The notes under the pieces are model-generated. The model made no database searches, was not told where the DNA came from, and worked only from the letters and a program-made list of their open reading frames with translations. A stretch of DNA of 63,930 nt, counting the filler, from Folioceros fuciformis (lineage: Eukaryota), in NCBI GenBank assembly GCA_049999805.1. It is 5 parts of 5 records of this genome, joined end to end, with 100 filler letters (N's around TTAATTAATTAA, not from the genome) between each part and the next. Parts side by side here need not be neighbours in the genome. Positions count along the whole stretch, not along the records: positions 28,719 to 43,669 come from JBNGIO010005878.1; 4 more parts are not named here. One strand, given 5' to 3'. The translations under genes were made by a program, and so were the position numbers. Every line of letters begins with the position of its first letter. Position 1 is the stretch's first letter. Positions 1 through 63,930 of this stretch are shown here, piece after piece.

Positions 1-899
1 TTATAACATTTAGATAGTTTAGCGATTATAAATATATATTTTATAATTTCTACATTTTAAATATTTTATTTTTGATAAATACTTGAATTCTCTAATTGTT
101 AGACCTCCTTAAATGTTACCCAATGCCCTACTCCCAATAGGTAACATTTAGGGAGGATGGACTATACTCTCATAACTTCGTCTCATATACTTGATGGTTC
201 CCACGTTGAGGGATAAGGGAGCTCTCTACTTTTGAAAGGGAATATATGTTTTAAATGTTGAAAGTGGATAGTGTTTGAGAAAAGATCGTGTAATTGGGTG
301 GCATCACCTACAAACATTGATGGATTATGTCTGTCTAACATTAATTGCGTTGCTCTTGGACGATACTCTTTAATATAGGTCTAAACCTGATATGTCTTAT
401 TACTCACTTAATTTATTATTTTTCTTTCTTCCTATAATATATTATATATTGTATATTGTATTGAAAGAAATTTTGTGTTCAAAGGTTGGCCTTACTTTCT
501 TCTCCCACCACCACTGAGATATCTCTGTAACCCAAAGATAAGCTCACACCAGACCTCCTCATAACCAGAAGCAGGCCTAGGCAGCCTTGTCTTTGGCAAG
601 ACCCAAATGAAAACAGAAGAATCTTCAGAGCCCTAATACTACATGCTTGTGATGTAAAGTCTAGGTCTACCATTACTATATGCTTGCGATGTAAAGCCAT
701 CCTTTCTAAACGCGCCATGCGGATACTCCACGCGGAAATGCGGGGAGCTGTCGAACGTCTTACTGCTACGTCCCTGGCTTACGTATCAAAACAGACCGTG
801 ACGAATCTCCAAGCTCCACAACGTTCAGCATTGCACGCAGCGTTGGGTCCTACTTCGTTTCTTCATGCGTTCATGAAGTCTTCCGCCAAGCGCGGATCC

Positions 900-981
900 A
901 GATCCCAGTAGCACCAATTGGGTCATGAACGTTGCTCAGAATAGATCCCAATAGCACCGACTGGGTTATGAAGGTTGCTCA
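900..981. repeat. ~43-bp imperfect tandem duplication (2 copies)
   Basis: agatcccagtagcaccaattgggtcatgaacgttgctca at 900 and agatcccaatagcaccgactgggttatgaaggttgctca at 943. Confidence 0.8.
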
Positions 982-1099
982 CATCATGGCACAGCCAGGG
1001 TTGAGATTCTCAGCCCTGGACACGCGCACTGAATGTGCTACGAACGAATGCAAACACTTTACTGATGTGCATAGATCTTGACGATGCTCAAAGCATAGT

Positions 1100-1239
1100 G
1101 AATTCAGCACACATATGCCCCGAATGAAAAGATCCTCGCGACGGCTTCCCCAGAGGATCAGCAACCAGCCAACAAGAGAATTCAGCACACATATGCCGCG
1201 AATGAAAAGATCCTCGCGACGGCTTCCCCAGAGGATCAG
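1100..1239. repeat. 78-bp-period near-perfect tandem duplication downstream of the BELL stop (probable 3' UTR region)
   Basis: gaattcagcacacatatgcc(c/g)cgaatgaaaagatcctcgcgacggcttccccagaggatcag at 1100 and again at 1178. Confidence 0.9.
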
Positions 1240-1520
1240 TAGAAAAGTTGAGGCACGCATCTCGAAACAGGGTTGAAGTGAAGGCTTTATGCAAGTAAAA
1301 GGACAATCTTGCACGCATAGGTGCAATAACAAAATGGTAGTGTTCTAAAGTCCGCCATACTGAATAAATAACTACATAACATTAGTGCCCAAGATCTGAA
1401 GAATTAAAATTAAAGCTCGGAAGTCATCAGCCCCGCAAAGCTTGCGCGATGCAGTGGAGGAGGATGAGCTGACGACAGGCCCATGTGGGGGAGGAGGATG
1501 AGCCGACGACCGAGGCGGGA

Positions 1521-4500
1521 TCAGCCGCCGAAGCTTGGCCCACCGACATTGGTGGGCTCGTCGGCTCCCGAGCCAGCTACAACCAGCTCCAGGCCGGGGA
1601 GCTGGAAGCCCTGCTGGCTCCCGGAGACTACGTCCGAGTGACGTAGTCCCAAAGTGAGGGAGACCACGCTCCCGCTGCCCCCGCTCGCCCCGGGCACGAA
1701 CCTGCTGCTCGCCCCAGTCACGAACCTGCTCAGGCCCTGGAAGGGCCCCAAGGTCGGGAGGGCGCTGCCGCTCCCGCTCATCTCCTCCTGCCCCGGGGCA
1801 GGACCGTTGCGCGCCTTCTTCCTGGCGCGGCCGTCCTCGTCCTGCACCTCAGGACCCTCGGAGCCCGAGGCCATAGTCTCCTCGATTGGAGACTCTCCCT
1901 CGGGAGCAACTGGTGCCTCCTCCAACGCGAGAGCTGCAGCTCGCTGCTCGGCTGCCTCCTCCTCCTTGCTCTCTTCCAGGTACATCTCTTCCACCATTGG
2001 TTTCCAGAGACGTACCCGGGCGTTGATGAACCAGTTCGAGACCTGCGCAGTCACAACACAGTGCTTAGAACGTTGTTATCGGGACCAAGAAAATTACTAA
2101 CGAGTTGAGTACACACAGCGTGCTGTCGCTTAGGTGTGTACTGTCGGGCAAACCATTTGCTACAGACCACAGCTGTCTTGAACACTACGCACTAACACAG
2201 AACATACAGGACATACACGAGAGACGCTGAAGCATTTGAAGATAGAGTTGAAGTGAAGGCTTCATCCCAGCAAACAAGACACGGCAAGGCTGTATATCTT
2301 GCTAACCACGTTGTCCAATTCAGATAAACCATTATAAGTGGAAGACAAACTCGGTAAGAACGGAAGTTACCTGGCTCCTTGTCAGCCCGGTCTGTCGGGC
2401 CAGCGACATCTTGTCCCCATCCTTCGGATAGCTGCATTCATACCAAGCCAAACAAAAAGGTTCAACATTGGGTGCATATCGTGTCGAATGCATGTCATTC
2501 GACACTTGAGCATGTAGACCGATTCAAGAATGTAGAGCATCTGGAGTTAACAGCCAAAAACTTTTACTGACCGTGACCGGGAGCATGCCAAGGGGAGAGA
2601 ACTTACGGATGGAGAAAGTGCTCGAAGAGCCAGGCTCGGAGGACAGTCACTGCCCTCTCCGGCAGACCCCGCTGGGGTCTCCATGCATGCTGCTGGAGCA
2701 TGCCCAGGTGCTGCAGGGCTCTCTGCTGCCGGAGCTGCTGGTCCACGAACCTGAGCCGGGGGATCTCCCCCCGGCTCAGTGAGAGGGTGGGGGCATCCTC
2801 CTCCCCCAGCAGCCTGTTGCAAATCCGAAGCTGCCCCTCAATGGTGTCCCTCAAGCCTCGGAAGTGCCGGGACATGGCCTCGAAGGCCAGATTGGTGTAG
2901 GACTGTGCAGCGCCCCTTCCAAGAGCCACGTCCATCGTGGTGATCACGACACGCATCTGCTCAGAGTATGCTCTGTACGTGCCGTCGACCTGTGTACACC
3001 ACACTAGAAGTCAGAGACATGTAGAATTAAGGGTGCAGACCTGTGAAGACGTTCCTAGACCAGACTGCAATGTCACAGACGATCAGGAAGGTGTGCCCAT
3101 GTTTGAGAATGGACCCAGTGATGTCCAGTCACAAGCGGTTGGCACTACAAATAAGCAAGAAACGTCACAAGCTTGAACGACGAAACAAACCCACCGCTTT
3201 CACATGAACAAACTGCTGCACATGAACTCTAGCAAGTGGCCGGACAAACTGGTAGGACCAATACAGAATGAAGAACGAACAAGCCAAGACATGTACAGTT
3301 CTCAAAACAAACCTCCGTATAAGCAGAGCTAGCACGATGATACATGTTGTCCAGCTGTAAGATGAAACAGATTGTTCAAAGCTCAAATGTGTGAATCACA
3401 AGTATGAAAAACCCAGAAAGATGAATGCAGAGAACATATGGAGTCAGCTCAAAATCAGACTGGTGTTCACAAACACCGGTGTTGACAAACACCGTGTAAA
3501 GGAAAACTCGAGCATTTGAAGAGCCTTACCTCCTCCATCATGCCGGTGAGCCTGGCCTTTTTGGCCTCAATCTGAGACCTCTGCTCCGGAGTGAGAACTG
3601 GAGGCTGAGGGGGAGGAACAGGCCCATTGGAACTCTCTCCTTGCTGGACTCTAGCATCACATTCAGCGGCGCTGTCCCCAACCGCTCCCGCCTCCACAAC
3701 AGCAGCCTGAGGAGCGGCAGGCTGCACAACAGAGGGTTGCAATGCAGCAGAAGCAGCAGCAGCAGCTGGCGGCTCACGCTGGTGGGCAGCTGCCCTACGG
3801 TGCGCATTGCCCCTGGGCCTGGAAGTGGAAGGAGAACATATCTCATGAAGCAGCTCCCGGCCTGCTCTGGCATAGGTGCCTCGTGAGGTGAGCAGGCGGC
3901 CGAGAGGAGCAGCCTCCACGTCCACCTGACGGTATACTTGCTGTGGGCCAGAAGAGTTGTGGACAATATGACGCAAGACAGGGAAGGGCTCTCTAGCATG
4001 GGGAGGGGCAGGGGTGCGGAAACGACTCAGAGACGGATTGAGACCTGGGTTGGACGGGCCAGCGTGGTCGTGAAGAGACAACCTCGCCTCAGCAGCAGCG
4101 GCCAACGACATGACATCGGTCGGTCCAACAGCGGCAAGCTGCCCATGGCCAGGAGCGTCCAGACTGGAACGGCCTCCTTGCACATTGGACTGCTGCTGCT
4201 GCTGTTGCTGCGAGAAGAGGGACAGGGAGAGCCCCTGCCCGCTCCCCTGCACAGCGTCGGAGTCCGCCATGGACAAGCGGCCTTGGAAGGCTGAGCGCTG
4301 CTGGTGCTGGCTCTGGGCTCGACTCCGCTGAAGAACGTCGAAGTGGGAGAGCTGCTCCGCTACAGACTGAAAGCAGTGACTAGACTCCTGAGCAGACTCA
4401 CTAGAAGGAAGAAAGGTGAGCTCCGTGCTCTCATGTCGCCAAGAGCCGGAGCTGGTGGTGTAGGTGAATGGCGAAGCTCCCTGCCCGAGCTGCATATTTG

Positions 4501-6067
4501 TAGCCAGGCTGAGGTGCTGAGAGGCGGTGTCGTCGAGGGCAGAGAGATGGTGTACTTGCATCCCTAAGCCTGCATTGCCCTGCCCCATGGCCGATGCTTG
4601 CAACGGCAAGTTGAGGTAGCTGGATTGGGACCCGCCGTGTCCGTGTCCGTGTCCCTGCCCCTGGCTCCCGCTCCCGCTCCCGCTCCCGCTCCCGCCCATC
4701 CCGAAGTCCGGATTGCCAGCTCCTCCTGAGCCCGAGGCCACCATCAAGTCGCTCACGCCTCCAGAAGCATCCGCGAAGCCCTGGTCATTGTAGGCGGTGA
4801 GGTACAAGTGCATCGCTGTATCCGAGCTGAATCCTTGCGCGTGGAGCGAGCCCGTCCCCGAGCCCAGGGCCACTGCCGCTGCAGATGCAGAGCTCGACGG
4901 TACAGAGTTTACGTTACTGCTGCCAAACGCAGACAGGTCTTGTACGCTGTCATAACTGGCCGGACCATTGTAGAAAGAGGCTCCGGCTCCAGCCCCGTTC
5001 CCGTTGAAGAGCCACAAATTGCTCCACCCGGTGGCCCTGGAGTCGGCGCTCCCCATCGCCATGCCCTCCACCTCCTGCTGCTGCTGGCTCGCAAAAAGCA
5101 GGCTCCCGGGCGTGTGAACAGTCTCGGGGCCATGATCTCCCGCCTGCTGCTGCATCGCCAACTGCATCTCGCAGGTCACGCTCACATGAGTCTTGTGTAG
5201 CTGGCTGTGGTCCTTGTGCTGTTGCTGCAGAAGCGATATCCTGTAAGCCTGCGAAGCCAGTTCATCGTCGTAATTGTCGTTCCCGGCTGGCGCGTGGAGC
5301 TGGGCTCCGCCATTATGGCCTCCGTCGTAGCCCCTGAAAGCCCCGCTCCCGTCTCCACCATGGCCAGAACCAGAAGCTTCCACCTCCTGGGAGTGGGAGT
5401 ACTGGTCCCCAAACCTGAAGCCCTCGGGAAGTCCCGGGTCCTCATCACCCCTGGGCGGGGACCCGCCCGCTCCGAGCTGCTCCCTGTGGTACTGCAGCTC
5501 CAACATTCTGGAAGCGTCCAGATTGGCGCTTGCCACCCCGTCGGCCCACTCCTGGTGCGGACCCCTGCCCGCCTCCACTCCCAGGCCCTGCTCCGGCCCA
5601 CCTTGGTGACTGTACCCGGTAGGCAAGAAGTTGTTCCTGCTGTAGAGCAGCTGCTGAGTCGCCATTGTGTGTTCGCGGAAGAAGTAGGCATTGGCCGCGT
5701 CTTGCTCCTCCAACTGCTGCCCCGCGTCTCTCCCCGGCATGGCCGCAACGTCGTCCTCCGAGCTCTGGTACAAGCTTGGGCCCGAGAGGAAGGAGAACTG
5801 CTGAGTGGCTCCGGAGCCCCGGTGGCCCGAGGCATCCTCATCCCCTTGCAGATGATGCCCCGCCAGGCCGGTGGCGTCGAAGGTGTGGCGTATGTCGTAT
5901 GCCGAGATGGAGTCCGCCACGCCAAGCATGCTCATGTGCTGCTCCACCGTCCCTGCATCCTGCCACTGCAAGGGGAACTCAGTGTGAGAATACGTAGAGC
6001 TCAGCTCAGCAGCTGGTGGACATGGACAAAAGCTCCATCGGCATGTGGTCTGCCCTGGTTCAAGCAT
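1521..6067 (-). CDS. BELL: BEL1-like (BELL/BLH) TALE homeodomain transcription factor; 4 coding exons: 6067-3530, 2989-2607, 2431-2371, 2042-1521
   Basis: GT-AG junctions read by eye give a continuous frame. Motifs: LSLSL; diverged SKY box ([15 protein letters not shown]); POX/BELL domain ([27 protein letters not shown]...[13 protein letters not shown]); homeodomain [67 protein letters not shown] with the typical 61-bp third exon; C-terminal VSLTLGL. Start codon uncertain. Confidence 0.96.
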
Positions 6068-9000
6068 ACTGGCTTAGCTTTCTTGCTTGCACTAATGATG
6101 GGATCAAAAGCAAGGTTGCAAGCTTCCTTGCAATGAAGCACAAAATTTGCATCTCGGGCACAGATCCCGAGACATACGAAACAAATTTAAGGACGCTGTA
6201 TGCATGCAGTAGATCTACTGAACAATAAAGAATGCTATATCTAGCAATATCGTATGGCAACTTACGGAGGACGGGTATGTCGGCCCTTGCTGGGTGTTGC
6301 TCCCCGGACCCGAGTGAGGCCCCATGGTGCCCGCACCAGGCCGCAAAGGTTGGAGATGGTGTAAGCTTGGATGCGATGTGCTGTCCTTGGCCTCCACGTA
6401 TGTGAAATTGATGGAATGCGCAATGGGCTCCGTAAAGCGAGAGGGGATCTGAACTTCAGCCCACTGCACGGCAAGGGAAGGGAAAACGAGAAATGAGGAT
6501 GAGCGCAGGCAAAGTCAGGAGGAGCATGCCCAGGCAAGCTCCAGACACAGAATCCAGTGGGCAAAAACAAGAGCAATTCCAGGTAGCTCAGGTATCAAGA
6601 ATGTGCAACGCGTTTGCAAGCAAGGACGACTTACTAGCCTCATCATCAGCTAGCATACATACCGTCCTTGCGGCACAGAACGGGGTGGGAAGCGTAGTTA
6701 CCGAGACCCGTGCAGGAAGCTCTCACTCACACTCACCCCTCGCGCAACACACAACAAACCAGCCAAACCCGACGCTACGTCACAGAGCAGGGAGAAATTT
6801 AAGCAAAGCATTCACAGTCCTGAGCAAAAGAAGAGAAAACAGCTGAGCGTTGAGAAACGCTCTCCATTCACAACCAAGACACGAAGCGTGAAGCTCGCTC
6901 CAAGACCCCAAACAGCATGCAAAACGAAGGCCAGCGCAGGGATCCCACCGTGGGAGTCGAAGCTTGCAACGGGACAGCCACCAGCCGGAACCGCAACCTC
7001 AACCGCAACTGAAGACACAGGCCTGGAGGTTCGGACGAGCTGCAAAGGAGCTTCCGGCAGCAGGGGAGGCAGTGACGCAAGCGGGAAGCTGAAGCAGGGA
7101 TGGGCTGTGGGCAGCGTAATCTGTGAGCGAGAGCTTGGCAGTGGATCCGGATGAGGCGCAGGATGGGGTGGGCTGGGGAGTCGGGACGCAACCTCGCTCG
7201 CTGGGGAGGCAAAGGCGAGAGATTGTGAGAAAGAGACCACGGTCCAAGACTATGAAAGGGAGAGGGAGAGGCGGAAGAGAGAGGCGAGGCAGCGGGGACG
7301 AGAGACGAGAGACGAGTCCGCCATGGCTGCGCTCGAGCTTTGGACGCTGACCGTGCCGTGCCCTGCTCTGCCCCTTCCCCCTCTACTAATCACCACGCTT
7401 ATTCAACTAAACTTTCCCTCCCTTCATTCTAAACACCCAAATCTAACACCCATATTCCCGCTTTAATCCTTGCTTAACACCACCCTTCGTCACCTCGGCA
7501 TCGCAAGTACGAGACACACAAGCAAACAAAACAACCTTCCCTTGCATAACACAAGATTTAAGACTAATAACATGAACGCATGCCAAGGATGGATTAGTTA
7601 TAACATGTAGAGTAATACGGAAGGGACAACATTCCCTCTGTCTCATTCACTCTGCAGGCTTGCCATTTCCGCTCGTGCATTCCGCATCCTTGATGACAGC
7701 TGATTGTCCTAACTCGTCCAGAGAATCGACCGGCCTTGCCTGCCATGGTCTGGGAACATGAAGGCTTAAAGGATCTCTCGACATTGATCTTCCATTCGCT
7801 ATCACGCCGGTTTCGGTTCCGGGGTTTCTGTACATACATTCAACGCTGCTGCTGGCTGCACTTCATGATTTGGGTTTGTTTTCTTCTACTGTCCTCGCAC
7901 TGCAAAGGCAATCCTTGGCGTTATCACCATGTGGTCGTAACCTTTTTGTTATGGATGGAAGAACGTCTTAATTAACTCCATGCTTACTACGTTTGTTCAT
8001 TCATATCTGCAAACTTTCGATTAACTTTCCCACCTAATCCTTTATTTGATGCTAAAGTAACCAACCATGGGAGAGTAAAAGGAGTGCTTGGGCAGACGAT
8101 AACATAACAGGACTTGTTACTTCGACCGGTCAACGCGGTCGCTCATCCGTCAGTGAATCCCTGTTAAGGCGTCGAGTGACCTGTCGCTCCAGTCAACTGC
8201 CATCCACTGCCGCGGTGAAAGGTGAAGGAAAACATGTGCGTGGCGCGACGCCACCGACTGTGACGTTCTTGGCGACCGGGACCGGCAAAAAGGCTCCGCT
8301 CCCGCCATGTTTCGTGGTCGAAACCGTTTCTTTCCACAGCCCTGCTCCAAGGGAGCCCGGCCGGGAGCGTCGCACGCGGGCACGGCCGGTGACCACGCCG
8401 CCGACCTACCGCCACCTACAATGCCTTCTTTCCCAACCAAACCATGGGAAGATAGATGAAGCGGGCCAGGGTAACGTTGGGACATCACGCCAGGGGCGTT
8501 GCGTTGTCGGGGAGGGTCGAACCCGGGTCGGCCGCGTGACAGGCGAGAACACTGACCGACTCGCTATCCTCCGGGGGTTGCGGTTGGGGGTTCGGATTAC
8601 GCAGGGTGGGTCCCCCCTCCCACTGGACGAGTGCGCCAAAGGTGCAACGCGGTAGCTGGGAACTGGGTTTATTGGAGCACGCCGTTTGCGTCTGCCGGTA
8701 CACTCCTGGTGTACGCAACCATGTGGGGGTGCCGGTGTGTACAAACGGGCTTTCACTGGGCCACATGTCAGGTCTAGGGTTTGGGTTTCGTCGCCGCAGT
8801 ACAATGATGGCGCGGGCCGAGGCTGTGATGAAAGCCAGTTCCAGTTACGGGCGACGGCTGATGAAAGCTACCGTGTCGATTGGAGGGAAGTGACGTAACG
8901 GAGGAGTTTCTCCGTTCCGTTGTCCTTGACTTGTGCCACTGGCTTATTGCGCGCACGAGCACGAGGACGGGAACGCCGGGCCCCCGTTCCGTCCGACGTC

Positions 9001-12000
9001 CACTGTGGCCCGGTTCGCCATCCGGATGGTTTACCACACAATGACTGGCAAATCCAGGTTGACGTGACCGGAGACAACCTGTTGACGCGACGTCGGAACG
9101 CATGAGCGCGGGCGTTGTTATCAGTGGGCCACGGGCTGCTATCCGGTCGAGTGGCGGTCCCCGTCGCCCCGGTTACCCCCACAACAGGGATGGGACCTCG
9201 CACCATAGCCAGGGATTACGCCAAATACGGTACGCCCGAAAATGACCATTTCAAGGTGGCCTGGCCTGGCCGGTGCGGTGCGGCGACCGCTGGGTGTTGG
9301 CCCAGTACCTGGGCGCCGACCAGTCACAGCCCTCTTTGTTGCGCGCGAGCGAGGAGCTCGCTTGCTGCTTGCTCCCATCATGCGGAAGGTGGCGCACACT
9401 GTTTGAACGTGACTGGCTCCCAGCCCAGTCCAGTCCAGCAAAGCCCGACCCAGCTGGGGTCACCGACGCACTCTGCTTGTCCGGCAGCTCGGTCTCTGTT
9501 GCTTCTCCACTCGCCCTGCCTTTCTCTGCACCGTCCCTTGATTCCCTTCAAAGCAGAGCAGGGCCTGGTGGCGCTGGCAGCTTCGAGTACGTCCGGTGAT
9601 GTATACCACCACTGTCGCCGAGCTATGACGGAATCCCCGTATCAGCTGCCCCCACTGCACACTGGAGGGGGTTCTGGACTCGTCTGGAACTTCAAGTACT
9701 GCATGGCCTACCACATACATGTGAAGCCCAGCGGCTTATTCTGCACCTTTCACACTACTGCCAGCTCCGAGCTCGGAGCTGGTACGTGCCACTTCACCTT
9801 CCGATTCCGAGCTTTGAATGTGTGTGATCCACCGAGTCATACTATGCTCATCCAGATCGCTAGTCCCGTTGCCCATCCAGACGCACCTGCTGCTTGTAAC
9901 CCATGGAGGAAGGGAAATGTAACGTTAACGAGGCTGTTAGTAACCTTACACATGCACTGAGAGCCTGTAATACACTGGTACAGTCTCACACCCGTGAAGC
10001 TGCAACGCGTGGTCGGTCGGAAGATGAACCTTGATAGAGGTTACATCATGAATAATTATGAACAAGCTGGCTCTGATGAGTTGATGACTGGAATGAGCAT
10101 GAGAATGAGAATGATCGAGTGTGGATATGCACACAAAAGCTTGATGGCTTTTGGTATTGGGACAGGAAGGAAGGTCCTGTCACAAGTCATGGAAGAAACC
10201 ACCTGAAGAAGTGGACCTACAGGCTAGCAACAGGTGTGATATGGATCCCCATATATGGCCACTGCAGGAGCTTGCAATTGTTTGCTTGCTATGCGATGCT
10301 TGCATGTTTGTTGTGCCCTTGGCGGCAAACTGGGCGGTTAGCATAATGGACAGGTGTTGCCAAACGGGGCACCACACACAATTGATGGTCACGGACTGTT
10401 GCACCAAATCACCATCACCGTTGGGGCCCGGGGAGCTCACAGGTCTTGACAAGCTGACAAGCACGTTGGACCCACGACATGGACCCTGGAAAGCGCCTCT
10501 CCTAACCACGACTAGAGACTAGTATGTACATATATATTCCATGAGCCTAGCTAGCCGAGTGCAGGAAGAATCCAGAAGCATAGTATCCTTGCACAGTGTG
10601 AATACCTTTCCCAAATGCCCCGGACCCTCTCCTCGTGAGGTCCCTCTCAAGACCTACTTAGCGCTGATGCTGTACATTTTCGTCTCCCATGCTGCAGTGC
10701 TGCAGTCCTAGCCTGCAGCGCTGCAGTAGCAGTGGAGCAGTGGTGTAGGAGGGGAGGGCAGGAATCGGGACGGGGTCTGATAAATTGCGAGAAGGAGGTA
10801 CATTCACGGTGCTTGCTTCCAGGCTGCCGTCTGACAATCCACCCAGCGGAGGCAGCTAGCTAGAGGAAGTGGGTGGGTCCAGATTCTGTCCATCAAACCA
10901 ACCCACCACCAATTCCTGTCCTTGCCCTGCGCCATGGCTCTATCAGTCATGAAGCCACGCCACTCAGAGACGTTTGCGATCAGCTCGCCAGCTTGCCCAA
11001 GATTCCAATTTCCACGACCGGATCGACCCCGCTGCTGCCCTGGGCCGCCCGTTTCAAACTCGCCTCAGGCTCCTTCAAAGCAGCCCGCGGCGTGGAGTAC
11101 AGGAAACGGCTCCTGCCCTTAATTGAAGCGAATCCCGCCTCGGATTAGCCCGCCAATGCGTAGATTTCTGCGGCGCAATACGATCGCGTCGAGTGGGAGG
11201 TGCAAAACGTAACGCAAGGATCAGCCGGTGAAGCCTTTCATTCAACCGCGTTTGCCAACAGTACTTGGCATTCGTTCCCCCCTCCTGCTGTTCTTCACAT
11301 TTATTCCACATCGATGCCAACGCCCCTTGCTCGCAACAGATCAACAAGGAAGGAGAACGAATGGATGCGTGAAACTCTGGTCCTTCCCGGCCACCCCCCC
11401 GTCCCATCCAGCCCGAGCCCCAGCCAGGGCCCGTCCGTCCCGTCCAGCGCGACCGGGAAGAAGGCAGACAAGGCTGCATCCAGGGGGATCTAGGGCGATC
11501 ACAGCGACCTCGTCCCGACGTCCAGCCGCGGTTACAGCGACCGTCCATCTCCATCGGTGGCGCTGATGAGGATCCTGGATGGAGAACCGGGCGGCGGGCG
11601 GCGCTCCGAGGCCGGGATTATGTTGCCGTCCGGCGGGTGTGGCGATACAGGCGATACCCATCCGATATGATAAGATACGATGCGATACGATATTTTTGTG
11701 TCAGGGCGGGACAGGTAGGAAAAGCTAGAGTTACAGTATGTATGGACACTACTGTACTGTACTGTACATACATACATACAGGGTACTAGGGTTTGGTGGC
11801 GGGCCCGTCCTCTCCGACCTGTGCAAGACAGGCTTGAGCGAGGCGAGGCCCATCACGTAGTGCGATGGCGACGCATGCACCGCTGCGATCCGGACGCGTG
11901 GCCGCGTGCCTGGTTAGGTTGGGCGGTCAAACAAACGGGCGCCCGGGTCGGGTTGGGTCAAGCCGTCGCTCTCGCTCGCCATGTGACCAGAGTGCGGCCC

Positions 12001-12587
12001 TGTCTCTGCCCCTCTGCCCCTGGCCTCTGGCTCCACGGACTGCCTTGCCAGCCCAGCCCAGCCCAGCCCAGCTGCCAGCGGCCAGCTACCTGCTGCCAGC
12101 TAAAGTTCCCGTTCCCGCCACTGCAGAAGCGCGGGTAGGTACTAGACAGACTCACCAAGCGTTACGAACTTCCGCAAGACTTTTCTGGAACCAGGAGACT
12201 TCCGTGTAGAACAAGAGATAAAAAGAGGAAACTTCCTTGACCTCATCCGTGATTGGGAACAATCTTCTAAAACGGTACCAAAGAACGTTGTCTTTCCTCC
12301 AACTCGCGCATGCTCACCTAACCTATGGAGAGGATGGGCAAGAGGTGAGGCGGATAGGGCCTGACAGTGCAGGTGAGAACATTCCATGGGACAACCTGAG
12401 GCTAGTTGGTCATTTGCATTTTGTCACTTGGTCCATCTAACGAGGATTTTGTTTACAAGACCCAATCCTGATTCAGCAAAGCGGTGTCTTCGAGGAATGA
12501 AGTGGAGCATGCGGTCAGGAGCTTGAAGACCGTTGCCTTGTAGAGTGCCTTTTGAGTCTTGTCGACCAGAAGTAAACATCCAAACAG

Positions 12588-13484
12588 TCATGTGCTACAA
12601 GCATCGTCACAAACCTCTTCCCCCTTGCCACAACCTGGGACATCCTTGATGAGGCTTGGGTCAAGGCCACAAGCCTGCAGAATGGATACACTGGATGGAT
12701 GATCTGCGAAGTTCTTCTGTCGAAAGTCCAACAAAGTTTCTCCTGTCTTGGACACCACGAACGTAGCTCCAAGTTGCCTGACAAAATCGACCAATCCTGT
12801 GAGCACTCATACAGAGAGAACAGTGCAAAGCAGGTGTAGAAACCACAGTTACTCACAGTCCGTCTCCCTTGAAGTTGCCCGGAACGTCCTTGGTCTTGTC
12901 CAAGGCTTTTTTCACGTCCTTGTTCGTAAGGAGCATGCTGACTCCACTGAGATAACCAAGAGACTTTAGTTCCAAAGCCTTTGCTATCTTCTTGCCGTGA
13001 TCGATGTAAAGCTCTCCCTTCCAAAACCCGCCGTCCAGGAACTCTTGCAGGCCGAGGCTTTCAATGCCTGCAAACCCGAGGAAATCGAGGAACAACAAAC
13101 CCACCCTCCTCCTGTTTAATACGAACGAACCACAATTGCTTGCCACAAAGCGTAGCATCGCAACATACCAACAGCCACCACTCGGACGTTGTTGGCTTCA
13201 AGAACGGGCAGCACCCTTGACAGCTCCGCAGCATTGTTCCGACACAGGCGGCAACCAAATCGCCGAAGTACATGAATCACAGCTGTCTGCAGACATCAAT
13301 TCTAGGTTATGGCAAGTTGCCTCAGAATTCAGAGCAGCAGCGCAGGTTGTCAAGTCTCACTTGCCTGATCTTTCCAGAAGGAGCCCACTTTCACGGCCGT
13401 CTCCTCACCAGGGCCCCTAACCTTATCAATGCTGATATCACGAATTGCCTTTGCCAGGTCATTCGGTCCTGCCGCCGTAGCCAT
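12588..13484 (-). CDS. Peroxiredoxin-like 2 (PRXL2B/FAM213-type, AhpC/TSA-like) thioredoxin-fold protein; exons 13484-13365, 13286-13169, 13067-12857, 12777-12588
   Basis: Spliced translation ...GSFWKDQ|TAVIHVLRRFGCRLCRNNAAEL...VVAVG|IESLGLQEFLDGGFWKGELYIDHGKK...GNFKGDGL|QLGATFVVSKTG...FRQKNFADHP. The RRFGCxxC and GDxxQLGxTFVV motifs are characteristic. Intron 1 is GC-AG. Confidence 0.9.
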
Positions 13485-16400
13485 ACCTGAGAGGCAGGCG
13501 TTGACAACAAGGAATGAAGAGCTACTGCAATTCTTGAAGAGACCGCAGAACCGCTCAAATCCACCTCCTTCTTTCACGGACGAAAGATCCGAACCAGGGG
13601 CTCGTGTGGGTCAGAGAGGGACATCGAGCACAATGTGCTCACACAAGTCAGAAATGAGGAAGAAAAAGAAACAAGACCTGAAGAAGCGGATCTGCCTTGA
13701 AGCAAGGAGGAGGAGTTCGATAACAACAAGGCCACGCCAACAGTGAAAATGCCTGCCGCAATGGTCGACCTTCCACGTCTCATCCTTTGCTCTATTTGTG
13801 GACCACCTCTTTGGCCCTCCAAAAGCTCCACTTTTGTGGTCCCCATTCTCACGACCACGTTCAAACTTCGAAGTCCAGTCGGGAGCTCGTCGTCAGTTCA
13901 TCACCCGTCTCGGTTCACACTACTCACAATAACCCTGTACTTAAAACATCCCGGTTCCTTACAACCTGTACATAGCACCCACCAGTGCATGCAGCATAGT
14001 CTTCCTCAGAGGCATGGCCAACCAGCTACCTTTTAAGTGACTGACTGCCATTGGATCACCATCATCAACCCAAGCTGGCTTAAGCATGTTGTCAAACCCC
14101 AGCACTCCTCCACGAGACCCCTTGCTCCAGAGCTGTTCTTATCTCGTCTCTTATCTCAACACTTAGTGGGGTCCAGAAAAAATTGTTGCCACAAGCGCTT
14201 CTGCTCCTGGCAACGGCCATCGACCTGGCAACGGCCATCGACCTGGCAGTATCCAGCAGGAAGGCGCACTGTTCCCGGATGCTGCAGGACTGTCAGGCAC
14301 AATCAACTGTTTGTCCTTCCAAGCTGCCACCTTACCTGCTGCTATCTTACATACAACCTGACGTCTAGAGGTGGAAGGTCTACCACACTCTCCTGTGAGC
14401 CAGAAGGAAAGGATTCACGCTTCAAGGTCTCAACAAAGTTCCTGGCTAGCAGAGGTTCTGGCTACTACTCATTCACCAGCTGGGAAGACATGCCTATTAG
14501 GAAGTATGTCGTTTAGTCAAGAGGAGTTCATCCCTTCCCGAATCTACTGTTCGAGCGTTTCTACATTCCTCTATAATGTCACTCTGTAATGCCATTACGA
14601 TATCATGTCTCGTTCTTCCTCCAGTGACACCTGAAAGATCTCACTCTGAATGTCGTTCTTCAACGTCGCACCTAAGTATACCCAGTGCACATCCAGATGA
14701 AGGTCAAATCTTCTGTGGATGCATGCATGAGAATAACCCCTTAACAGACAATACACTGATCGAAACAACCTACTGGTCAGACACGGTGTTTTTGGTCTGC
14801 AGAACTGCGACAAGGTCCAAGCATCTTTCAGGGAACAAATCAAATCCATGGTATTCCACGATGTTCCCTCTTTGCACCCTATCCTCCAGCTCGGTGCAAA
14901 CCTGAACATGCATCCAGAGCTGATGCCGTGACACTATTGCTTACTGCAATGAAAGCGAACATCGTTGGCATGGCAGGGATGGGCTGTCGTACCAGATCCT
15001 CATTCACAGTGCCAGGCAAACTTCACGTCCCATCCACCATGCAGGACTTTTTAGGTGACGATCTCACCCACGTTGACGTGACTCAAGCCTGCAGCACTGG
15101 CCAACACCGAACAAGTGGACGTCTTGCCTTTGCCAGAATTGCCAGTCATTCACGAGTTGGGCTGCTTTCGCCTATCCATGCTAGCGCCAAGCGCTACCAA
15201 AACAACGTTTGCGCGAACAGCAGCTCGGGGGGAAGGGTATCAGCAGGTAGCAGGCAATACCAAAGCTCAAGGCACGAGGTTTTCGTTCCTATCATTTTTG
15301 GACTGCTACTGGGTCTGTTCGAGAACCCGTTCTGGGCGATCCGCAGGTGTTGCCTTGTTGCTGGGCCATGGAAGCTGGACAGGGCCGTCAAAATGAAGAT
15401 CCTGAGCGTAATAAGAAAGACGAGGAGAAGGTGCGGTCGCCAGCTGATGCTGACCTGTCGCAAAGCTGAACTCTGTGTTGTGTGGGGCCTGATTTTGTCT
15501 CCCTGTTCAATTCAGATTCCAGCATTGTCTACAGGCCAGTGAGAAGGAATTGAAGAAAGAGAGAGCTGCGCAGAAGGCAGAGGCAGCAGAAGCTGCCAAA
15601 GCCGCACCAGATGGACATCGCAAGAAGAAGGAGACCAAGGCCTGCAGGTGCAGAGGAAGGGATGGATGATCCTCCCACGCCGGGTGGCCAAAAAAAGCAG
15701 TTGGTGGCTCTCTTAGCCCCGTTCTACGGCCCTAAGGCAGTGGAGAGGAAGTCAGCTATGGCATGCAGCGCTGGAGATGCAAACTTTTCAAATGTTTGGC
15801 TGCCGATGTGGTTTTCATGTTTCGGTTGCTGATGCAGATTGTATGAGTGGTGGGAGGGATGGGGATTCTTAGTGGTCAACAACACCAGTACCAAGCCGCC
15901 GTTTATTCTTGTAAGCATTTTCCTCACTTCTGCTTTGCAGGCTGTGGAATCACGGATGTGGCTCAGCCGAATCGTGATTCCTGCTACAGGTAGTACCCCC
16001 GCCAAACGTGACTGGTGCCCTACACATTGGCCAGGCCTTAGCTGCAGCCATCCAGGTACGAGATGTTGCCTTCTGATTTGAAACAGAAGCAGTGACTGAG
16101 AGCTCACTGGTTGATTCACCAACGTCTTTTCTGCTCACGTAGGATTCCGTGGTCAGATGGCACAGAATGAGAGGCTAAATTATACTTTAGGTTCCAGGAA
16201 TTGACCACGCCTGCCATTGCAACTGAGGTATCATCGTACGCCTTGCCACTGCTGGTTCCACTAGTGAGGTGTAGGATTCATGGTCTAAGGTGTAAGGGAT
16301 GTCATAGCCAGGTGACTTTCCTTTCCTGACAGGCAGGTGCATGCTTAGATCACACTCACGCCAGGGAAAGTGTTTCAAACTGATTAATCATTGTACATTC

Positions 16401-16559
16401 TATGTGCGCATACATGGGCAGTCTATGGGCAGTCCTGTGATGGAGAGACGTGATCCTTCACAAGAGGTACATTCTCTCCTGACTGTCCTACTCACTAGCT
16501 GCTGCCCTAACTTAACCAGAGCAGTCTGAATTCCAATACCACCCCTCATACTCGGCATG

Positions 16560-17520
16560 TTAGGCTGAGGGTCATGTTAGTCTAGGACATGACAAACCCC
16601 AAGCAAAGCCATACAATCGACAATGATGATTGAAAGCACGATTGTCAAACTCCTCACCTTATCATTGCTAAGGATCTTGACCTTCCTACTAACCTGAGTT
16701 TCTACTTCTGATTTGCTAGTGTCCTCATCTATGAGGTAACTTGATAGAGAAGACCTTGTAGAGAGGGGTCTGCATAGGTCCTAAGAGGTCTGTATGAATT
16801 AGACCTGGAGGTTCAGGACTCCTATAAGGACCTACAGAGAATTTCTTACGTTGCTGTCTGCCCAATGCACAACTTTGACACAATGTCAGATCAGCAATGG
16901 ACTTAACAGGGAAACCTAACACATAATCGTGTTGCAGGCTTTCATCCTTTGTGCACCTGCGTGGCCTAGCCTAAGTGCCACAGATCACTGGATGATGAGG
17001 ACACCAAGGAGCTAAATGAAGTATTAGGAAGAGTCAAACTACCCCCCTCAGGTTGTTGAAGGGCCTCGCTCTCATGATAGATACGACTTGTGCCTAAGAC
17101 AAACCAACATATGGAGGGATTGATAGAAAAGAGCCAGCCTCAAGTGCATGTTAGGGGCGAAGACAAAGGTGAAGCCAGCCTCACGTGCTTGTTAGGGGTA
17201 AAGACAAAGGTGAAGCCAGCCTGACGTGCTTGTTAGGGGCAAAGACATGTGAAGCCAGCCTCAAGTGCCTGTCCCACAGAAACGAAGTTCTTACTCAAAG
17301 AGGAACAAGTAACTTGTGCATCAGGTAAAGTAATGGTGATAGTGCCTGTGCCGCGAATTGCACACCTCGAGTCATCTCCAATATACACGTGACTCTTAAC
17401 TATGCTAGGTTGGAAGGAGGCAAATTATTCCTAGTCATGTTCTGGGTTGCTCCGAATCGACAAACCATGCTCCGGAGTCCAGATCGACATTTAGGCACAC
17501 TACAAAACAGGCGGGTGCCA
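16560..17520 (-). mobile_element. Degenerate Ty1/Copia fragment (protease to GAG-pre-integrase/integrase start) inside the ValRS intron
   Basis: ORF 16725-16922 CQSCALGRQQRKKF..GLIHTDLLGPMQT; upstream LWH-like (tgccacaga) and VYIGDD..CAIRGTGT-like protease sequence. Boundaries approximate. Confidence 0.75.
17132..17272. repeat. 41-bp tandem repeat, ~3.5 copies, inside the Copia remnant
   Basis: agccagcctca(a/c)gtgc(a/t)tgttagggg(c/t)(g/a)aagacaaaggtga at 17132, 17173, 17214 and ~17253. Confidence 0.9.
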
Positions 17521-18956
17521 TGTGTAGCACTACTGGAAGCGTGATCTCTTTTGTAGATACAATAATTATCAGATTTATTTGAGTGAGTTATTTGAGTACT
17601 TTGAAGACCCCTCTTTTCCTTTGCTTAGAAAACCTTACTCGGGTTCCAAGATCAGTCATTTATCTTGATTTTTTCATTCTCGATTACGACTAAATATCTG
17701 CGACTTCGACTAAATATCTGCATATCTGCATATTGGAGCACACCAAATATCCGCATATTGGAGCACACCAAAGCGAGACATTGATGTAATTGTATTTTGG
17801 ATATGGCTTTTTGGTAAAGGGTTTGAATGGACAACTTGGATTTTCAATTTGTTTTCACCCAACACCAAATTTGATTCCAATGTGTCACATATGAATGATC
17901 ATCGTGCTGCTCCCTGGTATCCTAAACATGGTAAAATAGGCAAAATATTTAGCTCGTCATCCATAACCCTGCAATTCTGACAAGAGGCCATGTCAAAGGC
18001 TAGTGATAGAGTGAAATCTTCATTAAACTGACCAATCAATCTTCATGTGCAACACTTTACATGAACATCATGGAAATAAGTGCAAAGGCGAGCAACTAAG
18101 AGGAGTGATTGCTTCCAACAATCTAGAGATGTGACACTAAGGAGTGATACTAACCCTAACAATTGTATGTGGGTTGGTAGGGGAAGATAGAGTGTTGAGT
18201 AGTAGTATGATGATCCCACAACTCTTAACTATTTTGATGGTGTGGACAAGAAGATTTGGTGTCAAACCTTCTTGCCTGCACAAGGGAAGGCCTCAAAGTC
18301 TTGAGTCCCACACTAGCGCTTATATTGAGCAAACTGCACTTCTCAAAAAGGAAATGCTTCAACATGAAGAAACAATTATGAAAAGGGATGGCTTCTTGGA
18401 TCACCTTTCCCATGACCGTAAACCTAAATGCTACAAAATTAGGGTACTACTAAATGCTTGAAACCCAATTCCACAAGAACAACACAATACTATCAAAGCC
18501 ATCACAATTGCATAAGCTCCCACAAGCCCTAGGCTAAGAGCTATGTAATTGCACATAAACTCTCACGAGCACAAGGTTAAGAGTTTAACTCTTGCACACA
18601 AGTTTTCACAAGCACATAGGTAAGAACTATGCAATAGGACTTGACATAAGTACCCAACTAGAATAACGAAGAGGAGATAACTAGGCTCTTGAACATGGAG
18701 AGCACTAACAGGTCAAACAACTATCTTAGTCACTTCTTCATGCAGAAAGATCATAGCCAATTGTATACTTGAGGCTCATCTATGACTATTTTGAGTACTA
18801 CCTATCTTTAGTAACAACCTTGTTTAGACTAGAAGCAAAGTTCCTATACAACTTATTTAGTGGTTGTAGTTGGCATGCCTATTGAGGCGTTAGTTAATAT
18901 TGGATACCTACCATTTTGATTGGTTGTCCTAAACACTAATTTCTAAAAGGTCGGAG

Positions 18957-19033
18957 TAGGGTTTGAGGTTTATGGAACTACTAATTTATCAAGGTTGCAG
19001 TAGGATTTGAGGTTTATGGTACATATAGGCCCA
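18957..19033 (+). promoter_or_regulatory. Telo-box (TAGGGTTT, 18957-18964) plus site II element (GGCCCA, 19028-19033) upstream of Sas10
   Basis: Both motifs lie within ~120 bp of the ATG at 19078. This pairing is typical of plant ribosome-biogenesis and translation gene promoters. Confidence 0.55.
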
Positions 19034-19077
19034 GTTGGGTAGTAAACGAGGCAATTGGAGACGAGCGTTGTGAAGCG

Positions 19078-21153
19078 ATGGGGAAGCCTAGAAGAGGTCG
19101 GGGATCACGGCTGCCCAAGCGGAGTGGCTGGCAGGCGAAAGCCCGCCAAATGGATCCCAAGTATTTTGATGAGGACCTGTTTGCAAAGCAACGGAATAAG
19201 ATCCCTTTGATGGGTAACGACGACGATGACGACGGCACAGACGAAGAAATGGAAACGCCGGTCTTAGATATTCCGGAGGAGGATACGTCTGGAAGCGAGG
19301 AGGAGGAGGAGGAGGAGGAAGAGTACGAGGAGGAAAAACCTACTGGCTTGGCCGCCAAGATGGCCAAGCAAATAACACTGTTGCGGCGAAAACAGGCTGC
19401 CATGGCCGGTGATGAGGATGAAGAGGAGGAGGGAGAAACGAGGGAGAAGAGGGCATGGGGGAAGTCGAAGAAGGCGTATTACAGTGCAGAGAATGTAGAT
19501 TTTGAGTTGCAGTCCAGTGATGATCAGGCATTTGCTGAGGAGGAGGTTGAGGCGCTCAGGTTGCAGCGGCTGTATGCTGCTTCCATGAGGCCAGAAGACT
19601 ATGGGCTGGAAGAGGAAGAAAGCTTGGAGCAGCTTGTGAAGCGAAGAGCTGACGGGGGACAGAAGATTATGAAGGCCAAAGATAGTGAGCCGGCGAAGCA
19701 GGTGAAAGAAGCTGCTGGAAGCGAGATGGCTGTGGAGCGGATTGTCAAAGATATTAGCTTGCTGTCCAGGGAGGAGCAAATGGAGTATGTCATGAGTGAT
19801 GCCCCAGAGTTGCCAGGTCTTCTTAACGACCTGAAGGTATGTGCTGATGAATTGGAGAACAGAGTAATTCCTCTGGAAGAGAAGGTGCGATCTGGTGTGC
19901 TTCGTGCTACAGAAGATGGATTGATTTATTTGGAAATGAAGCATCTTGTGCTCATGAGCTACTGTCAGCTCATTTTGGTGTATCTGGGGCTGAAGGCGGA
20001 AGGTAAGTCCGTGAGGGGTCACCCTGTGATTCCACGTCTTATGGAGAGGCGTTCGTTAGTTTTGAAGATGCAATCACTGGATAAGAAGGTTGACGACCGA
20101 GTTGGGAAGGTCCTCCAGCCTACGGAGCTGAGCAATGGTTTCGAGGGTGTGAAGGATAAGGACTCGTCGAAGGGCAGACCTAATACGGGCTTATTGGAGT
20201 CGGAGGTTGACACAGACACTCAAGGAGCCGGAGATGTGGAGCGTCCGCCTACGAAAGCTCCACCTTCCATGAAGGAAGACATGAGTTCCGGTGACAGAAG
20301 TGCAGGACAGGAAGCCCGCCGCAGTTCAGCACGCAGTGCAATTGTCGAGGTGCCTGCCGCCGACTCGGAGGGTAGACCTGAGGAACCGAGAAAATTCATC
20401 TCAGCTCAAAGCATGGAAATGATGAGAGAGCGGGAGAGACTGGAAGCTCTTGCCAAGCAAGAAGAAGATCTGTTTGCAAGGGCTCCTCTCTCGAAAGCTG
20501 AGAGCAGGAAGTTGAAGGACGGGAAGAAATCATGGAGTGACTTGGTCCCTATTATGGATGACCTTGCTGATGATGTTACCGATCTAACGGAGATGGACGA
20601 CGGAAAGGGAAGGAAGCGTCGAAGTCTGTCACAAGCTATCGCTGAAGCATGTCATCCCTCTAAGAAGGGAAGGGCAACTTCAGGAGATGCTGACCTACCG
20701 GTTAGGGATGACATCGGCGACAGACGAAACAAGTACGAGATCCAGAAGTCTTCGAGAAAGCGGGAGCGGGTGGACCGACAAGAGAGTGTGGAGGAGCGCG
20801 AGGGCAAGGACGCTGGTGAGGACGAATTTTATCAACAGGCCAAACAGCTGCAGGCGTCGAAAAAGGCTGCAAAGGCTGCCAAATACTCCTGGAAGCCAAC
20901 AATGACTCCGGCCGAGGAACATTTCGAGGGCAGACGAAAAATATCAAGCCAGATGGAGAAGAATAGGGGCCTCACACGGTACAGAAAGAAATTAACTAAG
21001 AACCCAAGGAAGAAGTACAAGCTCAAGCATGAGAAGGCTGTCATTCGACGGAAAGGACAAGTGCGCGAAGTGAAGCTTGCTTTGAAGCCATATGGGGGAG
21101 AAGCGACTGGAATTAGAACAGACATTAGTCGCAGTGTCAGATTGCAATATTGA
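19078..21153 (+). CDS. SAS10: Sas10/Utp3 (Something about silencing 10) SSU-processome protein, intronless
   Basis: Intact 691-aa ORF: acidic N-terminus, WGKSKKAYY, Sas10/C1D region (DAPELPGLL..YLEMKHLVLMSYC..HPVIPRL), SGDADLP, and C-terminal Sas10 domain (EGRRKISSQMEKNRGLTRYRKKLTKNPRKKYKLKHEKA..YGGEATGIRTDISRSVRL). Confidence 0.95.
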   Translation: MGKPRRGRGSRLPKRSGWQAKARQMDPKYFDEDLFAKQRNKIPLMGNDDDDDGTDEEMETPVLDIPEEDTSGSEEEEEEEEEYEEEKPTGLAAKMAKQITLLRRKQAAMAGDEDEEEEGETREKRAWGKSKKAYYSAENVDFELQSSDDQAFAEEEVEALRLQRLYAASMRPEDYGLEEEESLEQLVKRRADGGQKIMKAKDSEPAKQVKEAAGSEMAVERIVKDISLLSREEQMEYVMSDAPELPGLLNDLKVCADELENRVIPLEEKVRSGVLRATEDGLIYLEMKHLVLMSYCQLILVYLGLKAEGKSVRGHPVIPRLMERRSLVLKMQSLDKKVDDRVGKVLQPTELSNGFEGVKDKDSSKGRPNTGLLESEVDTDTQGAGDVERPPTKAPPSMKEDMSSGDRSAGQEARRSSARSAIVEVPAADSEGRPEEPRKFISAQSMEMMRERERLEALAKQEEDLFARAPLSKAESRKLKDGKKSWSDLVPIMDDLADDVTDLTEMDDGKGRKRRSLSQAIAEACHPSKKGRATSGDADLPVRDDIGDRRNKYEIQKSSRKRERVDRQESVEEREGKDAGEDEFYQQAKQLQASKKAAKAAKYSWKPTMTPAEEHFEGRRKISSQMEKNRGLTRYRKKLTKNPRKKYKLKHEKAVIRRKGQVREVKLALKPYGGEATGIRTDISRSVRLQY

Positions 21154-21542
21154 TGGAAATTTTTTAAATCAAGCAGATCTGAGTACCGGGAATCTCAATG
21201 GAAATTGCACGCCCTAACGCTTTGGCGATGGAAGCTTGACTCTAATGTTGCATGGATGATAGAATGCATCACAACTGGCCTCTGTCGAACTCGTGGTCCA
21301 GTCCTCATAACCGGATGGTACCCTTCAGAAGAGTGTACTCCTCTGTTAACTAAACTCCGTATCTCCTCACATAGCGACTTGAGGACGTCCTTTGGACTTG
21401 CTGCTTCATCCTTGGCCACGTTATTGCTCAGATGCGGTCACCGACGACTTACCATCTCTTTGCTCGTGACCGTCGCTCCCGCAATCTCGTCTATCACAAT
21501 TTCACCGTCTACAGCAATAAGTTACTGGACGACTTCCAGACA

Positions 21543-21677
21543 TCAGTTGCGGAGGTCTGCAATTCTGCTCTATCCTTGTCCCTCTTGTTGCTCATGTGTC
21601 AGTCGCCGAGGTCTGCAATTCTGCTCTATCCTTGTCCCTCTTGTTGCTCAGATGTCAGTCGCCGAGGTCTGCAATTT
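21543..21677. repeat. 56-bp tandem repeat, ~2.4 copies
   Basis: tcagt(t/c)gc(g/c)gaggtctgcaattctgctctatccttgtccctcttgttgctca.. at 21543 and 21599, partial at 21655. Confidence 0.9.
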
Positions 21678-23902
21678 GGTGTTTGCCTCAAGATGTTTTT
21701 CGTGGTGTTCCGCTTCATCAGCTGGCACGGACACCAAGGTTATTGGCTCTTTGTGTGGTGGATCATGGCCTTTCGTAAGCCTCATGCAGTCTGACTGTCC
21801 TTCGGGTACCTCGTGCTAAATGGTGACTATCTGCAACCTTGACTGCTGCAGGTAATTGTGGAAAAGAAGATCATGAGGGAAAGTAATCTGACAAGGCATG
21901 ACATTGGTAGAGAAAAGTTTGAGGCGAAGGTATACAGCTTTCAAACTGTGATGCCCCGTGATCTGAAGGAGTGAATGTATCCCACAGTATGGATTGTGGC
22001 AGGTTTGAGAATGGAAGAATCAATATGGTGATGCATCTCGAGACAGCAACGGCGAGTAGGGAACTCGCTTGACTGGTCTAGAGAAGTATGTTTCTTTGTA
22101 CAATCTCGTCACGCATGTCAAAGCTATCTAGTGGTTCGAAGAGTGATACACCAGAGCATGGGAGAGTGTTTTACAATGGATGCCAAGTTGTCCGAAGCTG
22201 TAACTGAAGCATTTGTACGCCTTTATGACGAGTGCCTGATCTACAGGTCAGTGCTGTTACCTCTAAATCAGTGACACCTTTCATCTACTGTGTGTTTGCT
22301 TTCTGTTCTGGTGCCTGACAGTTGTACTCTGCAGAGATGATCGCCTTGTAAACTGGGATTGTGCCCTTAAGACTGCCATTTCGGAGATAGACGCAGCTCT
22401 TTGCAACCGTTTTAAACAACATTCTCCTGATTATTCCTTACTTCTTCTCCTAGTACCTGTATCTTTAATGTTGACTCAGCCTTCGATCCTAAAAACCCAA
22501 AGGAGCCTATCAGGTGGACTACAAGGACCTAGAAAAGAGGGAAGCCATCAGGGTACCGGGTCATGATCACATCCGTCGCATATCCGCTGGAACGTGGGAG
22601 TGGTGAAATCGTAGTAACCACCCGACCAGAGATTGTGTTTGATGATAGAGCGTTAGCAATTCATCCAAATGACGATAGGTACAGGCATCGACATGGAAAA
22701 TATGTGATACACGCATTCGACAGGAGAAGAATCCCTATTATTTCATATGCTGAGTTGGTGGACATGATATGTGGAAGTGGTGCGGCGAAGGTGGGCCTAG
22801 AATTAAAGCTGTTTGAGGAAACCTGGCATGCGTAAGCTATCTGAGTTGGTGCTCGATGGAATTTTGTACATGGGCACTGGCTTGCACGTCCTGCATGGTG
22901 CGAGCAGATTTTTGAACTCCAAAGGGAGCTTATGTTGACCGAGTTGTACAGTAGCTAGTAGCAGCCTATGTCTCTGGGCTCGAGATTCTCTGGCTAACAA
23001 TTTGGTTGTATGTGTGTTTCACAGAAATTGGGATCTCTTGCAGAAAGTGAAATTCATCGCGTGCAATACTGCAGATGGCTGGGGAACATTCGGCCTTGGT
23101 GCATATCAAGGCAGCTGTTGTGGGCTCATCGTGTCCCTGTGTGGTACGCTGATTTTGATGACGATGAGCTGGAAGGACTTTGGCCTTATAGCGAGCACTG
23201 GGTCGTTGGTAGGAATGAAACGGAAGCCAGGGCCAATGCCAACAAGAAGTTTCTTGGGAGGAGGTTCTGGCTGGAACAAGATCCTGATGTTCAGGACACT
23301 TGGTTTTCGTGTGGTTTATTCCCTTTCTCTGTGATGGGGTGGTCAGAGGAAACTGCAGATATGGGAACAGTGTACCCGACATCACTGCTTGAAACCGGAC
23401 ATGATATTCTCTTCTTTTGGGTCGGTAGAATGGTAATGATGGGCATGAAGGTGACCAATGAAGTCAGAGACGAAGCAGTCAATTCAGGGAGTAGTGATCT
23501 ACAGATGGAACGTAAATCTGCTCAGTGAAGGAAGACCTTCTCGTAAGAAGAAAGAGATCCGTCCAATTATGCACAGCAACAAAGGTTGAAGAGTAGATAG
23601 GACAAGGAGTTCTCTTCTCCTGCAAGGATGTAGAGAAATCCTTGCCCATGGTCCCATCCTTTGAAAGGATGCAGTATGGTTAGGTTTCGGGTGTTTAGTT
23701 TGGAGTGACTAATACTTAATTTAAATATTGTGATGACTAATACGTTATTTTTAAATCTTGTGGGGATTAGTACTTAATTTAAATCCTGTCTTTGCGGGGG
23801 TAATCGTTGGGAGGGAGAGGCGGGAGACCTGGATGTGCGAACACCGGAGACGGATCAGACGATTGAATCGTTCAAGGTGGAGAGGGACCTTGCGAAGTAT
23901 CT

Positions 23903-25042
23903 ATGGGGATATTGAAGGGGCTATTGAAGGGGCGATTGAAGCGGATAGTGGCGAATGTTGCTGAATCAGTGTGCGGAAGATCACACCCGGCGGTCCTGCC
24001 GAACACAGAAATGGATGAATCCTGGGAAATGATAGAGCGACTCACGATGGGGGACGTACCTGAGCAGAGCGAAGGCTCACGAATCCGGAACACTGAGGGG
24101 CCTTCGAGACGTCACGTTCCACAGAAGCTTCAACGGACGGTGAAGGCGCATCCAGGAGAATGTAATGCTATGGTGTTTGTGCCCGGAACCGGATCGCTGA
24201 TGACCGGAGGTGGTGACTGCTGCATCAAAGTTTGGGATACGATTTCGGATTTGAATCCTAGACGCTTTGGGACTGAGTCTTTGAAGTCATTTTCCGGCTC
24301 CATTCGTGACATGGCCGTCTCCCCGGACGGCGAGCTTCTGATCGCTGCGTCCAGCGAGGGCGAGCTTTTTGTCTGGGCCGCCAATTCTGGTCGGCTGTTA
24401 CATACGCTCAGGGGGCATGAAGATCGTGTCTCTGCGGCTGAGATGTTTGACTCCGTGAGCCACCAGGCTTTCAGTGGGGGGGATGACAGAACTCTTAAGG
24501 TCTGGGATCTGAGGAGGGGTTCCACTCTGATGACCTGGCCATGCAAGAGCCCGTGCACTTCCTTGGCTGCTTCAGCCCCCTGCTGTGCATGGTCTGGCCA
24601 TCTTGATGGGAGTTTGAGTGTTTGGGACAATCGAGGACGTAAGGGACCGACTGTTGATGTGGCGGGCCCTCAGGCCGTCAGCTCTGTCACGGTGTTCAAT
24701 GCTGGCTTCAATATCTTGACCGCGAGCAGAGACAACACGTTGAGAGTGCTCGATGTACGACAACTGAAGGCTGGGAAGACTCCCGACGCGTACACTGCTC
24801 CCGAATTCCAAGTGACCACCAACTGGACCCGCTCCTGCGTCAGTCCAGACGAGAAATACATTGCTTGCGGGTCTGCGGATGGCTCGGTCTTCCTGTGGGA
24901 TATCAACACCAAAGAGAGTTGCGGCCGGCTGAGAGGTCACGACAGCCCCGTGCGCACCTGCGCGTGGAGTCATCAGTCTGCGGGCAGTAATCTGATCAGT
25001 GGCGACGATAAGGGATTCCTTTGCCAATGGGAAGGAGCATGA
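23903..25042 (+). CDS. WD40 beta-propeller protein resembling the C-terminal domain of plant ATG16, intronless, no coiled-coil ATG16 domain
   Basis: About seven WD repeats. VPQKLQRTVKAHPGECNA..LMTGGGDCCIKVWD, HTLRGHEDRV, DRTLKVWDL, SGHLDGSLSVWD, ILTASRDNTLRVLDVR and NWTRSCVSPDEKYIACGSADGSVFLWD match ATG16-family WD40 signatures. Confidence 0.85.
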   Translation: MGILKGLLKGRLKRIVANVAESVCGRSHPAVLPNTEMDESWEMIERLTMGDVPEQSEGSRIRNTEGPSRRHVPQKLQRTVKAHPGECNAMVFVPGTGSLMTGGGDCCIKVWDTISDLNPRRFGTESLKSFSGSIRDMAVSPDGELLIAASSEGELFVWAANSGRLLHTLRGHEDRVSAAEMFDSVSHQAFSGGDDRTLKVWDLRRGSTLMTWPCKSPCTSLAASAPCCAWSGHLDGSLSVWDNRGRKGPTVDVAGPQAVSSVTVFNAGFNILTASRDNTLRVLDVRQLKAGKTPDAYTAPEFQVTTNWTRSCVSPDEKYIACGSADGSVFLWDINTKESCGRLRGHDSPVRTCAWSHQSAGSNLISGDDKGFLCQWEGA

Positions 25043-25468
25043 ATATTGCGTGCACCCAGCTGATGTTTGAGCTTAGGCATTGAAGAAGGTAAGTCACCCC
25101 ACCCTAGTTTCTCTGCATCTTGCAAAAAGTGTGCAGCGATTGTGTGGCGACCGTAGCTCTCATCTTTGTCTCCATGGCTCAATCTGTATGGCGTGTTGCA
25201 GGATGTGAAGAGACTTCGAGACATCTTCGGTTGATTTAAACTATGTAGTAGAAGGTTTAGGTAGTCCCTCAGCAACACATTTGGAGACCCGGAAGCATTT
25301 TACCTGAGACTACTCCAAAGGGAGTCAGACCTGGCACTCTTAATCAGGATCAATCCCGTGGCCTCGCCATCATTCCGGAAGCTTCTTGACAATTTCGACA
25401 CTGAACAATGTTTTCTATGAGTGTTGACGATTCTTGGGCAACCCATCAGCATCTCTGATTCGTGTTTT

Positions 25469-26215
25469 TTAGGTTGCACTGGAGAAATTTGCTCGCGTCA
25501 ACTCGGATGCCAGAGAAGAAACGCCAGAATGTTTAAAGTTTGAATTTATAGATTTATAATCATAATATTTTTTGAATTTATGGATATGATCATGTGTAGC
25601 AGCCCATGACTTGGCTCTTGGCAACCCATGTGTTTTAAGCTCATCAAATAGGGCAGACCATGAAACAATACTGAGCACATTCTCTACATCCACTTGAAAG
25701 ACAACCCAATTTGCATGGACTGTTGTGAATAGCAATTCAAACTAGTGAGGGCTAAGGTTGTCCTAGAACTTCTATTAAAGGTGGATAGCAATACTATGGC
25801 CAATTAGACTCAAGAACACCTCACCAAGGAATACGAGGAGGGGACTATGCACACCGCTAAAGAAACTACCAGCATGATCATTTTGGGGTTTAGGGTTGTG
25901 GTGGAGAGCATAAGCTGCACTAGAATATCTAGTAACCTAGCTCAACAAAAGACTTTTCTTAAGACATGCCTTTGCGGGGTCCAGCTGAAAATTGTCTTCT
26001 TAGGAGAAGCTAACCTAGACCTTGCTGCATAGCTTGTCTACTCTTGCAAGATCTCCCAGTCCTTTGGAATCATGAGGTGATCTCATGGTGACCAAAAATC
26101 CCCTAGAACTTCGAAGATACCACATAGGAAGAAACAGAATTAAGGCCCATGTTGCTTCATCGCAAGAATCCTTTGCCATGTGATCTAAGGAAAGACAATA
26201 AGTGACCCTAATCAT
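25469..26215 (-). mobile_element. Highly degenerate non-LTR retrotransposon (RT-domain) remnant
   Basis: HANWVVFQVDVENVLSIVSWSALFDEL resembles the non-LTR RT motif (WvvlqvDvxNAFnsvsRxxlf); upstream WALILFLPMWYLR. Many stops. Confidence 0.55.
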
Positions 26216-26924
26216 TATCCTAGAGGAGCCATAGAAGGCATCTAAAAGGAAGTAGTACTAGAAGTCAGATCTCATACAAAGTGATCGGGAGATGATCAAC
26301 CTACCTATGCAACCACTTCAAAGACTATGAGAGAGGCCCATAAGTTGTGTCCAAAGCTTAAAGGGCAACAAGGGGAGAAGTAGTCACCAATCTTAGTTGG
26401 ATCTCCCAAGTAGTCCTATTATGCAAACCTATCCAATATTGCTCCTCATACATAAAGGCTTGAACAATTTCTTGCACACAAGGCATTGAGTATTCTTTAT
26501 ATGATCCAAAGAAGAGGGTCCCATGGCGTCCTAGAGGAAAGGAAGAAAGAGAAGAAAAAGTTTAAAAAAAAAAAAAAAAAATCCCCTTTAAACTACCATG
26601 CTTATGTCATGGAAACTGGTATGATATGGCAAATTTGAATCCTTTCCTGTTCTCACTAGACCTTTTTACAAAGTTTTGCTTATCTACCATTGTCCTTAGA
26701 AACTTTATACTAGGGCTAATATTGATGTTATCACATGGTAAACCTTAATGAGGGTGGTCCAAAGCTTACACATGGTTCACCACCAAGATCATGGGTAGAA
26801 CACTACCACTTTTGTGTTGTTTCTTCAACACAGAAGTACCTTCTCCTACCGAACTCTATAAAACTTGAAGACATATATATGTACAAAGTTGCTGAATTCT
26901 TATCTTCTTACCCTCACCATTCAA

Positions 26925-28380
26925 ATGGAAGAGACACCGTCCTCATCTTCAAATATGGTGGAAAAACTCTTACATCTAACGGAGGAGTATGATGCTCTTC
27001 ATCTTCTTTTGCTACATTGCATGATTCTTGAAAACCCAACCTTGGAGAATCTTGGGTCAATCCTCTACACCAATTTTCTCACATTATCATTCACAAATAA
27101 CCAGATTTTCACCTTTCAAAACTATGGAAAACATGGTCCGAGGAATGGTTTCAAAGAAAAAACGTCGATACATTGCCCAAGGCTTTGATCTCGATCTAAG
27201 CTGTAAGACTACTATCCAATTGGTTTACTAAGAAAGAACCATCTCCATCATGCCAGTATAGAAATAATTTTCAATGCTTTAATAATCTAGATATTACACC
27301 TCGACTCATTGCAATGGGATTTCCATCAGAAGGAACAGAGGGCATATTTCGAAATCCTATGTATGAAGTAGAGCGGTTTTTGGAACAATTTCATTCTAAC
27401 CATTATATGGTTTACAATCTGTAAGTGTGGAATCATGTAATACCATGGTTTGATATTCAAGATTTATTTGATAGAATTCTTGATATTCAAGAGGACAACA
27501 ATACACGAACACTAACTTTCAAGTTGTGTGCAAAATCCTTTTGGTCTTCCAAGGCTGAGAAACCTTCAACATTTGACATTGTAGATGCTCTGAGAAAGAA
27601 TATGATAAATCAAGACTTGGTCACCACTGTGAGTCTTTTCATCAATGTAGTTCTCTTGGTTCAATACAAAAAAAAACCTAACCATTCAAAACATGTTCTA
27701 ACTTACTCCAACTTCTGTTGTTGGGCAGTTGATAGAATCCCTTTTGAGGATCACAATCCAGCACCCCTAGAAACTATTCTCCTATACTGCCAAAAAGTGG
27801 TAAGTTAGCGTTCTAATACTCTAACTTACATTCATAATGCCACATAACATTCTTACCATGAGTACTATTGCAGGATAAGTTTCTACATGAAGATCCAAAC
27901 AATGTGGCAGTAACACATTGCAAAGCTGGAAAGGTGTTGCAAACAAACTACACCATGTTATTTAAGAAACTACATCAAAGAAGTAACTAGTAAAGAACTA
28001 GGAAGCTAGTACTATATTATAAAAGATGATACTTCATTTTGTTAATGTAGGGAAGGACTGGAATGATGATATGTGCGTATCTCTTATACAGCAAACAATG
28101 TGTTGATCCAAATGCCGCATTGAAATACTTTGCGGAAAAAAGAACAAAAAATTCAAAAGTAAGCAAAACTCTTGATCCAAGACTCATGTAGCAAATTTGG
28201 TATATTTCTGTAAATAAAGAGGCTTGTCATGTTATGTCTTAAAGCAGGGGGTAACTATTCCTAGTCAAAGACGATATGTTTGTTACTTTTACGAGAGGAT
28301 AAAACGAGGACCCCGCCCAGAAGTTGAATTACAATTAAGTCAAATGTGTTTTATTACTTCCTCAAAATGTTTTAGAGATT
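26925..28380 (+). CDS. PTEN: PTEN-like phosphoinositide 3-phosphatase, 3' end lost in gap; exons 26925-26986 (tentative), 27105-27202, 27291-27420, 27585-27628, 27729-27799, 27874-27933, 28051-28158, 28248-28380
   Basis: Spliced frame is open: [74 protein letters not shown]..|[13 protein letters not shown]..|[44 protein letters not shown]..|[14 protein letters not shown]. All introns GT-AG. Largely missed by the ORF track. Confidence 0.93.
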
Positions 28381-28618
28381 GTAAGTAAACATAGATGCTC
28401 AATAGGTAGAGCTCATGTTCTTTCTTAGCTTTTTCACTAATTTTTATTCTAAATTATAAATGCATAATGTTGTTTGAAACACCACGATGTCTAAACACAC
28501 TACAAACAAAAGTTATCTACCTAACTATGTAAATATTTTTTTAACAGTGTTTCATATAAGAATTTATTCAAACCATGGTTCAGGAAGCTATAAATTGGAA
28601 CCAGTTCTATACACCGGG

Positions 28619-28718
28619 NNNNNNNNNNNNNNNNNNNNNNNNNNNNNNNNNNNNNNNNNNNNTTAATTAATTAANNNNNNNNNNNNNNNNNNNNNNNNNN
28701 NNNNNNNNNNNNNNNNNN
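28619..28718. other. Assembly gap (N44-TTAATTAATTAA-N44 spacer); same spacer at 43670-43769, 59177-59276 and 62475-62574; plain N100 at 54812-54911
   Basis: Identical 100-bp artificial spacers. Confidence 0.98.
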
Positions 28719-29953
28719 CTTCAACCTGAACCCAGCTCGCTGGCTCCAAGCCTGGCATGCCGCTAGCAGCCACACCTAGCCCTTCGCCTGCTCCCGGCTC
28801 CGGTCTGGTTCAACCGACCCACCATTGCACTGTCGACCCGAATTCGGCCCGCCGGCCAGACTCCAGCCCCTAGCCTGGAATTCGTATGCCAGTTGTCGGA
28901 TTCTGCGTCGCTGCCTGCCAAGCTCTCAACAGCCAGGCGGGAGGCAGGATGGCCAGGCCAGTGGCCAGCTTGCTGACCAGCCAGGCCGCCGCAAGCCAAC
29001 CTGCTCTGCCTGCCTGGCAGCTGCGATCGCCAACTTGCCCTGTAGCCGCTATCCAATCAGCCTGCCTACTAGCTTGCCGCGATCCAGCCGGCCTGCTATC
29101 TGGGTTCAATTCGCTTGCACCAGCCTGGATGCGCGACCTCCTGCTTGCCTGGATCCGGCCGTCCCCCGCCTTGATCCACCAACCCCCCGATCTAGCCGTC
29201 TATCCACCGTTGCCTCCCTGGATCCAGTACACCTGCGGCCTGGAGTCTGGTAGCCTCGCCCGCCTGCCTGGTCATGCTCCAGCCAACGCTCCAGCAGCTT
29301 GTCTGCTTGCCTGCGTGCCTGACTCCTTGTAGGATTCCAGCAAGTTGGCATGCCTCCAACCAGTGCCCACCTTAACCAACCGCTGGATCCACCTCCCGCT
29401 GCCAGCTTAGCCCCGGTCCACCTCCAGCCCGCCCAGTCCGCTCCAGCACCATCCACAACCAATCGATGGCGGCGCCTACCTGCGGCCTGGATCATAACGA
29501 GGCCCACCTGGGAAGAGAGAGGTTTCGATCCAATACAGTAGGCGGTCCATCAGCAAAATCATTGTAGCTAGGCTGGTTAGGGTTGGCCAGGTGCGCTCCT
29601 CGAGTGTCGTATATCTTCATTGCTCATGAGGGGGGAGGGGGGGTTTTTTGGTATCGGATGTTCGGCAGGATATTGTGAGAAGTAGAGACCCTTCGGTAGC
29701 AACCGGAGTGTTGAATGGGTTTCGAATCGTGGAGGAAAAGAAGAGATCAAGAGCGAAGACAAGAGGTGGGAGGGAGGAGCACGCTTCAAGCAAAAAACAA
29801 GGTATGAGTCCCCTGCTGGTTAGTACTCTTAGCACATATATGCTGTGGCACTTCTACAACATACTAAGAATTCAAACATGCATATAACTCTTCAACACAA
29901 CACCAATCATCCATCAACTTGTATCACCTGTTAATGAGGATTAGGTTGCTAGC

Positions 29954-32692
29954 TCATAGCTTTGACAACTTCGCATAGTTTGGGCAAAACCAATCTTCTT
30001 GCGGTACTTCTTCTAAGGCTAGTTGTAGACAAAATAGGTGATACCCTTGATTGTAATGGTCGCACAAAAGCATGGCATCTTCTTTGTCATTGTGACCACA
30101 AATGCGGCATTCTAAGTCCTTGGGTGTTATCCAAGTGCTAGGTCGTAGCTCTAGATCCAGATTTGGCAAACGACAAGGAGCTAGGTTCTTCAAATGATCT
30201 TGCCACCTTTGTCCATCAGATCCCTCCAACTCCACCAGCCCAATGTCCTTAACAACAACCACCCAGATAATTGTGCACCTAGCATTACTATCAAGTGTAT
30301 CTAAAGGTGGTTGAGCCAAGTATCCGTAATCAACATGTTCAAATCAACGCCCTTTGGGCTTCCAACTCCCTCCTTTTGTATGAGCATAGCGCAGTCTGTC
30401 CCTATGTTGTGCAATGGCAAAATTTTCCATTGCCATTCGAATTATATGCTGAAACAACATTGCTAGCTTTTGCAGCTCTCTCATGCAACCATCCACATCT
30501 TACCATAATATTGATCTTTCCATAGCAGCTTGCTGCACATTAGGCAATTGTGGATGCCTCCCAAACAATAGAAAATATTGAGAAAAGTTGTCGAGCGCGG
30601 CTTGAGTGCTTACCTGATAGCCGAGCAACATGTATGGCACCACTTCATCCCAATCTTTTGTGCTATTTTGCAAGCAATACTTCCGTACGGCACACTTGAC
30701 AATTTGTACTCCCCTTTGAGCCAAACCATCTATTTGTGGATGATCCTTGCTTGTGCGACGATGATCAATGAGCGCCTTGTCCATAAGCTACTAAAATTCC
30801 CCGCTAAACTTTGATCCTTGATCCGTCACAACTTAAACACATGCACAAAACCTTGACAACACACATTGCAAAAATGCCTGGCTAGTGTTGTACGACATCT
30901 TCACATGAAAGACAACAACTTCAATGTATTTGGAGAAGTACTCAATCATCAACATCATGTGACGATTTCCTCGCGATGTCCTTGGCAATTCCCAGAACAA
31001 GTCAACTCCCCACTTGTAGAACAATCCTCTTATAGGCAGAGAATAAAGCACCGCATTATTCACCGTGAATCTTGATTCGATCACATGATTCGCATCTAGC
31101 AATAATCTCCTGCGCTTGCTTGTGCATGCTTGCCCAACAATATCCTGGTGTCAGCATGCTCAAAGTGTGTTTGACACCAAAATGTCCTAGTTGCTCGTGC
31201 ACTTGCATAACCAATGCCTCACGTCTGTTGGTGCTGGCACCACCTTACGTTGACCATTAGACTGCAACATGTACAGCTTCCTATCTTCCCACATGTATTG
31301 TTTTTCCTTGTGTTGCAGCTGATCCTTGTGCTGTTGACTAGTCGCGTTAACTATTTGGCCAGTCCTAATGTAATCCATTAACTATTGATTTGCCCATGCA
31401 TCTCGAACATAATAGGCGCTCATAACGTAGGCTTCCCCCTCTTTGTTTATACATTGCAAGCTCAGCTACGTTGCGACTCACATTGACGACTTGCAATGTC
31501 ATTATCCAATCATGTCGTGCCTTATTAAGATCCATGCTACTTTCCAATGGGTTCATGAATAACTAGCAAGTTTCCTTGTCAACTTATTGTTTGTCATCAA
31601 CCAATGCAATGGTTGATGATCTGTAACAACTTCAAATCTTTGTCTATGTACATATACTCGAAAATGCATCACTACCCACACAAGTGCTAGACACTCTCCT
31701 TCATAAAAACAATAGTTCGCCTCTGCTACGTTCGTACTACAACTACCATAAGCAATAGGGTGTTCTTCTTCATCCCCAAAAGTTTGTGCTAGCACCGCAC
31801 CCAATCCAAGCTTGCTCCAGTCAGTATACAACAAAAATTCCCGAGTAAAGTATGGTCTCCGTAAAACTGGACTGTTGCATAGCCTATTCTTCACGTCTAG
31901 TAATGCCAACTCTTGTTCTTGCCCCCAACACCATTCTTGACCATTCTTCAACAACAACGTCAATGGCCTCACAATTGTTTAGGGTTTTAGGGTATGGTAT
32001 GTTAGGTATGTACCTTCGATAATAACTAACAAGTCTAAGAAATGTTTGCAACTTGGAAATGTCAGTTGGCCTCAGCAATTTCATAATGGCCTCCACTTTG
32101 GCCATGTAAGGTGAAATGCCCTATGGAGTAATCTCATGTCCTAAGTACAACACCTTATTGTACGCAAACGTACGCTTACAAGGATGACATTTAAGCCCCC
32201 ATCCCTTCAACCTAGTAAAGAATTATTCTAACACCTGAATTTTCTCTTCAAAAGTCTTGATAAAGATAATAATGTCATCCACATAACACCTTCCCTTAGG
32301 CACATTTGCCAATCCACCATTAGCATTCTATTGAAACACCACAACATAATTCTTTAACCTAAATGGTATCCTTAGCCATTCATATAATGAATCTCTTCCC
32401 AAGAATGTCGTCTTACTCCGATCCTCCTCCACAATGTCAATTCAGTTAAAGCCTTGCCTAAGATCCAATGTGAAGAAGGAGCAAGCACTTCCAATGTCAT
32501 CAAAGATTTCATTAGGAGTAGGCATTTGATACCCATGCAATTTAGTGGCAGCATTCAAGCGACAATAATGTCCACACATTTGCCGGTCCACACATTCTCT
32601 AGCCTCATTCCTCTTTAACGGTAACACAGTGGCTGCCGCCCAATTAAAATTTGAGACCCTAATCAATCATGCCTTGAGCAATCCTTGATACA
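29954..32692 (-). mobile_element. Degenerate Ty3/Gypsy pol (RT-RNaseH-integrase) with C-terminal PHD finger; 5' part cut by Copia A LTR
   Basis: RT (RQMCGHYCRLN..FFTLDLRQGFN, YVDDIII), RNaseH (FLLYTDWSKLGLGAVLAQ..YEGECLALVW), integrase (HFGVKHT, KWGVDLF, HPQIDGLAQR), then CRIC..MLLCDHYNQGYHLFCL..VPQEDWFCPNY. Order RT-RH-INT indicates Gypsy. Confidence 0.9.
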
Positions 32693-35571
32693 TGTCAAAC
32701 ATGATTGTGTGTTATTTCTTAGATGCATGCAAATAGTAATTAGTTAATAATTAAGTGATGCTAATAAATGTCATTAGTGGCAATTAATAACTATTTAGTG
32801 AATATTATTAAAAAATATAATATTAGAAAATATAATCTAATATAAGTCAATCAGATAGACACATAACTACATGTGTGGATGTGGTTATAGCAAGTCTCAA
32901 GTAGTAGGCATGAAAGCCTAGCTCAGCGGTGTCCGCTGCAGTTGTAAGCTTGCATTCTCTTGCTTTTTAGGAATAGGCTTTCGCTTGAGGGAGCATTCTC
33001 TTGTTCGATATCGAGTTGAGGTGTTCGTGTGTAATATGAAGGATCGCTAGAGGAGCCACATGGTGAAGGAGGAGAAGAGGAAGCAAGGAGGAGAGGAGGA
33101 AGAGAGATCACACTCTCACACACAGTCCCTATTGCAAGGGAGCTTGAGGGGGTATTTATACCCTATAGAAGAGCTCCCAAGGAAGCTTCACAAGAAGTGC
33201 ATAGGAAGCTGCGCAAGAAGCTTCCTACATATTAGCTTAAGCTAATCTAAACAAATGATAGTTAACTAGACACTAATCTTATACTAAACACATTAGTTTA
33301 AGCACATTGGGCTTTAATAACCCTACAACCTCCCACTTAAAAGCCAATTTACCTTCATATGAGAATGGTCTACCTCATGCCCATGAGTGTCCGAGCTTAT
33401 GCGAATTGCTCTGTAGAGAGCTCCTTGGTAAGAACATTTGCAGGGTTTTGATTGGTATGAACTTGGACAAGCTGTACCCTCGTGTCCTCCAACACCTCTC
33501 GAATGAAGTTATACTTCACTTCCACATGTTTGGTCTTTGCATGAAACACTGGATTGTTCGCCAATTGGATAGCACTTTGGCTATCACAATGCAACACTCA
33601 ACCTTGATCCCCAAATCTCCCACTAAACGAGCAAGCCACATGGCTTCCTTGCATGCCTCAGTCGTTGCAACATACTCGGCCTCTGTGGTAGATAGTGTTA
33701 TGCACGACTGCAAACGAGATCGCCATGAGACTACCCCTCCAATGCACATGAAGACATAACCTGATGTGGACCTCCTTTTCTCCATATCCCTGGCATAATC
33801 AGCATTCGTATATCCCACGACAGATGCATCTTCACTACCAAAACATAAGCACAAAGCTTTCGTACCATTTAAGTGCCTCATAACTCCTTTCACTGCCTCC
33901 CAATGCTTCCTACCGGGGTTTGACATAAAACTGCTAACCACTCCCACTAGAAAGGCAATGTTAGGACGTGTAGCAATCATTGCATACATCAAACTCCCTA
34001 CAGCTGATGAGTATGGAACCTTCTCCATTTTAACTTTGTCCTCCGCAGAGCTTGGGCAATCCTTGCTTGAAAGTTTCACATATGGAGGCAATGGACTACT
34101 CAATATCTTTCCCTTCTCCATATTGAAACGTTGAAGAACCCTGTTAATGTATTCAGTCTAAGACAAGTAAAGCAAATGCTTCTATTTGTCTCAACAAATA
34201 CGCATGCTAAGAATATGGCTTGCCTCTCCCAAGTCTATTATGTTAAAGCGACCATTCAAATTTGACTTCAACGCTGAAATCTCATCACTGTTAGTCCCAG
34301 CAATTAGCATATCATCCATATAGAGGACCAGAATGAGCAAGCTTCCATCCTTAGCTTGCTTCGTATAGAGGCAATGATCTTCATCGCTACGTTTGTAGCC
34401 TTGAGAAAGCATAAACGAGTGGAATTTGAAATACCACTCCCTGGGTGCTTGCTTCAAACCATAAAGGCTCTTCTTTAACCTGCACACTAGACTCTCTTTG
34501 CCCTTCTCAATGAAACCCTCTGGTTGCTGCATGTATACCTCTTCCTGGAGATCACCATGCAGAAATGCCGACTTCACATCCATCTGGATAAGTTCCATGT
34601 CGTGCCTTGCAACCAGACCAAGTATACATCGCAAGGTGGTCATTTTGACAACTGGCAAGAAAATCTCATCAAAGTCAATACCTTGCTGTTGCTTAAAACC
34701 CTTAGCAACCAATCGTGCCTTGTACTTGGGTTTGCCATAATGGGGTATGTCCTTCATCTTATACACTCATTTGCATGGCAATGCCTTCTTGCCCCCAGGC
34801 AACCGAACCAACTCCCAAGTTTGGTTCTTATGGAGCGAATCCATATGTGATTGCATCGCCTTCTCCCACTTGTCCTTGCTAGTCACTGACATGGCCTCTT
34901 GGTAACAAGAGGGCTCCCCACAATCCGTCAACATGACATAATCAAGAGATGCAACATACATGTCAGTAGGACGTGAAATCCTTCCTGACCTACGAAGCAC
35001 TGGCGCCTCGACCGGAGCTGGTTGCACTCTTTCCTCTTCTACGAGTGGAGGAACTTGTTCCTGGACATCACGACGTTCAACTTGCGCGGGCCGGTCAAGT
35101 CCATCTTCTTGGAAGACCACCCGTCGCACCTCCACAGTTGGAGTAGGCTTCTTGTGCATCTTGGTCTCATTGAAGAACACGTTATTGCTGCGAACCACCC
35201 TCTTGGCCTCTGGATCCCATAGAGGCCAAGAGGCACAAAGGATAAACGCACACCTTGCGTGAGAAATCATCTATGAAAGTGACAAAATAGGATGCATCGC
35301 CTAATGATACAATGGGCATAGGTCCACATATGTCATAGTGAACAAATTCAAGAGGTTTACTTTTGTGTTTACCTCTTGCTCCATGTGGTGACTTTGTCTG
35401 TTTCCCATACAAACAGTGCTCACACACGGAGAAATCGGAGAAGTCAAAAGTAAGGACGTACCCAAAACGAGATAAGATCTTTATTCCTTTTTGAGACATA
35501 TGTTCTAACCTTCAATGCCACAAGGAAACACTTGGTTGTTCCGTTACACAAATCACATGATCCTTGACAGT

Positions 35572-35826
35572 TAAAGACATTTAGCAATGAACGAGAACGA
35601 TCTGAGAGCTGAGCAAACGCACGCGTGTTAAAGGTTCAATGAAAGTACATGAACCAAGTGTGTAGAGAAGTAACCGCCTATGACCTAACTGAAAACATTA
35701 TTAAATTATTATAAACTTGCTTAACCTAATGAACTGCTAATAGGTTTTTGGCTACCTAGCCCTAGAAGCAATTAATTAAATATTAATAAACCCCGAGTAG
35801 GTATGACCTAAAACGGGTTTCCAATA
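35572..35826 (-). repeat. 3' LTR of Copia B (255 bp)
   Basis: Direct repeat of 41581-41859 with ~4 substitutions and a 24-bp indel. Confidence 0.96.
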
Positions 35827-38800
35827 CGCCCCCTCAGACCTACTCGTATAAAAACGGGTGTACACAAGAAACAGGCTTGAGGCTAGGTTGAAAGGTAGCG
35901 CGCCATCTCCAAATTTCAGAATCCCACTGTCCCAGGCACTCGACGATCACAGATGCATACGCCCTGATGGCAGCTCACGTGCTAGAGTTCGTTGTAGCAG
36001 TAATGCTAGTTGTATGGATTCTGCTCCCGCCTCAGCCCGTGCTAGTTTCCTTGATTAGATTCGCATGATGATTCATCCAGGGCTGATTCTGATCCTATTG
36101 CATGTTGCTTGCAGTTGGAGCGCCCGAGGTGATCATGTGCGTTACACACAGGAGCTGCGCGATAAGAGGGTGCCCTAATGCTGCTGGAGACTGATGCTTC
36201 AGGGAACTGAAGTCTTCAAAGAAGTTTTACTGGTCGCCCCCTCAAGAGAAGTGTTCTGTAGGCCGAGGGAGCCTCGATGCTGATCATGTGTTGTCTTGGG
36301 AAGCCCTTTGGTCAGGACATCAGCTACATTTGATGCTGTGTGCACATATTTCAGCAGTATGGCGCCCACAGCTACGGCTTGTCTAATAAAATGAAACTGT
36401 ATCTCTATGTGTTTAGACCTAGCATGTAGAATAGGATTAGCTGTGAGTGCAAAGGCTGATTGATTATCGCACTGAAGGACTGTTGGGTTTGGCTGTGACC
36501 AGTGGATGCCCTCAAGGAATTGTCTAACCCATAAAATCTCACGTGCAGCTAGGGATAAGGCCCCATATTCAGCTTCGGTTGATGAGAGGCTTACAGTAGT
36601 GAGCTTTTTAGATTGCCAGCTTATGGCTGACCCACACAGAATGAGACAATAGGCTGCTATGGATTTTCTAGAGTCAACGTCCCCTGCCCAATCTGCATCA
36701 GAGTATGAGGTAAGGGTGGTGCTGTTGGCTGATGAATACTTAAGGCTAAAATGCTGAGTGCCCTTAAGGTATCGGAGAATTCTCTTAACAGCCTGCGACC
36801 AGGGTTAGAGAGAAAATGGGAAACAAGACCAACGGCCTGGGAAATGTCTGGACGGGTCCTTCCAGCCAAGTAAAGGAGACTGCCTACGGCTTCTCTATAG
36901 GGAATAGTAGACATGTCCTCTTTTTCTGATTCAGTCCTTGGGCAATCCTCCAAAGAGAGTTTTTCTCCAGCTGATACAGGTGTTGAAACAGGGTTAAGAT
37001 CAACTAGGTTAAACTTGGTTAACAATTGACGAATGAAGTGGGATTGATGTATTGTAACAGTGTCTGCTGCAGGATCAAAGAGAAACTAGATCCCTAAGGC
37101 AAATTTAAGGGGTCCCACATCAGTCATGTCCCATTCTTGGGATAAGGCTTGCTTGATTTCTTGCAGGATCCGCTCATCGCTGGCGAAAAGGAAGTTATCA
37201 TGAACGTAAAGTGCTATAATGCATATATGATTCTTCCTCTTCAAAACATATATGCTACTGTCAGCGTCAAGAGGTTCGAAATCCAAAACCTTCAACTTTT
37301 CATCTGCCCGTGCATTCCAAATACGTGCAGATTGTTTTAGTCCATAGAGAGACTTTAACAGCTCACATACCTTGTCTTTGTCAATGATGTACCCTTCAGG
37401 TTGGTGCATGAAAATAATCTCGTCCAAAGGCCTGTTCAAAAAGGTCGTCTTGACATCCATTTGATGGACCAAAAACTTGTTGGCGACTGCATAGTAGAGT
37501 AATATTCTCATTGAGGTAGGTTTTACGACGGGACTGAACGTTTCGTTATAGTTCAACCCTTGAATCTGGGTATAGCCCCTTGCGACTAATCGGGCTGTAT
37601 AGCGAGCCACTGATCCATCCGGGTTCAATTTCAATTTAAATACCCACTTAGAGGTAATTGCTTTCCTTCCGGGTGGTAGGTCCACTAATTTCTAGGTTCC
37701 ATTTGATATCAAACTCTTGTATTCAGAATCAATTGCTTTTTGCCACTCAGCCTTTTGGGGGCCTGACAATGCTTCACGGTATGTAGCAGGTGTGTCAGGT
37801 GGTTCCATGATTGTGGAGGCAACAGAACTGGCGAAAACTGCAAGACTTGAACGTGGTGCATTGGTGGGTTGATTCTCATGGGACCTAGAGACGAGGGTAT
37901 CACCAGGTTGATAGGGTGGATTGAGCCATTCAGGTGGAGGGCGATGTATGCGGGCTGACCTTCTCAAAGGTATGGTGTCTTGCACTAAATCTAAATCAGC
38001 GATCGGGTCTAGAGGTTCTGCTGGTTTGACAAATTCAGGTTCAGGTTCAGGTTCATCTAAAATGTCTAGATCTAAATCGTCTAGAATAGGAATTGGGGCT
38101 GGTGCTAGAGGTGCTACATGTTGACCTGCAGGGGCTGGTGCAGCTACTAGGGGAGGTTGAATAGCTGCTTGATTATGCACTGCTACATCAGGCTGTACAG
38201 CATCTAGAAGGATGTCTGGAATGAAAGTAACAGTGTCAATATGTTCTGTATCATCTGCAGCTGAATTTGTTGGTGTGTGTCCAAAAGCTGATGGTTCAGA
38301 CAAGGGCATATGACTTGAAACAAACTGAAGATGACGTGCAAGGATGAAGCTTTCATTAAAACTGACACTGCGAGCCAAAGTTAACTGCCTGGTGTAGGGA
38401 TTGTATAATTTGTATCCCTTTGACTGTTCTGAATATCCAACAAAGACATGTTTGGTTGCACGGTTGTCCATCTTGCCGCGCTTATCTTTTGGGATATATG
38501 CATAAGCTGCTGCACCGAAAGTTCGAAGATGACTGATTCTGGGCTTATGCCCACTCCATCTTTCAAAAGGTGTATAGGAAAAAAAAGGCTTAACAGGAAG
38601 CCTATTCTGCACATAATTAACGGCTGATACTGCCTCAGCCCAATAACCTCGAGTGAGGCCAGCAAGTGATAGTGTTGCTCGGGACCGTTCCTGTATCGTC
38701 TTGTTATATCTTTCCGCATAGGAATTTTGGGCTGGATGAAAGGGGACAGTAAGCTGGTGGATAATGCCATGCTGACGTAGGTAAGCCTGAAAATCCTGAC

Positions 38801-41580
38801 TCAAATATTCTTTTGCATTATCGCTGCGAAGCTTCTTAACTACTTGTCCAGTTTGCTTTTCAGCCATCCAGATATAGTCTAAGAACTTCTCATATGTTTG
38901 ATGTCTATTGTGCAGAAAATAGATGCAGCAATAGTGACTCCATTTGTCTAAAAATGTCAGGAAATAAATTGCTCCACCAAAGGAGACTGTCGACATAGGT
39001 CCGCATATGTCGGTATGAATTATGTCCAAGAGTCCGGCAACCTTGGTTGGCTGAGGATCAGCATATGGCAGCTGCGCCATTTTACCTACTTAGCAGTTCT
39101 CACAAAAGAGATGATCAGGTACTTTGAAAGATATAGGGTCCTTATACAATTCAGGCTTATTTACAAGCTGTCTGATGTATGTTATGCTTGGATGACAAAG
39201 CCGGCTGTGCCATAAAAATACTTTGTCTACATCAAGACGTGAATCTACAACCATGGCTCTAGATTCTCTGGAGGTCAGCTCAAAACGATACAAATCATTG
39301 AAAGTGACACCCATTCCAAGGACAATTGAGGGATGTTCTGCAGATGTAACATAGCAACCTGAGGGTGTAAAATTCACTTGCAGGGCATGATCTGAAATAA
39401 GCTTACGGACTGATAAGAGATTTTTCGTCATGCTCGGTACATGCAGAACTTCCTTCAGATGGACCTCCTGTCCAGCATTTAACGCCAACACCACTGTTCC
39501 ACATTCGGCGATTGATAGACCACTATCGTCTCCCAGCAAGACGAATTGATTAGTTGGAGCATCCAAGTAGGTAATAAACTTGTCTCTAGACTAGCATATG
39601 TGATTTGCCGCACCGGAGTCGAGAAACCACATGTTTGCATCAGCTTTGGTTAAAGATAGGCAGATTGCAAGGATAGTTGGTGGTTTTATGCCTTGTGTGT
39701 TGCTTGACTGTCCACGAGTCACAGCATGTGATTCTGCTCCAGGAGGGGCTTCACGCCGGGGCTCGCCGGCACGCTTCTTTCGACATTCACTTTCAAAATG
39801 CCCTGGTATCCGACACCAGTGGCAAGTTCCCTTTGTCTTCCTCTGCTGTTGGGGATAAGATGGGGATGTGTAAGGTCTCCTTGGACCTGCTGGTGGCCTG
39901 TAAGGGCCACGTCCCCTACCTCGCCCTCTCGAGGTAAAGAGAACTTGTGTTGAATGTTGTTGCCCCCTTCCTGTTGCAGTCCTGCTCGACTCCTCTTCGA
40001 GTAATGCACCGATTACCTCTGAAAGTGTAATGGCGGGTGGTGCCCCTGCTGATGTTGATTGGATAGCTTGTCTTATAATTGAATTTTGTGAGCTAACAAA
40101 AGCTCTATAACTAGGTGGGAGAGATGTTAAGAGAATTATTGCAGCCTGCAATTCCGGAATATCGGTTCCGCAAGAGGAGAGTTTTGCCCTCAACGTACGA
40201 AACTTATGAACATGGTGTTCCACACTATCAGAGTCTTTCATCCTAAGTGCATAGAAAAGCCTTGTTGCGTTCATCAAGGACATAGAGTCCTTTGCAGCAA
40301 ACATATTTTTGAATACTGCCCACACTGCAGCTGACGTGCTCTGTCCCTGAGTGTGTTGAACCATATTTTTATCCAAAGCTGTGAGGATAATGCTCCTTGC
40401 CCTTTTATCCTGTTTGTTCCAGATGGATAATTTATTGGCATCTGTTGGCTTGGCAACTTTCCCAAGTACCATCTCCATGAGATCGTGCTCCTCGAGTAAT
40501 GCTGTAATTCGCATCTCCCAAACTGGGTAATCCATTCCATTAAAACGATCTCTGTCTTTGAAGTCGATTTTTGTGGTGTTGTTAATGATGGTGTTGGGTG
40601 GTGTACCAAAACCACCTTCACCACCACCACCCGAGCCGCCTCCACCGCCTCCTCCAACTCCTGACATGCTGTGTGTTGATGTGTGCAGGACAGCTAGAGG
40701 GTTATGACGACGTGGATAACGGGGTAATCTATGTGGTGGTGACCACGTACATGGTAGGACTACACCTACCTACAACTATCAGGGATTAGAGGGCCTGGGG
40801 GTCTTCCCTAAACAAGCTGGAAATAGATTCTAAAATCTGTTCTACAGGTTCTGGGATAATCATTAAACCAAAAATTGGATCGCAACGGGATACATCTAGG
40901 TTCTTGGGTGCTGTATCTGATGTACTGTCAAGGTAAAGATTGAATTTTGCTGTTAATTGTAGCAATTTGAAGTTCAAGATACTGATTTGTGCACTAATGC
41001 ATGCTATGTCCTTCCAATGTTGTACCTTGTCGTGATATGATAAGTCCTCTATTAATGCTATCTGAAATTTCAAGTCTCGAAGTTCATATGGGGAAATGTG
41101 AGACACTGGCTGTGAGGTGAATGGAGATGGACGGCAAATTGGCGTGTTCTGGCCTAGGGAATTGATCTGCTAAGAGAAAATTAAGGCATGCTTGGGACAA
41201 TAGACAGGGGTCTCTGATCAACAGCCTGTACAAAAGACTGGTTTGTTCTTCTTCCTCCCTGTCATGTTGATTTAAGAAGAAAATCTGTTATTGTGCCTTA
41301 CAGCACGCTTCCATTTGCTGAGTGCTTGCCAATGTTGTCTCAAAAGGGTTCTATAATTCTCCTTCTCGTCCTCTGCCAGGGAGTGCTGATGTGTGGTGGA
41401 TTCCACACTGGGCATGGTGGTTGGACACTGTCCATTCAGAAATCTAGCGATTAGCACACCAAATTCCAGATTGATTGAAATAGGGATTGCAATGCCTCCA
41501 GGATTGAGAACGCTGGCTGCCTTTTATATTTGGCTGAATTATTGCCATAAGGCATGATGCGCTCCATGGCTCTGATACCA

Positions 41581-41859
41581 TAAAGACATTTAGCAATGAA
41601 CGAGAACGATCTAAGAGCTGAGCAAACGCACGCGTGAGAGCACACAGAAAGAAGTGATAGTTAAAGGTTCAATGAAAGTACATGAACCAAGTGTGTAGAG
41701 AAGTGATCGCCTATGACCTAACTGAAAACATTATTAAATTATTATAAACTTGCTTAACCTAATGAAGTGCTAATAGGTTTTTGGCTACCTAGCCCTAGAA
41801 GCAATTAATTAAATATTAATAAACCCCGAGTAGGTATGACCTAAAACGGGTTTCCAATA
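41581..41859 (-). repeat. 5' LTR of Copia B (279 bp)
   Basis: Abuts the PBS; direct repeat of 35572-35826. Confidence 0.96.
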
Positions 41860-43221
41860 ACAGTGGTTACCTAAACTGAGTACAAAGTGCCACACTTCGA
41901 TCCACGAGCTAACACAAGAGAACCTTTGGAGATCTTCCAAGAATTATCCCCAACCAACAGTGGTAGCCAGCATCATCCAACTGCCTTGTGCTAATCATGC
42001 TTTTTGTCAACTTCGGAACATGCTTAACATCCTTCAGTATGAATGAAGATCCGTTGTCAAACTTCAGCTGCACATCACCAACGCCTGCAATCTTGCATGT
42101 GTAGTTATTTCCAAGCCAAACACATCCTTTCCTAGTAGCATCATAGGTGCTAAACCACTCCCTATGCGGAGTAACATGGAAAGATGCTCCAGAGTCAATT
42201 ATCTAATTAGAGAATAAGTGACTATCCAAGGGTGTCAATTGTGCAGAATCTAAGGAGGAAGAGATAAGAACTTCTCCATCATCAACAGAATTCACCTCGT
42301 CAGACTTGATACTCGGACTTGCCTTGTTGTCATTTGCTTCTTCTCCTTTCCTTTGTCCTTTTGGAACTTCTCGCAGTCCCTTCTGATGTGACCCTTTTTG
42401 TGATAATGATAACACTCAACATTGTTACGACTACGAGATTTGCTATGGGAAAGGCTTCGCTCCTTTTGCTTCCCCTTTGAAGTGGACCTTCCTCTCAGCA
42501 TAAGGGCATTGGAACCTTTCAAAGGTTCTATATTCTTCTTGTTCACCTCTTCTGTTAACAGGGTACCTTCTATATTTACAATGGTGAGACCACTGGCAGG
42601 AGCAGAATTACTCAGAGCTGTACGAAAGGTGTTCCAACTCTCTAGTAATGTGACCAACAGAAACATAGCTCTCACAAAATCTGGGAATGAGATACCTTGA
42701 GATGAGAGCTGGCTGAAAATGGTATTAAACTCATTCAGATGATCGAACATCCTCGTCCCTTCCTTTATCTTCAAGTCCACCAGCTGTTTTTCAACCAGTA
42801 CACCTGAGAAGCCATACTTTGCTTCTCATATAGGTCACACAACTTTTGCTGTAGCTCGTAACTTGTGGTCTTGCTTTTCACATTGAAGTAGACCGACTTC
42901 GACAATGTTAGCATGATGGTAGACCTAGCAAGCTCATCTAGATCCTTCCACTCATCCTGAGTCATACTAACAAGTTTCACACCTAGCAACTTTCTGAGCT
43001 TGATTTGCTTTTTCTGCACTAGAACATTATACACTTGCGCCTTCCTGCGCCTAGCGTGGCGGGGTTGCCGTCCCTCCGCGTGGTGCGGCCCTCGCCCTAA
43101 AATCCGCCCCGTGCTCGTGTCATGGCGCCCAGCCTGGCCCTCGCACGAGGTGGCGGCACCCTCGTAGGCCCCGCGCTCAGGGGGGTGAGATTGTATTAAA
43201 TACTTAGGCAGTTAGGGTTTA

Positions 43222-43444
43222 TGTGAACCTCTAAAGTTTGGGGTAGTAGTTTGTTTTGGTTGGAAAAGGGTTAATAGTGGTATGCTCTGGTTTTCTTTTT
43301 CTACTTCTTTTCCCTAATTTTTCTTTACTTTCTGGTCATTTTTCCTATTTTTCTTTGTGCTAATTAGGTTAATTGACCATGAAATAGTTGGTTTGGTTAT
43401 TAGAGTGGGTACAAGTCTGGTCCCAGACCTGGGAAGGTTTAGGT
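43222..43444 (+). repeat. Dispersed ~223-bp repeat (probable LTR end of another family), copy 1
   Basis: tgtgaacct(c/cc)aaagtttggggtagtagtttgttttggttg...ggaaggtttaggt is closely similar to 61580-61802 and starts with TG. Confidence 0.85.
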
Positions 43445-43770
43445 CCGGTACCGGGCCATAGGGTTGGGAAAGTTCGAGTCTAAGTCTGGTGATTATTTTA
43501 ATATTAATTAAAGATATATAATATTAATGATTAAATAATATAAAATAATAAAATAATAAAATAATAAAATGAACATAGGAACGAGAATATGTGGGGTATG
43601 TCAGGGTCTGACGACAGGCAGGCTGATTGCCTGGTTGGTCTGAACGGTCATGGAGGCCGTACCCTAGCTNNNNNNNNNNNNNNNNNNNNNNNNNNNNNNN
43701 NNNNNNNNNNNNNTTAATTAATTAANNNNNNNNNNNNNNNNNNNNNNNNNNNNNNNNNNNNNNNNNNNNG

Positions 43771-44682
43771 GTGCAGCTGGGGACCTATTTTGGCCTCTGG
43801 TACCTCTACAATGTCATCTTCAACATCTACAATAAGAAGGCGCTGAACGTGTTCCCTTACCCCTGGTTCTTGGCCACCTTCCAGCTGGTGGCGGGGGCGG
43901 CGTGGATGCTGGGCCTGTGGGCGCTCAGGCTGCAGCCCTGCCCTCCGGTGACCGGGGAATTCATCCGGGCGCTGCTAGCGCCAGCGTTTTTTCACACCGT
44001 GGGCCATATTGCTGCCTGCGTTTCCTTCTCCAAGGTGGCTGTCTCCTTCACGCACGTCATCAAATCGGCGGAGCCTGTGTTCTCGGTCATGTTCTCGTCC
44101 GTGCTTGGGGAGTCTTACCCGCTGTTGGTGTGGCTGTCTCTCTTGCCCATCGTGTTCGGGTGCGGGCTGGCCGCGGTCACCGAGCTTTCCTTCAATTTCG
44201 GGGGATTCTGGGGTGCCATGATTTCCAACTTCGGATTCGTGCTGCGCAACATTTATTCCAAGAGGAGCCTCAAGAATTTCAAGCAGTTCGACGGCATCAA
44301 TTTGTACGGGTGGATCAGCATTCTGTCTATCGCCTACCTGGCTCCTGTGGCTGTGATTTTGGAGGGGGCCCAGTGGAGCGCGGGCTACAAGCAGGCGGTG
44401 GCGGCTTTGGGGAGCGACAACACCTTCCTGCTGTGGGTGGGGCTGTCGGGAATATTCTACCACCTCTACAACCAGTCCTCTTACCAGGCTCTGGGTGGTA
44501 TCAGCCCTCTCACTTTCTCCGTGGGCAACACCATGAAGAGGGTGGTGGTTATCATTGCCACTGTCATTGCCTTCAGGAACCCCATCAGGCCGCTGAATGC
44601 TATCGGCTCTGCAATTGCCATTTTGGGCACCTTCCTCTACTCGCAGGCCTCTGCTAGTAGCAAGAAGGCCAAGGCAGCGTAA
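43771..44682 (+). CDS. XPT: Plastidic xylulose-5-phosphate/phosphate translocator (XPT), intronless in the visible part; 5' end lost in gap
   Basis: FGLWY..FNIYNKKALNVFPYPW, HTVGHIAACVSFSKVAVSFTHVIKSAEPVFSV, VLRNIYSKRSL and YHLYNQSSYQAL..ISPLTFSVGNTMKRVVVI. The ACVSFSK and NQSSYQAL variants fit the XPT subfamily rather than GPT, TPT or PPT. Confidence 0.92.
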   Translation: MQLGTYFGLWYLYNVIFNIYNKKALNVFPYPWFLATFQLVAGAAWMLGLWALRLQPCPPVTGEFIRALLAPAFFHTVGHIAACVSFSKVAVSFTHVIKSAEPVFSVMFSSVLGESYPLLVWLSLLPIVFGCGLAAVTELSFNFGGFWGAMISNFGFVLRNIYSKRSLKNFKQFDGINLYGWISILSIAYLAPVAVILEGAQWSAGYKQAVAALGSDNTFLLWVGLSGIFYHLYNQSSYQALGGISPLTFSVGNTMKRVVVIIATVIAFRNPIRPLNAIGSAIAILGTFLYSQASASSKKAKAA

Positions 44683-45468
44683 GCGTAGCATAGCCAGTAC
44701 GGTATAGCTGCTGCTGTCTCATTTGTTTGCAGCTCGTCTCCTTTGTACAAACAATTTGAGGCCCGTCAGCCCGTGGAGATTTTTTCTTGACAACCACATC
44801 TCGATTTCGCAGCAAACGGAAAGAGAATTTGTTTTGCCAAAGGGGTATACATCTTGTGATCAATACCCATGTGCTGCTGCTGTCGCAGTGCAGGGTCTTT
44901 TCGACCTTGGGGCTGTGTGGGCCGTGGTTCATATCCGACTGGCCACCTTTGGCCCGGCATTCAGCCCATCCAAAAGGACATTGCAGGCAGTGAGTACGGA
45001 AAACGGATGATGAGAGATATGTTGGTGTGTCGAAAAGCCATTGCTGCCATTGGATCGTTGGATGTTGCTGATGTCAAGTTCGAAATGCAATGCCAACCAA
45101 CAACGACGAGAGCAATATCTGGCAATGCGATATTTTCTGCCAGTCATTTGACTCCGACTTGGATACACAGACAGAACATGCCCATGCCTATGCCCGGACG
45201 GCTCATCACAACACAGCACACGTCTCAACTCAACTCCATATCTAGCATGAATTCAGATTCGTATCTGGCATGCTTTATTCCTCCCTAAATATCCAAAGCG
45301 TCAGTTAGACTGTGGTGCCTGCCCATGCTTGTATTATCTAGCCAGTTATCTCTTGAAGAGTCGGACTTCGTTTCAGGCGGTAACTGCGACCAGGCCCAAG
45401 CAAAAATGCCCCTCCATCCACGCGACAATATGAGACTCGTCCCCCTCAACCCCAGTCCCTCGTCGGAC

Positions 45469-46170
45469 CTAGGCCAGAGCAGGAGCAGGAACGGGACTGA
45501 AAACGGGGGGCGCCGGCGGCGACGGCGGAGGGCTGGGCTGGAACGGAGCTTCCAGCTTGTGCACGATGTCGGCCGACACCTTGAAGGCCTTGGTCAAGAC
45601 GACGTCAGGGATGCCGGATCCGAAGAGGGCGGAGGGCGCGCTCAGGGTCCCGGGGTTGGCGCTGCCGAAGGCGGAGTACGCGATAGCGCGGACGGTGCCG
45701 GGGTTGTACTGAAAGTGTAGCAGGCCCTTGGGGAAGGCGAACACATCGCCAGCCCAGAGATTCTCGTGGAACAGCTTGTTGTTGGTGTCCACGAAGCCCA
45801 CCCGCAGACTGCCTTCGATCACGTACAGCACCTCGGTGGCGCGGGGGTGAGTGTGCGGCGGGTTGAGCGTGTGCGGCGGGTACTCCAGCAACGCCGTGGA
45901 CACTCCCATCCCCGTCAGGGCCGGAAACTGGATCTCCGACACCTTGGAAGCGCCAAATTTGGGCTGCGACGCGTTGATGGCGTGACGGAGGCCCCTGAAC
46001 ACGAAGAAGCTGCCGTTGAGCGAGGCGGGGTCGACTCCTGGGGGCGCCACAAAGTCGGTCAGGATGTCCGGGTCGCTGCCCGCCACCAGGGACATCGCCG
46101 CGGCTAGGCTCAGCGCCACCAGGGCCAGCCGACATGTACCCTCAAGGTGCCTGGATGCAGACGCCGCCAT
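45469..46170 (-). CDS. Germin-like protein (cupin) with signal peptide and Pro-rich C-terminal tail, intronless
   Basis: Signal peptide, SDPDILTDF, germin box LNPPHTHPRATE, GDVFAFPKGLLHFQYN, SAFGSANPG; tail QPSPPPSPPAPPVFSPVPAPALA. Confidence 0.95.
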   Translation of the reverse strand: MAASASRHLEGTCRLALVALSLAAAMSLVAGSDPDILTDFVAPPGVDPASLNGSFFVFRGLRHAINASQPKFGASKVSEIQFPALTGMGVSTALLEYPPHTLNPPHTHPRATEVLYVIEGSLRVGFVDTNNKLFHENLWAGDVFAFPKGLLHFQYNPGTVRAIAYSAFGSANPGTLSAPSALFGSGIPDVVLTKAFKVSADIVHKLEAPFQPSPPPSPPAPPVFSPVPAPALA

Positions 46171-47114
46171 TGCCCCAGGCCTGCTGCTGCAAGATGTCTA
46201 TATCCTGCTGCGCACTGGCAGTACTGGTAGTGGTAATCACCAGAGTCGAGTAATAGGTGCTGCTGCTGCTGCTGCCCGATCGCTCTCCTTGCTGCAATTC
46301 TTCTCCGGATCCTCAAGGCGCAGTGCACCATCTTATAATTATCCCCCAGGATTGGACTGCCCTGGAATGTGCGGATATGCTGCCCATGGCCCGCAGCAGA
46401 GTGGATTGAGCTCCCGCCCACTTCCCCCCTCTTGGCTGCCAGGTGGCACAGCCGCCGGTAGGAATGAAACCATCGTCCATGGTTCATCGTCAGCGCCGGC
46501 GCCGGCGCCAGGCAGCGTGTCCATGTGCATGCATATGTTCCTTGAACCAAGCTAATCCTTACGATTGCTCCACACAGCGGACCGTCGGGACGGCTAGCTG
46601 GGGCAACAATGCGCATCGCATTGCAGCTCCTGACGCGCTGATTTCTTGGAATCAGCCCCATGGCGGACAACACGAGGTAGCCTCCTCAACAACACCGAAA
46701 GGCTAGCCTGATCGTTTCCTTCTCTGTCCTCCACCGTACACCCAACAGGATGTTAGAGTGTTAGAACAAGTGTTCCTTCCCAATTCAACACCTACAGATG
46801 GAGGTGCAAAGGTTTGCAGGTTTGTGTGCAAAGGTTCGACCAGCTTCCACGAACTCGCGGCGCGGTACATAGCTGCAGCCAGCTGGCGGAAGCCTGCTCC
46901 AAAAATCTCAAAGCTCGTGGTGTGACTGATATTTGAGGGTAGCCGAGAGGACACCCCCGGCGGGACTCGGACTCGCAATCCCCCTGATCAGAAGTCGGAT
47001 GCCTTGTCCATTAGGCCACGGGAGCTCCATATTAGGCTAATGTGAGAGGTTATTTATACCTGCACCTCAATTGAATGCTCATTTACACCATCTTGAACGG
47101 TGTGGTCTTGAAGT

Positions 47115-47375
47115 TCAAACTGGTGTCTCAAGCCGGCCGCCAACATCTTTAAGGCCTTTCCGGGGGACGATGGAATTGATGCCGCCAGGTCCAAAGGGGG
47201 AAGATGGGACGATCACGGGCCTCCGGCCTGCTGCCCCTGCTGAAGGGGTAAGTACCGAGAAGTCGGTGATCACGAAGTCCGCGATGCTGCCTGCCAACAG
47301 AGAGACCGCTGCGCCCAGGTTGATCAGCGCCACAAGCGCCACCCGATCTGCACGCGCATGTCTTCCTGACGCCAT
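47115..47375 (-). CDS. Short putative secreted peptide or truncated germin paralog (86 aa)
   Basis: MASGRHARADRVALVALINLGAAVSLLAGSIADFVITDF parallels the N-terminus of the neighbouring germin (MAASASRHLEGTCRLALVALSLAAAMSLVAGSDPDILTDF), then diverges. No cupin motifs. Confidence 0.45.
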   Translation of the reverse strand: MASGRHARADRVALVALINLGAAVSLLAGSIADFVITDFSVLTPSAGAAGRRPVIVPSSPFGPGGINSIVPRKGLKDVGGRLETPV

Positions 47376-47654
47376 CTGATGATCTATTGCTCCTGCAGGT
47401 GCGGCCGCGCTTAGGCCGTGGCAAAGGCCATGGCAGTGACGATCAAATGTCCTGTATGTGTACGTAGTGATCACCTGTTAGTTGCAGTTGCGGGAGGAAC
47501 AGCTGTCAATCTCATTTACGTTCCCTGCTGCTTCTCGTGAAGGTGCTATGCCCCTGATCATGAGGATCCCCCGGACGAGTGCGCATATATCCTCTGCATG
47601 GCAAGCGCAGCAAACATAGGATTGTGAAAGAATCAGCTTCTACCGCCCCGAAGC

Positions 47655-50600
47655 TCTTAGCAATTATACGGCCCGTGTTCTGCGATGGCACGAGACAAGG
47701 CACCAGACATAGAAGAGACTCACGACAACAGAGATAGCACAAGAGTGTTCATTTCAGGGTAAGAATTCGGTTATGTACAAAATTGAGTGTATGTGACGTT
47801 TCGTGAATAGGTAGACTAACTATTTATGAGGGTTACAGCTGCAGGGCTCCGTAACACACCCCCTTAACCCTAGCAATGTTAGAGAAAAGAAACTAAGAAA
47901 GGATAGCAATTGACTATTCAACAAGCTTCATCCGCTAAATTCTTAGTAGAAAGATATAAGAGCAAGAGCTTCTAGGTGGGTACTAGAGATGTAAAATCTC
48001 GAAGACCCATAGCCTCCATATGCTGAAAATGTTTGTGCTTGGGCAAATTCTTGGTTAGCAAATCCGCTGAATTCAAGTTCGGTGGAGACATACTAAATTT
48101 GCAGCACATCGGTTTCAACAGATTGTCTAACATAATGTTGCTTAATCTCAATATGTTAAGTTTAATATATTTATGTTTATATATTATTGCAAAGTTTAAG
48201 GGTCGGAGAATCCTATGTATGGGTTAAGCCTTGGAGGAAGGTCCTCCCTCTCCCACGTTGCCTCCTTGGCAGCATCATTAAGAGCTGCATATTGCGCCTC
48301 CGTGGATGATAGAGCCACGGAAGGCTATTTCTTAGATCGTCAGTTGACTATGTCATTAGACAACATAAAGCAATAAGCAGAGATGCTTCTTCTACTCTTA
48401 GGGTCAGAGGCCCAATCAGCATCTACATAGCCCATGATGGAAACATGTGGGCTATTATCTTGAAACCATGCGCCGTAGGAGATAGTACCCCTTAAATATC
48501 TAAACACCAAATGCTGAGGTCCTGAATACTCCAAAAATTGTGACAAAGTACTAACATTGTATTGTAAATCATGATGTGTCCAAGTACATAGATAATTGAG
48601 ACATCTTGTAGCATGCCTATAGGGACTAGAAGTCTCTTCAAGGGTTTGGGGAGATTGATCAAAGGTAAGCTAAGACCAACAACACCAAGTGTGCTGACTT
48701 TTCCTACTTGATCTAATGCCTTAGGCTCTATATATCCCTAAGAAGCTGAACACCAAGAACAAAAGTTAGCTCCCCAATATCTTTCATATCAAACCTTCTA
48801 TGAAGCATACATTTAACATGATCTAAAAGTTTATTATTATTAGAAACTAAAATAGCATAATCTACATAGAGAGCAAGTACTACAAAATGAGATCTGTCTA
48901 GGAGTAAATTTTCATTTGCATCTGCTGGGTTTTGAATAAAGCCAAGGTCCTTAAAACACTTATCAATGACCTTGTACCATTCCCTTGCACTTTGTTTAAG
49001 ACCATATAATGTCTTCTTAAGTTTACAAACCGAATCAGGGTGTTCGCGGGGGTCGACGTATTTCTCCAGCTGATCCATATATATATCTTCGTCAAGATCC
49101 CCCCGTATAAAAATGCAGTATTTACTTCCATTTGATTCAAATCAAGGTTGTGCTTAGTAGCTAGGGCAAGTAATATCCTAATAGACTGCGTCTTGACAAT
49201 GGGTGAAAATGTCTCATTAAAATCTACTCGAGATATGACTTATAACGTGCTATATCTCCAGCTGCATGAAGTTTGGTCTTAAAGACCCACTTACAGCTAA
49301 CTCTTTTTCTAACTGCTAGCAAGAACATAATTCTCATTTATTATTTTTTATGTGCGATTGATACTCATCTTCTATGGAAGGTATCTAGTGTGCCTTATCC
49401 TTGCCATTAACAGCTTCTAAATAAGGCATAGGTTCTTGCCCATGAATTGTACTAATAGAAAAACTAGAAGGTCGGGAGGTAGTAAAGGATCGTGAACTAA
49501 AATATCATCTAAAGCACGAGTATGTGTTTGAGGAAGTGGTGGTTCAGGTGACCATCTATTCGGGGGTCTATGCTCACGGGTAGGGTATCTACGTTCTTGT
49601 AAAGCTGGGGGTCAGGTGCAATAAAAGCTAGCATAGGAAGAGGATCTGCTATTGGCTGGTCAAATCCTGATCTAACTGATCTACAAGTCCAGGTTCATCC
49701 ATAGCAGCAGGAAGTGGAACAATTGGTTCAATTTCTATGTCTGCTTCCACATAAACAAATCCAAAAGTATCCTCATCAGTATCGGAAGCTTGAATATAAT
49801 CAATATCCTGATCATGCCCATCACCCCCTATAGGTCTAGATGCTGGATAATTAGTATCCTGAGGATAAAAGGCCTGAGTACCCTTGGAGTCAGCAAAACC
49901 AAGGGAGTCGAATCTATTTGAAGTTGGACTTGAAGCATGAGGAAAATGTTCCAAAGCAGGGCTTGACAACTCCTTAAAAATGACGCTACGAGAAAATATA
50001 GAAGTGTTGGAAACAGGGTCATAGCTTGTACACCTTAGCCTCCTCACCATAGCTGACAAAAATAAGAGGACGGGCTTTGTCTTGCAATTTCTTTCGTTTT
50101 TCAGCTGGAATGAAAGCAAAGGCAGGGGAGCCAAATACCTACAGGTGAAGGATGCTGGGTTTCTTAAGCCAAATCACCTCAAAGGGTGTCTTCCCTTCAA
50201 CTGCACTGGTGAGTACCCGGTTCAAAATGTAGGTGGCAGTCACCACACACCCTGCCCAATAAGCCTTATCAAGCCTAGACCAAGCTAACATACTCCTTGT
50301 CATGCCGAGTAGGGTCTGATTTCGACGCTCAGCAACTCCATTTTGTTGCTAGGTGTAGGGCACTATGAGCTGTCGAAGAATCCCTTGAGTCTCCAGAAAA
50401 TGGTTCAATTCAGCATTCACAAATTCAGAGCCATTGTATGTGCGCAGGCAGCGTAGCAGCAGTCTAGTCTATCTCTAAATCACAGGGAGCCACTCTTTAA
50501 ATGCAACAAAGGTGTCGGATTTATGCTTGAGTGGATATGTCTAAGAATAACGACTATGGTAGTCCGTGAGTGGCAAATAATACTTGGCGCCTCCAAGTGA

Positions 50601-53494
50601 GGGAACATGAATTTTCCTAGAGATATTAGAGGTGCACAAGATCAAGAGGTGCAGAGACACGGTGTGCTACTTGCTTGGGGAAAGGTAATTCTTTTTGTTT
50701 TGCTACGATGCAGGACTCACCGAGAGGGAGGTCATTGAAACACTTAGGGAGAGGTTCCCTATAACAGTCAGTGTTTGCCATCTTCACAAGCTTCTGTTTG
50801 TTCACATGTCTCAACCTAGCGTGCCATAATTGTGCCTGAGCCCCATGATGAGTAGTGGCAGCAATATGTGTAGGGAGAGCATTGGACATTTAGCTTGTAA
50901 AGATCATTAGTTAGAAGACCTCGAGCGACCACTGTGCTACAATAGTCATCGTCCAACTCCTATTGAGTAATGAAACAACCATCGGAAGAGAAATGAAGTT
51001 GATATCCGGGGGTCTTAAGTAGCTGACTGACAAACAACAAATTTTTGGACATGTCTGGGATGTACAGAACACTATCAAGTGACTAGAAAATTGTTATCCT
51101 GCAGCTTGAAATGACAGGTACCTATACCATGAATGGTGAGACCTGTCTGTTGATGTTCGTCTCCCACCCAGACTTTCTCATATTTGTATGATGCAACTAG
51201 GTTACTGATCAGGCATCTGTCCTTATAGATATGGGAGGTGGCACCTGAATCAAGGAACCAGGAGTTAGAATCATATGCTTGATAATTGTAGTTGCCAAAC
51301 AAATCGTCATCACTACGGCCTGCTTGCTGGAAGAGCTAGATAGCAAAGATTTGTCCTTGGAGACAAAATGGGCCTTAGCCGGTTTGTTGGGCTTCTCGAC
51401 CCTTCTTGGATCTCCTGACCTCTTCTTTCAACAATCCCTCTCCCAGTGCCTAGCAATCCCGCACCAGTTACAAGCTCCAGCTTGTTTTTGTTGATTGGGA
51501 TGGGTAGCACCGCAATTGGAATTCTTCCCCTTTGTTGGGAACCGGCCTTTCTAAGTGGTAAGAACCTTGTCCACTAAAATTTGTTCTACTTCTATAGCCA
51601 TGAACTAATTTTGCCTTGTTCTTCCTAAAACAAAGCGCCTACCACATCTGTGAAGGTGACTGTGGAGGATTGGCCAGCAGCTACGGCTTGTGTCCCTAGG
51701 GGTCAATAGGGAAACACCTTGGCTAGAGACGAAAGTTTGGTAGCTAGGAGGAAGACTAGAAGCTACGTGATGGCATCCAACTCGCTCATTGTGGAGCCAA
51801 GTGAACTAAGCAAGGCACACAGGTGCTTAAATTTGCTTACAAACATAGGACCTGGTGCTTTGTCTCCCTCCTTCATGCGCAAATTGTAGAACTCAGTTCG
51901 GGTTGCACAAAGGGTTAAGATGTTTTTCACTTCATATGTTTCATGGAGTTGATCCTAGATCTCTTTCGCAGCATTGCGATATCCCACAGTGGGGATGAGA
52001 ATTTCTTCGAGGCTGATGATAATTAGCGCTCTGGCAACATTGTTGTGGTTGTTACATTTGACTTGAGAGGCATTTGGTTTTGTAGCGGTTGCGGTAGCAG
52101 TGCCGGAAGTAGTGGGGTTGGGGTAGGAGCCATCCACTACAGGCCAGACATTTTGCACCTCAAGGCTTGATCTCATCCTAACCCTCCAAACCTCAAACTT
52201 TGAGCCATTAAACCTATCGCGTTCTTTGAACTCTGTAGTGTAGCTTGGTTGGGGTATGGAGTCGGGAAGTGGTGGTGCTAGAGGAGGTGTAGCCATCCTC
52301 ACAGCACAGGAAGTAGAGGGATGGAACACGGAAGGAAAGTTGGTAAATCAAGACAGCCAAATTAGGAACGAGGCCAAGGTAAGCATGCTGTTTGGAGTGT
52401 TGTCGCATTGAGGTCTTGGTTTGATGTTGGCTCTTGATCACCCGTAGTAAGAGGAGCACAAATGGGGCACGGCGCATGTAGAGACAGTCGCGTGCCACAA
52501 GGCGTACCCCCTCAAATCTGTCCAGGTGGTGGCTGAGATAAGGGATGCCGTTCAAAATCTCGAGCGGGAGCTTGAGCTTGCCGATGCCGAAAGATAACAC
52601 GTCACCTCTCGGATTATGAGGACTCTCTCTGTGAAAGACACAAGATTTTCCTGCTGATTGCCCAGGTAGGTGATTATGGACTCCAAGTTTTCCAAGTCTC
52701 AAACTTTCACCAAGGCGCCATCTTGAACTCTAATCGGCTCTGAATTGGAGTGCCCACACCGCAGTCCTTTAGTCGATTGGCAGGATGAAAGATTGCCTGG
52801 CCAAGCTCTACCTTCCTTGGCAAGGTTTGAGCATAATTGTTGTGTTGCAGGCTTTGATTTAGAAACTGGGCACTTGAAGGAGACAAATCGCCTTTTCTCC
52901 ACCAGCTGATGGAAAAGGTAATTTGAGGATTTTCTTGTATATCCTGCAACTTGATGTCTTGGTAGCCCAGTGGGATCTGCCAGTCTCGGCATCATAGAGT
53001 GCAGGCTTCTCAGTATAGAGAAATTGCCTCATCAGTTGAGCAGCGGAAGTAGGCCATTCGGCATTGAGTTGTATCTTCTATGCATGATGGCATGCTGATG
53101 CCTAACTTGGCTGTGCAACTGAAAATAGAAGCGTTGGTGTCAAGGCATCAAGCGAAAATGGAAGCGTTGGTGTCAAGGCATCAAGCGAAAATAGAAGCGT
53201 TGGTGTCAAGGCATCAAGCGAAAATGGAAGCATTGGCGTCAAGGCATCAAGCGAAAATGGAAGCATTGGTGTCAAGGCATCAAGCAAGGTATTGTTCTGA
53301 TACCATCTTAGCAATTATACGGCCAGTGTTCTACAATGGCACGAGACATGGAAGAGACTTACGACAGCAGAGATAGCAGAAGAGTGTTTATTTTAGGGTA
53401 AGAATTTGATTATGTACAAAATTGAGTGTATGTGACGTTTTGTGAATAGGTAGACTAACTATGTTGAGGGTTACAGCTGTAGGGCTCCGTAACA
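47655..53494 (-). mobile_element. Full-length but degenerate Ty1/Copia element C; LTRs 47655-47856 and 53306-53494
   Basis: Direct-repeat LTRs; PBS TGGTATCAGAA 53305-53295; PPT AAGGGGGTG next to 47856; gag (~52295, FKERDRFNG), PR WFLDSGATSH, LWHARL, RT (CKLKKTLYGLKQSAREW, LYVDY), RH (GYVDADWA). Flanks gaagc/taagt are only a partial TSD match. Confidence 0.93.
53121..53285. repeat. 33-bp tandem array, 5 copies, in the Copia C leader immediately after the PBS
   Basis: gaaaat(a/g)gaagc(g/a)ttgg(t/c)gtcaaggcatcaagc x5. Confidence 0.95.
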
Positions 53495-54322
53495 TAAGTG
53501 GCTCTAGCCATGGCGCGTGTAGTTCTTGGCATCAGCCCCTCGGCAGGAATTAAGCCTCGTCTAGATTTGTTGGACAAGAAATCAAACATTTGTAATTCAG
53601 GCTTCTTGAGGGCGCTTTTGAACACTTGGTGTTTGGATTACAACTTCTAACCTTATCTTTGACAAGTTGGATGGAACCAATTAGCAAATGTTGGAGGACA
53701 AAGAAGTATGGCACATAGTGTGTGGGGTGAGCACAGTAATCACGTGATGGATGAAACTGCTGCAAATAAATGGAGGCAATATGATCCCAAAGACTTTTTT
53801 ACAATCTTAGACTACTTCTACTTGAAGATACACAATTGTAGATGCTTTGTTGGCTATGGTGTGAGGTTGATTGAATATCCCATAAAAGACTAGAGGTCTT
53901 CTAAGCAAGAAGTTTCTATTTCCAGTAAAGAAGTTAGTGACTTTGTAAATAGCTGAAGAGGATAGCATGCAAGACCACTTCACTCAAGTTATGTAGTTGG
54001 AACAAGTTATGTAGTTGAAGCAGTGAGTGGGCATTGAAACCATTCTTCACTTGAATGGTTTCAAAATTCAATTATATTTTTAATTAAATATTTATAAAAT
54101 AATTACTATATATATTATAAATATGATATTTTAGTATATATTGCCTGCTAGTTTAGTACATTTGTAGGATTCCAAGTTGGTTTTTCGTGTGAATCTATTT
54201 AAGATGTTGGGTACCTCTATTTAGTACCGTTCGCCGAATATGGAACGAGACAAGTGACTTATTAAGAGGGACATATAAATCTTGGCGGGGAGGCTTGACG
54301 ACCTTTTCAACGCCGGAGAAGT

Positions 54323-55053
54323 ATGGCCTTGAGAATTCGGTGCACGATGTTGTCCAGCGAGCCTTGCACCATCCAGAAGGCTGCACGTTGCATGGAGGCA
54401 TTTTCCGAAGGTGACTCTCTTCCGAGAGATGGGATCCTCATGAGCTTTGTCTCCGCAGTGGCCAAAGGTCTGCGGGAGGAAGAAGCAATGCGAAGGAAGA
54501 ATGCCGAGAGCGAGCTGGCGCTGCCCGTGGTGGCGGAGCGTCCTGCACGTGTGAACGGAGTGAATGCCGGAATGGAGGCTTGCGGGAATGGGAATGGGAA
54601 TGGTGAGCAGATCATGGGGCAGGAAGCTGCCGAGAAGGTGCAGGCTGTGAAGGAACGGTCTGGGGTGCGGGAGCAACAAGGGACGAAGAGGAAGAGAAAG
54701 GAGGTCGTGGAGACAGAATTGGCGGATGGTGGCAAGGAGGAGGAGAAACTGGAGTGTGACAAGGTAGCTGGGACGAGTACGGGTGTGAAGGAAGGTGAGG
54801 TTCCGGCGGAGNNNNNNNNNNNNNNNNNNNNNNNNNNNNNNNNNNNNNNNNNNNNNNNNNNNNNNNNNNNNNNNNNNNNNNNNNNNNNNNNNNNNNNNNN
54901 NNNNNNNNNNNGAAGAAGAAGCGGAAGGGGAAAGCAGGGCATGAGGGTGGCGCGGTTGTGGTGGATGGTGAGGTTCCGGTGGATCCCGACCTGGTTAAGG
55001 GTAAGCGGAAGAAGAAACGGGAGAGAATTGCAGAAGATAAAGGAGAGGCGTGA
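54323..55053 (+). CDS. Uncharacterised protein: short globular N-terminus plus K/E-rich, NLS-bearing tail (spans gap)
   Basis: Open frame from ATG 54323 to the gap. After the gap the compositionally matching frame reads KKKRKGKAGHEGG..KGKRKKKRERIAEDKGEA* (stop 55051-55053), not the frame given in the ORF track. Confidence 0.6.
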
Positions 55054-57006
55054 TACGGGAGAAATGGCTTCACCTAAAGCGCCGTGGACCATTATCAAGT
55101 AGCTGTGGTGCGAGATAGGAAACCAGCGGATCTCTGTTTCTGGAGGTACCGGCTGCCCGTGAGACCGAGGCCTCACGTGCAGAGACCGTGCCAGTAATGA
55201 AGTGGAGCTCGAGGCACGAATGGAGACTCGTGGAAGGCGTGATGTGGCTGTGGGGCCTCGCTCGAGCCTTGGCTATGAATGCGAAGGTCGGAGATGATGA
55301 GGTGCTCTAGACTGCTGAGCCGCCGGCGCGGAGGAGATGGACCGTGCTGTTGGGTGGACCTGGCTAAGGAGGTTGCAACGGCGAGTAAAGAATGCCATCC
55401 CTCCACAAGGTCCTGAATTCCCTTCGATGCTTACAACTTCTAAGGGCTTGCAAGAAGCCCCGGCCTTTCACAAAACTTATTTCACCACCCAACCACACCT
55501 GCAGCCATGACAAGAACGGGGCATTGATGCCACCGTCAAGAGCAGATGGAGGGCTTCATGATCGTATACTACACCATGAGCAGAAAACACCACATACAGT
55601 ACTGTAACACCAAGCAGGAACGTGACGGTCATGGCGTTGAGTTGATTGTGCGCTGCACTAGATGGTGTGTGATGCCATTGAATACCCGTGGAACTCGGGC
55701 TAGAGGAATGTTCCAAGATACGTGATTGGCGCACATCGAAGAAACTCAATCTTGACACATGCCCTCCTTGTTCGGAGTCATTCAACGATGGAGGAAAGAG
55801 GTTTGAAGGTTCACGACACTCCACTTCTCATTGAAGTCTCCTTATAGTGGGTCGGACCTGATTACGACAAGACAAAACTATAGTGGGATGGACCTGACTA
55901 CCACCAGCCACTGTACCAAGACATAACTGGAGGTTCGGTGAAACCATCGAGACTCTGTATTTGTTTAATTTTAGAATCTATAAGTCATTATTTTCAACTT
56001 ATCAAAATGGAGAAAAGGATTGTGCCGGTGTGACAGTTGGACTCCCTGATCACAAACTCACCTCTGTTGGACCCTTTTAATCTTTTCTCTTCCCCTCCAT
56101 CTTAGTTTTTTTGATGGAGCTCCAATTTAGGTTGAAGCGATGGTTCTTCCACCTAAGAAACCCTAGACACTAAGAAGCTCCCGCTGAGAGCGACGTCGGG
56201 TGGACTCCCGTAATCACGGGGTCGTTGGTCGCCAACAGCGAAACCATCGCAGGTAGGCTCAGCGCCTCAAGTGCTAGATACACTCCCGAAGCCGCCGTTG
56301 CTCAGTTGCTGCTGCAGGCTGCCTAGGCACTTGCAGTGATGAACACAGATTTGCTTCTGTGATACGAGTGCAGGTAGCCTGCGATGTAGAACTGCACCTC
56401 TCGTCAAGGTGTAGATCGTATGGTCATGAAGACCGCCCTGGTACATGTGTCGATATGTTGTTCACGGCCGTCACCGTGAGCTGTGTGTCCCCAGTTTGAC
56501 GCAACATGTCCCGGTTCCTTGAAACAGCCTGAATACATGGCGAGCACTCCCAACTGCAGCCCGGGAAACAAGACGCATCGACGTGGCCCTGGTGCGTTGA
56601 TCGCTTGATATCAGCGCCATGGCGGACAAGACGATGAAGCGACCTCAACAAAACACGTATCGGCTCCCCGGCTCTGTCTCTGTCCGCTCTCTCGTCCCTG
56701 GCCTTGACCTAAAACTTAACCAACCGAATAACGCTGGTTCTACACTCAAAGATGGAGCATTTTTTCTTTTGTTGTCTAAACGATTGTCTTGAAATGTCTG
56801 GCCGGCACGCTTGCTCAAATTCCTCAACGGCACAGTTCCAGGTAGCCATGGGTTACGGTCGCCCTAGAAGCAAACGTCTTTCTTTCTCCTCCAAGGACAG
56901 AGATCTCGGACAGACGTCTCATGAATCTTGGCCAGCTTTCCGCAGGGTCACCGCTATGTCATCAAACCTTGAATGTAGGAGGTAGTCACGTACTGTACTC
57001 GACATG

Positions 57007-58896
57007 TCACCCGAGGGCGCTTCTCACTTTCTTGTCGTCTTCAGATAACTCTTCCGTGCAAGCAGGTTGCACCGACGAGGCATTGCTGTCCTCTGGCCCG
57101 TAAACCCTTCTCTGGTCGAAACTGGTTGCAGCTTGCAAGCCTTGTCCCCTCACTAGACTATTCCACTGCCAAACACAGCTTGCAGCCATAAGGAGTGCAG
57201 GGGATATCGCAACACCAAGGGGGCAAGCCAGCATGATGTTGTAGTTCTTCATGCGGAGCTTATGCAAGGCGCTAGCATAATCTTTATCCCCTGAAATCAG
57301 AAACACATGTGCAGGTGGTGCATGATCCATCGTCCACAACATCAAGTCAACTAAGATGGCCTTATCACTGGATTCCTTCTTGCCCCCTGTTCCAACAGGA
57401 ACATGAAGTGTCAAGGCGAGAAGTAAAAACACCACCTACAGTGCACAATGGAAGAGCCTTTTGTGTAACAGTTACTTGTGTGCTTTACCTGATGGTATGT
57501 GATGAAGTTGAATGCCTGTGGAAGTTAGAGCCAGTTGAATGTTTCGAGATAATTGTAGCACGTCACCATAGCCAAATATTGAAACATGCCCTCTAAAACC
57601 ACTTGCTCGCAAACCATTCAGTATGTTCAGAGCAATCTTGTGAGCGTCGATACTGTGAGGGACTCCACAATTTTCAAAATCCCACCACACTGAAATCCTC
57701 ACGTCTTCCCTACTGGGATCGACCTGGCTACCAGAAAGAACAGGAGGCTCGAACGTACGACCATCAACACCCTGTGATCCAGAACGGTTGCTTGAACGTG
57801 TTCCCCAAGATTTTGGGTAGAGGAAGAACTTCGGGCTCGATTGAAATTTCGAGACCTTTCCTTTTACAGACAAGCTTCTTCTCGACACACCATGCTGGCA
57901 GTTGAAGAACAGTGAATTGCAATTATCTACCATAAAACTCCCCCTAAACCTCTGAAGTGGCTCATGCCATGTGCCCAAATGGCACCTCATGCGCTTGGAA
58001 ACTTGAGCACAGCTACTTGTATTGAAGCCATGAAAATGATCAGGCAAAAACAAAAGTGCACTCGGTACCTCTGGCTGAAGGCACAGAGCTTTCATGTTGG
58101 GCACGTGAGGTTGAACCTCTAAAATGTCTAGCATGGTTGCATTTCTGTTACGCTGTTTTACATGCCTTTGTCTAGGAGTGTCTGCCCATGCACCCTGGAC
58201 GGACTCAAGATTTTGTTGAAAGTGAGCCGCGTTCAAGAAAGCGTTCACAGCTTCGAAGTTACTACAGGTGTTCAAGTCAGCACGAGATACTTTTTTGTTA
58301 AAGCCAATCTTTAAGCCGAAATGTTCTTGAAACTTGAATGGACCACTGTATTGCAAATGGCTGCAGTCTCTATAATTGTAGATGAAGTACCTGTTGGATT
58401 CTAGGCACCGACGAGGTGTCTTTATGTCTTCAAGCTTTTCAACTAATGGGTATGGAGCTTTGTTGTTTAGCACATTCTTTGTAGTTCCAGAAAGGAAGTT
58501 CGTCCAAATCCTTCCCGTTGCAATATGTTCGACCTTGTTGAGAGAAAAATCCCTGCATTTTACATACTCGTCACGCACTTCATTTTGCACGCTTGCATTG
58601 TTGAATCCTATTGAATTCGGATTTCTTGTTTTCTTGTTTTCCTTGGTGACTTGTTCAAAACATTGGAACAATACGCTTTCAATCAAACAACTAGTAGTCC
58701 TTGCAATCTTTGTTGCTGCAAATATAGTTGTATGCTTCCTATGAGTTGTGGCCATCGGACTACGAGGTAGTCCATATCTTCTTGATAAGTTGATTTGAAT
58801 CCTTGGAGAAGATTTACACCCCTCATACTGATAGGAACTAGAGATTCTTCCAAAAGTAAGATTTGCAAAAATAATTTTCTTTACAGCAGTGCCCAA
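57007..58896 (-). CDS. NYN-domain (LabA/DUF88, MARF1/limkain-b1-like) ribonuclease; intron 57488-57387; true 5' and 3' ends unresolved
   Basis: ISVWWDFENCGVP..GHVSIFGYGD..LTSTGIQLHHIPS|GGKKESSDKAILVDLMLWTMDHAPPAHVFLISGDKDYASALHKLRMKNYNIMLA..ALLMAASCVWQW, with catalytic Asp residues intact. Confidence 0.9.
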
Positions 58897-59276
58897 GTAA
58901 GTGTTTTGTCTTGCTGTATTTCATTTTGCCCTTTCCATGACAACAGCTAGAACTTGATTATGAGTCCTCATTCTCATTCTCATGTCTTTTTCATAGCGGT
59001 GTTTTTGTTACGAGATGTGTTGCAACATGTTCTTTCCTCCTTCTTGTTGGAGGTCTTTGTGTGTTATTTTTATTAATAACTAGAGGTATATTTGTGGGCG
59101 GCTCCTCTTTGCAAGCAAAGGCACCATGAGTTATGATGACATGAGGGATATCATCCGTCACCTCTACAGCAACCACNNNNNNNNNNNNNNNNNNNNNNNN
59201 NNNNNNNNNNNNNNNNNNNNTTAATTAATTAANNNNNNNNNNNNNNNNNNNNNNNNNNNNNNNNNNNNNNNNNNNN

Positions 59277-60000
59277 CGTGTAGGCTAGCATAGAGATCGA
59301 CTTCAGTCGAAGGCAGGTATGCATATAAACTGCTCCGTCTTGGAAGTCTCATCGCTCTCAAAGGAGGTCAGAAACATCGAAGTTACTGAAGTCGTACCCG
59401 TCCAGCGCCTCGTAGCCTTGGATGACATTGTGCGCCATTAGGCAAAGCATAATCGAGACCCGAATCCACACTTGCTGCCAGCGCGTGGGCGCAAGCGATC
59501 GTTGATATGCTTCTTCCTTTTCATCAATCCAGTTTTGAAGCTCCTGAAGCCGCCTTGCTCTTCTCGCTAATCTTTCTTGCTTGCGCTGTCCAGGCATGAT
59601 TGGCACATGGATAATTCTTTCATGAGCATTCTCGCAAAAGGCGCCTGAAGGCATCTGCTCGCAAAAGGATTCCCTGCGCGCTGTTGTTACCCATCCAGAT
59701 TTCCAAGAAGACGTTTAGAAGATGAGAACGATGCAACTTTGAAAGCTTCACGCGCGCTGTGTGCACAGAAATGCACATAGCCAATCCAGGTTGCTCGTGC
59801 ACTGGAGTTAACGCACGACACGGATCGTCGCGAGCTCTGATACCATGACATGTTCACGTGAGCATAGAGAAGTGATCAGATTAGAATAGATGTTACAGGA
59901 CATATCTTGTGAATTTTACTAGGTGACTGTTATTAGTTGTAACCATCACCTAACCCTCTAACCCTAATCTGAACTAATAAAAAGGCAATTAAAATATGAC
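59277..60000 (-). mobile_element. 5' end of an LTR retrotransposon: partial LTR (from 59846), PBS tRNA-iMet (59845-59834) and leader ORF; truncated by gap
   Basis: gctctgatacca immediately followed by TG and an AT-rich LTR-like tract. The outer boundary is approximate. Confidence 0.7.
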
Positions 60001-61579
60001 CTGTCAGATCTCTTGGGCTATCCCTTCACCACCACCTACAAGTTCGGTAGGGGAGGGTTCCCCTTGTTCCTCAACTTGAGGCTCCTTCCCTACGTAGGGT
60101 GGGAATGTTTCCTCCGTAGGTAGGGTATCTGTTGCTTCCTCCGTAGGTAGGGTCCCTACCCCTCCTCTCATAAGTAGGTTCCCTATGGGAGTAGGGACCC
60201 CTTGTTGCGTGCTCTCCAGGTCCATACTGTTGTCCTCTTCAAAGTTTGTTGGTAGGGGCACTATCTCGAGGGCCTCATGGTCGTCATCATGTGGCCCAAG
60301 ATACCTTCGTCTTGCCAATGTTGCCAGTTCCTTGTGATGAGCGAGTAGACGTTGGTGTAGGTGGAGGTTGTGATTCTATTAAGCTAGATCTATGGTATCC
60401 ATGTCAACAACCCAATCCCCACCCTCGCATCTACTCTTGTAGATATCCCGTTCAGCCTCCATCACCCCTACCTTCAACTGTAGGTCAAGGTTTTCTTGAT
60501 GACTTGCATGAAGCTTGGTCATGCACCCCATCAAGTAGGCATAGTTAGCATGAAACCTACGAGCTCGAACCACCAGCATCCTGTGAATCTTGGTCTAGTG
60601 CTCAACTTCTTGTTGTGCTTTCTCCTACCGAAGGTCTTCTAATTGTATGGTCAATTGTTCCCTCTCCACTCACTCTCGTTTCCCTCCTTCAAGGCATTTC
60701 TGGAGTTCTTGGTTTGCTTTAGCATTCTATGCCTCCAACACAACCCTTTGCAAGGTAGACTTGTTCTCGTAGCTATTCCTCCACCACCTTCCTAGTTTCC
60801 TCAGACTGGGTGAGGTCCCTTCGACATGTAATGATCTCATGGGATAAACCTTGTTGGGAAGTCTACAACATGGTCACTTGCTGGGTCAACTTCTCCAGTC
60901 CTTGCCTTTGCTCACCATCCTTGAGAGATACTGTTCTTGCTCCTTTTCCAATTCCTGCACGTTGGATTCTAGTCGTGCCTGGTTTGCATCGCGACTTATG
61001 TCCTCCTATATTAGGGCTGCAATCATTGCACGGGCCTCTCCCCAATTGATGTTTGTAGCTGTTGGCCACACCGAATGATGTTGCTCCACACTCCCAACGA
61101 AGGTCGTTACCTTGGCTTATGGCGTGTGCTCCCCGGGCTGCCTCCCAATTCATTGGGCTCATTCTCCCCAAATCTGGTGCTCCACTTTGTGCTTGCACTA
61201 TTGGTGTCATCGCCAAATCCCCTACCTGGTACCCTACTTCAACTATTGGCTGGCTTGGTCCAGGATCCCTCACTGTCTCCATCTCAGTTGGGGTGGAATC
61301 TAGGGCTGCGGGGGTGGTGACTGATGGTAGCCTTTGGTCCCTTTGCTACTCTCTGGGTCTTAGTATCAACAAGGTGTCATCTTCATAAGACTCATCATAG
61401 GCTGCTATGGCTGATTCGGAATCAAGCAGGGACTCCTCATCCGTAAGAGGGGTCGACACTCCACCGGAAATAAAAGCCTCCCCCTGTAACGAGAAAACTA
61501 CAAAAGGTTGTTCCGCCTCCTCCAACTCCTCTTGTGTTAACAACCATTCTGTCTTCCATAAGTGCACCAAGTCGAGAGG

Positions 61580-61802
61580 TGTGAACCTCCAAAGTTTGGG
61601 GTAGTAGTTTGTTTTGGTTGAAAAAGGGTTAATAGTGGTATGGTTTGGTTTTCTTTTTCAACTTATTTTCCCTAATTTTCCTTTATTTTCTGGTCATTTT
61701 TACTATTTTTCTTTGTGCTAATTAGGTTAATTGACCAGGAAATAATTGGTTTGGTTATAAGAGTGGGTATAGGTTTGGTCTCAGACCTAGGAAGGTTTAG
61801 GT
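61580..61802 (+). repeat. Dispersed ~223-bp repeat, copy 2, interrupted by Copia D LTR
   Basis: Similar to 43222-43444; similarity stops where TGTCAATAGG (61804) begins. Confidence 0.85.
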
Positions 61803-61803
61803 T

Positions 61804-62430
61804 TGTCAATAGGATCGACTCCAGTCTACGTGCAAGTGTAGGAGAGGAGAGGAGAGAAGAGAGGGTGGTATTGGTGATCACAACCATGAAAACAATACAC
61901 ATCACCACTGTCTTACTATGGAGATCCGAGGTCTCCATTTAAGTAGTACATTTAGAGCTACACAACTTCCAGGTTCAATATGGGATAATCTACACTATCC
62001 TAAGTTCACTAATAACTAGAACTAGTCTAGTATGAACCCAACTGGGATAACTAACACCACATGAGTTTAGCTCATATAGAGCTCGATAACTCAACACTCC
62101 CCCTCGAGCTCAACATAGCATCTGTACGCCTAACATAGCTCGGAATTTCTTCAGCTTCTCTGCTCCCATTGGCTTAGTAAATATATCGGCTATCTGCTCG
62201 TCTGTGTTGACATACACAAGATCAATAGCTCCAGATAAAATCCTTTCGTGAAGAAAATGATAATGTATTTCAATGTGTTTTGTCCTGGCATGAAACACTG
62301 GGTTTCGCGCCAACTGTATGCTGCTAAGATTGTCACAGTAGATAACAACCTTGTCGTTGACCTGCAATCCAAAATCTCCGAGTAACTTACAAATCCAAGT
62401 CACTTCACATGCTGCCATTGCTGCGCCTTA
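61804..62430 (-). mobile_element. 3' end of Ty1/Copia element D: RNase H, PPT and 3' LTR (61804-62096)
   Basis: IYCDNLSSIQLARNPVFHARTKHIEIHYHF..QIADIFTK; PPT CGAGGGGGAG adjacent to TG...CA-bounded LTR. Confidence 0.88.
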
Positions 62431-62574
62431 ATGCGATCCATGATCGCGAGGGGCACGAGCAGGTGTGTAAGCGGNNNNNNNNNNNNNNNNNNNNNNNNNN
62501 NNNNNNNNNNNNNNNNNNTTAATTAATTAANNNNNNNNNNNNNNNNNNNNNNNNNNNNNNNNNNNNNNNNNNNN

Positions 62575-63930
62575 GGATCACCTGTTTTGTGAAGATTGCC
62601 AAGTTGGCAAGCTAGCCCAGAAGCCCTATAATGATCCTGACCCTTCCAAGGCAACTGGCTTGTTAGATGTTGTGCATTCGGACGTCTGTGGTCCTATGTC
62701 GACAACGTCTTTTGGTGGTGTTGTTTATTTTCTAACTTTTCTTGATGAATGGAGCCATTACTGCTGTTTATACTTCCTACATACACGCCAGCAAGTATAT
62801 GACAGTTTCTTAGATTATGTGAGTATGGCTGAAACACAAACTGGGTATACTTTGAAGAAGCTGAGAAGTGACAATGCTAAGGAATACCTTAGATATGATT
62901 TCCAGTCGTATTGCAGACAGAAAGGCATCCTCCACCAGTTAACTGTTCCCTACCATCCTGCACAAAACTCCTATGCTGAGAGATATAACCGAACATTGCA
63001 AGAACGCTGTAGGGCAACGTTGTCCTCAGCTGGTCTCACTCGTGGGTATTGGGCCGAAGCAATAGCAGCAGTGAATTATGTGCAGAATCGTTTACCTGTC
63101 AAACCTTTGTTCACCTATACGCCTTTTGAACGTTGGTGTGGACATAAGCCAAGGATTGGTCATCTTCGCATTTTTGGTGCCGCTGCATATGCATATATAC
63201 CAGCCGACAAACGTGGTAAGATGGACAACAGAGCTACTAAACATGTGTTTATAGGCTATTCCGAGCAATCTAAAGGATACAAATTATACAATCCCTATAC
63301 AAGGCAGCTTACCTTAGCTCGAAGCGTGAGTTTCAATGAGAGTTTCATATTAACTTCACATCAGCACTCTGTTACAAGCCATCAGCCACTTTCAGAACAA
63401 TCTGTTTATGGCCATGCCCCGCCAAATCAAGTGGAAGACGACCAGCTAGACATAGATATCGCCATTTTTCCTTCAGATTTTTCCGGATACTCCTACTGTT
63501 CAGCAACTGCCACAGATCCATGCTCCTAATCCTCAGCCATACGTCAACTTACCTAACATCTCTGTTCTAGATCATCCAGAGTATGCTCCACAGGACACAG
63601 ATGCCACTTTACCTGAACAAGATATGGCAGAGGTACCTCCACATCCTGAATGTGTGCCTGAACCTGAACCAGAGCATCAGGTATTACGTAGGTCAGCTAG
63701 GGTTCATCGTCCTAGGTCTGAGTGGTTAGAAAAACCGTATGAGCCAGGGGATACCCTAGCGTCCAGTCAACAACATGCATTACCACATACTAACCTTGCA
63801 GCTTTTACAAACACTGTAGCTTCTTCCATTTTAGATCCACCCAATACACCTGTCACATACCAGGAAGCTATCTCAGGTCCTCAAAAAGCAGCATGGCAAA
63901 AGGCAATCAACTCAGAGTATGATAGCATCA
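62575..63930 (+). mobile_element. Copia integrase region, diverged relative of element B (partial; gap on the left, window end on the right)
   Basis: LDVVHSDVCGPMST..LRSDNAKEYL..HPAQNSYAERYNRTLQER..GKMDNRATKHVFIGYSEQSKGYKLYNPYTRQLTLARSVSFNE is near-collinear with 37692-39080. Frameshift near 63480. Confidence 0.93.

Follow-up and report, generated by a model that had tools for sequence, protein, structure and literature searches.

A decayed Ty3/Gypsy copy in Folioceros fuciformis with a PHD finger at the end of its integrase

The PHD finger that closes the integrase of a decayed Ty3/Gypsy copy in Folioceros fuciformis is the normal ending of this protein in an old family found in green algae and early land plants and partly described before. 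The copy lies in a stretch of 63,930 nucleotides (the window), whose five parts are joined by runs of N around the linker TTAATTAATTAA (28619-28718, 43670-43769, 59177-59276 and 62475-62574); because of this filler, several "repeats" appeared in the repeat scan. That the copy belongs to this green-lineage family is almost certain. In the overall explanation that we favour, and which we consider rather probable, a dead, 5′-truncated copy retains an integrase tail of catalytic core, barrel and PHD finger, and the finger would serve in tethering to H3K4-unmethylated chromatin.

The copy in the window and its surroundings

Pfam placed RVT_1, RT_RNaseH, Integrase_H2C2 and rve on one strand in the Ty3/Gypsy order, and a profile built from alignment A1 had Ty3 Gag-Pol as its best match (E 1.1e-22), which bears out the Ty3/Gypsy identity proposed in the first-pass annotation. 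All of these domains are read from the minus strand. The reverse transcriptase (RT; 32001..32687; RVT_1, 57 bits) retains its YVDD motif, contains several stops and matches its closest relatives at 43-48% in tblastn. RNase H occupies 31556..31927 (RT_RNaseH 101.8 bits, RT_RNaseH_2 99.5 bits), and the Integrase_H2C2 zinc finger (31077..31229; 47.9 bits in Pfam, also found by tblastn) stands in another frame, with frame changes on both sides of it.

The catalytic core, the SH3-like barrel and the PHD finger share one frame on the minus strand. When the open frame at 29954-30343 was extended back to 31069 by reading five in-frame stops as X, the core (rve, 30737..31015) was matched over aa 19-111 with E 3.8e-6 and 27.5 bits, under the cut-off of 32.6. 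It is broken by the in-frame stops, and a motif comparison with P0306 found its third catalytic position to be non-acidic. Because of this non-acidic position and the frame changes, which lie near 32.0, 31.2 and 31.1 kb, the window copy is dead, and it is also 5′-truncated.

An SH3/Tudor-like beta-barrel at 30161..30343 (minus strand), recognised from an AlphaFold model and from alignments A1 and A2, in both of which it is conserved, represents the C-terminal domain of the integrase and ends in the family motif just before the PHD linker. In the model of the last 129 window residues (pLDDT 74.5), a five-strand barrel (residues 1-61) is followed by the PHD finger. The barrel resembles the PHF19 Tudor (Z 7.4), NusG KOW (Z 6.1) and RSV integrase C-terminal (Z 5.7) domains, middling scores that speak to the fold class only. 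Unlike three chromovirus elements of the flank, which score as SH3_Tf2-1, the window barrel gives no SH3_Tf2-1 score.

The peptide quoted in the first-pass annotation occurs exactly in the 129-aa open frame at 29954-30343 (minus strand), and PF00628 matches aa 79-121 of this frame (E 2.6e-10, 40.6 bits; Pfam cut-off 24). The C4HC3 finger itself spans 29975..30109 and is followed by five residues and a stop at 29954-29956; the interval first assigned to it, 29954..30200, comprises the PHD proper and part of the linker. The integrase does end in a PHD finger, as had been claimed, since the match lies in the same frame as rve, and the two zinc-binding Cys said to have become Tyr are ligands 4 and 8. 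Decay by transitions, the cause put forward for these changes, is plausible: transitions account for 343 of the 456 differences listed for run X1 over 28720-33500, and across 80 decayed metagenome copies, which come mostly from one host type with repeated insertions and are not independent, 59 of the 72 losses in the ligand columns are to Tyr. CG and CHG are depleted in the element (observed/expected 0.53 and 0.54, against 0.77 and 1.22 in a host gene), as expected for a methylated plant repeat.

Family homology begins abruptly at the RT, at about 32687. Throughout the window, including the sequence beyond the neighbouring Copia insertions, tblastn detected neither gag nor protease nor DNMT of the family; a separate DNMT query gave 0 matches in the window, the element being truncated there at the start of its RT, and the long C-terminal tail of the algal relatives gave 0 from 73 tails. 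Matches in tblastx outside the element were scattered. Motif search and blastn detected no family-type terminal repeat near the ends of the copy, and TG...CA ends with a target-site duplication were not found for this truncated copy, whereas its relatives have split repeats and 4-bp duplications. Pfam found no Chromo domain in the window.

Read depth shows how the finger is embedded in the host genome. In the host DNA runs, depth is 5-12 over 29520-29839 and 64-233 (X1) over 29840-32719, the PHD finger included, and depth over the finger equals that over pol. With the single-copy level set at about 8-12 by exactly matching contigs, the PHD region stands at about ten times that level or more, which suggests at least 10 diverged copies of the region in the host, summed contig depth being no copy number. 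The repeat boundary falls within the bin 29840-29999, and a short non-coding tail that is still multi-copy (29840..29953, minus strand) is marked by a step in depth from 5-12 to 92-209 in X1/X2. The junction between PHD and flank is not an assembly artefact, because a perfectly matching contig, with 0 differences over 29664-30010, links the C-terminal end of the PHD to the single-copy flank.

At the cut-off point of the element sits an AT-rich repeat (32718..33032, unstranded) with a depth of 434-494 in X1, against 64-233 over pol, and with rearrangement joints; its position does not imply membership in the Gypsy element. Outside the Gypsy element follows the 3′ LTR of a neighbouring Copia (33037..33327, minus strand), which shows very high depth, with a loose end at each of 33037 and 33327, is preceded by a purine tract and has RVT_2 (223 bits) upstream of it. 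The Copia as a whole extends over 33037-43211 (minus strand), with gag at 42292-43211, RT at 33516-35300 and an extremely high-copy LTR, and a younger Copia is nested inside it (LTRs 35572-35826 and 41581-41859).

Other observations concern the window at large. One contig in each of X1 and X2 skips 30221-31656 and represents a deleted derivative in which the core is missing and RNase H runs directly into the end of the integrase barrel. A host gene for Sas10/Utp3, with a long open frame of 722 aa, lies at 18985-21153 (plus strand), a long open frame for a WD40 protein at 23867-25042 (plus strand), an NYN domain at 57007-58920 (minus strand) and a weak POX match at 3467-6073 (minus strand).

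Relatives with the same integrase ending

When the integrase-PHD frame was run through HMMER (phmmer) against 1.84 billion representatives, 346 matches reached E<=1e-30. Among the best 150 (E<=1.4e-58), 139 align in a single stretch through query residue 360 or beyond, so that core, linker and PHD are aligned together, and 127 keep all eight zinc ligands; in the 33 relatives scanned, rve and PHD were found in all and Chromo in none. These counts favour PHD-bearing matches, since the protein and locus searches used PHD-containing queries. A query with the DNMT region only, which is independent of the PHD, gave 10 integrase-bearing matches: Pfam recognises a PHD in six, another carries a diverged Cys/His finger, and the remaining three break off short of that position. 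Together with the multi-copy depth in the host, the alignment of 139 of the best 150 relatives through the finger makes the PHD the normal last domain of the family integrase. The top cluster in the ESM Atlas (PHD 99%, rve 94%, score 0.89) is a lead only. In a word-indexed search, the 129-aa barrel-PHD frame had no match among longer proteins; the full HMMER search and a relative-based search did match. Viral contigs yielded four matches, PHD-only or weak.

The closest proteins form the cluster of P0175; they match at 51-52% over integrase-PHD and, like the window copy, terminate shortly beyond the finger (2-15 residues). Named family members come from Haematococcus lacustris and Volvox reticuliferus, and a complete transcript of Coleochaete scutata ends three residues after the PHD. 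The modelled integrase of an intact relative matches the PFV and Ty3 integrases. Three Marchantia proteins match the N-terminal half of the family: P0357, P0359 and P0362 (Mp_8g17980, MARPO_0204s0011 and MARPO_0084s0073) do so at 33-40%, including the DNMT, one of them is annotated as a DNA methyltransferase, and all three may be element-derived.

In quick SH-aLRT trees, both unrooted, the window RT falls among PHD-terminal members with the DNMT before the RT. The first tree had 86 rows; the second had 59, after one long branch and 26 thinned rows of the tail group had been dropped (27 of 86). Tree labels came from crude regular expressions, and "noDNMT" or "noPHD" often denotes a partial protein. 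The RTs of the family and of three chromoviruses lie on opposite sides of a long branch with support 95-99, the chromovirus sample being three flank elements of one family with SH3_Tf2-1 and Chromo, without REXdb references. The first-pass description of the PHD as standing instead of a chromodomain therefore holds for position; replacement of an ancestral chromodomain finds no support in trees with so few references, in which the RT does not group with the three sampled chromodomain elements.

The closest relatives are elements of 8-10 kb with a gag-like region, protease, DNMT3-like C5 methylase, RT, RNase H, H2C2, rve and PHD. The DNMT precedes the RT in 37 of the 41 loci with enough upstream DNA. 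In a second, algal group, whose PHD is followed by a long tail, the methylase is placed between RNase H and integrase; in both placements the PHD always comes after the integrase barrel. The end of the PHD was reached in 82 of 87 fetched loci, and three were cut by contig ends; the 80 metagenome loci, being largely decayed copies from one host type, are not independent.

The ends of these relatives have an unusual organisation. A repeat A of about 300 nt (partial in one case) is found at both element ends in nine long loci, and downstream of the PHD stop a G-run leads into a 175-nt repeat B, which two bases separate from A, itself followed by a second B; B1/B2 pairs occur in 27 of the 68 loci that contain sufficient DNA. 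The relatives have TG...CA ends, and exact 4-bp target duplications were found in five of the nine loci (four distinct insertions), with one mismatch in three and one end mis-called. The full-length relatives are DDE-integrase elements with DIRS-type ends, a combination for which the literature search found no mechanistic description. Split repeats were seen in L005:2424-11738, L021, L029/L054, L045, L060, L062, L070 and L077, and the inner B-A join resembles an end-to-end (circle) junction.

Because A/B repeats and target duplications enclose the PHD in these relatives, the finger lies within the element boundaries. This bears on the alternative that the window copy represents a one-off capture of a host PHD exon, or that the PHD lies outside the element. 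The finger does resemble host ATXR5/KDM5/BAZ fingers, and the ends of the window copy cannot be drawn; against this, the order core-linker-PHD is the same in algal and moss-type relatives, the repeats and duplications surround the finger, and depth over the PHD equals that over pol. Shared order, repeats with duplications, and multi-copy depth rule out such a capture, to which we assign next to no probability.

The family has further features. Both the DNMT3-like domain and the split repeats went beyond what the first-pass annotation had noticed, and both are lost from the truncated window copy. Among 127 relatives, 73 have tails of more than 200 aa after the PHD, and these are of algal type (P0006, P0054, P0067, P0117 and others). 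The tails contain a Tudor-like barrel, which PF21743 matches weakly (E 0.007-0.25), as well as a domain that resembles SAM methyltransferases and carries an SPWF motif (D12 N6-MTase E about 0.03; 0.90 to phage SAM methyltransferases in the Atlas). Algal-type relatives with the C5 DNMT between RNase H and integrase plus this tail form an EpiLTR-like set with PHD in place of Chromo. Family members L081-L086 were found in Synechococcales, Mollicutes, Halorubrum and Halanaerobiaceae MAGs and are most likely mis-binned algal or plant contigs. A distant Gypsy in a Dysgonomonas MAG (L087:646-3702), probably a contaminant, has rve, SH3_Tf2-1 and PHD; it matches the family at 26%, its RT is nearer to chromoviruses, and it is apparently an independent integrase-PHD fusion.

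The predicted ligand and role of the finger

The modelled PHD superimposes on the ATXR5 PHD-H3 complex (Z 9.3, rmsd 1.5, 52 aligned), and its top fold matches are ATXR5-H3, DPF2 and ORC1b with unmodified H3. By sequence, its best solved relatives are the ATXR5 PHD (E 4.3e-11), WSTF, KMT2C, KDM5A/B PHD1, BAZ2 and UHRF1/2. According to the text of PMC3241642, H3K4me0 readers lack an aromatic cage and carry a cluster of acidic residues ahead of Cys1 and a hydrophobic residue preceding Cys3, and in that of PMC4225485 the equivalent KDM5B residues L325, D328 and W351 bind H3K4me0. The columns of the family agree with the residues published for such readers (KDM5 PHD1, ATXR5, BAZ2 and UHRF1 type). 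Among 127 family fingers, Asp follows ligand 3 in 125 and Leu precedes it in 96; two places before the His stands Gly in 114 and Trp in none; ahead of ligand 1, Asp occupies the third place in 67 fingers, and 100 have an acidic residue among the six preceding places. The window finger itself carries K-D-L-E-C, L-L-C-D and G-Y-H. A point against the assignment is that the acidic residue of the family presumably lies one place nearer to Cys1 than D308 of KDM5B. Likeness in sequence and modelled fold shows that the family PHD has the residue pattern of unmodified-H3K4 readers, and unmodified H3K4 is its predicted ligand. Against it, plant PHD signatures without H3 binding also exist (PMC9640981).

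From this pattern we infer, with a slight leaning in its favour, that the PHD may act in targeting integration to H3K4-unmethylated chromatin. Because relatives are flanked by 4-bp target duplications, insertion of family elements would be carried out by the DDE integrase. The PHD would stay on the processed integrase and hold the integration complex on nucleosomes that lack methylation at K4 of the H3 tail, and this tethering may steer insertion away from H3K4me3 promoters.

The methylase of the element would provide a different role for the same ligand. The ADD finger of DNMT3A couples H3K4me0 reading to methylation, and the PHD could likewise read H3K4me0 and so allow the new copy, or the DNA around it, to be methylated by the co-packaged DNMT. 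Such a partnership would fit with the DNMT3-like domain seen at 37 of the 41 informative loci, with DNMT3A/B/C as the best solved relatives of that domain (DNMT3A being the top match), and with a DNMT region in which Pfam finds no reader domain. Nevertheless, RT and RNase H lie between DNMT and PHD, where protease processing would normally separate the two, and the DNMT varies in position, standing before the RT in one group and between RNase H and integrase in the other, whereas the place of the PHD after the barrel is constant; service to the methylase is thus an unlikely role for the finger.

Targeting to unmethylated H3K4 has also to be weighed against binding without any chromatin-state bias, in which the PHD would attach to nucleosomes generally, or to a host protein, for integration efficiency or nuclear retention. 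Unmodified H3K4 is abundant across the genome. Post-insertion selection can also yield biased distributions, as the texts of PMC6673714 and, for Gypsy-7a, PMC9940879 describe. The H3-contact columns, however, are conserved over 33-46% overall identity, which implies sequence-specific reading of the H3 tail, and in known readers K4 methylation blocks this reading (text of PMC3241642). We judge binding without bias to be improbable and retain targeting to H3K4-unmethylated chromatin as the preferred role.

Described elements and the place of the family among them

Elements of this kind are partly in print. For KnitGypsy-Dnmt3, de Mendoza et al. (2018, PMC5890265) describe a Gypsy pol that includes a Dnmt3-related domain, together with repeats of DIRS-like structure, and a 2026 preprint calls such elements streptophyte Gypsy-DNMT3 (10.64898/2026.05.21.726589). 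The closest relatives share with KnitGypsy-Dnmt3 the Gypsy pol, the Dnmt3-related C5 methylase and the DIRS-like repeats, whereas the window copy has lost DNMT and ends. The term PHD is absent from the searched text and three supplements of PMC5890265, a search outside which its domain drawing (Fig. 4c) falls. The protein-search matches include no Klebsormidium-named protein; kinship is set by the relatives and by matching descriptions, and on this footing the family is very probably kin to Gypsy-DNMT3.

In the text of Craig et al. (2023, PMC9940879), Gypsy-7a_cRei of Chlamydomonas reinhardtii is an element whose Gag-Pol includes a PHD and whose insertions show an intergenic bias, and a chromatin-targeting hypothesis was given there. 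It resembles the family as a Gypsy Gag-Pol with a PHD, a comparison made by description. The same text gives it 15.4 kb and conventional long LTRs, unlike the family, and the order RT, RH, PHD, INT in the legend suggests that there, again in contrast to the family, the PHD precedes the integrase. PHDs are also reported as accessory domains in CR1 ORF1, Ginger1-9, Chlamys and REM1 in the texts of PMC6673714, PMC8557442, PMC2836005 and 10.1101/2021.11.30.470311. CR1 ORF1, Ginger1-9 and Chlamys carry a PHD, yet they are not LTR integrases. In REM1 of Chlamydomonas, the element of Perez-Alegre et al. from 2005, the PHD reportedly lies in a separate antisense ORF with a chromodomain.

The text of the REXdb paper (PMC6317226) contains 0 matches for PHD, and PMC3350952 likewise none. 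No account of a PHD at the integrase terminus in a Gypsy lineage of land plants came up in literature searches, with figures and bioRxiv supplements outside their scope. PHD-bearing Gypsy elements, Gypsy-DNMT3 and the PHD targeting hypothesis are already in print, while an integrase-terminal PHD of H3K4me0 type, and 4-bp duplications together with split repeats, appear to be under-described.

A joint reading of these features is possible, and we offer it tentatively. The family could be a deep Ty3/Gypsy clade of its own in chlorophytes, charophytes and land plants, absent from the REXdb text, with an H3K4me0 reader and a DNMT3-like writer in one polyprotein that would choose silent chromatin and mark the new copy. 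It might integrate by DDE chemistry with DIRS-like split repeats, the inner B-A junction templating both ends, and the algal tail would combine the PHD, a Tudor-like barrel and a second methyltransferase of amino type.

The window copy, being dead, adds only one more host to the family; the family itself has a wider bearing. Chromodomains are the textbook route to heterochromatin for plant Gypsy elements. Chromoviruses (Tcn1, Chlamyvir, Galadriel, Tekay, Reina and CRM) and the family have in common the Ty3/Gypsy order and a histone reader directly after the SH3-like integrase barrel, the reader of the family being PHD, not Chromo. The pairing of this reader with a DNMT3-like writer and split repeats bears on how retroelements handle host methylation. 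If our reading is true, an unmodified-H3K4 reader at the position of the chromodomain would be a convergent solution, in which the logic of the chromodomain is realised with a different reader, and this idea is testable, as intact algal members exist and the residues predict a ligand.
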